Origin: an uncultured bacterium
Lineage (GTDB): Bacteria > Krumholzibacteriota > Krumholzibacteriia > LZORAL124-64-63
Reading direction: 5' to 3'
Length of the DNA: 64,000 nt
Assembly: GCA_963732385.1 (NCBI GenBank)
Contig: CAVSZB010000005.1
Coordinates: forward strand, 64,001 to 128,000
Of the stretch, positions 1-64,000 are shown in pieces. Each line of letters opens with the position of its first letter. Position 1 is the first letter of the stretch. The notes beneath the pieces were generated by a model that had not been told where the DNA came from, made no database searches, and worked only from the letters and a program-made list of their open reading frames with translations. A program made the position numbers and the translations under genes.

Positions 1-980
1 AGCCGATCGTGACCGGCACCTTCCGGACCGACGGCTTCGCGCCGATGCGCGACCTGCTCGTGGCGGCGCGGGGCGGCGCGTCCGCGCTGGCCGAGCGTCC
101 GCTGGCCATCTTCGACTGCTGCCCGAGCCCGCCTCTGGCCTGGAGCGATCTCACCTGCCAGGCGCTGCTCGACTGCGCGCGCGCGGGGATCCCGGCCAAC
201 CTGATCTCGATGCCGCTGGCCGGCGCCACCGCGCCGGTGACGCTGCGCGAGTCGGTGGTGCAGCATGCGGCCGAGAGCCTCTCGGGGATCGTCCTCCACC
301 AGCTGGCGGCGCCCGGCGCGCCGATCTCGTGGGGCGGCGCACCGGCGGCGTTCGACATGCGCCACGGGACGACCCCCATGGGGTCGATGGAGACGATGCT
401 CCTGAACCTCGCCAACGCCCAGGTCGGCAAGCACCTCGGCCTGCCGGTCCACGGGTACCTCGCCCTCTCCGACGCCAAGACTCCCGACTACCAGGCCGGC
501 ATGGAGACCGGCATGGGAGCGGTGCTGGCCGCGCTGGCCGGAATCAACCTCGTCTCGGGACCGGGAATCCTCGACTACATCCTCACCCAGTCGCCCGAGA
601 AGCTCGTGCTCGACCATGAGGCCTGCGGGATGGCGCTGCGGCTGGTGCGCGGCGTGGCGACGAACCCGGTCGACATGCTCGCCCTCTTCGCCGACCTGGT
701 GCGGACCGGAGAGTTCCTCTCGCATCCGCACACGCGGGCCAACTGGAAGTCGGAACTGACCGTGCCCTCGGCCGTGATCGACCGCGACACCTGGGCCGAC
801 TGGGAAGCGAAAGGGACCCTCGACGCGGCCGCGCGGGCGCGGGCGGAAGTGGCGCGCCGACTCGCGCAAGCGCCGGACTCTGCCGCGCCGGATCCGCTCG
901 CGGCAGAGCTCGACCGCATCATGCTGGCGGAGCTCTCCCGCCATGGGATGACGCGGTTGCCGGGGATGGGGCGGGGTTAG
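1..980 (+). CDS. Trimethylamine methyltransferase MttB-family protein, non-pyrrolysine type (5' truncated by window edge)
   Basis: Frame is open from the window start. Motifs PLAGATAPVTL, FDMRHGT and GLP...SDAKTPDYQAGME are typical of the MttB/MtgB family. Confidence 0.85.
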   Translation, partial: PIVTGTFRTDGFAPMRDLLVAARGGASALAERPLAIFDCCPSPPLAWSDLTCQALLDCARAGIPANLISMPLAGATAPVTLRESVVQHAAESLSGIVLHQLAAPGAPISWGGAPAAFDMRHGTTPMGSMETMLLNLANAQVGKHLGLPVHGYLALSDAKTPDYQAGMETGMGAVLAALAGINLVSGPGILDYILTQSPEKLVLDHEACGMALRLVRGVATNPVDMLALFADLVRTGEFLSHPHTRANWKSELTVPSAVIDRDTWADWEAKGTLDAAARARAEVARRLAQAPDSAAPDPLAAELDRIMLAELSRHGMTRLPGMGRG

Positions 981-1080
981 CGCGGCGGCGGACGATCGCG
1001 GCAAGGCAGGACGACATCCACTACGTTCGCGGCGGCCGCGCCGGCGGCGGCGGGCGTCAAGACCCCGTGAGCGGAGCGCC

Positions 1081-1674
1081 ATGGCCGGCCTGAAACCTCG
1101 CTTCTTCCCCACCCCCGCCGCCTTCCGGGCGTGGCTCGAATCGCATCACGCCTCGACCGGCGAGCTGCTGGTCGGCTTCTACAAGAAGGGCTCGGGCAAG
1201 CCGAGCATCACCTGGCCGGAGTCGGTCGACGAGGCGCTCTGCTTCGGGTGGATCGACGGGATCCGGCGGAGCATCGACGAGGTCAGCTACTCGATCCGGT
1301 TCACGCCGCGCAGGACCGGGAGCATCTGGAGCAGCGTCAACATCGCGCGGGCCGAGGCGCTCATCGCGCAGGGGCGGATGCGGGCGACGGGGCTGGCAGC
1401 CTATGCCGTCAGGAAAGAGAACCGGTCGGGCGTCTACTCCTACGATCAGCGCGGCGTGGAGCTGCCTCCCCCCTACGATCGGCTCCTGAAGCGGGACCGG
1501 GCGGCGTGGGAGTTCTTCCGGGCGCAGCCGGCCTCGTATCGCAAGGCGGTCTGCTGGTGGGTGGTCAGCGCGAAACGGGAAGAGACGCGGTTGAAGCGGC
1601 TGGAGAAGCTCGCCGAGCATGCGGCCCGGGGGGAGCGGCTGCCGGCGATGGCGCCGCGAAAACCTGCTCGCTAG
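1081..1674 (+). CDS. YdeI/OmpD-associated family protein
   Basis: FRAWLESHH, ITWPESVDEALCFGWIDG, FTPRR.GS.WS, SAKREETRLKRL; GGAG upstream. Confidence 0.85.
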   Translation: MAGLKPRFFPTPAAFRAWLESHHASTGELLVGFYKKGSGKPSITWPESVDEALCFGWIDGIRRSIDEVSYSIRFTPRRTGSIWSSVNIARAEALIAQGRMRATGLAAYAVRKENRSGVYSYDQRGVELPPPYDRLLKRDRAAWEFFRAQPASYRKAVCWWVVSAKREETRLKRLEKLAEHAARGERLPAMAPRKPAR

Positions 1675-1744
1675 CCGGTGGCCCGCCCGCGACTCGCCCG
1701 TGGGCACCCGAGAGGACCACGCCCAGAAAGACAGGAGGGGAAAG

Positions 1745-2173
1745 ATGAGTTTCGCTCGCGAGGCGACGCTGTCGATCCTGGCCGGGGCGGCGGCCGGGGC
1801 TTGCGTTCTGGGGCTGGTCGGGCGGGCCGCCATGGCGGCCGTGGCGCTCGTCACCGGGAACGCTCTCAATCCGAGCCTGCGGGGCCTGCTCGAGGTGGCC
1901 GCCGCCGGGACGTTGCTGGGCATCCTTGGCGGACTGCTGCTTCTGGCCTGCAGAAGGATGCGGCGCATCAGGGACCTGGCGCCTGGCCGGATCGTCGGCG
2001 TCACATTGTTCCTGTGCTCGGTGCTTGCTTTCGGGGCGAAGGGCCGCATCGATTTCGGCTCGCCGGTCTCACTGCTGACGCTCGCCGTGGCGGCCATGAT
2101 CTTCCTGGCCTACGGAATCGCCGCCGACAGCCTGCTGACCCGCTTCGCGGGCGGGGCCGGCGAAAAACGCTGA
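1745..2173 (+). CDS. Hypothetical membrane protein (about 4 TM segments)
   Basis: ATG 1745 follows AGGAGG; four hydrophobic stretches. Confidence 0.6.
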   Translation: MSFAREATLSILAGAAAGACVLGLVGRAAMAAVALVTGNALNPSLRGLLEVAAAGTLLGILGGLLLLACRRMRRIRDLAPGRIVGVTLFLCSVLAFGAKGRIDFGSPVSLLTLAVAAMIFLAYGIAADSLLTRFAGGAGEKR

Positions 2174-2217
2174 CCAGCACAATCCAACGGCGGCGCCTGG
2201 ACCGTTCCGTCCTGCGC

Positions 2218-2246
2218 TTGATCCTTGGCGTGTCCGGCGTTAGGAT
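2218..2246 (+). promoter_or_regulatory. Putative sigma70-type promoter of the PAAR/effector operon
   Basis: TTGATC-N17-TAGGAT about 85 nt upstream of the PAAR ATG. Confidence 0.5.
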
Positions 2247-2329
2247 GCCCGCTCCGTTCGGGGTGTGCCCCACCGCCCGTCGACGGCCGGCGCAACACGT
2301 TGACCGCCCTATCTGAAAAGGACCTCCCC

Positions 2330-2650
2330 ATGCCACCCATGGGCCGTTTAGGCGACAAGTCGCAGGCTCCGGTCGATGTGCACGGGTGCCCGGCCTGTCC
2401 GCATCCGGTGATCGGGCCGGCCATCGTCGGGTCGCCGAACGTCATGGTGAACGGGATGCCGGCGCTGCGGGTCGGGGACAAGGGGATCCATGCCGTCTGC
2501 TGCGGGCCGAACACCTGGACCGCGACCGCCGGCAGCGCCACGGTCATGATCAACAACCTGCCGGCGCATCGGATGGGTGACCAGGACCAGCATTGCGGCG
2601 GGCCCGGGACCCTCATCGAGGGCAGTCCGGACGTGATCGTCGGGGGCTGA
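2330..2650 (+). CDS. PAAR domain spike-tip protein
   Basis: Repeats PMGRLGD, PALRVGD, PAHRMGD; His/Cys metal ligands (HGCPACPH, HAVCC, HCGG); ends GSPDVIVGG; AAGGA upstream. Confidence 0.9.
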   Translation: MPPMGRLGDKSQAPVDVHGCPACPHPVIGPAIVGSPNVMVNGMPALRVGDKGIHAVCCGPNTWTATAGSATVMINNLPAHRMGDQDQHCGGPGTLIEGSPDVIVGG

Positions 2651-2662
2651 GACGGGGGGGCC

Positions 2663-3493
2663 ATGCCGGCACCGAATGCGCAGATGTTTTCCCAGCTCAC
2701 CCGCACGAATTTCAGCGCGAAGGGCATTCTGATTCCGCTGGACTGGGCGCCGCCGGGCGAGCAGTTCCCCGACGCGTTCGCGCCGGCGGAGCGGCAGGTC
2801 GCGCCAGGGTCGCCCACCGAGCTGTTCCATGCGGCCACCCTCAACAAATACCATGTCGATGCCGCCAGCGGCATGAGCGACAGGCTCGGCACCTACATCG
2901 ACGGGGTCTGCGGGGCGATCTGCGGGGCGATCGGCAACTGGATGCAGACCGCGATGGTCGCCGGGGCGCTCATCAACGGGCCGGTCGGGACGCTGCTGCC
3001 GGGCGGGGTCGTGGGGCCGCCTCTGCTGCCGCTCATTTTGGGGCAGGCGCCCAGGACGACGCCGCTCGAGACGCAGTACTCGCTGGCGATCGCCAACGCG
3101 TTCAGTTCGGCCTGGCAGGCGTGGCAGACGGGGCTGACCGGGATGCTGAGCTATCCGGCATTCGCGGCGGTGCCGTCGCCGGTGGCGCCGCCGATGCCCA
3201 ACGTGCCGATGCCGCTGGTGACCTTCCCGTCGGCCGGCGAGGCGATGCTCTCCCCCGCCACGCTGCAGGCCTCGATGGTCGGGATGCTGGGCAATCCGAC
3301 GGCGCAGCACGCGCCCGAGCTGTTCGACGCGCTGGCGCAGGCGTTCGGCATGGTGTTCCAGATGTTCAAGTCGACGACCATCGTGCAGAATGTGCTCGGC
3401 ACCGGGCCGGTGCCGACGTTCGCGCCGCCGTTCGTGCCGGTGGGTCCGGTGCTGGCCGGCACCGTCATCCCCACGCCCGGGGTGTTCGTGTGA
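2663..3493 (+). CDS. Hypothetical Pro/Gly/Ala-rich T6SS-associated protein
   Basis: 276-aa ORF with strong GC3 bias, tightly packed between PAAR and DUF2169; no recognised domain. Confidence 0.7.
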   Translation: MPAPNAQMFSQLTRTNFSAKGILIPLDWAPPGEQFPDAFAPAERQVAPGSPTELFHAATLNKYHVDAASGMSDRLGTYIDGVCGAICGAIGNWMQTAMVAGALINGPVGTLLPGGVVGPPLLPLILGQAPRTTPLETQYSLAIANAFSSAWQAWQTGLTGMLSYPAFAAVPSPVAPPMPNVPMPLVTFPSAGEAMLSPATLQASMVGMLGNPTAQHAPELFDALAQAFGMVFQMFKSTTIVQNVLGTGPVPTFAPPFVPVGPVLAGTVIPTPGVFV

Positions 3494-3518
3494 GCGACCG
3501 GCGGAGGGTCGCAGCGAC

Positions 3519-4643
3519 ATGAAGATCGTCAACGAGACGCCGTTCATCGCCGAGGCGCTGCCGTTTGTCTGGCCGGACGGACGGGCCGCGCTGACGATCA
3601 TCCTCAAGGGGACGTTCACGATCCGTCCGGATGAGCCGGCCGAGCCGGCGATCGAGCAGCTGCCGATCCTGTTCGCCGACGCGCCGCTCGACCCGGAGAA
3701 CCCGGCGCTGGGCGCCCGGTTCGAGGCCGACGTCGTCCCGTTCAAGCCGCGCGCCGACATCGTGCTGGTGGGCAAGGCGCACGCGCCGCCGCGCAAGCTG
3801 GCGCGGGCGCTCGACGCGGCGCTGCGCGTGGGCAAGGTGAAGAAGGTCGTGCGGGTGATCGGCGACCGCCACTGGACCTGCGGCGGACGCCTGCTGCCGG
3901 CCGCGTTCTCGGCGGCGGAGCCGTTCAAGAGCATGGACCTGGTCTACGCGCGCGCCTTCGGTGGCATCGACCAGAAGGGGGGCGGCTACTGCCGCTACAA
4001 CCCCATCGGCCGCGGCTACATGGCCAAGAAGAGCAAGAGCGCGGTCGACGGCACGCCGCTGCCGAACGTGGAAGACCCGCGCCACCTGATCAGGAAGTGG
4101 GACAGCCGTCCGCGCCCCGCCGGTTTCGGCTTCACCGGCCGCGGCTGGCTGCCCCGCCTGCGCTACCTCGGCACCTACGACGAACGGTGGCGCAAGGAGC
4201 GGGCGCCGGCGCCGCCGGAGGACTTCCGCTTCGAGGCGTACAACGGCGCGCATCCCGACCTGCAGGTGAAGGAATACCTGCGCGGCGACGAGGACGTGGA
4301 GCTGGTCCACCTCACGCCGGAGCCGCGCCTGCGCTTTTTGCTGCCGGCGGTGACGCCGGTCTGCGCGGTGCTGCGTCACGGCGCGGCGGTCGATCCGGTG
4401 CTCGCGCGAAAAGACGACGAGAAGGTCGACGAACCGCCGCCGCCCATCCCGCGCGACGGCGAAGAGCAGGTCGTCGACGAGCCGACGCCGGGCTCGTCGG
4501 CCGGCGAGCGGGTCGCGCTGAATCTCGACACGCTCGTGTTCGACCCCGAAGAGATGCGTTTCTATCAGGTCTGGCGGGGCGTCTTCCCGCTGGCCGACCC
4601 TGCGGCGCGCGAAGTGGCGGAGATCGGCGTCTGGCTGGCGTGA
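3519..4643 (+). CDS. DUF2169 family T6SS accessory/adaptor protein
   Basis: N.TPF, IILKGTF, DVVPFKPRADIVLVGKAHAP, YARAFGG, NPIGRG, PAGFG, GTYDERW, LDTLVFD...VWR; GGAGG upstream. Confidence 0.9.
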   Translation: MKIVNETPFIAEALPFVWPDGRAALTIILKGTFTIRPDEPAEPAIEQLPILFADAPLDPENPALGARFEADVVPFKPRADIVLVGKAHAPPRKLARALDAALRVGKVKKVVRVIGDRHWTCGGRLLPAAFSAAEPFKSMDLVYARAFGGIDQKGGGYCRYNPIGRGYMAKKSKSAVDGTPLPNVEDPRHLIRKWDSRPRPAGFGFTGRGWLPRLRYLGTYDERWRKERAPAPPEDFRFEAYNGAHPDLQVKEYLRGDEDVELVHLTPEPRLRFLLPAVTPVCAVLRHGAAVDPVLARKDDEKVDEPPPPIPRDGEEQVVDEPTPGSSAGERVALNLDTLVFDPEEMRFYQVWRGVFPLADPAAREVAEIGVWLA

Positions 4644-4692
4644 CGCGCCCGGCGTGCCGGCCGTCCGCCGTTTCGCGGCACGGAGTTGAGCG

Positions 4693-7600
4693 ATGGCGAA
4701 CGAGGTCCACCTCACCGGGCAGAACGTCCTCGACCCGCCCCCCCGGGACCGCTGGTTCGTCGACTACCTGCCGCTGTGCGGCGGCGACGAACTCACCTAC
4801 TACGTCGACGGCGAGAGCTATGCCACCGACCTGCACGCCGCCCTCACCGGGGCCGCGCAGGAGATCTGCCTGACCGGCCTGCACTTCAGCGGCCACTTCC
4901 ACCTCAAGCGGCCGGGCGGCTGCGATCCCCTGAAGCAGGACGATCCCGACACGCTGCAGGAGATCCTGGCGGCCCGCAGCAAGGCCGGCTGCGAGATCTA
5001 TCTGCTGGTGAACCAGTTCTGGCCGGACGAAGGGAAGCTCGCCGCCAACTACTGGCGCGCCTACCGGGATCTCGACAAGCTGCTCTGGAAGATGCCCAGC
5101 GCGATCCGCGGCACGATCATGGCCTCGGGCGGGATTCCCGACTACCTGGAGCGGACGTTCGCCTTCTTCAAGTACCTCAAAGACCACGGCAACGCGGCGA
5201 AGATCCACTGCTACACCGACATCCACCAGGGCTACATCTTCCACAGCAACCACCAGAAGACGATCATCGTCGACCGCAAAACCGCCTTCTGGGGCGGCAT
5301 CGACCTGACCGACATCGACGGCGACCGTTGGGACGCCGCCGCCCATACGCCGGGCAACAAGCTGCGCAACTTCGACAAGCCCGAGCGCAACTGGCACGAC
5401 CTGCAGATGCGGGCCGTCAAGCCGCAGGGCGCCAAAGTCAGCGCCGTCGACTACGTCTACGCCAACTTCCTGGCGCGCTACAACCACGGCTACCTCTACA
5501 CGCCGTGGCGCAACGGGCAGGGCGTGCTCGAGGCGAAGCAGGAGAGCGGCTTCCCCAGGCTGTCGCCGCCCGGCGGCAAGACCGCGCAAGACTACGTGCC
5601 GAAGAAGCATTGGTACTACCCGCGGCAGCGCGAGCGCTACCAGAAGCAGAACGTGCTGGCGTGGCCGCTCGTCCAGGTGGTCCGCTCCATGCCGGCGGGC
5701 GCCGGCGGCAACTACGCCCGCAACCAGCATCCGCTCTGGAACGAGCTGCGGGTCGCGGTGCAGCCCGACCCGGATTTCCCGCCGCAGTACGTCAACCCCG
5801 CGTTCGAGCACTCCGCGCGCGACGCCTACCTCAAGGGGATCGCCGCCGCCGAGAAGTTCATCTACCTCGAGAACCAGTGGGTGGCCGACGACAGGATCTG
5901 GGCCGCGCTGTTCGCCGCCGCCGAGAAGCATGGCGCCGAGGCCGACTTCCGGCTGCTCGTCGTCCTGCCCAAGAAGTTCCTGGCCGCGGCCGGCTTCGGC
6001 AGCGAGCAGACGATCGACCTCAACCCGTACGTGGAGAAGCTCGCCCGCATCTTCAAGGCCAAGGGGCGGCCGGAGAACTTCGGCCTGTTCAGCATTTTGC
6101 AGCCGGCGGCCCACCAGGACCCGGTGCGCGATCAGACGCAGGTGCCGGAGTGCGTCTGGGACTACATGTACGTGCACTCCAAGCTGCTGATCGTGGACGA
6201 CTGCTGGGCGCTGCTCGGCTCGGCCAACGCCGGCGGCATCTCGCTGACCGGCCTGGGCACGACGAGCGAGCCCGACACGGAGCTGTCGGCCATCGTGCTC
6301 GACGAACGGGACGACGGCTCGCTCGTCAAACAGCTGCGCAAGAAGCTCTGGGCCGAGCACCTCGGGGTGGCCGAAGGGAACGTGGCCGACTACAAGACCG
6401 GCGCCGACCTGTTCCACAAGCAGGCGAAGGAGCAGGCGTTCAACACGACGAGCGCCAGGCGCGCGCACTACAACCTGCTCTACTACCCCTCCTCCCCCAA
6501 GGCCGCCGCCGCGCCCAACCAGGGGGTGTGGCGCCACCTCAAGTGGGCGCAGATCCAGCACCAGGTGAAGGCGCGCGTGGCCGACCCCGACGCCATCCAC
6601 CAGACCTACTACAACCTGAGCGGCCCGCTCACGGCCGTGCACATGCTGCTCGAGCGCGATCCGTCGCGGTACGAGAAGCTGGTGGCCAATCTCTACAAGA
6701 CCGGCGTCGACAAGGCGTGCGACGTGCGCCTGCAAATGCCCAACCCCCACCTGCACGACGTGCCGGTCCTGGTGCGGCCGCAGGAGCTGGTCGAGTTCGC
6801 CGTCGAATCCGAGCACCCGATCCTCGAGGTCGACTGGATGGTCGGCGGCGCGCTCACCGACAGCGCCAACTGGGTGCTCGACTACCAGGGCTCCGTGTCC
6901 GAGACCACGGCCACGGTCTGCTCCAACGGCGACATGGTGCGGCACCTCAAGAAGACCATCCCCTGCCAGGGCGGCGTCACCCACCTGAGCTGCGAGAGCT
7001 ACGGCGAGCTGAAGGAGGCGCAGAAGGCGAGCCTGCTGCTGGGCACCGGCGCGCCGACGAAGCCGCACACGGTGTTCGGCGCGGTCAAGATCGGCACGGC
7101 GCTGCTGCTGCAGCGCGACGACGCGGCGGTCGAGCGCGACAAGGGCGTGGCCAACCGCGACCTGGGCGACCCGAAGTACTGGATCAGCCGCGTGACCGAC
7201 AACCCGTGGCTGCAGCTCAGGCGCGACCGCGCCTACCCGCTCTACCCCGGCGTGCTGACCCCGTACGACGTGAAGCACATCCTGGGCGACCGGATGTACG
7301 TGCGCCTGCTCCAGCCGCTCGAGTTCAAGTACGACGGCGACAAGATCACCCACGTGCGGATGAGCTTCTGGACCTGGGGCCACCGCTCCACGCTCGAGGT
7401 GCCGGCCGCGCTGTTCGCCAAGCAGGTCTACGGCTTCTTCATCGGCTACTACACCAACGGCGCGCGCGCGCGGGCCGAAGAGAAGTTCCGGCTGCGCGCC
7501 GACAGGGTGAAGCTCAAGGCCGGCTGGCAGCGCGACTACGTGCACGACGACTGCGACGGCAGCAAGCTGACCGTGACCTGCGTCAGCGGCTCGCTGCGGG

Positions 7601-7782
7601 TGGAGCTGGCGCGGGCCGTCTGGTCGACGTGGGAGGTCGTGCGGACCGTCACCGTCGGCGCGGGGCAGTCGGTCCCGCTGGAGATCGGCGAGGCCTCGAA
7701 GGTCAACGACCAGGACGACCGGGCCAGGATCACGGCCCTGGCGGATGCGGAATACTCGCTCGACATGAAGAGCTGGACCTAG
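4693..7782 (+). CDS. Phospholipase D superfamily protein with long C-terminal extension; candidate T6SS effector (Tle5/PldA-like)
   Basis: Two HKD motifs (HQKTIIVD...GGIDL and HSKLLIVDD...GSAN) plus FIYLENQ; no signal peptide; lies in the T6SS operon. Confidence 0.85.
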   Translation: MANEVHLTGQNVLDPPPRDRWFVDYLPLCGGDELTYYVDGESYATDLHAALTGAAQEICLTGLHFSGHFHLKRPGGCDPLKQDDPDTLQEILAARSKAGCEIYLLVNQFWPDEGKLAANYWRAYRDLDKLLWKMPSAIRGTIMASGGIPDYLERTFAFFKYLKDHGNAAKIHCYTDIHQGYIFHSNHQKTIIVDRKTAFWGGIDLTDIDGDRWDAAAHTPGNKLRNFDKPERNWHDLQMRAVKPQGAKVSAVDYVYANFLARYNHGYLYTPWRNGQGVLEAKQESGFPRLSPPGGKTAQDYVPKKHWYYPRQRERYQKQNVLAWPLVQVVRSMPAGAGGNYARNQHPLWNELRVAVQPDPDFPPQYVNPAFEHSARDAYLKGIAAAEKFIYLENQWVADDRIWAALFAAAEKHGAEADFRLLVVLPKKFLAAAGFGSEQTIDLNPYVEKLARIFKAKGRPENFGLFSILQPAAHQDPVRDQTQVPECVWDYMYVHSKLLIVDDCWALLGSANAGGISLTGLGTTSEPDTELSAIVLDERDDGSLVKQLRKKLWAEHLGVAEGNVADYKTGADLFHKQAKEQAFNTTSARRAHYNLLYYPSSPKAAAAPNQGVWRHLKWAQIQHQVKARVADPDAIHQTYYNLSGPLTAVHMLLERDPSRYEKLVANLYKTGVDKACDVRLQMPNPHLHDVPVLVRPQELVEFAVESEHPILEVDWMVGGALTDSANWVLDYQGSVSETTATVCSNGDMVRHLKKTIPCQGGVTHLSCESYGELKEAQKASLLLGTGAPTKPHTVFGAVKIGTALLLQRDDAAVERDKGVANRDLGDPKYWISRVTDNPWLQLRRDRAYPLYPGVLTPYDVKHILGDRMYVRLLQPLEFKYDGDKITHVRMSFWTWGHRSTLEVPAALFAKQVYGFFIGYYTNGARARAEEKFRLRADRVKLKAGWQRDYVHDDCDGSKLTVTCVSGSLRVELARAVWSTWEVVRTVTVGAGQSVPLEIGEASKVNDQDDRARITALADAEYSLDMKSWT

Positions 7783-7792
7783 GCGGCGGACA

Positions 7793-8404
7793 ATGGCACG
7801 CATCGAAATCGATCAGGGCGACTGCATCTCCAGTCTCGCGGCACGGCACGGGGTGCCGTGGGAGGCCATCTGGGACCATCCGGACAACGCCGACCTCAAG
7901 TCGCGGCGCGGGGATCCCAACGCCCTGCTGCCGGGCGACGTCGTGATCGTGCCCGATCCGCAGCTGAAGCAGGAATCGGGCGGCTCCGACACCCGGCATC
8001 GCTTCCGGCGCAAGGGGGCCGCTCCGCTGCTGCGGGTGCGCCTGCTCAAGGGGGGCGAGGCGTGGGCGAACGAGAAGTTCCGCGCCGTGATCGACGGGGC
8101 CTGGCAGGAGGGGACGACCGGCCCGGACGGGATGGCCGAGCTCAAGGTGCCGCCGGCCGCGCAAGGCGGCGCCATCCACATCGGCCCGGCCGACCGGCAG
8201 GACATCTACCACTTCCGGCTCGGGCACCTCGACCCGCTCGACACCGACTCGGGCGTCCGCCAGCGGCTGGCCTGCCTCGGCTACGCCGTGGGCGAGGAAG
8301 CGGCCGGCGCGATCCGGGCCTTCCAGGCGGCCGAGGGGCTGACCGAGTCGGGCCAGGCCGACGGCGCCATGCAGGCCAGACTCAAGGAGCGTTACGGGCG
8401 ATGA
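7793..8404 (+). CDS. LysM-like + beta-sandwich + peptidoglycan-binding domain protein (paralog 1)
   Basis: QGDCISSLAARHG...IWDHPDN...LLPGDVVIVPD; C-terminal GVRQRLACLGY...AIRAFQAAEGLTESG. Confidence 0.8.
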   Translation: MARIEIDQGDCISSLAARHGVPWEAIWDHPDNADLKSRRGDPNALLPGDVVIVPDPQLKQESGGSDTRHRFRRKGAAPLLRVRLLKGGEAWANEKFRAVIDGAWQEGTTGPDGMAELKVPPAAQGGAIHIGPADRQDIYHFRLGHLDPLDTDSGVRQRLACLGYAVGEEAAGAIRAFQAAEGLTESGQADGAMQARLKERYGR

Positions 8405-8913
8405 ACGACCTGCCGCTCGGCAAGACGGTGCCGAAAGGGAAGGCGCACGGCGCGCTCGACGCACCGGTGATCGAAGTGTTCTTCCAGAAGTCGCCGGGCC
8501 GGGGCCTGGCACCCGACCAGGGCATCGCCGACCTTGAATACGAGGTCCGCATCGGCGGCAAGACAACGCAGACCGGCAAGACCGGCAAGGACGGGCTGAT
8601 CAAGGTGACGGCCACGGGCCCGGAGATCACGCTCGACCTGCGCGCGGGGGGCAGGACCGTCGCGAGCTACAAGCTGACCTGGACCGACGACCCGCTGGAG
8701 GCGGCCGCCACCCTGGAGGGACGGCAGCGGCGCCTGCGGCTGCTCGGCTACCAGATCGGGCACGCCGGAGCCGACGGGAGCGGCGTGGACGGCGTCACCG
8801 GCGGGGCGACCGAGCGCTCGATCCTCGATTTCCAGGTCGACCACGGGCTCGCCGCGGACGCGGCCGTCGGGAACAACACGCAGAAGCGCCTGGTGAAGGA
8901 AGCGGGGGCCTGA
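8401..8913 (+). CDS. Beta-sandwich + peptidoglycan-binding domain protein lacking LysM (paralog 2)
   Basis: ATGA overlap with the previous stop; GKTGKDGLIKV; GRQRRLRLLGY...VDGVTG..TERSILDFQVDHGL. Confidence 0.75.
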   Translation: MNDLPLGKTVPKGKAHGALDAPVIEVFFQKSPGRGLAPDQGIADLEYEVRIGGKTTQTGKTGKDGLIKVTATGPEITLDLRAGGRTVASYKLTWTDDPLEAAATLEGRQRRLRLLGYQIGHAGADGSGVDGVTGGATERSILDFQVDHGLAADAAVGNNTQKRLVKEAGA

Positions 8914-8917
8914 AGCG

Positions 8918-10060
8918 ATGGACACGATCTCCGTCAGGGTCTTCCGGAAGCTGCAGGTCGTGGCGCCGGTGCGCTTCGCGCGCGCGGCCACCGGCAACCC
9001 GCGGCGGGACCGCCCCGATCCCGACGACCGCGGCTTCGCCATGGGCCACCGGCCGGGATCGTGGCAGAAGTCCGACGCGCGCGGCCCGATGCTCGGCCTG
9101 ACCGCCGGCGACGAGGTCACGCTGAAGGTCCTGCGCGAGGACATCAGCGCCGACGCCCCCATCCACATCACCAGCAGCGAGCCGGGCGTGGTGACCGTCA
9201 CCTCCCCTGTCGCGGGCACCCCCGTCGGGGCCGACGGCGAGTTCACGATCAAGGCGGCCGACAAGCCGGCCAACGCGCCGGCCAAGATCCAGGCGCGGCT
9301 CGGTTCCGCGACCGGGCCGGTGCTCGGCGAGCTGGAGCCGCACGTCTTCGCGCTGCGCTGGGTGCGGGTGCTCGCCCACCTGGTGACGATCGACGGCACG
9401 GCGACCACCCGCACCGCGGATTCGCTCGTGGCGCACTTCCGGCAGGTGAACGACATCTGGCGCCCGTGCGGGGTGCAGTTCATCTACGTGAAGGCCGCGA
9501 CCGTCACCGAGCGGATCACCGGCACGCGGTACCGGCGCCGGGACGGCACCATGGCCGCCCTGCCGGCACCGCTCGGCCCGGGCGGCAGCTACGCCGCCGC
9601 CGGCACGGTCACCACGAACCTCGGCGCCTCGCACTGGGAGGAATTCTCCACCCTGCTGCAGATCTACCCGGCGGCCAACGCGGTGAACGTCTACTTCGTC
9701 GGCGCGGCGCCCGAGTGGAACGGCCTGACGTACGATCACGACATCCCGCGGCCCAACGGCTACGGCATCGCGATCGCCGACGCGGCCTCCGCCACGGACA
9801 CGGCGCACGAGCTCGGGCACTTCCTGAACCTCGACCGCCACTCGGACGAGAACGCCACGGGCGCGATCGTCCGTCGCGACATGTGGAACATCCGGCGTCT
9901 CATGTACAGCGTCTGGCCCCCGGCGACCCCGGCGCACAGGCACGACGTCGGCTACGGTCCCAACCGCTACGGGGCGGTGATCTCCCTGAAAGACCTGCCG
10001 CGTGAGGCCAGCGACGGCGAGTGCCAGCGGGCGCGCAGTCGGGCCGCCAACCCCTACTGA
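8918..10060 (+). CDS. Metzincin-like zinc metalloprotease with N-terminal Ig-like region; candidate T6SS effector
   Basis: AHELGHFLNLDRH zinc motif, Met-turn-like RLMY, VNDIWRPCGVQF and AVNVYFV as in M43/reprolysin-like proteins; no signal peptide. Confidence 0.7.
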   Translation: MDTISVRVFRKLQVVAPVRFARAATGNPRRDRPDPDDRGFAMGHRPGSWQKSDARGPMLGLTAGDEVTLKVLREDISADAPIHITSSEPGVVTVTSPVAGTPVGADGEFTIKAADKPANAPAKIQARLGSATGPVLGELEPHVFALRWVRVLAHLVTIDGTATTRTADSLVAHFRQVNDIWRPCGVQFIYVKAATVTERITGTRYRRRDGTMAALPAPLGPGGSYAAAGTVTTNLGASHWEEFSTLLQIYPAANAVNVYFVGAAPEWNGLTYDHDIPRPNGYGIAIADAASATDTAHELGHFLNLDRHSDENATGAIVRRDMWNIRRLMYSVWPPATPAHRHDVGYGPNRYGAVISLKDLPREASDGECQRARSRAANPY

Positions 10061-10110
10061 GCGGCGGAGAGGGCGCGCGGCGCCGGGCCGCGCGCAGACG
10101 GTGGAAACGG

Positions 10111-11022
10111 ATGCAGAAACGCTTGCGAAGCGGTGAACTGGCGGTCGCGGCCCTGGCGCTGCTGGTCCTCTCCTGCGGGGGGAACCGCGATCACGCGGAT
10201 CGGCGCGACACGAAAGGCGACGCGGCGACGTCGGCAAGCCCGAAGGGAACAGCCATGCAACAGGCACAGATCATCGAGCGCATCCGGCAGGGGGACGGCT
10301 CCGTCATCGACGAGGTCGCCCCGCTCGGCCCCGGCATCACGCGGGACCTCATCCCCCTGACAAGCGACGCCGACCCCGAGGTGCGCGAACTGGCCCTCTA
10401 CTGCCTCAACGAGGCGGGCGGCCCCGAGGCGCCGGCCGTGTTCGCCGCCGCGCTGCGCGACACGGTGGACACCGTCCGCTACCGGGCCTGCCTCTTCCTG
10501 CACCGCCACCACACCCCGTCGCAGGGCCCCGAACTGCTGCGGCTGCTGCGCGACGAGCCCGATCCGTACGTGCGCGGCGAGCTGGCGCTGATCCTCGCGG
10601 AGATGGGCGACCGGGAGGCCACGCCGCTGCTGCGGGCGCGCCTGCCCCACGAGCCCGACCCGGAAGCGCGCGACAAGCACCGGCTGGCCCTGGCCCGTCT
10701 GGAGGACGGCCAGGAGCGTCGCGACATCCACGCGGCCCTCGCCGACGCCAGCGTGGAGGTCCGTTACCGGGCGCTGCGGGACTTCGCCTACCTGGGCGAC
10801 CGGACGCAGGCGTCGCGCCTGCTGCCGCTGCTCGACGACGAGCGGCCGGCCGAGAACGTGGCGCCCGGAGGCCACGCCCGTTTTGTCCGCCTGTGCGACG
10901 TCACGGTGCGCACGCTCGACGCGCTGCTCGCGCACCCGTTCCCGTTCCCGGTGGAGTTCACGAAGCAGTACTCGCCGGAGGAGATCCGGCAGGCGAAGGA
11001 AGTGCTGGCCACGCCCCGCTGA
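10111..11022 (+). CDS. HEAT-repeat lipoprotein; candidate immunity protein
   Basis: Signal peptide with lipobox VLSC; repeated D.DP.VR..A...L units. Confidence 0.7.
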   Translation: MQKRLRSGELAVAALALLVLSCGGNRDHADRRDTKGDAATSASPKGTAMQQAQIIERIRQGDGSVIDEVAPLGPGITRDLIPLTSDADPEVRELALYCLNEAGGPEAPAVFAAALRDTVDTVRYRACLFLHRHHTPSQGPELLRLLRDEPDPYVRGELALILAEMGDREATPLLRARLPHEPDPEARDKHRLALARLEDGQERRDIHAALADASVEVRYRALRDFAYLGDRTQASRLLPLLDDERPAENVAPGGHARFVRLCDVTVRTLDALLAHPFPFPVEFTKQYSPEEIRQAKEVLATPR

Positions 11023-11043
11023 GCCGCGCGGCGCGCGGCCGCC

Positions 11044-11784
11044 TCAGCAGCCGTGCAGCTCGACGAGCTTGTCGCGGACGGCCTGGTCGATCTCGCCGCT
11101 GGCCTCGAGCCCGTTGCGCTCCTGGAACTCCCTCAGGGCGGCCCGCAGTTCCGGTGTCATCTCGTCGCTCCGGCCGCAGCGATAGCCGAGGTTCTCGAGG
11201 CGCTTGCACACGCCGGCGATCTGGTCGACCGGGTCCATGTCCCCCAGCCTCAGCGCGAAGACCTCCTGCCGGCTCGTGCCGGGCCGCACGACCAGCCGCC
11301 CCCGGCGCGCGCCGGGCGGGATGCGGCATTCGATGCGGCCGTCGCCGTCGGTGGTGCCGTCGGTGAGGATCCCGTCGACCTCCAGCACGTACGGCACGTT
11401 GGCGCGGGGCGACGGCGCGGCCGGGGCGGACGCGGCGGCGCCGGTTCCGCCTGACGCGGCCGCCGCGGGGTCCCTGAGCTGGAAGCGGAGCATGCCGGTC
11501 TCGCCGCGCCGCCTGAAGCGGTGCAGGCTGCCGGCCGGGCCCGTCTCCTGTTTCGGTCGCGGCTCCGGTATCGTGATCCGGTCGCCCGCCAGCAGGACGT
11601 GCGGGTTCCCGCGCACCCGCTTCAGCTCGGCGTTCTCCGGCAGGTCCCACAGGGTCCGCCAGAAGAAGCCGTGGCTCGCGGCGATGCTGTCGAGGCAGTC
11701 GCCCGCCTCGACGACGTAGTCCCCCTGCCCCACCGGGCCGGACGGGGGCGGTGAAGCGGCGCCGGGCGCGGAATTGCCGGTCAT
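11044..11784 (-). CDS. LysM-like + beta-sandwich + peptidoglycan-binding domain protein (paralog 3)
   Basis: YVVEAGDCLDSIAASHG...LWDLPEN...LLAGDRITIP; GTTDGDG; GVCKRLENLGY...ALREFQERNGLEASG. Confidence 0.8.
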   Translation of the reverse strand: MTGNSAPGAASPPPSGPVGQGDYVVEAGDCLDSIAASHGFFWRTLWDLPENAELKRVRGNPHVLLAGDRITIPEPRPKQETGPAGSLHRFRRRGETGMLRFQLRDPAAAASGGTGAAASAPAAPSPRANVPYVLEVDGILTDGTTDGDGRIECRIPPGARRGRLVVRPGTSRQEVFALRLGDMDPVDQIAGVCKRLENLGYRCGRSDEMTPELRAALREFQERNGLEASGEIDQAVRDKLVELHGC

Positions 11785-11794
11785 CGACGGCTCC

Positions 11795-13141
11795 TCAGAA
11801 GTCGTACATCACATCGGGCTCGGGCGGCGCGATGGAGGCCCGGATCGTCAGCCGGGTCAGGAACGGGCTGTGCGTGTGGCCGATCACGTAGACGGCGAAG
11901 TTAGGATTGGCGACGTAGGCCAGCGCGGCGGTGGTCAGGTAGTAGTCGCGCCGGCTCGGATCCCACTGGCGTATGCTCGGGGTCGTGAACACGCGGTTCG
12001 TGATCGACTGGCCGCTGACGGCCCCGTCGCGGTTGGCGCTGTCGCAGCGGTGGCCGTGCTCGATGTACACGCCATCCGCGCGGTACTCGCGCCGGCGCGC
12101 CGGCACGCCGGGCGGCACGTGCGCGGCCAGGTAGCAGTCGTGGTTCCCCCACAGCCACGACTTGTGGCCGACCGCGAGGGAGTGCAGCCCCGTGATGGCC
12201 TCGGGGTTCACCGCCGCCGTCCGGCGCATCCAGTAGTCGATGAACTCGACCGCCCCGAGGACCACCTCGCCGCCCCGGGCGCGCAGGTCCTGCAGCCGCA
12301 CCTCGTGGGCGTCGCGCTCCTGGAAGAACCGGTCGAGGCCGATCCACAGGTCGTACATGTCACCGGCCTGGACGAAGTGGATGCGGTCGCGCACGCCGGA
12401 GGCGCCGAGCAGCCGGGCGAAGAGCGCCAGGTCCGCCCCCGCGCCGCCGAAGATGTCCCCGGCAAGGTAGCGGTCGTACCAGGTCAGGACGCTGCCGGTG
12501 CGGTTCGGGTCGAAATCGAAGCGCCCCATCCGGTACTCCGGCTCGACCAGTTCCTGCCAGGCCACGAACTGGCCGCCCCGTTCGCCCCAGTGCTCCTGCG
12601 TGGCGGGGCGGCAGTCGACGAGCGGCAGGTGCAGGTCGCCCAGGATGACATGGACCTGGTCCCAGCTCACGGGGGCCCGGGACGGCGACCAGACGCGCTT
12701 GACGAGGCGGACGGAGCTGTGCGGCCCGCAGAGGGCCGCGATCACGTCGTTCATGGGACGGGCATTGACGGCCACGGTCGGCGGCGCGCCGCCGGCGCGG
12801 CTGCGGAATTCGCAGAGCGCGACCCACTGTCCCCAGACGAGCCCGAAGCTCCGCTGGGGGTTGGACCCGTCGCCCCAGCGGCCGACATCCATGAACGCCA
12901 GCACCGGCGGCGAGGTGATGAGGGTGTTGACGACCTGCGCGTCGGTGCGGCCCCGCGCCACGCACACCTCGCCCTGGTAGGTCAGCTCGGTCCAGACCGT
13001 GGCGATCACGCCCTGCCACGTGTCGGGCCAGTCTCCGACCGGCGCGTCGCACCGGGAGAGGTGGCCCGTCTCGGTGAACGTCAACTCGGCCGTGACGTCG
13101 TCCGGAATGGTCTCGCCGTAGCCATTGGGAATGTCAGGCAT
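11795..13141 (-). CDS. Calcineurin-like metallophosphoesterase (LpxH-like motif spacing) with unknown N-terminal domain; candidate effector
   Basis: Motifs GDLH, GDMYDLWIG, GNHD, HGH, GHTH in canonical order. Confidence 0.7.
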   Translation of the reverse strand: MPDIPNGYGETIPDDVTAELTFTETGHLSRCDAPVGDWPDTWQGVIATVWTELTYQGEVCVARGRTDAQVVNTLITSPPVLAFMDVGRWGDGSNPQRSFGLVWGQWVALCEFRSRAGGAPPTVAVNARPMNDVIAALCGPHSSVRLVKRVWSPSRAPVSWDQVHVILGDLHLPLVDCRPATQEHWGERGGQFVAWQELVEPEYRMGRFDFDPNRTGSVLTWYDRYLAGDIFGGAGADLALFARLLGASGVRDRIHFVQAGDMYDLWIGLDRFFQERDAHEVRLQDLRARGGEVVLGAVEFIDYWMRRTAAVNPEAITGLHSLAVGHKSWLWGNHDCYLAAHVPPGVPARRREYRADGVYIEHGHRCDSANRDGAVSGQSITNRVFTTPSIRQWDPSRRDYYLTTAALAYVANPNFAVYVIGHTHSPFLTRLTIRASIAPPEPDVMYDF

Positions 13142-13175
13142 GGGCCCTTCCTGCCACCGGCGGCGATCGTCCGCC

Positions 13176-13841
13176 TCAGGATCCGTGCTCCGCGGCCAAT
13201 TTGTCGCGCGTCTTCTGGTCCGGCTCGCCCGTCGCCTCGAGATCGCAGGCCCGCTGGAAGTCGCCGAGCGCGGCGCGCGTCGGCTCGTCCAGCGCGCCCG
13301 ACGCCGGGCACGGATAGCCCAGGTTCTCGAGCCGCTGCTGAACGCCGGTAAGCGACTCGACCGGATCGAGCCCGCTCAGCCGCAGCTCGAACGTCTGCTG
13401 GTCCTGCTCGTCCTGCCCCACGACCAGGGTGCCGCGCTGCGCGTTCGGCGGCACCGGCACCTCGACCACGCCATCGCCGTCGGTGCTGCCCTGACTCAGC
13501 CTGCCGTCGATGTTGAGCGTGTACGGCTCGTTCTTGCGCGGCTCGCCATCGCGCAGGATCCGCACGCGCAGCTTCGACGGCAGCCCCTTGCGGTGGAAGC
13601 GGTGCTTGCGGCCGTCGGCCCCGGGCTCCTGCTTCGGGCGCGGGTCGGGAACCTGCACGCGGTCGCCCGGCAGCAGCAGCGACGGGTCCTTGCGCTCCCG
13701 CTTGAGCTGCGCGTTGTCGGGGTGGTTCCAGAGGGTGTCGGGCAGGTAGCCGTGCGCCAGGGCGATGCTCTCGATGCACTCGCCCTGCTTCACGACGTAA
13801 TTCCCGCCGCCCACCGGTTTCGCCGTCGCGCCGTCGGCCAT
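13176..13841 (-). CDS. LysM-like + beta-sandwich + peptidoglycan-binding domain protein (paralog 4)
   Basis: YVVKQGECIESIALAHG...LWNHPDN...LLPGDRVQVPD; GSTDGDG; GVQQRLENLGY...ALGDFQ; ATG abuts the vgrG stop. Confidence 0.8.
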   Translation of the reverse strand: MADGATAKPVGGGNYVVKQGECIESIALAHGYLPDTLWNHPDNAQLKRERKDPSLLLPGDRVQVPDPRPKQEPGADGRKHRFHRKGLPSKLRVRILRDGEPRKNEPYTLNIDGRLSQGSTDGDGVVEVPVPPNAQRGTLVVGQDEQDQQTFELRLSGLDPVESLTGVQQRLENLGYPCPASGALDEPTRAALGDFQRACDLEATGEPDQKTRDKLAAEHGS

Positions 13842-16160
13842 CTAGGCCTTCTCCCAGGTGTCCTGGTCCAGGTCGGGGAAGGTGATCTGGCAGTTGCCCG
13901 GCTCGATCCCCTCCACCCGCGCGAGCCCCTTCTCGTCGAGCGTGCCCTCGGCCGTGGAGCCGTCGGGCAGCTCGATCCGGTAGCGCTCGCCCGGCACCGG
14001 CTGGTTGTCGTCATCCACCAGTTCGATCTCGATCCAGCTCGTCTTGCGCGCCTTCTCCTCGGACGTCTTGGGCGGCTTGTGCGGCGTGACCTGCGTCATG
14101 GCGCCGGCCACCGCGTCGCCCGCGACGACCGCCGCGATCGGCACCGCCGGCGGCACCAGGCCGAGCGCGCTGATGGCGTCGGCCGCGGAGCCGGGACCCG
14201 AGTTGATCTTGGTCATCCCGCCGTCGATGGTGACGACCGAGCCCTTCAGCGTCACGCCGGCCGGATCGATGACCACGCTGTTGCCGCCGCACTTCAGGGT
14301 GATCTTCGTCATCCCCTCCACGACGATGCCCATCGCCTTCAGGTGCAGGTTCTGCCCCACCTCGGCGAAATAGTTCGCGTTGTAGGCCTCGCTCACGTCG
14401 CCCTTGACCTTCAGCGAGCGGCTGCCGCCGATCTCGATCGCCTCCTTGCCGACGACCTTGCGGTGGCGGTCCTTGCCGATCTCCTCGACGTGGTCGGCGC
14501 CCACCTTCTCCTGGCGGTTGTTGTCGACCTGCTCGATCTGGTCCTTCTTGACGTACAGGTGACGGTCGTTGCCGATCCACTCGCGGGCGTCGTTGCCGAC
14601 GCGCAGATCCTCGTCCCGCTCGGCGCGCACGAACAGCTGCTCGGCGCCCTTCTTGTCCTCGAAGCGGATCTCGTTGAAACCGCCCCCGCCCTTGCTGGAC
14701 AGGCTCTTGAGGGCCGACATCGTGGCGTTGGCCGGCAGGTCGTACGGCGGCATGGCGGCGCTGTTGTAGACCCCGCCGGTGATGAGCGGGCGGTCCGGAT
14801 CCCCTTCCAGGAATTCGACCACCACCTCGTGTCCGATGCGCGGGATGAACAGCCCGCCCCACTGCTTGCCGGCCCACGGCTGGGCGACGCGGATCCAGCA
14901 CGAGCTGGTCTCGTCGGCCTGGCCCTGCCGGTCCCAGTGGAACTGCACCATCACGCGGCCGTGCTTGTCGACGTGGATCTCCTCCCCCTTGGGGCCGACC
15001 ACGAAGGCGGTCTGCGGCCCGGGCACGCGCGGCTTGGGCGTCAGGCGCGCCGGCCGGTACGGCACCGCGTGGGGCATGCAGACGAAGCGGTTCTCGTACT
15101 TGCTGGTCCAGCGATCGATGGCGCCGCCGCTCTCGAACACCGCCTCCTGGGTCAGCTCGTGCCGCACCTCCGTCAGCAGGTAGCTCTGCGCGAAGTCGGC
15201 GCGGGGATGCTCCGCCAGGTCGAAGCGGTGGCCCGGCAGGAAGGCGCGGCAGTCGCTCTCGCCCCGCACCTGGACGGCCAGCTGGTCGCCCTCCTGGCGG
15301 CGCAGCTTGAGCCGGGCCTCGCCGAGGTTGAGCTTGCCGGCCTGCTCGGACCCCAGCGTGGCGTAGGCGCCGGGGTAGTCGAAGATCTCCAGCCGCCGGT
15401 CGCCCCCCTCGGGCACGGTGCTGTTGGCCGAAACCAGCAGGCTCGTGCCGGGATCCAGGAAGTTGAAATCGCACAGGCTGTAGGCGCCGGGCTGCAGCGT
15501 GTGCTCGGCCGTCCAGGCCCGCACCGAGTCGGTGTTCTCGTGCCGGTCGGCCCCCGGGTCGAAGCTGGCGATCGGCTGGTCGGGACAGGGGGGATTGCGG
15601 CCCGGCGCGTCGGCCAGCACCAGCTTGTGCATCGACGGGCCGTGCTCGAAGAAGTAGAAGATCCCCTCCTCCTCGAGCAGCCGCGACACGAAGCTGAAGT
15701 CCGACTCGCGGTACTGGACGCAGTAGACCCACGGCTCGTAGGTCCCGTCGAGCCGCAGCTCGAAATCGTTGAGCTTGAGCCCGGTGAACACCTTCTTGAC
15801 GATGTCGGGCACGGTCTCATTCTGGAAGATGCGGCAGTCCGTGCGCCGCGTGAGCAGCCACGGCCACGGCACGAGCTCCGCGTGATAGACCGTCAGACGG
15901 CGGTCCGAACCGGCCTGCGCGAAGCGCGAGATCAGGCCATGGATGCGGCGCTTGCCGCCGTCGGCGAGCGCGATCTCGATCAGCGCCGGCTGGCCGATGA
16001 GGGCCTTGAAATCGATGGCGTCGTCCTCGGCCAGCAGCTCGAGCTGGAACTGGAACGGACGCGAAACGCCTTCCCAGCCCGTCAGCCGCCGCACCAGCAG
16101 CTTGTCCTCGCCCAGCGGCGTGCTGATGTTACAGATCCGGCCTTCCTGCTGGAAAAACAT
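13842..16160 (-). CDS. vgrG: T6SS spike protein VgrG with short C-terminal extension
   Basis: YCVQYRESDFSFVSRLLEEEGIFYFF, GPQTAFVVGP.GEEIH.DKHGRV.VQFHWDR, IPRIGHEVVVEFLEGDPDRP, NEIRFEDKKG. Confidence 0.97.
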   Translation of the reverse strand: MFFQQEGRICNISTPLGEDKLLVRRLTGWEGVSRPFQFQLELLAEDDAIDFKALIGQPALIEIALADGGKRRIHGLISRFAQAGSDRRLTVYHAELVPWPWLLTRRTDCRIFQNETVPDIVKKVFTGLKLNDFELRLDGTYEPWVYCVQYRESDFSFVSRLLEEEGIFYFFEHGPSMHKLVLADAPGRNPPCPDQPIASFDPGADRHENTDSVRAWTAEHTLQPGAYSLCDFNFLDPGTSLLVSANSTVPEGGDRRLEIFDYPGAYATLGSEQAGKLNLGEARLKLRRQEGDQLAVQVRGESDCRAFLPGHRFDLAEHPRADFAQSYLLTEVRHELTQEAVFESGGAIDRWTSKYENRFVCMPHAVPYRPARLTPKPRVPGPQTAFVVGPKGEEIHVDKHGRVMVQFHWDRQGQADETSSCWIRVAQPWAGKQWGGLFIPRIGHEVVVEFLEGDPDRPLITGGVYNSAAMPPYDLPANATMSALKSLSSKGGGGFNEIRFEDKKGAEQLFVRAERDEDLRVGNDAREWIGNDRHLYVKKDQIEQVDNNRQEKVGADHVEEIGKDRHRKVVGKEAIEIGGSRSLKVKGDVSEAYNANYFAEVGQNLHLKAMGIVVEGMTKITLKCGGNSVVIDPAGVTLKGSVVTIDGGMTKINSGPGSAADAISALGLVPPAVPIAAVVAGDAVAGAMTQVTPHKPPKTSEEKARKTSWIEIELVDDDNQPVPGERYRIELPDGSTAEGTLDEKGLARVEGIEPGNCQITFPDLDQDTWEKA

Positions 16161-16182
16161 GGTGGCTCCTGTCGCTGGATCG

Positions 16183-18846
16183 TCAGGTCATCCGGTACTG
16201 GAACGTCCCCTGGTCCACGAGCACCTCGACGCGCGAGAACGGCTCGCTCGCCGCCATCCGCGTCAGAAACTCCACCGAGATCTGCGGCAACAGCGTCTGG
16301 GTGAGGATGTGATCGATGGCCCGGGCCCCGCTTTCCGCCTCGGTGCAGCGCGCGGCGATCGCCTCGAGCAGGTCGTCGCCATAGACGAAGTCGACCCGGT
16401 GGTTCTGCCGCACGCGGCGGGCGATCCGCCCGAGCTGCAGGCTGATGATGCGCCGCAGCGGCTCGCCCTGGATCGGATAGTACGGCACGACGACCATGCG
16501 TCCGAGCAGCGCGGCCGGGAACTGCCGCAGCAGCTCGGGGCGGATCGCGTCGGCCAGCCCTGCCGGCTCCGGGCAGGTCTCCGGGTCGGCGCACAGCTTC
16601 ATGATCGTATCCGAACCGACGTTGGAGGTGAGCAGGATCACGGTGTTCTTGAAGTCGATCTCCCGCCCCTGGCCGTCTTCGAGCATCCCCTTGTCGAACA
16701 CCTGGTAGAACAGCTCCATCACGTCGGGGTGGGCCTTCTCCACCTCGTCGAGCAGGACCACGGCGTACGGACGCCGACGCACCGCCTCGGTGAGCACGCC
16801 CCCCTCGCCGTAGCCGACGTAGCCGGGCGGCGCCCCCTTCAGGCTCGAAACCGTGTGCGCCTCCTGGTACTCCGACATGTTGATCGTGATCAGATTGCGC
16901 TCGCCGCCGTAGAGCGCCTCGGCCAGCGCCAGGGCGGTTTCGGTCTTGCCCACGCCGCTCGGACCGACGAGCAGGAAGACCCCCACCGGCCGCGACGGGT
17001 TGTCGAGGCCGGCGCGCGCGGTGCGGATCCGGCGCGCCACCGCCTCGAGGCCGTGGTCCTGGCCGATCACCCGCTCGCGCAGCCGGTCGCCGAGATTGAG
17101 CACGGTCTGGATCTCGTCGGCCACCATGCGGCCGGTCGGGATGCCGGTCCAGCCGGAGATCACCTCGGCGATGGTCTGGTCGCTGACCTCGCAGCCGACG
17201 AGCGGCTGCTCCCCCTGGAGCCTGGCGAGCTGGCCGCGCAGCTTGTCCAGCTCGGCGCGCAGCTTCTTCTGCTCGGCGGCCTTGAGCGGCTCGCTCCCCT
17301 CCTCCCCCTCCAGCCGGGTGCGGACGGCCACGAGCTTGTCCACCAGCTCCAGCTCCTGCTTCCAGCGCGTCTCCATCTCGGCCAGGCGCGTGGCGCTGTC
17401 GGCGCGGGCGGCGGCGATCTCGGCCAGCCGCTCCGCATGGTCGACGCCCAGGGCGCTCTCGCGCTGGAGGATGCGCGTCTCGGTGTCGAGCGCGTCGAGC
17501 CGCCGGTGGAGATCCTCCACCGGCGCCGGCGTGGCGCTGCGGCCGATGGCCACCCGCGCGCAGGCCGTGTCGAGCACGCTGACCGACTTGTCGGGCAGCT
17601 GGCGGGCCGGGATGTAGCGGTGCGACAGCTTCACGGAGGCGGACACCGCGCCGTCCAAAATGCGCACCCCGTGGTGCTTCTCGAGCTTCGGCGAGAGACC
17701 GCGCATCATCTCCACGGCGGAGCTTTCGGTCGGCTCGTCCACCTTGACCACCTGGAACCGCCGCGACAGCGCGGGGTCCTTCTCGAAATAGCGTTTGTAC
17801 TCCGCCCAGGTGGTGGCGGCGATCGTGCGCAGCTCGCCGCGCGCGAGGGCCGGCTTGAGCAGGTTCGCGGCGTCATTCTGCCCCTCCTGGCCGCCGGCGC
17901 CGATCATGGTGTGCGCCTCGTCGATGAACAGGATGATCGGCCGCGGCGACGTTTTGACCTCGGAGATGACCTGCTTGAGCCGGTTCTCGAACTCGCCCTT
18001 GACCCCGGCCCCGGCCTGCAGCAGCCCGAGATCGAGCGTGCGCAGCGCCACGCCCTGCAGGATCGGCGGCACGTCGCCCGCCGCGATGCGCAGCGCGAAC
18101 CCCTCCACGACGGCCGTTTTGCCCACGCCGGCCTCGCCGGTCAAAATCGGGTTGTTCTGGCGGCGACGCGTGAGGATGTCGATGATCTGGCGGATCTCCG
18201 CGTCGCGCCCCAGGACCGGGTCGACGCGTCCGGCCTGCGCTTCGGCCGTGAGGTCGATCGTGAACTGGTCCAGGGCCGGCGTGCCGGCCCCGGCCACCGC
18301 GCCGGCGGCCCCGCCGGCCGCACCGGCGCCGCCGACCGGCGCGCCCGCGCCGAGCGCGAACACCTCGCGATCCTCGGGCGAGCCCGCCACGATCGCGGCG
18401 AACTCGTGCTCGAGCGTCTCGAGCTTGATGCGACGCAGGTCGGGCGAGGCGTCGAGCAGGCGGCGCTGCAGCTGCCGATCGCCGAGCGCCCCCAGCAGCA
18501 GGGCTCCCGAGCGCACCCGGGCGGTGCCGAGATTGATCGACGAAAGCACCCACCCCTCCCGCATCACGTCCTCCAGGCTCGGCGAGAGCTGGGGCCGGCC
18601 GCCATTGCCGGTCTTGTACTGGTCGAGCGACCGCTCGAGGTCGCGCAGGAAGCGGTCAGGCTCGATCTCGAACCGGCGCAGGATGCGGTCGAAATCGCCG
18701 CCGGTCCCCTCGCCCAGCTTCATGAACCAGTGCTCGAGCTCCACCTCGTAGTGGGTGCGTGAAAGACAGAGCCCCGCCGCGCCCTCCAGCCCGCGCCGGG
18801 CATTGTCCGTCAGCTTCCCGACCAGCGACTTCAGGTTCAGACTCAC
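16183..18846 (-). CDS. tssH: T6SS AAA+ ATPase ClpV/TssH
   Basis: N-terminal AAGLCLSRTHYEVELEH; Walker A motifs GEAGVGKT and GPSGVGKT; RRRQNNPIL. Confidence 0.97.
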   Translation of the reverse strand: MSLNLKSLVGKLTDNARRGLEGAAGLCLSRTHYEVELEHWFMKLGEGTGGDFDRILRRFEIEPDRFLRDLERSLDQYKTGNGGRPQLSPSLEDVMREGWVLSSINLGTARVRSGALLLGALGDRQLQRRLLDASPDLRRIKLETLEHEFAAIVAGSPEDREVFALGAGAPVGGAGAAGGAAGAVAGAGTPALDQFTIDLTAEAQAGRVDPVLGRDAEIRQIIDILTRRRQNNPILTGEAGVGKTAVVEGFALRIAAGDVPPILQGVALRTLDLGLLQAGAGVKGEFENRLKQVISEVKTSPRPIILFIDEAHTMIGAGGQEGQNDAANLLKPALARGELRTIAATTWAEYKRYFEKDPALSRRFQVVKVDEPTESSAVEMMRGLSPKLEKHHGVRILDGAVSASVKLSHRYIPARQLPDKSVSVLDTACARVAIGRSATPAPVEDLHRRLDALDTETRILQRESALGVDHAERLAEIAAARADSATRLAEMETRWKQELELVDKLVAVRTRLEGEEGSEPLKAAEQKKLRAELDKLRGQLARLQGEQPLVGCEVSDQTIAEVISGWTGIPTGRMVADEIQTVLNLGDRLRERVIGQDHGLEAVARRIRTARAGLDNPSRPVGVFLLVGPSGVGKTETALALAEALYGGERNLITINMSEYQEAHTVSSLKGAPPGYVGYGEGGVLTEAVRRRPYAVVLLDEVEKAHPDVMELFYQVFDKGMLEDGQGREIDFKNTVILLTSNVGSDTIMKLCADPETCPEPAGLADAIRPELLRQFPAALLGRMVVVPYYPIQGEPLRRIISLQLGRIARRVRQNHRVDFVYGDDLLEAIAARCTEAESGARAIDHILTQTLLPQISVEFLTRMAASEPFSRVEVLVDQGTFQYRMT

Positions 18847-18878
18847 GAATCCCCTCCTCGCATCCGGGATCGTTGCGC

Positions 18879-19934
18879 TCAGGCCACGGCGCTTGCCGGC
18901 GCCTGCGCGTCGATGAGGATTTCCGCCGACGCCTCCCGCGTCCGCGCCGACTGGAGCCAGGTGGACCAGCCGAGCCAGGGCGCGCCGTGCGCGTCGGCCA
19001 CGCCCAGGCGCAGGCCGGGCACCGCCTCGGGCCGCAGCACGAGCTGCAGGTCGAAATCGTGCTCCGCGCCGGCGCCCAGCCGCACCATCTCGACCAGCGG
19101 CCGGAAGGCCTGGCCGGTGGGCAGCAGCTCCTGGAACGCCGGCCAGTCGAGCGGGCCGAGGCGCAGCCGGAAGCGCGCCTGCGCCACCTGCACGCGGCCG
19201 CCGAGCGTCAGATCGCAGCCCAGCTGGTTCGCGTACCGGCCGAGCCGGCTGCGCTCCTCCTCACCGATGACATACCACTCGGGAACGAACTGCTCCACGG
19301 CGACCGGCACGCCGAAATAGCTCTCCAGCAGGTCCGCCAGCCCGACGGCGGTGACGCGACCGCGCCGGAACGCCGACGCCCGCGCCAGCAGGGCGCGCGC
19401 GTCGAACGGCAGCTCGTGCCCCGTGTCGGGCGCACCCAGACCGAGCAGCGAGAGCAGAGCGCGCTCGAACACGCCCGGCTTGTCGCTGTCATCCCGTTCG
19501 TAGGTGATCGGAAAGCGGTACTTGGCCCAGGCGCGGTAGAAGAGCGAGACCAGCCGATGGTTGAACAGGTCGAAGAAGTCGCGCAGCGCCGTGTCGCGCT
19601 CACGCAGCCGGGTCAGCAGCAGCTCCACGTACGGCGTCGGCAGGCTGCCGAAGCTGGCGGGGGTGGCGAGGCCCATGAAGGCGACCGTGAGCTGCGCCGG
19701 CCCCTCGCCGGTCGGAGCGGTCACGGACCTGACGTCGCTTGGCGGGAAGGCCAGCGAGACATCGGAGAGGAAGCGAACCGTCTCGCGACGCGGATCGTCC
19801 CCTTCGCCGACAGGCACGGCTGCCGACGCCCCGAGCTGCAGCAGGCGCACCGCCTGGAAGAACTCGAAGCGGTATCCGTGCGCGAACAGCAGTTCGCTCA
19901 GGTCAGCGTGACTTGTCCGGCGCGAGGCGGCCAC
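18879..19934 (-). CDS. tssG: T6SS baseplate subunit TssG
   Basis: FEFFQAVRLL, SLAFPPSDV, DFFDLFNHRLVSLFYRAWAKYR, LGWSTWL. Confidence 0.95.
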   Translation of the reverse strand: MAASRRTSHADLSELLFAHGYRFEFFQAVRLLQLGASAAVPVGEGDDPRRETVRFLSDVSLAFPPSDVRSVTAPTGEGPAQLTVAFMGLATPASFGSLPTPYVELLLTRLRERDTALRDFFDLFNHRLVSLFYRAWAKYRFPITYERDDSDKPGVFERALLSLLGLGAPDTGHELPFDARALLARASAFRRGRVTAVGLADLLESYFGVPVAVEQFVPEWYVIGEEERSRLGRYANQLGCDLTLGGRVQVAQARFRLRLGPLDWPAFQELLPTGQAFRPLVEMVRLGAGAEHDFDLQLVLRPEAVPGLRLGVADAHGAPWLGWSTWLQSARTREASAEILIDAQAPASAVA

Positions 19935-21796
19935 CGCTTCATCACCCCTTCCGCCTGGCGGCCGACGGCCACCGTCTGGGTGAACGAGTTCACCGTCGTG
20001 TAGAGCCCGAAGAAGCGCTCCAGGACCGACGCGAAGAGGAACGCGCTGCTGCCGGCGTACTTCGCCTCGTCGAACTCCAGCGTGACCTCCAGGCCCCGCA
20101 CGAACAGGCGTCCGCTGCCCGTCGCCACGCGCCTCAGCGCGCGCTGCGCGCGCACGCCGACCAGGCCGGAAATACGTTTGCGGGTCGCCTCGGAGTTGAC
20201 GTAGTCGAGCAGCGAAAGCAGCTCCCGCAGCGCGACCGGATCGCTGGCGGGCGTGGCGGATGACGCGCCGCCCTCCTCCTCGGTCGTGGCCTCGGGCGCC
20301 AGACCGGACAGCGAGAGATGGTTGAGCTGGAGCATCGACACCAGACGCCAGTGTCCCTCGCGCCGCAGCGGCAGGCGCAAGGTGGGCGTCGGCTTGCGCA
20401 GGGCGCGGACCCGCGTCACGCCGGGCTGCCCTTCGATCTGGAAATCGCCGCGCTCGTCACCCAGGAGCAGGCCGGCCGGCACGTCGCGGTTGCTGCAGAC
20501 GGCGCGGACCATCAGGGTCTCGCTCGGCATCTCCTGCAGCGGACGCCCGTTGCGGTCCGCCAGCATCAGGAACAGGTCCGTGCCCGGGTCGCCCTCCCGC
20601 GGCGACGGGCGTCGCGTGGCGCTCCAGAAGGCCGGCTCGTGCCCGCGCGGGTCGCCGTGACGCAACGAGTAGAAGGGGCGGTAGCTCGTGACCGCGCCCG
20701 TACCCGGCTCCACCGACTCCACATCCTGCACCGCGATGACCTCGTAGGCGTGAGCGGCGTGCAGGTCGGGAACGACCGCGTACTCCGACACGGCGTGGGT
20801 CAGCCGGATCGGCTCGGCCTGGTAGGGGAACAGGTTGACGGCGGGCGCGCAGCCGAGCCGCAGGCTCTCGGGACCGAGCGCGCTGGCCAAAGCGAGCGGC
20901 GGCTGTTCGAGCAGGACCAGCAGCTCGAGATCCGGTCCGCAACCGGCGAGCACGTCGGGAGTCAGACCGGCGATGTCGACGAACAGGAACTTGTCGGGGA
21001 AACAGAAATAGTCCTGCAGCAGGCCGTAGCCGACCTGCGACGCGGGCGTGCTTTCGAGCAGCATCTCGTCCGGGCCGAAGCCGACGGCCTGCAGCCGGTC
21101 GGGCGGCAGGAAACGGCCCGGCGTACGGCGCCCGGCCGGAGCGTTCGTGGCCTGGCCGTTCTGCACCAGCACGCCCAGAGGATTCCGCATCAACTGGCCG
21201 TAGAGCTGGTGGGCGATGTCGGGCGATCCGTCCACGAAGAAGCGCAGGGAGCCCAGCGGCAGTTGCGCGAAATTCTGCGCGCCGATCGTGCGCAGCCTGA
21301 TGCGGATCGCGCCCGCCGCCCCGGCGGGAGCGCCGGGGTGACCGCGATCCAGGGGCGCGACGTCCACGCCGGTCACCTGGATCGGCCAGAGCGTGACCGG
21401 GTAGCAGGTGCGGAACCGGCAGCGCACCCCGCCGACGGGGCGGGTGTGCAGCAGGGAGTGGCGCGGCAACCGGATGCCGGTCGTCGCCTCGGCGCGGCTG
21501 GCGTCGGGCGTGAACTGCGCGATGGTGAGCGAGGGCACCGGCGCGAGCAGCTGCGGGTAGAGCGCGCCCAGAAATGCATTGGTGATCTCGGGGAACTCGT
21601 CGTCGAGGCGCAGCTGCACGCGCGCCGTCAGGACCGCGAACGCCTCGATCATCCGCTCCACGTGCGGATCCTCGCACCGGTCGGGCTCCAGGAGGAGCTG
21701 GCTGGCGATGCCGGGATGCTTGGCGGCGAACTCCGCCGCCAGGCGCCGGATGAAACGCAGTTCGCGCTCGTAGTACTGCTGCAATTCGTCGGACAT
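19898..21796 (-). CDS. tssF: T6SS baseplate subunit TssF
   Basis: YYERELRFIR, DPHVERMIEAFA, LGCAPAVNLF, FASVLERFFGLYTTVNSFTQ, WPPRAG; start reassigned to ATG 21796. Confidence 0.95.
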   Translation of the reverse strand: MSDELQQYYERELRFIRRLAAEFAAKHPGIASQLLLEPDRCEDPHVERMIEAFAVLTARVQLRLDDEFPEITNAFLGALYPQLLAPVPSLTIAQFTPDASRAEATTGIRLPRHSLLHTRPVGGVRCRFRTCYPVTLWPIQVTGVDVAPLDRGHPGAPAGAAGAIRIRLRTIGAQNFAQLPLGSLRFFVDGSPDIAHQLYGQLMRNPLGVLVQNGQATNAPAGRRTPGRFLPPDRLQAVGFGPDEMLLESTPASQVGYGLLQDYFCFPDKFLFVDIAGLTPDVLAGCGPDLELLVLLEQPPLALASALGPESLRLGCAPAVNLFPYQAEPIRLTHAVSEYAVVPDLHAAHAYEVIAVQDVESVEPGTGAVTSYRPFYSLRHGDPRGHEPAFWSATRRPSPREGDPGTDLFLMLADRNGRPLQEMPSETLMVRAVCSNRDVPAGLLLGDERGDFQIEGQPGVTRVRALRKPTPTLRLPLRREGHWRLVSMLQLNHLSLSGLAPEATTEEEGGASSATPASDPVALRELLSLLDYVNSEATRKRISGLVGVRAQRALRRVATGSGRLFVRGLEVTLEFDEAKYAGSSAFLFASVLERFFGLYTTVNSFTQTVAVGRQAEGVMKRWPPRAGQVTLT

Positions 21797-22278
21797 CAAT
21801 CCCCCGTCGTGACCTGGACCGCGCCGCTGGCCGTTTCGACGCTCGTATCGAAGGAGATCGGTTCGCGCACCGGATCGACGTTGAGCAGCGCGTGGATGCT
21901 GAACTTCAGGCGCGCGTGCCCCTCTTCGCGCCCCGACACGGACTCCACCTTGATCGAGCGCGGCAGCAGCCGGGGCTCGAACGTGCGCAGCGCCTCTTCG
22001 ATGTGCACGCAGATGCGCTGACGGTCCGCATGGCTGCTGGAAAAGAGGGTCAGGTCGGGTATCCCGTAGGCGAGGATCGAACTGCGGGCCTCGGGCAGGT
22101 CCGACAGATCCAGCAGCGGCTGGCGCGAATTGAGCAGCCACTCGATGTCACGGCGCACCGACTGCTTCAGTTCCTCCACGCCGATGCGCAGATCGCCCTG
22201 ACGGCGCCCGCCGCCGGTCGACACCAGCCGATCGAGCACGGAGTGACGCAGAACATCCCTGGGCCGCGAGTCCGCCAT
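21796..22278 (-). CDS. tssE: T6SS baseplate subunit TssE (gp25-like)
   Basis: SVLDRL, VRRDIEWLLN, SILAYGIPD, FEPRL. Confidence 0.93.
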   Translation of the reverse strand: MADSRPRDVLRHSVLDRLVSTGGGRRQGDLRIGVEELKQSVRRDIEWLLNSRQPLLDLSDLPEARSSILAYGIPDLTLFSSSHADRQRICVHIEEALRTFEPRLLPRSIKVESVSGREEGHARLKFSIHALLNVDPVREPISFDTSVETASGAVQVTTGD

Positions 22279-22306
22279 CGCCGTCCCCTTGCGCCGACAC
22301 CCGGCG

Positions 22307-23122
22307 CTAGGCGGCCGGGCCGAATTCCAGCGAGCGCACCGCGAGCAGGCCCGCATCGCGCTCTTCTCCGTCAAGACCCACGCAGGCCAGCAACCGCTGG
22401 CCGAGGCCGCGGAAGAACGGCCCTTCGTCCTGCCAGTCGGTCTGCCGACCCAGGCAAAGCTGCTCGTCGGGCGCCGCGGCCGACCCGGCGTAGAGCACGG
22501 GCAGATGCACCGCGGCCGTCTCCCCGTCGATCCCCTCCAGGCGGGCCGGCAGCCAGAGCAGGTCCAGCAGATGCCCCGGTTCGTCGATCGTCAGCCGGCC
22601 GATCCGCTCGAATGGCAGCCAGAGGTAGCGACCGCCCGCGAAAACCTCGAGCACGGAGCCGAGCAGATCGTCCAGATCCCGCAGCCCCGCGAACTCGCGG
22701 CCGTCGAGCCGCCCGACCAGCGCGGGCTGCGCGGCGACCGCCGCCTCGAGGCGGCGACCGGCCTCGGCCGCATTGCCGCCACGCCAGGCAGCCAGCGCCG
22801 CCTGGCGCTCCCGTGCATGCGCCGGCGCGTCGGGAGGAAGCAGGGGCGCCTCCTCCCCGCCGAAGACCGCCACCCGGTGGCGTTCCGCCGCCAGCAGTCC
22901 GCCGTAGACCCCTGCCGACGTGGTCAGCTGGGGGTCCTGGTGGACCAGAACGTCAAGCTGGCGAGCGGCGCGGTCCCACTCGCCAGCAAAACAGAGCAGG
23001 CCGAACAGCAGGTAACGCTCCCCCGCGTCGAGCGGCCGTGTCTTGACCGCCGCCTGCTGCGCCGCGACGGCCTCGGCGAGACGGCCGGCCTGCAGCAATG
23101 TCCGGGCGTCGGATCCCGCCAT
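22307..23122 (-). CDS. tagJ: T6SS accessory protein TagJ (ImpE/SciE family)
   Basis: LFGLLCFAGEWDRA, DLDDLLGSVLE, YLWLPF, LLDLLW.PA, LGRQTDW, GLGQR. Confidence 0.9.
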   Translation of the reverse strand: MAGSDARTLLQAGRLAEAVAAQQAAVKTRPLDAGERYLLFGLLCFAGEWDRAARQLDVLVHQDPQLTTSAGVYGGLLAAERHRVAVFGGEEAPLLPPDAPAHARERQAALAAWRGGNAAEAGRRLEAAVAAQPALVGRLDGREFAGLRDLDDLLGSVLEVFAGGRYLWLPFERIGRLTIDEPGHLLDLLWLPARLEGIDGETAAVHLPVLYAGSAAAPDEQLCLGRQTDWQDEGPFFRGLGQRLLACVGLDGEERDAGLLAVRSLEFGPAA

Positions 23123-23145
23123 CACCCACCGCCCCCTTGCCGGCC

Positions 23146-23634
23146 TTACTTGGTGGCGTTGGTCTGCAGGTTCCAGGAGCCGGCGGTGTTGCCGCCGCCG
23201 CCGCCGCCTTCGCGCTTCTGGATCGTGTACTTCCACTCGATCTTGCCGTAATTGAAGCCGACGTTCTCGATCGGCAGGCCCTGGCTCGACCCGCCCACGG
23301 AGACGTTCGAGATGATGGCGTTGGTCAGCTTGTACTCCATGTACTGGACCTGCCCGCCCTCGGTGGAACGGCAGAGCGTGAGCGTGATCTGCTTCAGGTG
23401 CGCCCCCTCACTGCACTTCTGGGCCAGGATGGGCGACGCCTTGTCGAGCTCCTTGGTGATCGTGAAATCGCCGTGCTCGCAACGACCGACCGAGGCGCCG
23501 CCCGCGGTGCTGGCCGAGGCGGCAGCCGGCTGGCTGACGCCGTGCGAGAACGACAGGATCTCGATCCAGTCCTTGAAATTGGCGGCGGTGCTCTCCCCCG
23601 GAATGCCCTCGATCTTCAGATACGCATCGGTCAT
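23146..23634 (-). CDS. hcp: T6SS tube protein Hcp
   Basis: DAYLKIEGIPGES, WIEILSFSHGVSQ, TKELDKASP, YGKIEWKY. Confidence 0.97.
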   Translation of the reverse strand: MTDAYLKIEGIPGESTAANFKDWIEILSFSHGVSQPAAASASTAGGASVGRCEHGDFTITKELDKASPILAQKCSEGAHLKQITLTLCRSTEGGQVQYMEYKLTNAIISNVSVGGSSQGLPIENVGFNYGKIEWKYTIQKREGGGGGGNTAGSWNLQTNATK

Positions 23635-23724
23635 GACGTTACATCCTTTCGGCACGGCGGGCGCCCTCAGGACGCACCGCCCTCCTCCATCACGCCGTGG
23701 ACGACGGGCCCTGCCCGCCGCCCC

Positions 23725-25221
23725 TTACTTGGCCGCCGCGGGCAGGTCCGCCACCAGCCGCAGCGAAACATTCAACTCCTCGAGCTGGAAGTGCGGTCGC
23801 AGATGCGCCACGGCCCGGTAGCAGCCGGGCCGCGCCTTGTCCTCGACCACCTCGATGCTCGCCTCGCGCAGCGGGAACTTGGCCTTCTGCTCCTGCGTGG
23901 CGTCGTCCTGGTCGAGCACGTAGTGGCTGATCCAGTTGTTCAGGAACGTCTGCACCTGCGAACGCGACGCGAAGGCGCCGATCTTGTCCCGGCAGATCGC
24001 CTTCAGATAGTGCGCGATGCGCGAGGTGGCCATCAGGTACGGCAGGCGCCGCGACAGATCCGCGTTGGCCGAGGCCGCCGCGTCCTGGTAGGTCTTGGGC
24101 CGCTGCGCGGTGTAGCCGCTGAAGAACGCCGCATAGTCGGTGTTCTTGCAGTTGACCAGGCCGATGAAGCCGAGGTCGGACAGCTCCTTGTCGCGCGTGT
24201 CGGGGATCAGCACCTCGGTCGGGCACTTGCTGCCGACGTCGCCCTCGCGCGTCTTGAAGACGTGGATCGGCAGCCCCTCGACCAGGCCGCCACCCTCCGG
24301 TCCGCGGATCGCCACGCACCAGTGGTGACGGGAAAACGCCTCGGTCATGCGCCCCGCCATGGCGTAGGACGCATTGCTCCACAGGTACTTGTCATGGTCG
24401 GCCCCGTCCACGTCCTCCTCGAAGTCGAACGCGTCGACCGGGGTCGTGGCGCGCCCGTAGGGGAGGCGCGCGAGCGTGTGGGGCAGGGTCAGCGCCACGA
24501 AGCGGGCGTCCTCGGAGTCGCGGAACGACAGCCACTTCGTGTTTTCAGGGTTGCTCTTGTCGAAGATCTTGGCCAGGTCGCGCGGGTCGGGCAGCTGGGA
24601 GTAGCTCTCGAGGCCGAACATCTCCGCGCCGGCCGCCGAGATGAACGGCGCATGCGCCGCAGCGGCGACATGCGAGACGTTCTCGAGCAACTCCATGTCC
24701 TGCGGGCCCTTGCCAAACTCGTAGTCCCCCACGAGCAGGCCGTACGGGTCGCCGCCATAGAGGCCGAACTCGTACTCGTAGACCTTCTTCCAGAGCGCGC
24801 TCTCGGTGAACTCGGGCGCCGCCTGGAAGTCACGCAACAGGTCCTTCTTCGAGATGTTCAGCACCCGGACCTTGAGGGTCTCGCTGGTTTCGCTCTTGTG
24901 CACCATCTGGTGCAGCCCGCGCCACGACGCTTCGAGTTTCTGGAACGGCTCGGCGTGGATGATCTCGTTGAGCTGCTGCGAAATCAGCGCGTCGATGGCG
25001 GCGATACGCTGGTTGACCGTCCGGGTGACCCCCTTGGCCACCACCGTACCGGGATCGAGGAGCTGGCCGACGAGCGTCTTGATGAGCTGCTCGCCGTACT
25101 CCCGCGCGGTCTCGTCGCGCGGCTTGATGCCGGTGGCGAGGATCTCCTTCAGGACATCCGCGCCATCGAGCTGGACGAGCTCTTTGGCCGGGATCGGCTT
25201 CGATTTCCTGGACTCTGCCAT
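23725..25221 (-). CDS. tssC: T6SS contractile sheath large subunit TssC/VipB
   Basis: FQKLEASWRGL, AAAHAPFISAA, IRGPEGGG.VE.LP, KCPTEV.I, PLREA, LRPHFQLEEL. Confidence 0.97.
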   Translation of the reverse strand: MAESRKSKPIPAKELVQLDGADVLKEILATGIKPRDETAREYGEQLIKTLVGQLLDPGTVVAKGVTRTVNQRIAAIDALISQQLNEIIHAEPFQKLEASWRGLHQMVHKSETSETLKVRVLNISKKDLLRDFQAAPEFTESALWKKVYEYEFGLYGGDPYGLLVGDYEFGKGPQDMELLENVSHVAAAAHAPFISAAGAEMFGLESYSQLPDPRDLAKIFDKSNPENTKWLSFRDSEDARFVALTLPHTLARLPYGRATTPVDAFDFEEDVDGADHDKYLWSNASYAMAGRMTEAFSRHHWCVAIRGPEGGGLVEGLPIHVFKTREGDVGSKCPTEVLIPDTRDKELSDLGFIGLVNCKNTDYAAFFSGYTAQRPKTYQDAAASANADLSRRLPYLMATSRIAHYLKAICRDKIGAFASRSQVQTFLNNWISHYVLDQDDATQEQKAKFPLREASIEVVEDKARPGCYRAVAHLRPHFQLEELNVSLRLVADLPAAAK

Positions 25222-25222
25222 G

Positions 25223-25753
25223 TTACTTCGCCTCCCCGTCGCCGGCGCCGCCCGGCTGCCCGGCGTCCAGCGCGCCCCGGAGCTTCTCGCGCAGTTCCTT
25301 GTTGTCCATGATCGTCTCGAGCAGCTCCTCGAGCCGGTCATTCCCCTCGGTCTTGCTCAGCAAGGCCTTGAGCTGCGTGCGGATCTCGAGAAGATCGTTG
25401 AGCGGCTTCACCTGCCGCACGACGTTCTCGGGCTGGAAGTCCGCCATCTTCTCGAAGTTCAGCTCCACCGACAGCTCGCTGCCGTCGTCGGCCAGCTGGT
25501 TCGGGACCTTGTAGGCGAGCCGCGGCTGCATGCTCTTGAGGACCGAATCGAAATTGTCGGGATCGACATCGACGAACTTGCGATCCTTCGGCTTGGCCAA
25601 CGGGGTCCTGGGCTGCCCTGAAAGGTCGGACATCACCCCGACGACGAAGGGCAGCTCCTTCATCGTCGGCACGCCGTTAAGCTCCACCTCGTAGGAGATG
25701 TGCACACGCGGCGGCCGCACCCGCTCCTTCTTCTTGTAGATGCTCTCACCCAT
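25223..25753 (-). CDS. tssB: T6SS contractile sheath small subunit TssB/VipA
   Basis: RPPRVHISYEVE, ELPFVVGVMSDLSG, RKFVDVD.DNFD, DFQPE. Confidence 0.97.
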   Translation of the reverse strand: MGESIYKKKERVRPPRVHISYEVELNGVPTMKELPFVVGVMSDLSGQPRTPLAKPKDRKFVDVDPDNFDSVLKSMQPRLAYKVPNQLADDGSELSVELNFEKMADFQPENVVRQVKPLNDLLEIRTQLKALLSKTEGNDRLEELLETIMDNKELREKLRGALDAGQPGGAGDGEAK

Positions 25754-25768
25754 CTTGGTCCCTCCCTC

Positions 25769-26857
25769 TCAGGCGTCCCCGGGGGGCTGCAGGCCCAGCA
25801 GGTCCTGCACCTGGCCCCGCACGTCCTCGTTCTTGACGAAATCCCTGAACAGCGACTCGAACGGCAGATCTCCCCACTTGACGGCGCGCTCGATCAGCAG
25901 AGCGACCGGGCTGTGCGGCTCGGTGCGGCGCAGAAATTCGGCCACGACGCGCAACTGCCGATAGGCCTGCTCGCGCGTGGCGATCGGCCCCGCGGCGGTT
26001 GCGACCCCGCCCCCGCCCCCGCCGGGCGACGACGCGCCGGGCGATGCCCCGGCCGACATCGCGGCAGCGGCTCCGTCGACCGGCTGGTCGCCGCTGCCAG
26101 CCTGATCCAGCTGCGCCTGGCACGCCTCGAGCAGATTGCGCAGGTCGAGCAGGTGCGGCGCCTCGGGTCCGAATTTCGACTCGCAGGCGTCGCCAAGAGC
26201 CGTCAGTTCGGCGGCGCAGGCCGCGATCGCCTCGCGCAGCGCCGCCAGCCGGACAGGCGGCGTCCGGCCCAGCGCCGTGCGCCACTGCTCGCCGGTGATC
26301 AGGCCGGCGTCGATCATCTCCTGGTACTGCTGACGGTCGGACCGCCGTGCCGCCTCTTCGACCCGACGCGACTGCTCGAAGTCGAACAGGCTGCGCGGCG
26401 AGTCCCCCGGCGCTCCGGCCAGGGGGATCTGACGGACCGCGGTCAGGAAGTCGCGCGAGGCGCCGAGCCAGGCCAGCGGCCGGGCCCGGATCGCCAGGTC
26501 GATCCCGTCCTCGTCGCAGCCCGGATAGAGGGTGTCCCAGAAGCGGTCGATCAGCTCCCGGATCAGCCGCAACCCCGCGGCCAGCCCCGGGAACCCCTCC
26601 GTGCGCGCCAGCGCCAGGGTGAGCGTGGCGGCAAGCTCCAGGTCCTTGCTCCGCTCGCGCAGGGCGGCGGTGCTCTCGCGCAGCACGGCCGGCCAGTCGG
26701 CGTTGCGGCCCTGCCCCTCGGGATCGGTCGTCGCATCGACTTCCCGGCGCAGCTCCGCGAGGCGGCGGAAGGTCGTGTCGCCCGCGATCAGGCGCAGATC
26801 GACGCCGGCCGGATGCTCGGCGGAAATGGGCAGCAGGAAACTCTCGAGATCAACCAT
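25769..26857 (-). CDS. tssA: T6SS protein TssA, short (TssA1-like) form
   Basis: ImpA N-terminal LL.PIS...PAG.DLR, SKDLE, FWDTLYP; C-terminal REQAY..L..VAEFLRRTEPHSP. Confidence 0.92.
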   Translation of the reverse strand: MVDLESFLLPISAEHPAGVDLRLIAGDTTFRRLAELRREVDATTDPEGQGRNADWPAVLRESTAALRERSKDLELAATLTLALARTEGFPGLAAGLRLIRELIDRFWDTLYPGCDEDGIDLAIRARPLAWLGASRDFLTAVRQIPLAGAPGDSPRSLFDFEQSRRVEEAARRSDRQQYQEMIDAGLITGEQWRTALGRTPPVRLAALREAIAACAAELTALGDACESKFGPEAPHLLDLRNLLEACQAQLDQAGSGDQPVDGAAAAMSAGASPGASSPGGGGGGVATAAGPIATREQAYRQLRVVAEFLRRTEPHSPVALLIERAVKWGDLPFESLFRDFVKNEDVRGQVQDLLGLQPPGDA

Positions 26858-26965
26858 GGCGGAACGGCCGGATCTTGTCGTGCACCCTTTACCTGACGCG
26901 GTCGGCGCAGCACAAACCGCGACGTGGCGCTCGGACGACCCGCCGGCACCCCCCTTGTGCCGCGC

Positions 26966-26994
26966 AGCTTAGCCGCCTCGATACCATGAGTCAA
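26966..26994 (-). promoter_or_regulatory. Putative sigma70-type promoter of the tssA-vgrG operon
   Basis: Minus strand reads TTGACT-N17-TAAGCT, about 110 nt upstream of tssA. Confidence 0.55.
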
Positions 26995-27081
26995 CCCGCG
27001 GCTTGGCGCCGTTCAGGAGCCTTCAAATCGCGCCCCGGCAGCCTTGTGCATCCCCCGCGCCTGTCCTATCCTCCTGCGTCC

Positions 27082-28530
27082 ATGTCCAGTGAATACGCAC
27101 ATCCGGCCAGCCGCCCCACCGTGCGGTCGCTCCTGACCGTCCACCACGGACGCGAAATCTCGCGCCTGGCGTACCCGACCATCCTCACGATGCTCTCGCA
27201 GACCCTCATGTGGACGATCGACACGGCGCTGCTCGGCCGCGTGTCGAGCACGGCGCTGGCGGCCGCGGGCCTGGGCGGGATGATCACCTGGGCCGGCTAC
27301 AGCCTCTGCAACCAGCTCAGCCGCATCACCGGCACGTTCGTGGCGCAGGCGCACGGCAAGGGGGACGACGAGGCGGTCGGCGACTACGTCTGGCAGGGGA
27401 TCTGGCTGGCGCTGACCGGCGGCCTCGTCCTGCAGGCGATCGGTTATTTCAGCTACCTCGGCCTGCCGCTGACCCGCAACCCGGCCGAGGTGCAGACGCT
27501 CGCCTACACCTACATCAAGTGGCGCTCGGCCAGCGCCGTCGGCACGCAGCTCTCGTTCGCCCTGATGGGCTTCTTCCAGGGTCGCCGCGACGTGCACGTG
27601 CCGATGTGGGCCGGCGTCGTGGCCAACGTGATGAACCTGGTGCTCGACCTCTGGCTGATCTTCGGCTGGTCCGGCTTCGAGCTGGGCGGCCACCGCTGGC
27701 TCGCCATGGCGCCGCACGGCGTGGCGGGCGCCGCCATCGCCACGAGCGTGAGCATCTTCGCCAACGCCGCGATCCTGGCCGCCTGGCTCTGGCTACCCCG
27801 GATGCACCGCCTGCGCTACCGGATCCATGTGCCGCGCCGTCCCCGCCCCCGCGAGATCCGCGACCTGGTGCGCGTGGGCAGCCCCTCCGCCGGCGAGAAC
27901 TTCATCGACATGGCGTCGTTCGTGGTCTTCAGCTCCCTGATCGGCCGGGCCGGAGCCGCCCAGCTCGCCGCCAGCCAGATCACGATCAACCTGCTGTCGT
28001 TCTCGTTCATGCCGATCTGGGGCCTGACGATCGCCGGCTCCGTGCTGGTCGGCAACTGGATCGGCGCCGGCAACCCCGAAGCCGCCGAGCGCTACGGACG
28101 GCAGGTCTACAAGCTGGGCGTCTACTACACCCTCGCCCTGGGCGCCCTGCTCGTGCTGCTGCGCGGCCAGCTGTTCCGCGTCTTCACCCCCGACCCCGCC
28201 GTGATCGCCCTCGGCTCCGGTCTCGCCCTCGTGGCCGCCGCCTTCCAGTTCGGCGACGGCCTGCGCATGATCGGCGGCGGCCTCCTCAACGGCGCCGGCG
28301 ACACCCGCTTCCCCATGATCCAGAGCCTGTTCGTGCTGTGGGGCCTCTTCCTGCCGCTGACCTGGTGGATCATCGTCCGCCAGGGGGGAGACGTGCGCGC
28401 CGCCTGGCTCGGCGGCGCCGTGATCTACCTGCTGCAGGCGGCGGGGCTGTGGTGGCGGGTCAGATCGGGGAAGTGGAAAAGGGTGCGCATCTTTACGGCG
28501 CGGCCGGACGGCGACGCGCCTGCCTCCTAG
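27082..28530 (+). CDS. MATE family efflux transporter
   Basis: LAYP.IL, IDTALLGR..STALAA.G, GVAGAAIAT, LAASQI, GAGDT; about 12 TM segments. Confidence 0.92.
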   Translation: MSSEYAHPASRPTVRSLLTVHHGREISRLAYPTILTMLSQTLMWTIDTALLGRVSSTALAAAGLGGMITWAGYSLCNQLSRITGTFVAQAHGKGDDEAVGDYVWQGIWLALTGGLVLQAIGYFSYLGLPLTRNPAEVQTLAYTYIKWRSASAVGTQLSFALMGFFQGRRDVHVPMWAGVVANVMNLVLDLWLIFGWSGFELGGHRWLAMAPHGVAGAAIATSVSIFANAAILAAWLWLPRMHRLRYRIHVPRRPRPREIRDLVRVGSPSAGENFIDMASFVVFSSLIGRAGAAQLAASQITINLLSFSFMPIWGLTIAGSVLVGNWIGAGNPEAAERYGRQVYKLGVYYTLALGALLVLLRGQLFRVFTPDPAVIALGSGLALVAAAFQFGDGLRMIGGGLLNGAGDTRFPMIQSLFVLWGLFLPLTWWIIVRQGGDVRAAWLGGAVIYLLQAAGLWWRVRSGKWKRVRIFTARPDGDAPAS

Positions 28531-28641
28531 CACGGGGATCCTCGGCCGAGGCTCCGTGCGCGACAGGGCAGAGCGAGAGAGAGCGGCGGCCAGCCCGCCG
28601 GTTGCGCAATACCGCCACGTGCCCCGGCCTCGCCGCCGCCA

Positions 28642-31600
28642 TCATTTGACCAAAGTCATGCGCCTCGTCTCGCCGAACGAGTCGGCCTCCATACGGCAGA
28701 CGTACACGCCCGAGGCCACCTGCTGCCCGTGGTCGCCCGTCCCGTCCCATTGGATCTCGTGACTCCCGGCGGCCCTCACCTCGTTCATGAGCACGCGGAC
28801 CAGATGGCCACTCAGGTCATATACGGCCAGCCGAACCGGTCCGGTCCGGGGCAGCGTGAAACAGATCGTCGTCAGGGGATTGAACGGGTTGGGGCGCGCC
28901 GTCTCGAGCACGAGGCCGTCGGGAGCCGGGCGGTCCGGCGCCGCGGTCACCTTCTGCAGGGTGAAGCGCTGGCTGCGGACGTATACCACGTGGCCTGCGG
29001 TATCGATGACCCGCAGGCGCAGGACCGCCTCCTCAGAGGACGCCATCGGGACGGTCCAGAAGTACCGCTCACCCTTGATCTCCTCCGGGGTCAGATCGGT
29101 GTCGATCGGGACGTAGGTCGCGCCGGCGTCGAGCGAGTAGTCGAGCCGGCCGCTCTGGGCCGCCGGCGGTCCGCCGTCGTACAGCTCCCAGCGGATCGAA
29201 TAGACCGTCCCCTCCACCAGCACGTTGCCGCGGAGGGGGGCCAGGAAGTAGATGCCGAAAAGGCTGGGATCGATCGTGATCGGGCCGTGGGTGAGAACCG
29301 TGCTGCCCAGTCCGGCCACGTCCACGCCCCGCACGTGGAAGTAGTTGGCCCCCTCCTTGCCAAGGGTGCTGGTGGCCGTCAGGTCCGTGGTCTCGACGGT
29401 GTTGTCGAGGGTGACCGGCGGCGTGGCGCCCCCGCCGACCAGGTAGGAGTAGCCGGCGACCCCGCTGGTGGCGTCGGTCGAGGGCAGCCAGTCGATCGAC
29501 AGCTGCGTCGGGCCCAGCGTCTGGCCGCCGTCGAGCGTCGCGTAGTCATAGCCTGGCGCCGTCGGCGGCGCCATGTCGATCCAGAACGGACCCAGGTGCA
29601 GGGTTTCCGCGGCGTAGTTGCCCGCGTAGTCGACGGTCCGCACGTGGAACCAGTGGTCGTTCCCGTCGGGCAGCGGCGGGCTCGTCTCCGCAGTGAACTC
29701 GCCGTAGGTCGTCACGACCGTCGGCGCGGTCGCCGCTGACCGGTCCCACAGGGTGGCGTACTGCGGCCAGGAACCGGCGCAGTTGTCGTAGCCCCAGTTC
29801 CACTGCGCGCTGACCGTGTTGTCGGTGGTCGACCAGACCCCCACCGTGTGCGAGCTGCTGGTCAGGCTCGTGGGATTCGTGGGCGGCTCGAGGTCGAGGC
29901 TGAAGCTCCAGCAGGAGGTCCAGTCGCTGACCAGGCCGCACTCGTGGAAAGCGCGGACCCGCCAGTAGTAGACGAGGCCCGACTGCAGCCCGGACGGCGT
30001 ATAGGTGTTGGACGTGGTTGTGCCGACACTGCCGACCCCGCAGCTCGTGCCGATCTGTACCTCGTAGTGGTCCCAGTCGTCGATATGGTTCCAGCTCAGA
30101 ACGGTACTTGACGATCCGCAGGCCGTGCCGTCGCCAGGGCCGATGCGGACAGGGGCCGCGACGAGCACGGGTGCGGTCTTGAACGTCCAGCAGAAGCCGG
30201 GCGTGCTGCTCCAGTCGGTCGTCTGCCCGCAGACGGTGTGGGCCCGCACGCGCCAGTAGTAGGTGGTGTTGGGCAGCAGACCCGGCATGGCCAGAGTCGT
30301 GCCGGTGATTCCCGTGGTGATGCTCCCCTCATAGCAATAGACCGGGCTGAGCTGGAGGTCGTAGGTGGCCGCGTCGGGCAGGGGCGACCAGTCGAGAACG
30401 AAGCGCGATCCGCCCTGGCAATGCTCGCCGTCATCCGGGCTGACCACCGTACTGACCACCGCGGGATTGGGCGCCGTGCGGAAGGAACGGCACGCGCTCC
30501 AGACGCCCCAGTCGCCACAGTCGGCGCGCGTGCGCACGCGCCAGTAGTAGGTCGTCCCGAGCGATAGCCCGTACCAGCTGTGGGAAGTCATCGAGGTTTC
30601 GACGACCGTCCCCCCGTCGCAGGACTCGCCCACCTGGAGCTGGTAGTCGGCGTACGGCGCCACGGGATTCCAGGTGAACAGCACGTCCGGCGCGACGCAG
30701 ATCTGCCCGTCGATCGGCATGCCGAGGGCCGGCGGCCAGGCAGGAGGGCAGATCACGACGATTTGGTGGGCGTTCCAGCCGTTGCCGGTGTTGTTGGCGT
30801 TGTTCCAGTCCGGAGCCACCAGGCTCACGATGACGAAGTAGGTGCCGCTTTGCGTGACGGGGGGGATCAGCGGCGGCACGTCGGCCGTGATCCTCGCCCC
30901 GCTCTGCGGCGCGAAGGTGCGCACGAAACTGCCGGGTCCCATGTCGACGTCGTCCATCGACCAGCTGTCATCGGTGGACAGGTAGGCGCGATACGTCCAG
31001 GTCCCGCTGACTGCCGCGGACGAGTAGTTGAAGACCGCGAAATCGAGCCAGGCCATGCGGTTGCCGGACTCGATCTCCTCCGGACCGTTGGCGTCCATGA
31101 CGATGAGATCCGGCTCCGGCGGCGTGTCCTCGGCGATCATCTGCCCGATCTGGGCGAACTTGGTTTCGGTCACCTTGCAGTCGACCGTGACCGTGGAACG
31201 ATCGCTCGTCGAGAGGACGGCGTAGATGGCCCCCGTCGTCGTCTTCAGGGCTCCCGAGCCGCTCGTGCCGCCCCAGGTGGGACCGTCCCAGCTCGCGCGG
31301 TTGTCCCAGCCGTCCTGGCTGCAGTCGTCGAAGGAGCCGGCGTTCTCGTACATCAGCTCGCCGGTGTAGGGAGCCTCGGCCGGGTACCCCTCGTGCCGCC
31401 AGATACTGCTTTCCCAGGAGTCGCAGTCGTTGTCGTAGCCCCAGCCCCACCAGCCGGTCAGGGCGCCGATGGGGTGGTCGAGGTCGATGACCGCCACGTC
31501 GTGGTCGTAGTCGTAGTCCTCGGTCCAGAGCGTCCAGACATGGATCTGGGCTTCCCTCGCGGTGCCGAACGGCCTCTGCCCCTGCTCGTAGCCCGGAATC

Positions 31601-32175
31601 ACCTGGACCGAGTCGATGAAGGCGGAGAGATCCTGTTTGTAGACGCAGTGCGCCGCCGTGAGGACGTGCTGGGGGTCGATCAGGGTGCCGGAGCAATGGC
31701 CCCCGGATGTGTTGCCGCCATAGTAGAGGAACAGCTTGACCCGCCGCGGGTAATATCCGATCGCGGGATTGGCCACTTCGCTCCAGGTGGAGAAGTTCTT
31801 GGCCACCCCCTCGGGGTCGTCGAGCAGCTGGTCGATGCCGAACCCTGCGCGGGTGTAGGGCTCGATCAGCCCCTTCAGGCCGTCGACGCTCCGCTCCCTG
31901 ACGAGACCGGTGGCGCGATCCAGCGTCAGGATGCGGCTCTCGTCCTCCGGCGCGCCGGGCGCGCGGCGCGGCGGCGGCGGCGGCTCCATCGGCATGAGCG
32001 TGGCCAGCGGGCTCTGCAGGCGGTCGTCCGCCGTAGCTCCGGCCGCAGGATTCGGCTCCTGATCTCCAGGATCCGCCCCGGCGCCCCGCGGCAGGACAGC
32101 GATGATGAGCAGGAAGAGAGACGCCACGCCTGCGAAGGTCGACAGGAGGGAGGCGCGGAAACGCACCGGCTGCAT
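28642..32175 (-). CDS. Secreted trypsin/V8-like serine protease with FN3 repeats and FlgD-Ig-type C-terminal domain
   Basis: Signal peptide; CSGTLI...VLTAAHC, DVAVIDL, GGTSGS triad; three YYWRVR repeats; PNPFNP...WDG...ASGVY. Confidence 0.85.
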   Translation of the reverse strand: MQPVRFRASLLSTFAGVASLFLLIIAVLPRGAGADPGDQEPNPAAGATADDRLQSPLATLMPMEPPPPPRRAPGAPEDESRILTLDRATGLVRERSVDGLKGLIEPYTRAGFGIDQLLDDPEGVAKNFSTWSEVANPAIGYYPRRVKLFLYYGGNTSGGHCSGTLIDPQHVLTAAHCVYKQDLSAFIDSVQVIPGYEQGQRPFGTAREAQIHVWTLWTEDYDYDHDVAVIDLDHPIGALTGWWGWGYDNDCDSWESSIWRHEGYPAEAPYTGELMYENAGSFDDCSQDGWDNRASWDGPTWGGTSGSGALKTTTGAIYAVLSTSDRSTVTVDCKVTETKFAQIGQMIAEDTPPEPDLIVMDANGPEEIESGNRMAWLDFAVFNYSSAAVSGTWTYRAYLSTDDSWSMDDVDMGPGSFVRTFAPQSGARITADVPPLIPPVTQSGTYFVIVSLVAPDWNNANNTGNGWNAHQIVVICPPAWPPALGMPIDGQICVAPDVLFTWNPVAPYADYQLQVGESCDGGTVVETSMTSHSWYGLSLGTTYYWRVRTRADCGDWGVWSACRSFRTAPNPAVVSTVVSPDDGEHCQGGSRFVLDWSPLPDAATYDLQLSPVYCYEGSITTGITGTTLAMPGLLPNTTYYWRVRAHTVCGQTTDWSSTPGFCWTFKTAPVLVAAPVRIGPGDGTACGSSSTVLSWNHIDDWDHYEVQIGTSCGVGSVGTTTSNTYTPSGLQSGLVYYWRVRAFHECGLVSDWTSCWSFSLDLEPPTNPTSLTSSSHTVGVWSTTDNTVSAQWNWGYDNCAGSWPQYATLWDRSAATAPTVVTTYGEFTAETSPPLPDGNDHWFHVRTVDYAGNYAAETLHLGPFWIDMAPPTAPGYDYATLDGGQTLGPTQLSIDWLPSTDATSGVAGYSYLVGGGATPPVTLDNTVETTDLTATSTLGKEGANYFHVRGVDVAGLGSTVLTHGPITIDPSLFGIYFLAPLRGNVLVEGTVYSIRWELYDGGPPAAQSGRLDYSLDAGATYVPIDTDLTPEEIKGERYFWTVPMASSEEAVLRLRVIDTAGHVVYVRSQRFTLQKVTAAPDRPAPDGLVLETARPNPFNPLTTICFTLPRTGPVRLAVYDLSGHLVRVLMNEVRAAGSHEIQWDGTGDHGQQVASGVYVCRMEADSFGETRRMTLVK

Positions 32176-32411
32176 GGCGCGACTCCTTTGCAGACGCGCG
32201 TGTGGCCGAAACGCGGCCGGACGGACAGGGTCGCCGGAGGCGAGATCCAGGCACGAGTGTAGCACGGATGACGAGGGCGCGACAAATCTCCCCGCGATTT
32301 GAACCCCTCCCGACCGCGACCGGCATGTGGCGGTGGCGAGGTGGCGGCCGGAGAAGATCAGGGCGGGTCGCTGACGTAGAAACGGGGGCGTCGGGCCGGA
32401 AGCTTACGAAC

Positions 32412-33449
32412 TCATGCTCCACCCGCGCCCCCGGCGGCAGGCGGGTCGGCTTCGTCGCGGTCGGGCCGCGGCCGCAGCCTGCGGTCCGTGAACAGGACGA
32501 CAACGGCCGCCAGCGCCATGAGCAGCAGGAGGATGCCAACCGACCGCAGGTAGCGGGCCGGATCGCACATCGCGAAATCGGGCACGGCGTTGAGCGTCGT
32601 GTGGACGGCGATCGGCACGAGCAGGCTGCCGCCGCCGCGGATGGTGATCCAGGTGAACAGCACTGTGACCGGCAGCGTCCACGCCTGTCGCAGGATCACC
32701 GCGCCGAGTCCTCCCCAGCGGGGGTCCGCCGTCAGGTCGATCGGCGCGTGCCAGAACGCCCACCAGAAGCTGATGATGAGGCTCGCCTCGAACGGACTGC
32801 GCGTGCGCAGCAGGCGCGGCAGCCAGACGCCGCGCCACCCCAGCTCCTCGCCGAGCGAGCCGCCGTACAGCAGATTCACGGCGAGCGAGGTGACGATCGC
32901 CCCCGCGGCCAGCGGCGACACGGCCACGCCGGCGATCGGCGCCGAGCCGGCCCCGCCGTCGGCCGCCAGCAGCCACGACAGCCAGGCGCAGCCGGCGCAG
33001 GCGAGTGCGCCGCCCGCCGCCCAGACCGCCACTGTCCGCGCCCGCGCCGATCCATCCGGCCACGGCACGAGCCGGTTGCCGCCGCGCGCGAAATGGAACA
33101 GGACCCAGGCACCGAACGCAACGAGCGCCGCCGTCCACCGCGGCCCGATCTCCGCCAGCGACGGGAATCCCCGCGTCGCGATCAGCGCGCCCAGCCCCAC
33201 GGCCGGCAGGTAGACGAGCGCCAGCGTGCGCCAGGCGCGCCGCGCTGCCCCCGCCTCGCTCCACGCGGCGACGATCAGGCCGGCGAAGGCCGGCGCGAAC
33301 ACCCCGACCTGCGCCACCAGCCAGTGGAGGTCCGGCGTCCGGATGTTCGGGCGCCCCAGCGCCCCCGACAGCAGCCAGAGAGGCCACGACAACGCGTACG
33401 TCAGCACGAGGAATACCGCCGTGCCGTGACGGGCGATCAGACGGGTCAT
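32412..33449 (-). CDS. CPBP (Abi/CAAX) family intramembrane metalloprotease
   Basis: EELGWRG, WAFWHAP, AVHTTLN; multi-TM. Confidence 0.88.
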   Translation of the reverse strand: MTRLIARHGTAVFLVLTYALSWPLWLLSGALGRPNIRTPDLHWLVAQVGVFAPAFAGLIVAAWSEAGAARRAWRTLALVYLPAVGLGALIATRGFPSLAEIGPRWTAALVAFGAWVLFHFARGGNRLVPWPDGSARARTVAVWAAGGALACAGCAWLSWLLAADGGAGSAPIAGVAVSPLAAGAIVTSLAVNLLYGGSLGEELGWRGVWLPRLLRTRSPFEASLIISFWWAFWHAPIDLTADPRWGGLGAVILRQAWTLPVTVLFTWITIRGGGSLLVPIAVHTTLNAVPDFAMCDPARYLRSVGILLLLMALAAVVVLFTDRRLRPRPDRDEADPPAAGGAGGA

Positions 33450-33593
33450 GTCGCTTCTTTCGCGCCGGGCAACCGGGTCGGGGTCCGGAGCGGATTATAG
33501 GGCGGGACCGGCCGACAGCCGACCCCTGTCTTCAGTCGACCGCGCTCGCACAGCCCGGAATCCGTGACGCGAGCGCGATGCGACCCGTCATGC

Positions 33594-33628
33594 CGCGCAG
33601 GAGAACCGGCTCCTGCGCGTTGTTGTCT
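33594..33628 (+). terminator. Terminator-like hairpin in divergent intergenic region
   Basis: CGCGCAGGAG-aaccgg-CTCCTGCGCG (10-bp stem) followed by TTGTTGTCT. Confidence 0.35.
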
Positions 33629-33732
33629 GATGGCACCGGTCGGGACGCTGCCGCCGACGCGCCTGGAGCGGATCACCGGGACCGGAACGACGACGCGCCG
33701 CGATCTTCGGTCCGTTCTGGGGGGAGGACGAA

Positions 33733-34080
33733 ATGCAGACCCTCAAGTTCAGAGTCCTTTTGCTGGCCGGGACCGTGCTGGTCGCCATCTGCGGGGGTTG
33801 CGCGCCCATGCCGTATTACGACGCTGAAGTCGTGGTCTTCGCGCCGGGGCCCGACGTCTATCCGTGCCCGCCGTCCCGGCCGCCCCACGGCAGACCGTCG
33901 GCCACGGGGACCTCGCAGCCGACGCAGCGGGACACCCCCCTCGCTCACGGCCAGATCACGTCCGACTCCGCAACCGGGACCCGCGAATTGCGGCCGGAAG
34001 TCCGGGTCCGGGTTCCGCGTCCCGAGCCGGAAAGCACTCCTGAACGGGTCGCCCCCAGCGGCCGCACCCGCACGCGCTGA
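33733..34080 (+). CDS. Small Pro-rich putative lipoprotein
   Basis: GGAGG SD; signal peptide ending ICGGC; low-complexity tail. Confidence 0.5.
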   Translation: MQTLKFRVLLLAGTVLVAICGGCAPMPYYDAEVVVFAPGPDVYPCPPSRPPHGRPSATGTSQPTQRDTPLAHGQITSDSATGTRELRPEVRVRVPRPEPESTPERVAPSGRTRTR

Positions 34081-34109
34081 GACTCCGCCGGCCCCGGCCG
34101 GCACGTAGT

Positions 34110-35894
34110 TCAGTAGTAGTACCAGATCGAGGCGTACTCCTCCAGGTTCTCGCCGAGGGCATCCAGGCGTTCCAGATAGCCGAGGATCGGGACATCGGCG
34201 CCGACGTAGGAGTTGAACTCCGTAATGCCCTTCTCCCAGGAGTGGTACTCGTAGACGCGGGCGCCGTCGGGCAGCACCGAGATGAGATCACGATCCTGGC
34301 TGGAGCGCAGGTAGTTCTTGCCGAGGCCGGGCAGGTTGAAGACCGGCTCGTCGGTGCGGCGCAGGCCCGGCAGGAGCCGGGCCTCCTCCTTCTGTTCCTG
34401 CACGAGGCGCGCGATCGGCACGCGATACGTCCTGGTCTCCTCCTTCCCCTTGGGCGCGAACGTGTAATAGGGATCGATGCCGCAGCGGCGCAGGAGCATG
34501 CGCAGGCGGGCCGCCTCGAAACGGCGTGAGACGAAAAATGTGAACACCAGCTGATTGTAGATGCCGACCCCCTGGCGCCGCAGGCGGTCCACGGCGGCCA
34601 CCAGCTCCGGCGTGATCTCGTACGGGTGCTGCACGTGGGTCACGAGGCAGACTTCGCGCCGTCCCGGCCGCCGCGCCGAGCCGATGATCCGCGCCAGCTT
34701 GTCGGTGATCCTCAGCGGCAGGGTGACCGGAACACGGCTGCCGATCCGGATCAGATCGAGGCTCGGCACGCGATCCAGCCGCTCGAGCAGGGCCGCGATC
34801 GCCTCGTCCGGCATGGCCAGCGGGTCGCCGCCCGTCACGAGCACCTCGCGCACGGAGGGATGCGTTTCGAGCCAGCGGCAGGCCTCCTCCAGGGTCCGGG
34901 CGGACGGGAACGCGTCCGGCGCCATCGCCTCGTCGATCTCCCAGTTGCGCTGGCAATAGACGCAGATCTGCGGGCAGGTGTTGAACGGCTTGAGGATCGC
35001 CACGGCGGGATAGCGACGTGTGACGAGATCGATGGGCGAGGTGTCGCGCTCGAGCATGAAGTCGCACGCCTGATCCTGGGCGCCGCGGTGCGCGGTCATC
35101 TCGCGCACGTAATCGCGGGGCGGCAGCACCTGCGCGCGCAGGGACCGGTCGCGTCCTGCCTCCGGATCGTCGTCCAGAAGCGCGGCGTAGAAGGGGGTGA
35201 CGCCGAACGGCAATGCCGCCGCGCGGGCCGCGCGCGCGCTCGCCAGCTCCTCCGCGCTCAGGGTGGCCGCGCGCGCAAGCTGGTCCGGTTCGACGATCAC
35301 GTTGGCGAGGTGCCAGCGCCAGTCGGACCAGTCGGCCGCGCTGCCGCCGAGCGCCTGCAGCACCTTCTCACGTCGGGCGGCGCGGCGCGCGATCGCCTCC
35401 GCCGCCAGTCCGTCGGCGTACCGCGCCATCGTGGTCTCGACCCGGTCCCAGAGCAGATCGAGATCGTCGGAACGTGCGCGCGATGCCTCGCGGCCGGCCA
35501 GCGGCGGCCGCGGCTCCGGCTCGGGCGGAGCCTGGTTCAGCCAGGCCGCCAGACCACGCGCCAGGGCGAGCATCTCGGCGTAGAAGCCCGGGGTGAGATC
35601 GGGGCGCGGCCGGCCGCGCGCCAGATCCCACAGGGCCCCGGCCACGCTGAAGCCCGAGAGTTTTTCGGAGTTCTCCGTCAGCATGCCGCGCAGGGCGCGG
35701 GCGCAGTCGCGCGCCCGCACGTAGCGCAGGCTCTCGTGGCCGGCGCTCGCTTCCATGACATCATGCTGGAGTCGGGTCACCAGAACGTACAGGCGGCGGC
35801 GGGCCGTGGCCGATGTGGCGCAGTCGGCAATGCGGACGAGCAGAGGGGCGGCCTCCGCGAGGAAGGTCGCGCGGTCGGTGCCGGGGATCGGCAT
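34110..35894 (-). CDS. KamA-family radical SAM/PLP aminomutase, long form (possibly glutamate 2,3-aminomutase-like)
   Basis: DWRWHL, VTRRYP, CPQICVYC, VLVTGGDPL, RIGSRVPV..P.RIT, PYY, PGLGK. Confidence 0.85.
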   Translation of the reverse strand: MPIPGTDRATFLAEAAPLLVRIADCATSATARRRLYVLVTRLQHDVMEASAGHESLRYVRARDCARALRGMLTENSEKLSGFSVAGALWDLARGRPRPDLTPGFYAEMLALARGLAAWLNQAPPEPEPRPPLAGREASRARSDDLDLLWDRVETTMARYADGLAAEAIARRAARREKVLQALGGSAADWSDWRWHLANVIVEPDQLARAATLSAEELASARAARAAALPFGVTPFYAALLDDDPEAGRDRSLRAQVLPPRDYVREMTAHRGAQDQACDFMLERDTSPIDLVTRRYPAVAILKPFNTCPQICVYCQRNWEIDEAMAPDAFPSARTLEEACRWLETHPSVREVLVTGGDPLAMPDEAIAALLERLDRVPSLDLIRIGSRVPVTLPLRITDKLARIIGSARRPGRREVCLVTHVQHPYEITPELVAAVDRLRRQGVGIYNQLVFTFFVSRRFEAARLRMLLRRCGIDPYYTFAPKGKEETRTYRVPIARLVQEQKEEARLLPGLRRTDEPVFNLPGLGKNYLRSSQDRDLISVLPDGARVYEYHSWEKGITEFNSYVGADVPILGYLERLDALGENLEEYASIWYYY

Positions 35895-36030
35895 CGGGCA
35901 TCTCTCCTGTGCGCTTGCCGGTGAGGAGCCGGCGACGAGGGCTCCGTTCGGAATCGCCCGGGAGAGGGCGCGACGGAGGCCGTTACGTGTAGAGTAGCGC
36001 GAACGACGGCCCGGGGCAACGCCAGCCCGG

Positions 36031-36066
36031 ACAAACGAACGGGGGCGGCGTCCGCCGCCGCCCCCC
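36031..36066 (-). terminator. Probable intrinsic terminator of the 36091-37302 gene
   Basis: 10-bp GC stem GGGGGCGGCG/CGCCGCCCCC followed on the minus strand by GTTCGTTTGT. Confidence 0.5.
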
Positions 36067-36090
36067 TCCGCACTTCGGACGGTGTCCGCC

Positions 36091-37302
36091 TCAGGGCAGC
36101 AGCGTTCCGCCCCATTCGACGACCGTCGCGCCGTTTCTCACGAACGTATTCACCGGCGGCTCCGGCAGCGTCTCGCGCGTATCGCACCCCTGGAAAACGA
36201 ACCACAGCCGCAGCAGCGAAGCGGGCGTCGGCGTGATGGCGAGTTCGACCCAGGGATCCAGGTCCGCCCCCACGAGGGGATGCACCCGATAGAAGGGCCG
36301 CTGGCCGAGCCTCTCGAGCCAGTAGACGAGGAAATCGCGCCGCTCGGCCGCGGTGAGACCGTATCGGGTCAGCAGAGCGTCCAGACCCGGCTCCAGGTCG
36401 GCCGCGGCCAGGCACCACCCCCGGGACAGGGCCGGCAGACGCGACAGGGAGGCCTCGTAGAAGAGATAGTCGTACCGGTCGTTGATGCGCCCGGTCGGCT
36501 CGACCTGCACGACCCAGCCCTGGCCGTAGTCGGGAATGCTCCTGGTCAGGCGCGTCCCCTGGTGCAGGGCGAGACAGACCTGAAAGCGGCCGGCCGTCTC
36601 CGGATAGATGTAGATGGCCGGCTTGTCGACATTGATGTCCTGCAGCCAGAGCGTGTCTAGTCCCGCGGCCGAAAGACCGTCGCAGAAGAAAACGTCGCTC
36701 TCCGCCGACACGAACGCGGGTCCGGTCTCCCCGGTCGCCAGCGTGGCCGACACACAGTAGTTGCCCGTGGCCACCGTCGTGAAGGCATACGCACCGTCAG
36801 CCGCCGCCAGCGTGCTGTCGGTGGCCACGAAACGCGCGCCGGCGAGGCGATGGAGTTTCACGCTGGCCTGCCCGGCCGGCTCTCCGGTGATCCCTTGCAT
36901 CGCCGTCCCGCCGACCTCTCCGGCCACATCGATCGCCTGCAGCCGCAGACACAGATCTCCAGCGATCTTTCCGTCGACCGTCACCGGCGCCGAGCACGGG
37001 CTGACATAGGAGGGACGCGCAGCGTAAAGCGTATAAGATCCGCCATTGAGACCGCCGAACGCAAAACGACCGCGAAAATCGGCGAGGGTGCTGTCGATAA
37101 CGGTCACGTACGGAGCGAACCACGAGATGAGCGGCAGCAGGTACACGGTCGTGCCTTCGGGAGAAGCAAGCGGAGCGGGCATCTCGATCGTGCCGGTGAT
37201 GTCGGGGGGCGTGGTTCCGGTGGGGGTGCTGTCGCAGCCTGCGGCCAGCAGAGCGCCGATGAGGACGAGGAGGACGAGGGTGAATATCGGTCGGTAATTC
37301 AT
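36091..37302 (-). CDS. Lipoprotein with two carboxypeptidase-regulatory-like beta-sandwich repeats and an uncharacterised C-terminal domain
   Basis: Lipobox AAGC; repeated DSTLA...G.(F/Y)AF..(L/V)..G.Y; C-terminal DKPAIYIYP...YDYLFYEA...VVEWGG. Confidence 0.7.
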   Translation of the reverse strand: MNYRPIFTLVLLVLIGALLAAGCDSTPTGTTPPDITGTIEMPAPLASPEGTTVYLLPLISWFAPYVTVIDSTLADFRGRFAFGGLNGGSYTLYAARPSYVSPCSAPVTVDGKIAGDLCLRLQAIDVAGEVGGTAMQGITGEPAGQASVKLHRLAGARFVATDSTLAAADGAYAFTTVATGNYCVSATLATGETGPAFVSAESDVFFCDGLSAAGLDTLWLQDINVDKPAIYIYPETAGRFQVCLALHQGTRLTRSIPDYGQGWVVQVEPTGRINDRYDYLFYEASLSRLPALSRGWCLAAADLEPGLDALLTRYGLTAAERRDFLVYWLERLGQRPFYRVHPLVGADLDPWVELAITPTPASLLRLWFVFQGCDTRETLPEPPVNTFVRNGATVVEWGGTLLP

Positions 37303-37457
37303 GGCATCTCCCTCTGCGATGCCGCGCACCAGGCTGGGCGACGCCCGCTCCACGGCGGTCCGGGGGACAAGGATCCCCCTGAAGATTCCCCCGCCAAAAC
37401 GTACGGGATGCCCGGCATTCGCGCCAGCCCGGGAGGGCGACCGGCGCCGGGCCGTCC

Positions 37458-37835
37458 CTATGACTCCGGTGTCGGCCGATCCGAAGTCGGCAGCTCGTGC
37501 TGCCGCAGAAAGGAAAGCTGGTCCCAATACCCGCGCTGGAAACGGATGCGACCACCAACGACGTGGAAGAATCCGCATCCCCGAAGTCCCCCGGGGTCCC
37601 GCCATTCGAGAATCGCCCAGTCGCCGTCCGCGAAGAGATTCTCCACGATGCACACCATCTCCGCCCGCGCGAATTCGCGCTGAAACATGGCCGCGATGGC
37701 GGCCCGCCCTGCGGTGGGCTCCCACATGACCTGGTGGTTGATCGCGTCATCCTCGTAGAGTGCGGCGAGGCCCGCAACATCGGCGCGATTGAAAGCATCG
37801 ACCCACGCGCGAACAACGTCTTTCGGTGCTTGCAT
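37458..37835 (-). CDS. NTF2/SnoaL-like protein
   Basis: VVRAWVDAFNRAD...LYEDDA.NHQV, LEWRDP.GLRGCGFF, FQRGYWD. Confidence 0.85.
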   Translation of the reverse strand: MQAPKDVVRAWVDAFNRADVAGLAALYEDDAINHQVMWEPTAGRAAIAAMFQREFARAEMVCIVENLFADGDWAILEWRDPGGLRGCGFFHVVGGRIRFQRGYWDQLSFLRQHELPTSDRPTPES

Positions 37836-37884
37836 CTCTCTCCCGGCGGCAGACTTCCATCTCCCGCGGATGGCCTGGTTGGTT

Positions 37885-38118
37885 CGCCGATGTGCTCGAG
37901 GATCCGCGCGGATTCGCCGCGATCGACCGGGAACTCATCCGCGTCTTCGCCAGCCAGTTGGCGGTGTCGCTGGAGAATCTACGTCTCAGCCACGAGATCG
38001 TCGAGCCCCAGAAGGAGGCCGTCCTCACGCTCGGCGGCGTAATCGAAACCCGCTCCAAGGAGACCGCGGGCACGTGCCGCGCATCGTGGAGTGCGCGGCC
38101 CTGCTCCGGATGGTGTGA
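37885..38118 (+). pseudogene. Relic of an HD-GYP (RpfG-like, possibly DUF3369-type) signalling gene
   Basis: LIRVFASQLAVSLENLRLSHEIVEPQKEAVLTLGGVIETRSKETAG continues in another frame as HVPRIVECAALL, then stops. Confidence 0.65.
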
Positions 38119-38172
38119 CGCCGGCCGGCGGGCAGCCGCCGTTCCCGCTCCCCAGCGCACGCAACACAACGG

Positions 38173-38201
38173 ATGACTCCGGGACCCCTCTGCTCTATAA
38201 T
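38173..38201 (+). promoter_or_regulatory. Putative sigma70-type promoter of the histidine kinase
   Basis: ATGACT-N17-TATAAT; a perfect -10 box in a very GC-rich background. Confidence 0.5.
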
Positions 38202-38332
38202 GATCCGTCGGTCGACCATGGTCGGCCAAAGTGTAGATGCGGGGGAAGGCATGAGCCTCGCTCGGCTGCTGCACGCCCGCAGCGCCAGACCGGGCTTCCA
38301 ATGCTGATCGTGCGGGCCGGAGGGATCGGACC

Positions 38333-41300
38333 ATGATACCGTCCCGACCCGGCATCGACCTGCGCTCCTCTCTGCTCTACGCGCTGCTCGGCGGCGCGTG
38401 GATCCTCTTCTCGGACCGCCTCTTACTCTCTATGAGCCGCGATCCCGTGGCGTTTGCGCGCGTGCATAGCTGGGAGGGCTGGGTCTTCGTGCTCGGCAGT
38501 GCGCTCTTCATCTTTGCTCTCCTGCGGGTCGAATTGATCAGGCGTCACCGCACCGAAACCGCCCTGTACGCCAGAGAGGAACGTTTCCGCCACATCGCCG
38601 AGCGGATTTCCGACGTCGTCTCCGTCTGGGACGAACGGTCGCGCATCACCTACGTCTCGCCTTCGGTCACCCGCGTGCTGGGATACGAACCGCAGGAGAT
38701 CCTCGCCTGGCGCAACCCGTCCGCTTTCATCCACGCGGAGAGCCAACCGGACTTCAAGGCCCTCCGGGAGAGGATCCTGACCGGGGCCGTCTCAGACATC
38801 GAGCGACTGGAAATCCGCTTCAAGCGCAAGGACGGGACCTGGGCCTGGCTGGATCTGGAGGCCACGCCGTTCCAGGCCGACAAACGGTTCGGGGGCCTGC
38901 AGGTCATCGCCCGCGACGTCACCGAACGCAAACTGGCGGAGGATGCGCTGCGCCAGAGCGCACGCAGCTATCGGGGCATTTTCAATGCCGCCACGGACGC
39001 CATCTTCGTGCACGACGCCGCGACCGGGACCATTCTCGACGTCAACGACGCCGCACTGCGCCTGTTCGAGGTCGACCGGGCGGAAGCTCTGAACCTGACT
39101 CCCGACGCGGCCAACCTCGGCGTCAGCCCCTATTCGGCGGTCGAGGCGAGACAGTGGATGGCCAGGGCGATCGCCGAGGGACCCCAGCTGTTCGAGTGGC
39201 TGGCCAGGAAGAAGAGCGGCGAGCTGTTCTGGGTCGAAACCGCCCTGAAATGCGCCGAACTTGACGGTCAGCAACGCGTGCTGGCGCTCGTGCGCGACAT
39301 CAGCGAGCGCAAGCGCACCGCGGAGGTGTTGCAGGAGAAGCACGAGGAACTGGAGCGCTTCTTCGGCCTCACGCTCGATCTGATGTGCATCGCCGACATG
39401 GACGGCCACCTCCTGCGCGTGAACCATTCCTGGAAACTGATGCTCGGCCATGATCTGCAGCAGATGCAGGGGCGGAAGTTCCTCGAGTTCATCCACCCCG
39501 ATGATGTCCAACCGACGCTCCAGGCGATCGCCGCCCTGTCCGCGGGCCGGGATGTTGTCGACTTCAGCAATCGATATCGCGGCCAGGACGGCAGCTACCG
39601 CTGGATCGAGTGGCGCGCGACCCCCTATCAGGGCAGGCTGATCTACGCCGTGGCCCGCGACATCACAGAGCGCAAGCGCGCGGAACACCAGTTGATCCTG
39701 CAGCGCGATCTCGGCCTCGCCCTGGGCAACTCCCGCGACCTGGCCGAAACGGTGCGGCTCTGCGCCGAGGCGGGAATCGCCACGTCCGGCCTGGAATGCG
39801 GCGGCGTCTATCTGGTGAACCGGGCCACCGGCCTGTTCGAGCTGGCCTATCACCACGGCTGTTCCGAAGCCTTTGCGCGGACCGCGCGCCACTACGAACC
39901 CGACGCAAACCAGGCCCGGCTTTTCCGGGAGGGGCAAGCATTCTATGCCAACTTCCGCGAACTCCCCCCGCCCGCGGCCGCGTCGGGGTTGCGCGAAGGT
40001 CTCAAGGCCCTCGCCATCTGTCCCATCCGGCAGCACAACCAGGTCATCGGTTCGCTCAACCTCGCCTCGCACGTCCACGAAAGCGTGCCGGAATTCTCCC
40101 GCGCCGCCCTCGAGGCCATCGCCGGCCAGGTCAGCCAGGCCATCGCCCGCGACCAGACCCTGGCGGCGCTGCAGGCCAGCGAGCGCAGCTACCGGGAGAT
40201 CTTCAACGGTGCGGACGACGCCATCTACGTGCACGACTCAGTCACCGGCGCCATCATCGACGCCAACGCCTCGATGCGCATCATGTTCGGATTCGGCGAC
40301 GGGGATATTTCGGGCTTGAACCTCGATGAAGTCAGCCTCGGCACCAGTCCCTACTCGGCGGTGGAGGGCGAGCAGTGGCTGGTGAAGGCCGCCACGGAGG
40401 GCCCGCAGCGATTCGAGTGGCTGTCCCGGAAGAAGAGCGGCGAGCTGTTCTGGGTGGAGGTGTCCCTCAAGAGCGCTCAAATCGCCGGGCAACCGCGACT
40501 GCTGGCCCTGGTGCGCGACATCACGCAGCGCAAGCAGACCGAGGAGGCGCTGGCTCGCGAGCGGCTCTTCACCAATGCGGTGCTCGACAGCGTGCCCGGC
40601 CTGCTCTACCTGTACGATGAGAAGGGTCGGCTGGTCCGCTGGAACCGGCGGCACGAGGAGATGACCGGCTACTCGGGCGAGGAACTGCGCGACCGGTACC
40701 TGCTCGACTGGTTCGAAGGCGAGGACAGGGCGCAGGTCGCGCGGGGCATTTTGCGCGGCGGACATGACAGGCACACGAGCGTCGAGGCGAACCTGAAAAC
40801 GAAAGACGGCCGGCAGGTGCCCTTCCTCTTCACTGCCGTACCCCTGGTCATCGACGGGCGGCAATACGTCACCGGCATCGGCCTCGACATCAGCGAGCGC
40901 AGGCGGACAGATGAGGAGTTGCGGCAGCTCCGGCAGGAACTGGCGCACGTGGGGCGCACGCTCACGCTCGGCGAGCTTGGCTCCTCCATCGCGCACGAAC
41001 TCAACCAGCCGCTCACGACGATCCTCAGCAATGCCCAGGCCGCCCGGAACTTTCTTGACCGCGACCCGGTCGATCTCGGGGAGGTGCGGCACGCACTGGC
41101 CGACATCGAACGCGCGGACCGCCATGCAGGCGAGGTCATCCAGCGCCTGCGCAATTACATCGGCCGCAAGGAGGCCCCGCACGAGCTGGTGGATCTGAGC
41201 CAGGCGATCCGTGACGTGCTGCGCCTCGTCCGCGCCGAGGCCGCGTCGCGCGACATCATGACGATCGCCCACCTCGCGCTCAATCTGCCGCTCGTCTGCG

Positions 41301-41650
41301 GCGACCGCGTGGCGCTGCAGCAGGTGCTGCTGAATCTGATCGTCAACGCCTTCGACGCGGTGCGCCAGGTCCCTCCGTCCGAGCGCCAGGTGACCGTGCG
41401 CAGCCAGCGCGAGGAAGGCGACACGGTCGCGGTCACCGTCAGCGACACCGGGCCGGTCCTGGCGCCGCACGTGCAGGAGATGCTGTTCGAGCCGTTCTTC
41501 ACGACCAAGCCTGACGGACTCGGCCTGGGACTGTCACTGAGCCGTTCGCTCGTCGAGGCGCACGGCGGCCAGGCGTGGGCCGCCCCTCACCCGGAAGGCG
41601 GCATGACCTTCGGCTTCCGCCTGCCGATCGCCCGGAAGAACCCGGCCTGA
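38333..41650 (+). CDS. Membrane-anchored multi-PAS/GAF sensor histidine kinase
   Basis: 2 TM, five PAS/PAC units ending RD(I/V)(T/S).RK-like, one GAF, H-box IAHELNQPL, QVLLNLIVNA, FEPFFTTKPDGLGLGL. Confidence 0.93.
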   Translation: MIPSRPGIDLRSSLLYALLGGAWILFSDRLLLSMSRDPVAFARVHSWEGWVFVLGSALFIFALLRVELIRRHRTETALYAREERFRHIAERISDVVSVWDERSRITYVSPSVTRVLGYEPQEILAWRNPSAFIHAESQPDFKALRERILTGAVSDIERLEIRFKRKDGTWAWLDLEATPFQADKRFGGLQVIARDVTERKLAEDALRQSARSYRGIFNAATDAIFVHDAATGTILDVNDAALRLFEVDRAEALNLTPDAANLGVSPYSAVEARQWMARAIAEGPQLFEWLARKKSGELFWVETALKCAELDGQQRVLALVRDISERKRTAEVLQEKHEELERFFGLTLDLMCIADMDGHLLRVNHSWKLMLGHDLQQMQGRKFLEFIHPDDVQPTLQAIAALSAGRDVVDFSNRYRGQDGSYRWIEWRATPYQGRLIYAVARDITERKRAEHQLILQRDLGLALGNSRDLAETVRLCAEAGIATSGLECGGVYLVNRATGLFELAYHHGCSEAFARTARHYEPDANQARLFREGQAFYANFRELPPPAAASGLREGLKALAICPIRQHNQVIGSLNLASHVHESVPEFSRAALEAIAGQVSQAIARDQTLAALQASERSYREIFNGADDAIYVHDSVTGAIIDANASMRIMFGFGDGDISGLNLDEVSLGTSPYSAVEGEQWLVKAATEGPQRFEWLSRKKSGELFWVEVSLKSAQIAGQPRLLALVRDITQRKQTEEALARERLFTNAVLDSVPGLLYLYDEKGRLVRWNRRHEEMTGYSGEELRDRYLLDWFEGEDRAQVARGILRGGHDRHTSVEANLKTKDGRQVPFLFTAVPLVIDGRQYVTGIGLDISERRRTDEELRQLRQELAHVGRTLTLGELGSSIAHELNQPLTTILSNAQAARNFLDRDPVDLGEVRHALADIERADRHAGEVIQRLRNYIGRKEAPHELVDLSQAIRDVLRLVRAEAASRDIMTIAHLALNLPLVCGDRVALQQVLLNLIVNAFDAVRQVPPSERQVTVRSQREEGDTVAVTVSDTGPVLAPHVQEMLFEPFFTTKPDGLGLGLSLSRSLVEAHGGQAWAAPHPEGGMTFGFRLPIARKNPA
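39207..40455 (+). repeat. Internal PAS duplication; 28-bp identical copies at 39207-39234 and 40428-40455
   Basis: GGAAGAAGAGCGGCGAGCTGTTCTGGGT occurs twice within two similar PAS units. Confidence 0.8.
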
Positions 41651-41705
41651 CCGGCCACTTCCCACCGGTGGCCCAGGTGCGCTGCAGGCTGTTGCCTCGC
41701 CTGCA

Positions 41706-41735
41706 TTGACCGACCGGGGCCGGATCGGCTAGATT
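41706..41735 (+). promoter_or_regulatory. Putative sigma70-type promoter of pepF
   Basis: TTGACC-N18-TAGATT. Confidence 0.4.
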
Positions 41736-41791
41736 CGCGCCCATACCCCGACGTCACAACGCCACCCGTTCCCGGGTGCCTGCCAAGGGAG

Positions 41792-43762
41792 ATGCCTACC
41801 ATGTCCATGCCTTCGCTTCGTGCCGGGCAGCGCGCCACGCGTGCGATCGCCGGCCTCGCGCTGTCTGTGATGTTCTGCGCCGCGCTCGTCGGCGCGTCGT
41901 CCGCCGGCGACCTGCCCGCCTGCACACCCGACGCCACGGTGCAGCGCAGCGCAGTGCCCGATGTCTACAAGTGGAACATGGCGCCATTGTTCCCATCGGA
42001 CGGGGCGTGGGACAAGGGGCGCGTGAAGCTGCTGGCGGATATCCCGGCGCTGGCCAGGTACCAGGGCAGGCTCGGCGACCCGAAGGTGCTCGCGGACTGC
42101 CTCGACCACTACTTCCGGCTCCACGGCGACGCCAACTGCGTGACGCTGTACGCCAACATGAAGCTGACGACGGCGCAGTCCGACGACAAGGCGGGCGGCA
42201 TGCGGCAGCAGGCACAGGACGCGATGAACGAGCTGATGATGGCCGCCTCGTTCATCCGCCGCGAGGTACTCGCGCTGTCGGCCGACAAGGTGTCGATGAT
42301 CTTCGACGCTCAGCCGCGCCTCGACCCGTACCGGGCGTATCTCGAGGGCCTGCGGCGTCGCGCCTCGCGCGTGCTGAGCCCCGACGCTGAGCGCGCCCTG
42401 GCGCTGCTGGGCGACAACCTCTGGGCGGAGATCGACCTGAACGAGATGCCGTCGCCGCTCGAGGAATGCTTCAACGGCATCCTCAACGACATCCCCTGGC
42501 CGATGGTGAAAGACGAGCAGGGCCGCAACGTCCAGCTCACCCTGGCCAACTACAGCGTGTTCCGCCAGTCGCCCGATCGCGCCGTGCGCGAGGGGGCCGT
42601 CAACGCGTTCCTGGCCACGCTGCGGCAGTACCAGCACGCGCTGGCGGCGTCGCTCAGCGGGCAGTTCAAGCTGGACGTGGACTACGCTCGCGCGCGCGGC
42701 TACGACACTGCGCTGGCCGCCTACACCGACAAGGACAACGTCCCGACGGCGGTGTACGACAACCTGCTCTCCACCGTGGAGGCCAACCTGCCGCTGCTGC
42801 ACCGCTACGTGGCGCTGCGCAAGCAGGCGCTCGGGCTGCCCGACGTGCGCCTGTACGACCTCTACATCCCGCTGGCGGCGGGGGTAGAGGCCGACATCCC
42901 GTTCGCGCAGGCGCGGCAGACCATCATCGAGGCGCTCAAGCCGCTCGGCCCGGCATACGGCATGGTGCTCGCCGAGGGGCTCGACCCGCGCAGCGGCTGG
43001 CTCGACCTCTATCCGCACATGGACAAGGAGAGCGGCGCCTATTCTTCGAGCGTCTACGGGAAGCATCCGTACGTGAAGATGAACTACCAGAACTCGCTCG
43101 ACGACATGTCCACCCTGGCGCACGAGTACGGCCACGCCCTGCACAGCGACCTCGCCATGAAGGCGCAGTCGTACCCTGACTACCGCTACACGAACTTCCT
43201 GGCCGAGATCGCCTCGACCTGCAACGAGGCGCTGCTGAACGACTACCTGGTGGCGCGCGCGCCGGACGACGCGCAGAAGGCCTACCTGCTGGTGGGGCGC
43301 CTCGAGGACATCCGCACGACCATCTTCCGGCAGACGATGTTCGCGCATTTCGAACGCACGGTGCACGGCTACGTGGAGCAGGGCGTACCGGTTACGGCCA
43401 CGCTGCTCGACTCCACCTACACCGACCTGGTCCGCCGCTACTACGGCCCCGACTACAGGATCGACGCCAACGACGGCATGGAATGGGCCTACATCCCGCA
43501 CTTCTATTACAAGTACTACGTCTACGTCTACGCGACGGGGCTGTGCAGCGGCATCGCCATCGCCGACCGGGTGCGCGAGCTCGGCGCTCCGGCCATCGAC
43601 GCCTATCTCGGCATGCTCAAGGGGGGCAGCTCCCAGGCGCCGCTCACGCTGCTGCAGAAGGCGGGGGTCGACCTGACGAAGCCCGACGCCATCGCCGCCG
43701 CGATGCGCACCTTCGAGCGGACCCTGTCCGAGGTGGAGAAGCTGACGGCGAAGAAGAAGTAG
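41792..43762 (+). CDS. pepF: Oligoendopeptidase F (M3B) with signal peptide
   Basis: RSAVPDVYKWN, K.SGAY, TLAHEYGHALHS, AEIASTCNE, WAYIPHFY..YYVY.YATG. Confidence 0.92.
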   Translation: MPTMSMPSLRAGQRATRAIAGLALSVMFCAALVGASSAGDLPACTPDATVQRSAVPDVYKWNMAPLFPSDGAWDKGRVKLLADIPALARYQGRLGDPKVLADCLDHYFRLHGDANCVTLYANMKLTTAQSDDKAGGMRQQAQDAMNELMMAASFIRREVLALSADKVSMIFDAQPRLDPYRAYLEGLRRRASRVLSPDAERALALLGDNLWAEIDLNEMPSPLEECFNGILNDIPWPMVKDEQGRNVQLTLANYSVFRQSPDRAVREGAVNAFLATLRQYQHALAASLSGQFKLDVDYARARGYDTALAAYTDKDNVPTAVYDNLLSTVEANLPLLHRYVALRKQALGLPDVRLYDLYIPLAAGVEADIPFAQARQTIIEALKPLGPAYGMVLAEGLDPRSGWLDLYPHMDKESGAYSSSVYGKHPYVKMNYQNSLDDMSTLAHEYGHALHSDLAMKAQSYPDYRYTNFLAEIASTCNEALLNDYLVARAPDDAQKAYLLVGRLEDIRTTIFRQTMFAHFERTVHGYVEQGVPVTATLLDSTYTDLVRRYYGPDYRIDANDGMEWAYIPHFYYKYYVYVYATGLCSGIAIADRVRELGAPAIDAYLGMLKGGSSQAPLTLLQKAGVDLTKPDAIAAAMRTFERTLSEVEKLTAKKK

Positions 43763-43882
43763 CCTCTCCGGTCATCCGGCGGGACAGAAGAGGGCGTCCG
43801 CGCACGGCGGGCGCCCTCGTCGTTTGGTGCCCCTGTAAACGGCGCTTCGGCACGCCCTGCCCACGCCGTGTCGCGGCGCCGA

Positions 43883-45214
43883 TCAGTGCCCGCCGCGCCC
43901 CTTCGGGATGGCGTGCCGGATCCGGATCGCCAGCACCAGCCCGATCACGGCGAACGGAATCAGGAACGGCGGCCAGTACCCCCAGCTCCTCTCCGTCAGG
44001 AAGCCGAGGCTGAGGAACTGCGTGCCGGTGCCGAGGTAGACCAGTCCGTCGATCAACCCCACGGCCGTGCCGGCGTTCTTGCGACCGCCGAAGTCCATCG
44101 TGGCGGTGCCGCTGAGCATGCCGTGCGTGCCGATCACGCAGAACGAGATCACCATCACCGAGATGCCGAGCAGCCACATGTTGTTCAGGGAGAAGGCCAT
44201 CACGCAGACAGCCACCAGCATCAACCCGTACAGCAGTCCCGCCACCGGGGCGCGTCGCGACCCGAACAGCTTGTCCGACATCCACCCCGCGGTCAGACCG
44301 CCGGTGGCGCCGGCGATGAACAGCATCAGGCCCCAGTTGCGGGTGATGAAGAAGCTGGCGTAGTAGCCCATCTCCTTGCCGTAGATCGTGTACCAGTGCA
44401 TGACGCCGTTGCGCAGCACGCCGGTGCAGAACTCGATAGCGCCGATCGTCAGGACGATCGGATTGGTCACGACCTTCCTGAGGATCACGCGCAGCGGATC
44501 GGGGCGCTCGTCCTCGCCGCTGGAGGCGTCGGCGGTGTCGAAGTTCGTGAGCCCCACATCGCCCGGCCGATCGAAGACCAGGAAGTAGTCGACGATGGCC
44601 CAGAACAGCAGGATGAACGCCGGGATCGCGAAGACCCAGTAGGGCGGGCTGACCACCGCCTGCCCGTCGGCGCCGATCGTCGTGTGCAGCTTCTCGACGA
44701 TGAAATAGCCCCAGTCGAACGCGAAGTAGATCCCCGCCGAGATCAGCACGCCGAAGATCCCGCCGAACACGCCGCGTTCGCGCACGTGGAACCAGGAGCT
44801 GTTCACCTTGACGATGCTCACCGCGCCGAAACTCTGGAAATACATGTTGGCCGCGTAGAGCAGCGAGAAGACGAGCACCAGGTTCACGGAGGGGCGCGTG
44901 TAGGTGAAGGCCGCCAGGGCCAGGTTCATCACGGCCGCGCCCACGGCCGCGATCATGATCGTGCGGCGCCCGCCGATGCGGTCCGTCAGCGGTCCGTTGA
45001 TCAGGAAGGAGATGGCGTAGGTGATCGTCCCGGCCGCGGAGATGATGCCGAACGCCTCCTTCGGCATCAAATCGCCGAACGCGTTCTTGGCCACGGTGAG
45101 GTTGTAGCGCCCCATATAGAGAAAGGAGTAGGTCAGCCCCAGCGGCAGCCAGTTCAGGATGCGCCGGCGGCGGAACGCGGCGGTGTGGCTGAACGCCACG
45201 GCTTCCGAGGACAT
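43883..45214 (-). CDS. MFS transporter, organophosphate:Pi antiporter (GlpT/UhpC)-like
   Basis: YMGRYNL, GPLTDRIGGR, WFHVRERG, GWMSDKLFGSRR, NAGTAVGLID. Confidence 0.82.
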   Translation of the reverse strand: MSSEAVAFSHTAAFRRRRILNWLPLGLTYSFLYMGRYNLTVAKNAFGDLMPKEAFGIISAAGTITYAISFLINGPLTDRIGGRRTIMIAAVGAAVMNLALAAFTYTRPSVNLVLVFSLLYAANMYFQSFGAVSIVKVNSSWFHVRERGVFGGIFGVLISAGIYFAFDWGYFIVEKLHTTIGADGQAVVSPPYWVFAIPAFILLFWAIVDYFLVFDRPGDVGLTNFDTADASSGEDERPDPLRVILRKVVTNPIVLTIGAIEFCTGVLRNGVMHWYTIYGKEMGYYASFFITRNWGLMLFIAGATGGLTAGWMSDKLFGSRRAPVAGLLYGLMLVAVCVMAFSLNNMWLLGISVMVISFCVIGTHGMLSGTATMDFGGRKNAGTAVGLIDGLVYLGTGTQFLSLGFLTERSWGYWPPFLIPFAVIGLVLAIRIRHAIPKGRGGH

Positions 45215-45333
45215 CTGGCACTCCCCAGGCCCGCCGGGCGACCGTCCGCGGAAATCGGGGACGGGCCGGCCGGGTCAGCACGAGCGGATGATAGCGCAGC
45301 CGCCGCGCCGGGAACAGCGCGAAGGGCGGGTGC

Positions 45334-47919
45334 TCAGCCGAGCCGCCTCACGACCACCAGCGTGACGTCATCGGACGGCGGCACGCCGGCGGCGTGGCGC
45401 GCCACCGCGTCGAGGATGGCGGCGCGGACCTCCCCGGCCCCCTGCCCCGCCGTGGCCCGCAGCACGGCGTGCAGCCGGTCGTCGCCGAACAGATTGACCT
45501 GGTCCTCGGCGTCGAGGTCATCGTCTTCGTCACCGTCATCGGTGCCGGACGGTTCCCGCCCGTCCCAGGTGGCATCGCCGAGCCTGCCTCGCGGCGCCGC
45601 GTCCGTCACGCCCGCCGGCAGCGGCGGCCCCTCGGCCTCGGTGATGCCGTCACTGAACAGCACCAGCAGGTCGCCCGGATCGATCGTCACGGTCTGCTGC
45701 CGGTAGGCCTGGCCCTCCAGCATGCCGATCAGCAGCCCCCCGTCCTTCAGCTCCTCGAGACGTCCGTCGGCCCGCAGCAGCAGCGGCGGGTTGTGCCCGG
45801 CGTTGGTGGAGGTGAAATTGCCGGTGGCGCTGTCGAGCGCGCCGTAGAAGAAGGTGGCGAAGCGTCCGATGTCGGTGGAACGGGTCAGCAGATCGTTCAT
45901 GTGCGCGACGACGGCCGCCACCTCCGCAAGGTGGATGACCTGCCCCTGCAACAGCGCCTGCAGGTTGGCCATCAGGAGCGCCGCCGGGATCCCCTTGCCC
46001 GACACGTCGGCGATCGCCAAACCCAGCCGCCCGTCGGGCAGGGCGAGGAAATCGAAATAGTCGCCCCCGACCTGGAGACTCGGCACGCTGACGCCGGTGA
46101 TCTCCCAGCCCGGCAGGTCCGGCATGGCGTGCGGCAGCAGCCGCTCCTGGATCTCGCGCGCGGTGCGCAGCTCGCGCTCGAGCCGCTCGCGCGCGATCGC
46201 CTGCTCCCGACCGAGCTTCACCGCTTCGGTCATTTCGTTGAACGAGGCGGCCAGGTCGCCGAATTCGTCCTCATTGGGCACTTCGATGTGCGTGTCGAGA
46301 TCGCCGCGCGCCAGGCGCACCGTCCCCTGGTGCAGCGTCCGCACCGCCGAGGTGATGCCGGTCGCGATCCGCATGCCGAGGAAGACCGCGAACGCCTCGA
46401 TCAGCAGCAGCAGGATCGCCAGCGACAGCAGAGCGAGCAGGATCACCTTGTTGAATTCGTTGCCGCTCGACCAGAACTCGCGCACGAGCTCGGAAAGGGC
46501 CGTTTCCACGCGCAGCATCACCGAGGTGCGATCCAGCCCGGCGGGCGACAGCCGCACGACGTCCAGGATGGCGGCACCGAACTTGAGCGGGCGCCTCCAG
46601 AGGTCCGCGGTGGAGTCGGCGGCGGCGTATGTGCCGCGCACGACGAACATCGCGCGGATCGAGTCGCCCGGGGCCGCGCCTCCACCGAGCGAGTCCGCGG
46701 CGCCGACGGCCCGGCCGCGGTCGCTGTACAGGTCGACCCGAACACCGGTCACCGCCGACAGGTGATCGAGCACGCCGGCGTCCACGCGGCGACCCGTGGC
46801 CGTCCAGGCCGGCGGCGTTCCCTCGCGGCGCAGGCTTACGGCCCACAGCTCGTCGTCCGTGCGCAGGAACAGGCTGCTGTCGACCGGCGCCCAACGCCGT
46901 CCGCTCCCGCCTATCTCGGTGCTATTCCCCCCGATGGTGAAGACCATGCCCCGGTCGGCCGGCGGAGTCGGCGGCGTCGACGCGCTGTCAGGCGGCGCCG
47001 CGCCGTCGGGCGTCGTCGCCGGAGCCGGGACAGGGGCGCGCAGCGCCCGCCAGAGCTCCGGCAACCAGGCCGGCGCCGTCGCGGGCGGCGGCGCGTCCTC
47101 CCGCGCCATGAACGAGGCGGGGAACAGCGCCGGGCCCGCCGCCGGGTCGCGCACCGCCAGCTCCGCCCAGTCGCGCAGCAGATCGCGCGCGACGCTGGCG
47201 CGGCCCGCGCCGATCACCGTGAGCAGGATCGTCATCCACAGGCCGATGACCAGCAGCAGCGGCACCACCGCGATGAAGACGGCGCTCGTGGCGAGCTTCG
47301 GCCTGAGCCGCATGAAGTGCAGCCGCATTCCGAACACGAGGTGCGCGCCGGTCAGGAGCCAGAAGCAGAGCAGCGAGCCGAGCGCGTAGCGCAGCGTCGC
47401 CTGGCCCAGCGCGTGGAACCCGCCGAGCTCCTCGCTGGGACGGAAGTCCCAGCCGGCCGTCGTCAGGACGGCGGCGACGATCGCCACCAGGAACAGCCAG
47501 GCGCGGCGGCGGGAGGTGAGGTGGCGCAGCGGACGGAAGCGACGCAGGAACAGGAACACCGTCGCCAGCGCCACCGACGCCGGCCACCCCTGCCCCCGGG
47601 CGCCGAGCAGCGGCACGAACAGCGCGCTCCCGGCGAGCCAGATGATCCAGAAGCGGCGCCCGCGGGTGTCGAGGAGCAGCAGCCGCACCGCCGCCAGCCA
47701 GGCCGCCAGCGCCGGCACCGCGGCGAGCCAGGCCCCGGCGGCGTGCTTCGGGCCGACCACGCGCGCGAACAGGAACGCCAGGGTGCAGCCGGCCGCGGCG
47801 CCGAGAGCCAGCCGCCAGACCGGCGCGTTGAGCGGAGAGACGGCGCGCCATTCCGGCACCGGCCGGTCCGGGAGCGGGGCCATGCGGGCGGGCCGCGATC
47901 TGCGCCGCAGCAACTTCAA
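45334..47919 (-). CDS. Multi-TM HAMP + SpoIIE/RsbU PP2C phosphatase
   Basis: DEFGDLAASFNEM, AREIQERLLP, VGGDYFDF, IADVSGKG, NAGHNPP, FSDGITEA, DDVTL; TTG start overlaps the upstream stop (alternative ATG 47883). Confidence 0.9.
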   Translation of the reverse strand: MKLLRRRSRPARMAPLPDRPVPEWRAVSPLNAPVWRLALGAAAGCTLAFLFARVVGPKHAAGAWLAAVPALAAWLAAVRLLLLDTRGRRFWIIWLAGSALFVPLLGARGQGWPASVALATVFLFLRRFRPLRHLTSRRRAWLFLVAIVAAVLTTAGWDFRPSEELGGFHALGQATLRYALGSLLCFWLLTGAHLVFGMRLHFMRLRPKLATSAVFIAVVPLLLVIGLWMTILLTVIGAGRASVARDLLRDWAELAVRDPAAGPALFPASFMAREDAPPPATAPAWLPELWRALRAPVPAPATTPDGAAPPDSASTPPTPPADRGMVFTIGGNSTEIGGSGRRWAPVDSSLFLRTDDELWAVSLRREGTPPAWTATGRRVDAGVLDHLSAVTGVRVDLYSDRGRAVGAADSLGGGAAPGDSIRAMFVVRGTYAAADSTADLWRRPLKFGAAILDVVRLSPAGLDRTSVMLRVETALSELVREFWSSGNEFNKVILLALLSLAILLLLIEAFAVFLGMRIATGITSAVRTLHQGTVRLARGDLDTHIEVPNEDEFGDLAASFNEMTEAVKLGREQAIARERLERELRTAREIQERLLPHAMPDLPGWEITGVSVPSLQVGGDYFDFLALPDGRLGLAIADVSGKGIPAALLMANLQALLQGQVIHLAEVAAVVAHMNDLLTRSTDIGRFATFFYGALDSATGNFTSTNAGHNPPLLLRADGRLEELKDGGLLIGMLEGQAYRQQTVTIDPGDLLVLFSDGITEAEGPPLPAGVTDAAPRGRLGDATWDGREPSGTDDGDEDDDLDAEDQVNLFGDDRLHAVLRATAGQGAGEVRAAILDAVARHAAGVPPSDDVTLVVVRRLG

Positions 47920-48605
47920 CGGACCCCGTGCTCCCGTTTGTACCGCACCCAGTTCGCCTTCAGGTCATTGAACGCATCCAGATCGGGGCAGAGCAGGAAC
48001 GGGTTGTGCGCGCGCTCGAACCCGATGGTGGAGAACGGCCGCGCTCCTTCGCCTCCCCAGTAGTCGTGCCCCGGCAGAACGACGGTCTCGTCCGGCAGCG
48101 TCAGCAGATGTCGCAACGAGGTCCACTCGGCCTCGGCCGACGAGCCCGGAAACGCCTTTCCGGTGCCACCCACCTTGCCACAGAACAGCAGGTCGCCCGT
48201 GAACAGTCGGCCGTTGCCGAGAAAGCAGAGGTGTCCCGGCGTATGGCCCGGCGTGTGGAAGGCGATCAGGCGCTGGGCGCCGAGCGCGAACACCTCCCCC
48301 TCCTCCACCGGCTGCGCTCCCGCGACCCGCTCCTGGGAACCGGCGTGGATGGCCGCCCCGGTCGCCGCCGCCAGCGCCGCGGCGCCGGCCACGTGGTCGC
48401 CGTGGCCATGCGTGACCAGCACGGACCGCAACCGTACCTTCCGCTCCCTGGCCATCGCCCCGAGGCGATCCGGGGCGAAGCCGGGATCGATCGCGACCCC
48501 CTCGCCGGTGGCGCGATCAACGAACAGGTAGCAGAAATTGCGATCGCCCCCGAGATGGATCTGCAGGCAGAGCAGTCCGGCGTCGGAGTGGTCGTGGACG
48601 ATCAT
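47916..48605 (-). CDS. Metallo-beta-lactamase-fold hydrolase (glyoxalase II-like)
   Basis: THGHGDHVAG, HTPGHTPG, FTGD.LF, PGHDY, ERAHNPFL. Confidence 0.88.
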   Translation of the reverse strand: MIVHDHSDAGLLCLQIHLGGDRNFCYLFVDRATGEGVAIDPGFAPDRLGAMARERKVRLRSVLVTHGHGDHVAGAAALAAATGAAIHAGSQERVAGAQPVEEGEVFALGAQRLIAFHTPGHTPGHLCFLGNGRLFTGDLLFCGKVGGTGKAFPGSSAEAEWTSLRHLLTLPDETVVLPGHDYWGGEGARPFSTIGFERAHNPFLLCPDLDAFNDLKANWVRYKREHGVR

Positions 48606-48631
48606 CGCCGCTCCTTGCGTCGTGACGGGCG

Positions 48632-49831
48632 CTACAGCCCCGTGAGCAGGCTCACCGAGAGGGCGATCCACCGGTCCCGTCCCACCGCTCTGAAATCGCT
48701 GTCGGCGCCGAACGGCTCGAAACTCGAGCGGGCATACTCCTCCAGGCGCAACTGGAAGTCGAGCAGCCGCTCCTTCTTCTCCTTGCCGGAGGCCGGCAGG
48801 GCGAGCTGCAGCCCCACTCTCGCCGAGCCTCCCCAGTCCTGCAACTCGAGCACGACCGTGCCACCGTACATGTAACCGTCGGAGCCGAGAAACTGCTCGC
48901 CCCCCCAGCGTAGCGACCGCATGTAGTACCCGCCGCCGAGACCGCAGTAAGCGTGGGCCCGGCGCGACACCGGCGCGCGCGCAAGCAGCCCCATCTCCAG
49001 GGCGTAGAGAGCGCTGCGTCCGTTCTCCGACACCGCCTCGAAGTCATCCTGGATGTCGCCGAACCCATACACGAACGCGGCGTAAGGCTGGAACGTGCGC
49101 CCGATCCGGTGCGTCACCGCGATCTCGATCTGCCCCATGTCGGTGAAGAATTGGTTGAAATCGGAACCGCAGTGGCGATAGCCGAGCCCGGTCGTCACCA
49201 GCCAGCGCGCGGCGACCGGGGACTTCGCGCCGGGCGGGACGATCCCCAGCCCCGGGGGCGCGGGACGCGATGCCGGCAGCGGCACCTCCGGCCAGACCCG
49301 CGGACGCGCAAACCGGGCTGGCGCCGGAGCCGACGCGGCAAGCGAGTCGGCGGCCACGGTCAGACTGTCATCGCCGGCGGGCGCCGCGCCGGCCGACGGG
49401 ACGGCTGTCGTGTCGACCGCAGCGACCGCTACGGCCACCGTCGCCGTTGCCGCCGGAGCCTCGAGCAGCCGCGTCACCCGTTCCCGCCATTCACGCAGCA
49501 CGGCGGTCGGCACGTTGCGCTCGCGCGTGACCGGTCCCGCGGGAGTATCGAGGCTGAGCCGGGCCAGATAGCCGCCCCACGGCGCCGGCAGCAGCACCGC
49601 CGCCCGCAGCCCCGGCTCGTCGGCGAACAGGCCGAAGCGGGCCGCCTCCCCGGCGTCGAGCGTGTCGCCGATGGCCGGATGGATCGCAACCAGCGCGTCG
49701 GCCTCCGCCCGACCGACCGCCGCGCCTGCCGCCAGCGCGGCGAACAGCGCCACCACACCGGCCACGACGGGCCCCGGACCCGAGACGGCCCGGCGGCGGA
49801 TTGGGCGACTGCGTGCTCCCGGACTACTCAT
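48632..49831 (-). CDS. Hypothetical exported protein with probable C-terminal outer-membrane beta-barrel
   Basis: N-terminal hydrophobic segment, Ala/Pro linker, alternating amphipathic strands (AYCGLGGGYY, GGSARVGLQL); start uncertain. Confidence 0.55.
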   Translation of the reverse strand: MSSPGARSRPIRRRAVSGPGPVVAGVVALFAALAAGAAVGRAEADALVAIHPAIGDTLDAGEAARFGLFADEPGLRAAVLLPAPWGGYLARLSLDTPAGPVTRERNVPTAVLREWRERVTRLLEAPAATATVAVAVAAVDTTAVPSAGAAPAGDDSLTVAADSLAASAPAPARFARPRVWPEVPLPASRPAPPGLGIVPPGAKSPVAARWLVTTGLGYRHCGSDFNQFFTDMGQIEIAVTHRIGRTFQPYAAFVYGFGDIQDDFEAVSENGRSALYALEMGLLARAPVSRRAHAYCGLGGGYYMRSLRWGGEQFLGSDGYMYGGTVVLELQDWGGSARVGLQLALPASGKEKKERLLDFQLRLEEYARSSFEPFGADSDFRAVGRDRWIALSVSLLTGL

Positions 49832-49981
49832 GCCGGCAATATATGACACCGCGCGCGCGGGGTCACCCGGCGAACTGCGTCGTTCCGGCGCCAGACACAT
49901 CCGCCCTCCCCGCCTTGCCCCCGGCCCCGCACTCGGCTACCCTCCCGGGCGCCGGGCGCTCCTGTCCGGCGGGGAGGCGAC

Positions 49982-50576
49982 ATGACGGAATGGGGGAGGG
50001 ACACCGGCGGCGGACTGACGGACATCTGGCCGGACGGGGCGGAGCTGGCGGAGCTCTGCGCGGGAATCGTCGCGGCGTGGCTCGCACGCGCGGCGACCCT
50101 GCCCGCCTGGGAGGCGGCCGAGCGCGCCTTCCCGCCGACGGACGCCGGCTGGCGCCCGCACGCGGCCCGCCTCCAGCTCATCAACGCGTTCCAGTGGCGG
50201 GAAGAGGACCGCAGCCGCGATCCAGCGGCGGGCGACGCCGCGCTGGCGGCGGTCAAGCGCTCGATCGACGCCTCCAACGGCCGGCGGGTGCGCGCCGTGG
50301 AGGCGCTCGACGTCCAGGTAATCGACGGGCTGGAGCGGGCCGGCCTGCTTGATCCGGCCGCGCCGCTCGCCAGCGAATCGCCCGGCAGCATCGTCGACCG
50401 CCTGACGGTGCTGGCCCTCAAGCGGGCGCACGCACGCGACGCCGACCGCCTCGCCCTGCTCGGCGAGCAGTGGCACGACCTGCTCGGCTGCCTCGACCGT
50501 CTCGGCGCCGACGTGGCCGCCGGGCGCGCCCGCGTGAAGCTCTACCGCCAGGTCAAGCTGTACGGCGCGCCGGAGG

Positions 50577-50596
<20 letters not shown>
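49982..50596 (+). CDS. DUF4254-like protein
   Basis: NAFQW..ED..R, KRSIDASN..R...VE.LD, SESPGSIVDRL.VLALK, K.YRQ.K.Y. Confidence 0.78.
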
Positions 50597-52532
<1,936 letters not shown>

Positions 52533-52735
52533 TTGCTCCTTGGGGCGGAGGTCCGCGGCGGCGCATCAATCAGGAGCAACTTAATAGTTGTTTTCGGCGA
52601 CGGCGGCCACCCCTGTGCCGTCCCCGCAGCCCCCCCCAGGAAAGGCGGGGCTTGTCGCCGGCCGCCGGTCGCTCAATACTGAGTCTGACCGGGCGCGCCG
52701 GCCCGTCCCGGACCCTCACGGTGGAGGCGTCGACC

Positions 52736-54472
52736 ATGCAGCACGTTTTCTCGACCGTTCGCGGTTTCGCGTGCGTTGCGCTCCTTTGCACGCTTTCGCC
52801 CGGCCCGGCCCGCGGCGCCGCCGCTCCGTCCGACAGCACCCGCTACTATGTCGAGGAGGACGGCCGCGGCACCGGCTGGTTCGCGGTGGGCCGCACCACG
52901 AATCCCCAGGGACAGCTGGTCTACCGCGGCAGCGGCGCGAAATCGGACGCCTTCAAGATCAAGCGCTTCGAGGTCGTGGTCGGGCCCGATTTCGTCCCCG
53001 TCAGTTCTTTCCTGAAGATGAGCGCGCAGGGCCAGCCGATCGAATTCACCTCCACGTACGCCGGGGGCAAGGCGGTCACGTCGGCGAAGGTCAGCGGCCA
53101 GAAGATGCCGGTCCCCGAGACGCGCCTCGAAGGAATCACCTTCGTGTTGCCAGGGAAGGTGGCCTGCGCCTTCGCCGTCCTCTCGGACTGGCTCGCCAGT
53201 CGCGACGCCGCCACCTTCAAGGGCTCCGTGAAGGGCTACATGCCGCCACTGCTGGCCGACATCGAGGTGACCGGACTGGGCCGCCAGACGGTGCAGTCGG
53301 GCGGCGGATCAACCGAGGTGCGCGCGTTCCTCCTGACGGCGAAAATCCCGGCCAGCCGTCAGTTGCCGCGGGGCGCCACCCAGGAAGTCGTCCTCTGGCA
53401 GTACCCCGACGGCCGCTTCTTCGGTATCGAGGTCGCCGCCCAGAAAATGCGGGCCTACCCCTTCCCTTCGGACGCCAGGCTGGAAGAGGCGCCCAGGGTC
53501 TTCCCTGAAGTCGCCGTGCGCTTCGTATCGGGGGCCGACACGCTGGCCGGCACGCTCATGCTGCCGGAGGTCGATCCGACGCGGACGGCAAAGCCGCCGG
53601 CGATCGTGTTCGTCTCCGGGTCAGGTCCCTCCATGCGCGACGAGTACGTGGCCGGCTTCCCTGTCTTCCGGGTGCTCGCCGAGAAGCTCGCCGCCGCGGG
53701 CTGCGCCTCGCTCCGCTACGACGACCGCGGCATCGAGGAGAGCGGCGGCGATTACGGGCTGGTGACGATGGACATCCTCGCGGCCGACGCCGCCGCGGCC
53801 ACCGCCGCCCTGCGGAGCCGCCCTGAGATCGACTCCGCGCGCGTGGGACTGCTCGGCCACAGCGAAGGGGCCCTGCTGGCGGCGCAGATCGCGGCGCTGA
53901 CCGAGCAGCAGTCGGGACAGGTGCTCTGGTGCGCGATCCTGCTGGCCGGCTCCACGGCGAACGGTCATCAGATCATCATGGAACAGTTCGAGCACGCGCT
54001 CGCGCAGCAGGGGGCCACGCCCGAAAAGGCGACCGCCCAGCGCGCGCTGCAGGAGCAGGTGCTGGCCTGGGTCGAGGGCAGGGCCGGCTGGGAAACGGTC
54101 GCCGCGCTGGCCGACAGCGAGGAGGCGCAGAACCTCGAGATGCAGAAGGCGACGCTCGAGGCGCCGTGGCTGCGCTCCTTCCTGGCCTATGAGCCCGGTC
54201 CCTGGCTGGAGAAACTCAAGGTGCCGACCCTGGTCCTGCACGGCGAACTCGATACCCAGCTCCCGCTCGCCCACGGCACGGCGGTGCGCGATCTGCTCAA
54301 GGCGAGCGGCAATCCGACCGTGTCGTTCGTGCCGGCGCGCGGCGTGAACCACCTGTTCCAGCTGGCGAAAACCGGCGAGGCGGACGAGTACGCCACGCTC
54401 AAGCCGGAGTTCGCCCCCGGCGTGGCCGAGCGGATCACGGCCTTCGTGGCGATGCGGGTGAGGATGAAGTAG
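52736..54472 (+). CDS. Secreted alpha/beta hydrolase with N-terminal beta-rich domain
   Basis: Signal peptide; SGSGP, RYDDRG, GHSEG nucleophile, HGELD, NHLFQ. Confidence 0.85.
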   Translation: MQHVFSTVRGFACVALLCTLSPGPARGAAAPSDSTRYYVEEDGRGTGWFAVGRTTNPQGQLVYRGSGAKSDAFKIKRFEVVVGPDFVPVSSFLKMSAQGQPIEFTSTYAGGKAVTSAKVSGQKMPVPETRLEGITFVLPGKVACAFAVLSDWLASRDAATFKGSVKGYMPPLLADIEVTGLGRQTVQSGGGSTEVRAFLLTAKIPASRQLPRGATQEVVLWQYPDGRFFGIEVAAQKMRAYPFPSDARLEEAPRVFPEVAVRFVSGADTLAGTLMLPEVDPTRTAKPPAIVFVSGSGPSMRDEYVAGFPVFRVLAEKLAAAGCASLRYDDRGIEESGGDYGLVTMDILAADAAAATAALRSRPEIDSARVGLLGHSEGALLAAQIAALTEQQSGQVLWCAILLAGSTANGHQIIMEQFEHALAQQGATPEKATAQRALQEQVLAWVEGRAGWETVAALADSEEAQNLEMQKATLEAPWLRSFLAYEPGPWLEKLKVPTLVLHGELDTQLPLAHGTAVRDLLKASGNPTVSFVPARGVNHLFQLAKTGEADEYATLKPEFAPGVAERITAFVAMRVRMK

Positions 54473-55304
54473 CCCCGGACGGGCCGGCATCCGGCAGCCC
54501 TGTGTCCCCGGGCGGCCCGGCCCGCGCGCGCAGGAGCGCTTCGGCCCGCGCGAGATCCGCGTCGGTGGTGACTTTCCAGTTCTCCGGCTCCCCCCAGACG
54601 ATGACCGGAGCGCGCCCCTGCGCCGCCAGCAGCCCGCCATCGTCGGTGAAATCGAGACCCCGTTCGCGCGCCCAGCGATGCGCGGCGAGGAGGAGCCCCC
54701 CCCGGAAGACCTGCGGCGTCTGCAGGGCGCGCAACGCGCCACGTTCGAGGTAGCGCGCGACCGGCTGCGCGTCAGCTGCCTCCGCCTCGCGCGCGCCAAC
54801 GGACGGGACGATCTCCACGATCGTGTCCGTCACCGCCACACCCGGCACCGCGGCGCCGTGCTCCCCCGCCACGGCCGCCACGCGCGCCAGCAGCTGGCGC
54901 GATGCGAACGGGCGCGCCGCGTCGTGCACCGCGATCAGGTCGTCGTCGCTGACGGGACGACCCGCAAGCAGCGCCTCGAGCGCACACCAGGTCGAGCCGG
55001 TGCGCGTCTCGCCGCCGGGGGTCACCTGCCAGGCGCACGGGAGCAGCGCCGCCGCCAACTCGCCGCGGGCGATCGCCAGCCATGGCCCGGGCACGGACAC
55101 CGTTACGGTCACCACGCCGGGCGCCTCGGCCAGTTCGCGGATTCCCCACAGCATGAGCGAGGCTCCGCTGACCTGCCGGAACTGTTTGGGCGGCTCGGCG
55201 TCGGCGCGGCGTGCGCGCACGCCCAGGCCGCCAGCCATCACCAGCAGGTGCAGGGGACGCACGTGGGGCGCGACCATCGCTTCATCCCTCCCGCGGGGCG
55301 GCAT
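54435..55304 (-). CDS. ispD: 2-C-methyl-D-erythritol 4-phosphate cytidylyltransferase IspD/TarI family
   Basis: AGG.G.R, PKQF, GGETR..S, VHDAARPF, QTPQVF, TDD, N.KVTT..DL; start uncertain (55304 or 55277). Confidence 0.88.
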   Translation of the reverse strand: MPPRGRDEAMVAPHVRPLHLLVMAGGLGVRARRADAEPPKQFRQVSGASLMLWGIRELAEAPGVVTVTVSVPGPWLAIARGELAAALLPCAWQVTPGGETRTGSTWCALEALLAGRPVSDDDLIAVHDAARPFASRQLLARVAAVAGEHGAAVPGVAVTDTIVEIVPSVGAREAEAADAQPVARYLERGALRALQTPQVFRGGLLLAAHRWARERGLDFTDDGGLLAAQGRAPVIVWGEPENWKVTTDADLARAEALLRARAGPPGDTGLPDAGPSGATSSSPASPRRP

Positions 55305-56814
55305 GGCGAACCGGCGCCGGCGCCGTCCGCGTCGGCGCCAGCGCCATGGCCACCGCCTCCTCCACGCTGACCGCCGCGTCGATGGTCAGCCCCTCTTCCC
55401 GGGTGCGGTGCCGCTTGGCCCGCGCCGTCACCACGCGGGTGAACCCGTGCCGCGCCGCCTCGCGCAGCCGGCTGGCGCGGTCGGACACGTCGCGCAGCTC
55501 GCCGGTCAGCCCCACCTCGCCAAGCACGAGCGTGTCGACCGGGATCGGCACCTCGCGCAGCGACGAGGCGAGCGCCGCCAGAATCGCCAGGTCGGCGGCC
55601 GGGTCGTCGAGCCGCGCGCCGCCCGCAACCTTCACGAAGATGTCGCAGCCGGCGATATCCATACCGGCCCGTTTTTCGAGGATGGCGGCCAGCAGGGCGA
55701 CCCGTTTCGAGTCCACCCCCTGCACCACCCGCTGCGGGGTGCCGTAACGCGTGGGCGACACCAGCGCCTGCACCTCGACCAGGAAGATGCGCGATCCGTT
55801 GCGCACGGCGCACACCGCCGCGCCCGGCTCCACGCCGCGCCGTCCGCTCAGAAACAGCGCCCCGGCCTCGTCGACCGGCTGCAGGCCGTCGCCCCGCATC
55901 TCGAGGATGGCCAGCTCGCCGGTGGCGCCGAAGCGGTTCTTGAACGCGCGCACCATGCGCACGGCGCCCCCCTCGGATCCCTCGAAGTAGAGCACCGTAT
56001 CGACCATGTGCTCGAGCAGCTTCGGCCCCGCCAGCTCGCCCGACTTGGTCACGTGCCCGACCAGGAACACCGGACAGCCGGTCTGCCGCGCGAAATCGGC
56101 CAGCACGCCGCCGCAGTAGCGGATCTGGCTGACGCTGCCGGGCCAGCCGTCGATCGCCTCGCTGTGCAGCGTCTGCACCGAATCGGCGATGACCACGCAC
56201 GGCGTGTCGGGGTGGGCGGCACGATCGTCGTAGAGGGCGTACAGCAGACGTTCGAGCTGCACGTCGTCGAGGATGAGGAATCCCGGCTCGCGTTTGCTGT
56301 CGAACCCGAGCCGCTCCCCCCTCATCCGGATCTGCGCCGGCGACTCCTCGCCGGCGATGTACAGGACCCGCACGCCGGCCCGCACCCAGCGCAGGGCGAG
56401 CCCGGTCAGCAGCGTCGACTTGCCCACGCCCGGTTCCCCGCCCAGCAGCACCACCGACCCCTCGACCAGCCCGCCGCCGAGCACCCGGGAAACCTCTTCC
56501 GGCTCCACCGCCAGGCGCTTCGCCTGCGCCGACGAGATCTCCGCCAGCGGCACCGCCCGCAGCGGCCCCTCGCCGCGGCTCGGCGCGAAGCCGGGCTGAC
56601 CGACCCCCTCGCCGGCGGCGCCCTGGCCAGGACGGCCGGAGGCGCGGTGCGAGCCATAGCCGCGCGCTCCCTTCCCCTCGCCCCCCCCCGCGGCGCCGGG
56701 GATCTTGACCTCGGTGAACGAATTCCACTCTCCGCACCCGGGGCAGCGCCCCATCCAGCGGACCTCCTCGTGGCCACAGCTCTGACAGAGGAATTTCGTC
56801 GTATCGCGCGCCAT
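55282..56814 (-). CDS. radA: DNA repair protein RadA/Sms
   Basis: C4 zinc finger CQSCG...CPGCGEWN, GGEPGVGKSTL, GHVTKSG.LAGPK.LEHMVD, KNRFG, GEVGLTGE. Confidence 0.96.
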   Translation of the reverse strand: MARDTTKFLCQSCGHEEVRWMGRCPGCGEWNSFTEVKIPGAAGGGEGKGARGYGSHRASGRPGQGAAGEGVGQPGFAPSRGEGPLRAVPLAEISSAQAKRLAVEPEEVSRVLGGGLVEGSVVLLGGEPGVGKSTLLTGLALRWVRAGVRVLYIAGEESPAQIRMRGERLGFDSKREPGFLILDDVQLERLLYALYDDRAAHPDTPCVVIADSVQTLHSEAIDGWPGSVSQIRYCGGVLADFARQTGCPVFLVGHVTKSGELAGPKLLEHMVDTVLYFEGSEGGAVRMVRAFKNRFGATGELAILEMRGDGLQPVDEAGALFLSGRRGVEPGAAVCAVRNGSRIFLVEVQALVSPTRYGTPQRVVQGVDSKRVALLAAILEKRAGMDIAGCDIFVKVAGGARLDDPAADLAILAALASSLREVPIPVDTLVLGEVGLTGELRDVSDRASRLREAARHGFTRVVTARAKRHRTREEGLTIDAAVSVEEAVAMALAPTRTAPAPVRHAAPREG

Positions 56815-57102
56815 ACAGCGCTCGCTTTCCGGGAGGGAGATCGCCGTTTCGGGCCGTACACCGGCCGAGCAGCCGACATGCCACGCCAGCTTACGCGTTG
56901 TGGGCCGCAGGGTCAAAGGGCGGGGCGACTTCGCCTCAGCCTGTTGCCGCCCGGACCCACCTTCTGTTATTATTGGTATTCCAGAGGCCTATCCTGATAT
57001 TTCGATGCTGCCGCGGAATTTGCTTCCGGCCTGAATTTTCGCTGACGCCAGGGCTGGCGCGGTCGCCCCTCGCATGCCACAAGATCAAAAAGGCGGGCTC
57101 AA

Positions 57103-60100
57103 ATGAGGAAAAACAATTTATTCAGCACAAGGCACATCCTGCCCCGCGCCCTGATGGTGGCCTGTTTCGGGCTGCTGGCGCTGCAGCTCCCCCGCCTGGT
57201 CGGCATCGGCAACGACGACCCAGGCGCCCGCGACCTGGCCCGCCTCGAACGCTGGCGCGAGCATGCCCGGCCCGGCAGCGCGGAGCGTTTCAAGATCGAG
57301 CGCCGGATCGACCGGCTCGAGCGCCAGCGCGCCGGGAAACCGGCCTTCGACGAGCCGGACCAGTTCGCCCGCCTGCTCAACGAGATGCGGATCCCGGCCG
57401 ACCGCCAGGAGTCGGAGTACGACGCCGGCTACCGGGTGCGCGAGCTGAGCGTGGCGCGCCAGGCGCTCAAGGCGCTCGGCACGCCGCTGGCCTGGGAAAG
57501 CCGCGGACCGGGCAACGTGGCCGGCCGCGCCCGCGCGATCATCGTCGATCCCGACGACCCGACGAACAGCACCTGGTACATCGGCACCGCCAGCGGCGGC
57601 GTCTGGAAGACCGTCGACTCCGGCGCCGCCTGGGCGCCGCTCACCGACGGGTTCCCGGTCCTGTCGTGCCAGTCGCTGGCCATGGCCGCGAGCAACCACG
57701 ACGTGATGTACGTCGGCACGGGCGAGAGTTTCTTCAATATCGACACCATCAACGGTAACGGGATCCTCAAAACCACCGACCGCGGCCTGACCTGGACCCA
57801 CCTGGCGACGACCGTCGACGACCCGGCCTTCAACAATGTCTCGCGCCTGGTGGTCGACCCCGCCAACGCGGACATCGTGCTGGCCACGACGACCGTGGGC
57901 CGTTACAAGGCTTTGATCCTCCAGCGTTCGAGCATCTACAAGTCGACCGACGGCGGCGCCAGCTGGCTGGAGGTGTACGCGATCACCGACCTCGGCACTT
58001 CCGGAACGGCGAAGAAGATCCAGCAGATCGTGGCCGACCCGACCGACTTCAACGTGCTCTACGCCACCGTCGATGAAGCGGGCATTCTCAAGTCCACCAA
58101 CGCCGGCGCCACCTGGGCCTGGGCCAACACCGGCATCACCAACTTCACGGGCCGGTTCGAGCTGGCGATCTCGCCGGTCGATCACAACCGGTTGTACGCT
58201 TCGGCGGAGGGGGCCAGCCACGCCGAACTCTGGATCTCGACCAACGGCGGCGCCAACTGGTCGGAAACCTTCGAGAGCGGAACCGAGCCGAACTGGCTCG
58301 GCGCCCAGGGCTGGTACGACAATACGATTGTCTGCCACCCGACGAACACCAACATCGTCTACGTGGGCGGGATCCAGCTCTGGCAGATCACCCTCAGCGG
58401 CACCAGCCGCACATCGAGCCTGCTCACCACCGGACCCGTGCACGTGGACCAGCACGGCCTCGTGGTCCTGCAGGACGGCGGCGGCGCCTGGCGCCTGCTC
58501 AACACGAACGACGGCGGCATTGGCCTGTCGTCGGCCTCCGCCTCCGGCTGGACCGCGCCGATCGACGGCATGACCACCACGCAGTTCTACGGGGTCGACA
58601 AGCGCCCCGGCGCCAGCGCCTACTTCGGCGGCATGCAGGACAACGGCACCTGGTTCTCGCCGCCCGGCTCCGACGCGCTGACGCCGTGGACCTTCGCCAT
58701 CGGCGGCGACGGTTATGAGACGTCGTGGCACTTCGACGATCCGCTGAAGATGATCGGCGGCTACCAGTACAACGGGCTGCAGCGCTCGCTCGACGGCGGC
58801 GCCACCTGGAACGGCGCCACGAGCGGCCTGCTCGACCTCGGTTCGGCCCGCGCGCCGTTCGTCACCAAGATCGCCAAGAGCCGCCAGGCGCCCGAGCTGC
58901 TCTTCGCCGTCGGCCGCGACGGCGTCTGGCGCTCGACGAACTTCGGCGGCAGCTGGGCCCTCTCCGCCATCTCGTCGACCACCTGGGGCGCGGTCAGCAG
59001 CTTCCACGACGTGAAGATCTCGCGCGCCGACCCCGCCGTCGTCTGGGGCGGCTCGCGCATGGACGCCACCGTAAAGATCCACCTCTCGACCGACGGCGGC
59101 GTCACTTTCGCCCCCGTCCCCAGCTACAGCGCCGTCACCATGGGCGGCATCTCCGGCCTGGCCACCCATCCCACCGACGCCTCCACCGCCTACGTGCTGT
59201 TCAGCTTCGCCGGCCGTCCCAAGATCCTGCGCACGACCGACTTTGGCTCCACCTGGACCGACCTCACCGGCTTCGTCGGCGGCAGCCCGAGCACCAACGG
59301 CTTCCCCGACGTCGCCGTCTACGACCTGCTCGTGTTCTCGGACAACCCGAACCACCTGTGGGCCGGCACCGAGATCGGCCTGGTCGAATCGCTCGACGGC
59401 GGCGCCTCCTGGGCGCTCGCCGACAACGGACTGCCGGCGGTGGCGATCTGGAACCTGGCCGAGGTCGAAGACGAAGTGGTCGTCGGCACGCACGGCCGCG
59501 GCATCTGGAGCGTGAAGATGCCGTCGCTGGTGGCGGGTCAGACCTTCCGGCCGCTGATCGACGGTCTCTACCAGGGCCCCGACGGCCTGCTGAGCATCGC
59601 TCTCAACCTGCGCTCGGAGTACGATTCGACGACGGTTTTCCTGGACGGAGCTCCGCTGACCGTCCTGCCGGCCAACACTTTCCAGCAGAGCGCCTTCGTG
59701 CAGGCGCCCGTGCTCGCGGCCGGCACGAAGAGCGTGTTCGCGCGCGGGCACCGCGACGGCATTGCGTACGATTCGGTCACCCGCACGCTCGCCGTCTACG
59801 CGCTGCAGACACCCGTGTTCACTTACGTGAATGACTTCGAAACGCCCACCGACGACTTCGTCGGCAGCGGCTTCACGATCGGCGGGACCGCCAGGTTCAC
59901 CGGCAGCGCGATCAACTCCGCCCACGACTACCCCGACAACGTCACGTCCACTTATCTGCTCACGGTCCCGATCCGGGTGGCGCAGAGCAGCGCCTACGTT
60001 TCGTTCGACGAGGTCGCGCTGGTCGAGCCGGGCGATCCGGGCACCGTGTTCGGCGACAACAGCTTCTGGGACTACGTCATCGTGGAGGGCAGCCGCGACG

Positions 60101-60645
60101 GCGTGACCTGGCTGCCGATCGAGCCGGGCTACGACTGCCGGCGCGATCCGGACTGGGAAACCGCCTGGTACAGCAACACCCCCGGCAGCTCCGCCCTGCT
60201 GCGCCATCACGTGTTCGACCTGCAAAACGTCTTCGTCTGGAACGAGACGATCCTGCTGCGCCTGCGACTCTACGCCGACTCCTCGGTGAACGGCTGGGGC
60301 TGGATCGTCGACAACCTGGAGATCCAGGTCGGCAGCCCCACCGACGTGCCGAACGGGCCGGCTGCCCGCGTGGTCGCGCTCGCCCAGAACACCCCGAATC
60401 CCTTCAATCCCGCCACGACCATCCGGTACGCGCTGCCGCGCGACAGCGATGTGAACCTGCGCGTTTTCGACCTGCGCGGGCGTCTGGTGCAGACGCTGGT
60501 CGACGGGGTCGAGCCCGCGGGCGAGCATACGGTGCTGTGGGACGGCCGTGCGGCCGGCGGGGGCGCCGTCGCCAGCGGCGTGTACCTGTATCGTCTGCAG
60601 GCGGGCAACGAGGTGCGGCAGCGCCGCATGACGCTGGTCAGGTAG
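57103..60645 (+). CDS. Secreted BNR/Asp-box beta-propeller protein (Vps10/GH74-like) with FlgD-Ig-type C-terminal domain
   Basis: WESRGP.NVAGR, many (K/R)S.DGG..W Asp-boxes, HVDQH, GTHGRGIW; PNPFNP...WDG...ASGVY. Confidence 0.85.
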   Translation: MRKNNLFSTRHILPRALMVACFGLLALQLPRLVGIGNDDPGARDLARLERWREHARPGSAERFKIERRIDRLERQRAGKPAFDEPDQFARLLNEMRIPADRQESEYDAGYRVRELSVARQALKALGTPLAWESRGPGNVAGRARAIIVDPDDPTNSTWYIGTASGGVWKTVDSGAAWAPLTDGFPVLSCQSLAMAASNHDVMYVGTGESFFNIDTINGNGILKTTDRGLTWTHLATTVDDPAFNNVSRLVVDPANADIVLATTTVGRYKALILQRSSIYKSTDGGASWLEVYAITDLGTSGTAKKIQQIVADPTDFNVLYATVDEAGILKSTNAGATWAWANTGITNFTGRFELAISPVDHNRLYASAEGASHAELWISTNGGANWSETFESGTEPNWLGAQGWYDNTIVCHPTNTNIVYVGGIQLWQITLSGTSRTSSLLTTGPVHVDQHGLVVLQDGGGAWRLLNTNDGGIGLSSASASGWTAPIDGMTTTQFYGVDKRPGASAYFGGMQDNGTWFSPPGSDALTPWTFAIGGDGYETSWHFDDPLKMIGGYQYNGLQRSLDGGATWNGATSGLLDLGSARAPFVTKIAKSRQAPELLFAVGRDGVWRSTNFGGSWALSAISSTTWGAVSSFHDVKISRADPAVVWGGSRMDATVKIHLSTDGGVTFAPVPSYSAVTMGGISGLATHPTDASTAYVLFSFAGRPKILRTTDFGSTWTDLTGFVGGSPSTNGFPDVAVYDLLVFSDNPNHLWAGTEIGLVESLDGGASWALADNGLPAVAIWNLAEVEDEVVVGTHGRGIWSVKMPSLVAGQTFRPLIDGLYQGPDGLLSIALNLRSEYDSTTVFLDGAPLTVLPANTFQQSAFVQAPVLAAGTKSVFARGHRDGIAYDSVTRTLAVYALQTPVFTYVNDFETPTDDFVGSGFTIGGTARFTGSAINSAHDYPDNVTSTYLLTVPIRVAQSSAYVSFDEVALVEPGDPGTVFGDNSFWDYVIVEGSRDGVTWLPIEPGYDCRRDPDWETAWYSNTPGSSALLRHHVFDLQNVFVWNETILLRLRLYADSSVNGWGWIVDNLEIQVGSPTDVPNGPAARVVALAQNTPNPFNPATTIRYALPRDSDVNLRVFDLRGRLVQTLVDGVEPAGEHTVLWDGRAAGGGAVASGVYLYRLQAGNEVRQRRMTLVR

Positions 60646-60681
60646 GAGAAGCAGCGCAGGCGGCGGCGCGGGCCGCCGCTT

Positions 60682-62829
60682 TCAACGCACGAGGGTAAGC
60701 CGGCGCGTGTGCGTGAGCCCGTTCGTCGCGAGTCGGCAGACGTAGACACCGCTGGCGACGGGATTGCCGGCGTCGTCGCGGCCATCCCAGACGACGGCGC
60801 CCGCGCCGGCCGGCAGGTCGGCGGCGAGCAGCGTGCGGATGACGGCGCCGCGCGCATCGTGCACCCGCACGGTGGCGCGGCCCGCGCGCGCCAGAGTGTA
60901 GCGGATCTCGGCGCGCGGATTGAACGGGTTGGGCAGGATGGCCAGCAGGGCGCTGCGGGCGACGGGGAGATCGTCGGCGCCGGTCGGATCGCCCGCGACG
61001 ACGACCCGCAGCGGCGACGCGGGGCCGGTCGCCGGATGCAGGGCGGCAATGCCGGCCGTGTCGGCGGCGGCGAGATAGTACTCCAGCGTCGTGCCGTCGA
61101 CGGCCGCCGGCAGCGCGGCGAAGAACGAGTCCGGGCCGGAGGCCGCCAGGGGGAGCGCCTGCCAGGCGCCACCGTCGGCGCGCCAGTGCAGCTGCAGCGT
61201 GGCCGGGACGAGCGGCAGGCGGTCGCCGATCAGGCAGCCGACCGGATAGCCGAACGCCGGCGGCAGGGTGTCGGCCAGCGCGACATGCGTGATGTGCGGC
61301 CCGTAGTAGTCGAGCGCGGCCACCGCGTCGAGGATCCCCCAGCCGAAATCGATGTCGGGCAGCGTCGCGCGCGAAGCGGTTTCGCGCAGCGCCTCGCGGA
61401 CCTGCCACGGCGTCAGGCCGGGCGCGCGCTGCAGCAGCAGCGCCGCCACCCCCGCCGCCAGCGGGCAGGAGAGCGAAGTCCCCGAGACCGTGACATACCC
61501 GGTGTCGACGGTCGGCGATGCCGCCGGCACCGCCACGCCGAGCGCGCAGAAGTCCGGCTTGACGCGACCGTCGGCCGTGGGGCCGGGCGACGAGAAACTC
61601 GCGATGGCGCCGTCGAGACGCACGGCGCCGACCGTCAGCACGGAATCGCCGTCGGCGGGGACGAGGATGTGCCCCCAGGCAGTGGTCCGCTCGTTGCCGG
61701 CCGACGCACAGACGACGATGCCACGGGCTGCCGCCAGGTCGGCCGCTCGCGTGGTGACCGCGGTGTCGCCATCGAGATCATCGAAGGTGTACCAGTCGGA
61801 ATAGCCGAGCGAACTGGAAACGACGTCCACGCCGAAGGTGTCGAGCCACTCGATCCCGGCGACCCAGTTGTCCTCCTCGGCCGGCACCTCGACGGAGATG
61901 TCCTCGGTCTTCGCCAGCGCCACGACGGCGTCATACGCCGGCCCAGTCAGTTCTCCCGGCTCGCGCCCCATCAGCGCGGAGAGCGTGTACGTGCCGTGAT
62001 TCTGCTCCCCGATCGGATCGCCCGGCTCGTCCTGCACCACCGGATCGTTGTTGACGAAGTCCCAGCGTCCCAGCACCGGGATCTGGTCGAGCGCCTCGTG
62101 GGTCGTCCTGAAGCCGGTGTCGAGCATGCCGATGATGACGCCGGCGCCGGTATAGCCGGCGGCGTGGACGGCCGGGACGTTGATCTGGGCGAGTGCGGCG
62201 AAGCTGGCGCCGTAGGCGACAGTATCGATGACGGCGGCGCCGGCGGGCGTCACCGCGGCCGGCGCCGACTTCGCCGGCCACCCGTCGTCCGGCGGCGGCG
62301 GCGGCGGCGTGCGCCGGAACTTCGCCACCAGGTCCACGCGCGCCACCGCCGGCAACGCCGCGATGCGGCGCACCTGGTCCGGCGTGGCGTCGAAGCTGGC
62401 CGCGTTCAGCCAGCGGCTGAGCCGGCGCGGCGCGGCGCCGGTGGCCGTCACCGCGTCGATCCCGCGTGGCGCGACCGGCAGGTCGCCCACATCCACCAGG
62501 CGCGCGCGACCGTCGGCGCCGCGCCTGCCGACGCCCGCGTCGGCGGCCCGCATCTTCTCCCGTCGCCACGCCGCGTGGGCCGGGAGCGCCGCCTGCGCCT
62601 CCGTGAGCGCCGTCGCGAGCGCCTCGCCCTGCAACCCCTTGTCCCGGAAGAACACCCAGACCGCCAGCCGACCCTGTCCGTCGCGCGGGAAAGCTGCCGG
62701 ATCAACGAGCGCCCGTTCGAGGCGCGGCCCAAGATCCGCCGCAGCGCCCGCCGTCGCGGCCCCCGCGCCGCCGGCCAGTCCGAGCCACGCCGGCAGGATC
62801 ATCTTCAGCAGAGGCCCGGCGCTTCGCAT
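60682..62829 (-). CDS. Secreted S8 subtilase with FlgD-Ig-type C-terminal domain
   Basis: LDTG, HGT, SAGN, SGTSLSCP catalytic motifs; PNPFNP...WDGRDD.G..VASGVY. Confidence 0.92.
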   Translation of the reverse strand: MRSAGPLLKMILPAWLGLAGGAGAATAGAAADLGPRLERALVDPAAFPRDGQGRLAVWVFFRDKGLQGEALATALTEAQAALPAHAAWRREKMRAADAGVGRRGADGRARLVDVGDLPVAPRGIDAVTATGAAPRRLSRWLNAASFDATPDQVRRIAALPAVARVDLVAKFRRTPPPPPPDDGWPAKSAPAAVTPAGAAVIDTVAYGASFAALAQINVPAVHAAGYTGAGVIIGMLDTGFRTTHEALDQIPVLGRWDFVNNDPVVQDEPGDPIGEQNHGTYTLSALMGREPGELTGPAYDAVVALAKTEDISVEVPAEEDNWVAGIEWLDTFGVDVVSSSLGYSDWYTFDDLDGDTAVTTRAADLAAARGIVVCASAGNERTTAWGHILVPADGDSVLTVGAVRLDGAIASFSSPGPTADGRVKPDFCALGVAVPAASPTVDTGYVTVSGTSLSCPLAAGVAALLLQRAPGLTPWQVREALRETASRATLPDIDFGWGILDAVAALDYYGPHITHVALADTLPPAFGYPVGCLIGDRLPLVPATLQLHWRADGGAWQALPLAASGPDSFFAALPAAVDGTTLEYYLAAADTAGIAALHPATGPASPLRVVVAGDPTGADDLPVARSALLAILPNPFNPRAEIRYTLARAGRATVRVHDARGAVIRTLLAADLPAGAGAVVWDGRDDAGNPVASGVYVCRLATNGLTHTRRLTLVR

Positions 62830-62859
62830 GTTGACTCTCCCTGCGTGTCTGACGCGCCC

Positions 62860-63369
62860 CTACATCGGCGAAAAGCCCTGGTCGGCCCAGTAGGCGTCCT
62901 GCATGACCTTCTCGATCTCCATCAGCTGGTTCAGGTGCCCGACTTCCCACTCGGCGAGCCAGCCGAAGATCTTCTTCAGATCCGGATCCTCGGTCTTCTC
63001 CGCCCCGGCGCGATAGAAGCTGATCGCCTTGTTCTCAAGATCGCAACCAATGCCGATGACCGCCATCTCGAACGTACCGCGCTTGACCGAGGCGCGGAAC
63101 ACGTCGTCGATGATCGGCGCGGCGCCGTGGTCAACCTCGGCGGGATGCACCACCGACAGGTCCATCCGCCCGTGCTCCATCAGGCTCCGGTACTGCGCCT
63201 TGAGAATCGCCACGTGCTCCTCTTCGTCGCGGGCGAGCGCGGCGAACATCGCCTTCGCGTCCGGATCGGGGGTCTGGGTCACGGCGTGCGAATAGAGCTG
63301 CTGACCCTTGATCTCGGTCATGAGGGCGGTCTTCACCGCGTCGAGCATCCGCTGCTGCTTCGCGTCCAT
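62860..63369 (-). CDS. Rubrerythrin/ferritin-like di-iron protein
   Basis: E...Y, EEEH, E..AI.FY, EVGH di-iron pattern; GGAGGA SD. Confidence 0.85.
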   Translation of the reverse strand: MDAKQQRMLDAVKTALMTEIKGQQLYSHAVTQTPDPDAKAMFAALARDEEEHVAILKAQYRSLMEHGRMDLSVVHPAEVDHGAAPIIDDVFRASVKRGTFEMAVIGIGCDLENKAISFYRAGAEKTEDPDLKKIFGWLAEWEVGHLNQLMEIEKVMQDAYWADQGFSPM

Positions 63370-63411
63370 CCGGTCCTCCTCCGCCCCGCGCCGCGAACCG
63401 CGGCCGGCGGG

Positions 63412-64000
63412 TTAAAAGTCGATCACGTTGAAACGGAAATAACGCTTGGGATTGCGTCGGAAATCCTTGAGGAGCTCGCGCACCTCGCTCAGCGTCTGCG
63501 TCGTCTCCTCGTAGAGACGGTCGTCGGTGAGCAGCTTGCCGGCCGTTCCCTGGCCCGCCTCGAGCCGGGCCATGAGCGAGAGCAGGGAATCGGCGGTGCG
63601 CTCGACCAGGGCGAGCGTCGAGTCGGAATGCGCCAGCGTGCGGGACGCCCGGGCCAGCGTGCCGGCCGCGCCGCTGTCGGGCGCCGTAACCGCCTCGCGC
63701 AGAGCCGTGGCCGTCGTGCGCAGCTCCTGCACGAGCACCCGCAGGTCCTGGCGGTTCTCGCCCAGGGCGCCGTCCACGTTCTGCAGCGTTGACCGGGCGG
63801 CGTCGACCGTGCCCGCGAGACGTCCCTCCCGCTGCAGCTCCTGCACCAGGATGCGCAGATCGCCCATCAGGTCGTTGAGGCCGGCCATCGTCTCGCCGGC
63901 CGTGGCGGTCATCGCGGTGAGCGAAGGCTCGGCGATGCCCTGGAAGACATGCCCCGGCCTCACGGTGCTACCCTTGCCCGGCGACACCTCCACGATCTTC
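63412..64000 (-). CDS. MlaD/MCE family protein (5' part outside window)
   Basis: EVSPG at end of MCE domain, helical region, G.GTAGKLLTDD.LY, LLKDFRRNPKRY. Confidence 0.8.
   Translation of the reverse strand, partial: KIVEVSPGKGSTVRPGHVFQGIAEPSLTAMTATAGETMAGLNDLMGDLRILVQELQREGRLAGTVDAARSTLQNVDGALGENRQDLRVLVQELRTTATALREAVTAPDSGAAGTLARASRTLAHSDSTLALVERTADSLLSLMARLEAGQGTAGKLLTDDRLYEETTQTLSEVRELLKDFRRNPKRYFRFNVIDF

Follow-up and report, generated by a model that had tools for sequence, protein, structure and literature searches.

A widespread family of LysM-like, TTR-like and PG_binding_1 proteins encoded between a T6SS spike gene and changing enzyme genes

The window (the whole stretch of 64,000 nucleotides that was analyzed) contains four related genes, A to D, around candidate effector genes and the sole vgrG of the genome. 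The features of the locus are as follows.

2330..4643, + strand: PAAR, a 276-aa unknown gene and a DUF2169 adaptor
4693..7782, + strand: phospholipase D-family (PLD) candidate effector, 1029 aa, grouped with the upstream PAAR/DUF2169 and not with A
7793..8404, + strand: family member A, 203 aa, heading a conserved four-gene cassette, A-B-peptidase-HEAT
8401..8913, + strand: B, 170 aa, a LysM-less form with a linker-like N-terminus, centre and PG_binding_1
8918..10060, + strand: 380-aa candidate cargo in which an HExxH zinc-peptidase-like motif was seen by eye; no match in Pfam
10111..11022, + strand: HEAT-repeat protein whose signal looks lipoprotein-like, a putative immunity partner of the peptidase
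11044..11784, - strand: family member C, 246 aa, with an Ala/Pro insert; last gene of the operon
11795..13141, - strand: candidate cargo behind D, 448 aa, no match in Pfam
13176..13841, - strand: family member D, 221 aa, its start codon abutting the vgrG stop
13842..16160, - strand: VgrG, 772 aa (TIGR03361, E 1e-191)
13845..14045, - strand: acidic TTR-like tail of VgrG, residues 706-772, matching solved VgrG TTR domains
16183..26857, - strand: T6SS core (TssA, TssB, TssC, Hcp, TagJ/ImpE, TssE, TssF, TssG, TssH)

The four reading frames lie where the first-pass annotation had placed them, and the family gene that it described as abutting vgrG is D, which begins directly at the vgrG stop codon with no gap. 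The product of 11795..13141 carries motifs that we take to be metallophosphoesterase-like and that are shared with a homologue in genome G104, itself also behind a family gene; in the window's gene order, no immunity gene follows 11795..13141. TssJ/K/L/M are encoded on the same contig beyond the window, which rules out a T6SS without a membrane complex.

A, C and D are the genome's only copies of their kind, and the three-part layout ascribed to them is borne out by a mutual identity of 38-48% over about 200 aa. Judged by sequence, their description as LysM-like/basic linker/TTR-like beta domain/PG_binding_1 proteins is largely confirmed, with D divided into a LysM-like segment (about residues 13-66), the linker (67-88), the TTR-like centre (89-156) and PG_binding_1 (157-221). 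B had been said to hold the last two parts only; indeed, LysM is absent, and a profile of 10 B-type proteins matched the family at 99.3% in HHalign over 119 columns, B reaching only about 10 bits against other members in pairwise comparison. For PG_binding_1 (PF01471), B, C and D exceeded the Pfam cut-off and A fell short of it (20.5 versus 23 bits). The Pfam LysM model (PF01476) gave 17.3 bits for A against a cut-off of 20.9, no match for C and D, and 32.7 bits for a relative (P0136), while the family profile matched solved LysM domains with E values of 5e-4 to 8e-3. The reported lack of signal peptides was supported by a hydropathy check, as distinct from a signal-peptide predictor, in which 0/4 proteins had a hydrophobic N-terminus. 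NCBIfam holds no name for any of A-D. The DUF4123, DUF2169 and DUF1795 models did not match them (the window's DUF2169 match is another gene), nor did any RIX, FIX, MIX, WHIX or PIX model in Pfam or NCBIfam, libraries that may not contain those models. In the ESM Atlas, the whole protein led to unnamed PG_binding_1/LysM clusters and the centre alone to no usable match.

The family is widespread and unnamed, and it lies between the spike gene and changing enzyme genes. Members were found in Planctomycetota, Acidobacteriota, Myxococcota, Desulfobacterota and candidate phyla, alongside two T6SS types. Linkage to T6SS genes, whose lack had been named beforehand as grounds for refutation, was confirmed by gene neighbourhoods and by the co-occurrence of carriers with TssF or TssC. 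Among 301 Phycisphaerae genomes, TssF was present in 51, and 26 carried the family, 25 of them with TssF and the 26th with TssC. Both Acidobacteriota carriers among 351 genomes had TssF, one of the two being the seed genome. In the window's phylum, a T6SS was present in 7 of 8 carriers (5 with TssF, 2 with a Bacteroidota-type system); G104, a genome of this phylum that is 95% complete, has two member-cargo pairs, yet no VgrG, TssF or TssC was found in it. An eCIS association of genomes G020 and G029 was ruled out, as both carry the Bacteroidota-type T6SS. At the level of loci, no T6SS or tail gene was present in the fetched DNA of 20 out of 60, or of 13 out of 45 when loci of at least 15 kb were taken.

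Gene order around the members was analyzed further. A tail-TTR gene stands directly before 31 of 78 members, and a co-oriented gene lies within 200 nt downstream of 67 of 77, being a family gene in 13 and a gene of at least 250 aa in 50. These 50 large genes, from 60 loci, fall into 38 clusters, most without a Pfam match; the matches include PLD, metallophosphoesterase, amidohydrolase, PAD, Het-C and M43-like proteins. A hydrophobic N-terminus was found in 0/38 cargo clusters versus 53/264 controls. The pairing is that of a family member followed by its downstream cargo. The earlier statement that every candidate effector has a family gene beside it thus stands as to adjacency, but as pairing it fails for PLD, and C has no co-oriented downstream gene. 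Since pairing runs from linker to downstream cargo, A is probably not the linker of PLD; in 3/3 relatives no A-type gene follows the PLD orthologue (70-92% identity), and PLD was rejected as the partner of A. PLD probably belongs with the upstream PAAR/DUF2169. C, with no cargo behind it, is the window's exception to the upstream-of-cargo rule.

D is not cargo specific, because the genes that follow its orthologues (68-89% identical) differ in 3/3 relatives. The PG_binding_1 end is swapped (38-43% identity) between alleles otherwise 87-98% identical, and in the few cases seen the swap does not follow cargo type; a metagenome scan for D alleles, made to relate the swap to cargo, yielded 1 close locus of 27. 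On the family tree, cargo labels changed 17 times versus 27.1 when shuffled, with three starred cross-phylum groups, a clustering that near-copies inflate and that D's clade contradicts. The cargo N-termini resemble the linker weakly (p 0.03, post hoc), and a motif chosen after looking occurs in 4/38 cargo clusters versus 4/264 controls.

Fusions were found in both directions: VgrG-TTR-family (L091), PAAR-TTR-family (L036, L083, L089 and P0122-P0124), VgrG-centre-PG_binding_1 (P0128) and family-amidase (P0127 and P0136).

The first-pass annotation had aligned the central domain with the VgrG tail and proposed that the proteins dock on the spike through this common domain. The likeness was recovered as a 96.0% HHalign profile match (score 46, against at most 19.4 in 30 column shuffles), but it is limited to 38-43 columns. 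Of the 72 positions of the tail it reaches only to about position 45, and nothing in the family centre corresponds to the conserved F-P-x-L-D-x-x-A-W end of the tail. The tail matches EAEC VgrG 6SJL (E 2e-4) and P. aeruginosa VgrG2b 6H56 (E 1e-3), 6H56 being also the second-best PDB match of the centre (E 0.022), and Bap and Cna-B domains score equal to or above the solved VgrG TTRs against the tail. By sequence comparison, the common stretch reads as a generic prealbumin/Cna-B motif that also occurs in surface Ig-like domains. A control, the window's CarboxypepD_reg protein, matched neither profile, which says little because the Bap and Cna-B domains match the tail as well or better.

Elsewhere, the VgrG-type TTR tail occurs as a stand-alone gene or on PAAR. 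In 31 neighbouring tail/member pairs, the charge was -8.1 for the tail and +3.3 for the linker, the only positive segment. Docking through the common domain is less likely, the matched stretch being generic. Both the charges and the published precedent favour the basic strand between LysM and centre as the contact, and the family likely binds the acidic VgrG tail via this linker, not its central domain.

Gene order, T6SS co-occurrence and the fusions give good support to the earlier proposal that the family is a T6SS spike-to-cargo adaptor or co-effector linking VgrG or PAAR to variable downstream enzymes, to which we assign a probability of about 0.7. Members stand after vgrG, a PAAR-TTR gene or a stand-alone TTR gene, and the gene behind them encodes either another member or an enzyme that varies between loci. 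In the proposed arrangement, the conserved basic strand between LysM and centre would dock on the acidic TTR tail of VgrG or PAAR, as modelled for Acinetobacter VgrG17-Tae17, and the following member or the cargo would be held by the centre, the PG_binding_1 end or both, so that chains such as VgrG-D-phosphoesterase and VgrG-A-B-peptidase could load on one spike. Because VgrG and PAAR fusions exist, the family protein probably leaves together with the spike. LysM and PG_binding_1 might attach to the cell wall of the target or might instead provide surfaces for contact with other proteins. A bolder version, which we hold only tentatively and think rather doubtful as a whole, is that of stackable co-secreted linkers, in which each member uses its basic strand to cap the acidic TTR of the previous subunit and presents its own TTR to the following one. 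A single VgrG would then bear whole chains of linkers and enzymes of unrelated kinds, and LysM/PG_binding_1 would clamp the assembly to the target wall; the system would work in both proteobacterial-type and Bacteroidota-type T6SS and would mark dozens of still unnamed effector families in phyla that have been little studied.

It is also conceivable, though unlikely, that the proteins are mainly cell-wall anchors that ride the spike and pin spike and cargo to target peptidoglycan through LysM and PG_binding_1, linking being secondary or absent. All four have PG_binding_1, the N-termini are LysM-like, and both enzyme fusions found are amidases, so plain cell-wall binding would fit too; the lipoprotein-type immunity candidate of the peptidase cassette likewise implies a periplasmic target. 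However, many cargo types are non-wall enzymes, LysM is also structural in contractile tails (9G8S, a tail tube initiator), and LysM served as a protein linker in PMC10673891. Moreover, a single anchor per spike would not call for as many as 9 copies in a genome, each of them placed ahead of a different gene.

Less probable still is a cytoplasmic chaperone like DUF4123, DUF2169 or DUF1795, which would stabilize or mask the cargo before loading and stay unsecreted, a variant of the adaptor/co-effector explanation that differs in the protein's fate. The position upstream of cargo and the N-termini by hydropathy would suit it, as would the PG_binding_1 swap if that end were a partner-specific lobe, but the swap shows no cargo-type correlation in the few cases seen, and VgrG and PAAR fusions would be secreted.

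The remaining alternatives of the first-pass annotation are, like the wall anchor, disfavoured. That the proteins form a TagL/TagN-like baseplate or envelope anchor of the machine is very improbable: the genome's TssL is DotU only, without an OmpA-type wall-binding domain, which would leave room for one, but A-D have no signal or transmembrane segment and no OmpA-type domain, the family is missing from 26/51 Phycisphaerae that have TssF and from the majority of such genomes in the window's phylum, and copies range from 0 to 9 per genome, with up to 9 for one TssF. Equally improbable are immunity proteins for the adjoining effectors, since, although C comes after the phosphoesterase-like gene that otherwise lacks an immunity candidate, members lie upstream of unrelated enzymes, in the peptidase cassette the enzyme is already followed by a HEAT gene that carries a signal, and fusion to spike proteins does not fit.

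For the T6SS it is still an open question how a single spike can serve effectors that are unrelated to each other, and nearly all work on it concerns Proteobacteria. For Planctomycetota, Acidobacteriota, Myxococcota, Desulfobacterota and candidate phyla, the adaptor/co-effector reading offers a loading route that can be tested, and the family, with 38 downstream protein clusters in 60 loci, could also be used to find new effectors.

LysM linkers and secreted TTR adaptors have already been published, which limits the surprise. We found no paper on the LysM-TTR-PG_binding_1 architecture, but LysM and PG_binding_1 had been described as linker domains in vgrG loci (PMC10673891), which the first-pass annotation did not know. 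The comparisons that follow reflect the portions of the cited papers available to us. LysM and PG_binding_1 were reported as 'conserved domains' of vgrG loci (Wang et al. 2023, PMC10673891), where, as in the family, they stand alone or fused to VgrG or toxin between vgrG and effector, and the Ketobacter alkanivorans LysM protein Kalk_10460, which may or may not be a family member, bridged VgrG and toxin in co-IP. Unlike the family, they are separate families there, PG_binding_1 in gammaproteobacteria only, and that portion describes no LysM-TTR-PG_binding_1 protein. The DUF4123/DUF2169/DUF1795 adaptors also lie upstream of diverse cargo with one end conserved and the other more variable, but they are described as unsecreted (PMC11582642, PMC10673891), whereas the family is fused to spike proteins and has no sequence match to them. 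The MIX co-effector VP1388 (Dar et al., PMC8728615) similarly has a delivery domain that stands alone before an effector or is fused to one; the family differs in giving no MIX match in Pfam or NCBIfam, which may lack the model. The window's VgrG tail matches the TTR internal adaptors of EAEC VgrG1 (6SJL) and P. aeruginosa VgrG2b (6H56). The secreted RIX-TTR adaptors (Kanarek et al. 2023, PMC10435454) resemble the family as non-toxic TTR proteins encoded first before the cargo, the module being elsewhere fused to PAAR or VgrG; in the family no RIX is evident, LysM-like and PG_binding_1 segments flank the TTR, tandem members occur, and the phyla are others. Acinetobacter Tae17 binds VgrG17 via an Ig-like plus LysM region, the strand between the two being modelled on the acidic VgrG17 TTR (PMC11796386); in the family, by contrast, the delivery region has a gene of its own, whose product is non-catalytic and runs from LysM through the strand and the beta domain to PG_binding_1.

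The family is real, widespread and unnamed. Its full architecture consists of a LysM-like domain, a basic linker, a probably transthyretin (TTR)-like center and PG_binding_1. The four reading frames claimed in the first-pass annotation were all present at the coordinates it gave:

7793-8404, + strand: A, family member
8401-8913, + strand: B, LysM-less relative
11044-11784, - strand: C, family member
13176-13841, - strand: D, family member

A, C and D shared 38-48% identity, and the 3.8-Mb genome contained no copies beyond these three. Pfam found PG_binding_1 in all four proteins (in A below the cut-off) and a LysM match, itself weak, in A alone. The 82-sequence family profile, however, matched solved LysM domains and also the LysM found in the tube initiator of a contractile tail. 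As judged from profile comparison, B is a true, though distant, LysM-less relative, as had been described: a profile of 10 B-type proteins matched the family (HHalign, 99.3%), and in a global comparison its N-terminus aligned to the family linker (87%). None of A to D had a hydrophobic N-terminus, in agreement with the reported lack of signal peptides. A relative of D with 84% identity came from Candidatus Krumholzibacteriia. Two alleles were 96-98% identical in LysM, 87-90% in the center and 38-43% in PG_binding_1.

The T6SS genes of the host genome, which has one vgrG copy, were located as follows:

Inside the window: TssA, B, C, Hcp, TagJ, E, F, G, H, VgrG, PAAR, DUF2169
About 13-29 kb before the window, same contig: TssJ, K, L, M, FHA proteins, kinase, phosphatase

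The TssJKLM cluster also contained an FHA-FHA-lytic transglycosylase (SLT) fusion (L005:4144-5964, - strand; G000:C5 near 49-51 kb), with GmrSD-, RelA/SpoT- and AbiEii-domain genes nearby, between the two T6SS clusters. A 1207-aa trypsin/fibronectin III/FlgD-Ig protein (28642-32265, - strand) adjoins the T6SS cluster in the window. Between PAAR and DUF2169 lies a 276-aa gene without a Pfam match (2663-3493, + strand), which is possibly a further spike accessory; its homologues were also upstream of DUF2169 in loci L029 and L054.

We found 4116 family representatives at E values up to 1e-30, a number owed in part to PG_binding_1 repeats. Across 56 loci, the family occurred in Planctomycetota, Acidobacteriota, Myxococcota, Thermodesulfobacteriota, Nitrospirota and candidate phyla. 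In a set of 301 Phycisphaerae genomes, 26 had the family, 51 had TssF and 25 had both, and the one carrier without TssF had TssC; among 351 Acidobacteriota genomes, both carriers (one being the seed genome) were TssF-positive; and in the window's phylum, full-length members were found in 8 of 208 genomes, 5 with TssF and 2 with a Bacteroidota-type T6SS, all these counts taking in kin genomes that are not independent of each other, so that the nominal p value was disregarded. The linkage of homologues to T6SS, a check named in the first-pass annotation, was found in these three groups with one exception, the remaining carrier G104 (95% complete), which gave no VgrG, TssF or TssC match. Two family-cargo pairs in G104 (L032 and L033), with Het-C-like and phosphoesterase-like cargo, may represent a remnant, an unassembled system or T6SS-independent use. 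Since half or more of the T6SS-positive genomes lacked the family, it is accessory to the T6SS.

The Bacteroidota-type systems (L123, G029:C1:203001-223000; L124, G020:C45:46001-64736) had TssC of PF17541, two TssD of PF17642 and a PASTA-fused TssG, and family members in both genomes adjoined or were fused to PAAR-TTR. This subtype is described in a phylum other than the window's. Chondromyces apiculatus DSM 436 had about 60 Phage_GPD (VgrG-like) matches in one genome.

Gene order was analyzed with our own gene-calling script in 67 loci and the window. Of the 67, 60 yielded a full-length member, and the 7 partial or miscalled loci were dropped. A tail-type TTR gene (VgrG, PAAR-TTR or stand-alone TTR) was directly 5' of 31 of 78 members. 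Downstream, 67 of 77 members had a co-oriented gene within 200 nt; it was another family gene in 13 cases and, in 50, a non-family gene with a product of 250 aa or longer, the latter falling into 38 clusters. A hydrophobic N-terminus was found in 0 of the 38 cargo clusters versus 53 of 264 control genes. Counting against linkage, 20 of the 60 loci had no T6SS or tail gene within the fetched DNA. When 56 downstream genes were scanned (one near-duplicate omitted, two taken one gene further on), the Pfam matches included PLD, metallophosphoesterase, amidohydrolase, PAD, Het-C, amidase and M43-like peptidase; no match was obtained for over half, and a few resembled housekeeping genes. In L051, L057, L066 and L085, vgrG was followed by arrays of repeated member-cargo pairs. 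A second recurrent cargo family, with lengths of 570-740 aa, a single weak M43 peptidase match and a C-terminal LysM in two cases, followed a member in L045, L046, L048, L053, L060, L061, L072 and L089, and was itself followed by a conserved gene of ~280-300 aa with signal-like starts in several.

The claim that every effector has a member beside it held by adjacency only. The order A-B-peptidase-HEAT was kept in 11 of 68 stretches (window included; two pairs are near-copies), and the lipoprotein-like start of the HEAT gene makes it the likely immunity gene, with the peptidase as cargo of A and B. The HExxH peptidase-like and HEAT genes (8918-11022, + strand), found across several phyla, are a candidate unnamed effector-immunity pair. 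A phosphoesterase-like gene (11795-13141) lies 3' of D, and its homologue follows a member in G104. D orthologues always abut vgrG, yet have different genes downstream, indicating that D tracks the spike. C is last in its operon, with no cargo behind. PLD (4693-7782) was rejected as A's partner: its orthologues in three relatives have no A-type gene behind. In G096, PLD follows PAAR and DUF2169 as in the window; in G097, a 37% PLD paralogue does follow a member. No obvious immunity gene follows either PLD or the phosphoesterase-like gene. In the T6SS region of G096 (L029), vgrG, tssH, tssF, PLD and a second family gene all look frameshifted, which may reflect assembly errors or decay; the family gene is intact in L096, a matching metagenome contig.

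The proposed resemblance of the center to the VgrG C-terminus was retained in part. Compared with a profile built from 31 VgrG-type tails, the center profile gave a 96% match across 43 columns; the score was 46, and none of 30 shuffles exceeded 19.4. In a six-frame genome search, B and the VgrG tail ranked next after A, C and D, although individually not significant (E 0.06-0.09). The second-best PDB match of the center was VgrG2b (6H56; E 0.022), and the tail profile matched the TTR regions of 6H56 and EAEC VgrG (6SJL), with Bap and Cna-B domains scoring equally or higher. Both are thus probably TTR-like, and on these profiles the common stretch is a generic motif; the tail's conserved aromatic end had no counterpart in the center profile.

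Fusions occurred on both sides, a pattern that a spike-cargo linker should show. L091 encodes VgrG-TTR-family in a single 1107-aa frame, and PAAR-TTR-family fusions were found in L036, L083, L089 and P0122-P0124 (some possibly the same records). In P0125 and P0126, read by eye, the tail TTR is joined straight to LysM, and in P0128 VgrG's own tail is center plus PG_binding_1. On the cargo side, P0127 is a family-amidase fusion and P0136 a family-amidase-second center/PG_binding_1 fusion.

From linkage, gene order, fusions and domain content, we infer that the family bridges spike and cargo, and we place the probability of this linker role at about 70%. We are much less sure of the contacts. The acidic tail would dock on the member's basic linker, and the center or PG_binding_1 end would hold the next partner. 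This arrangement is favored by mean charges in 31 neighboring pairs (tail -8.1; linker +3.3, the only positive segment), by the nearly invariant linker residues H80, F82, G86 and P88, and by two precedents. In Acinetobacter Tae17, the Ig-like plus LysM region binds VgrG17, modeling placed the strand between them on the acidic TTR, and delivery requires a tryptophan (PMC11796386); in models of RIX-TTR adaptors, the partner is the N-terminal strand of the cargo (PMC10435454). The terminal tryptophan of VgrG-type tails is nearly invariant. A putative cell-wall tethering would be compatible with this arrangement.

A full-text literature search, with most subscription papers outside its coverage, returned no paper describing a LysM-TTR-PG_binding_1 family, and by term search, LysM, TTR and co-effector did not occur in a review on accessory factors of the T6SS from 2026 (PMC13584744). 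LysM and PG_binding_1 are among six domain families reported from vgrG loci, either as stand-alone proteins or as fusions, and co-immunoprecipitation showed that VgrG and a toxin are bridged by a LysM protein in Ketobacter; PG_binding_1 was not tested there, according to the study's reviewers (Wang et al. 2023, PMC10673891). Linkage, gene order and both-sided fusions leave the adaptor/co-effector reading of the first-pass annotation as the most likely one, with the family most likely a new form within this known T6SS class.
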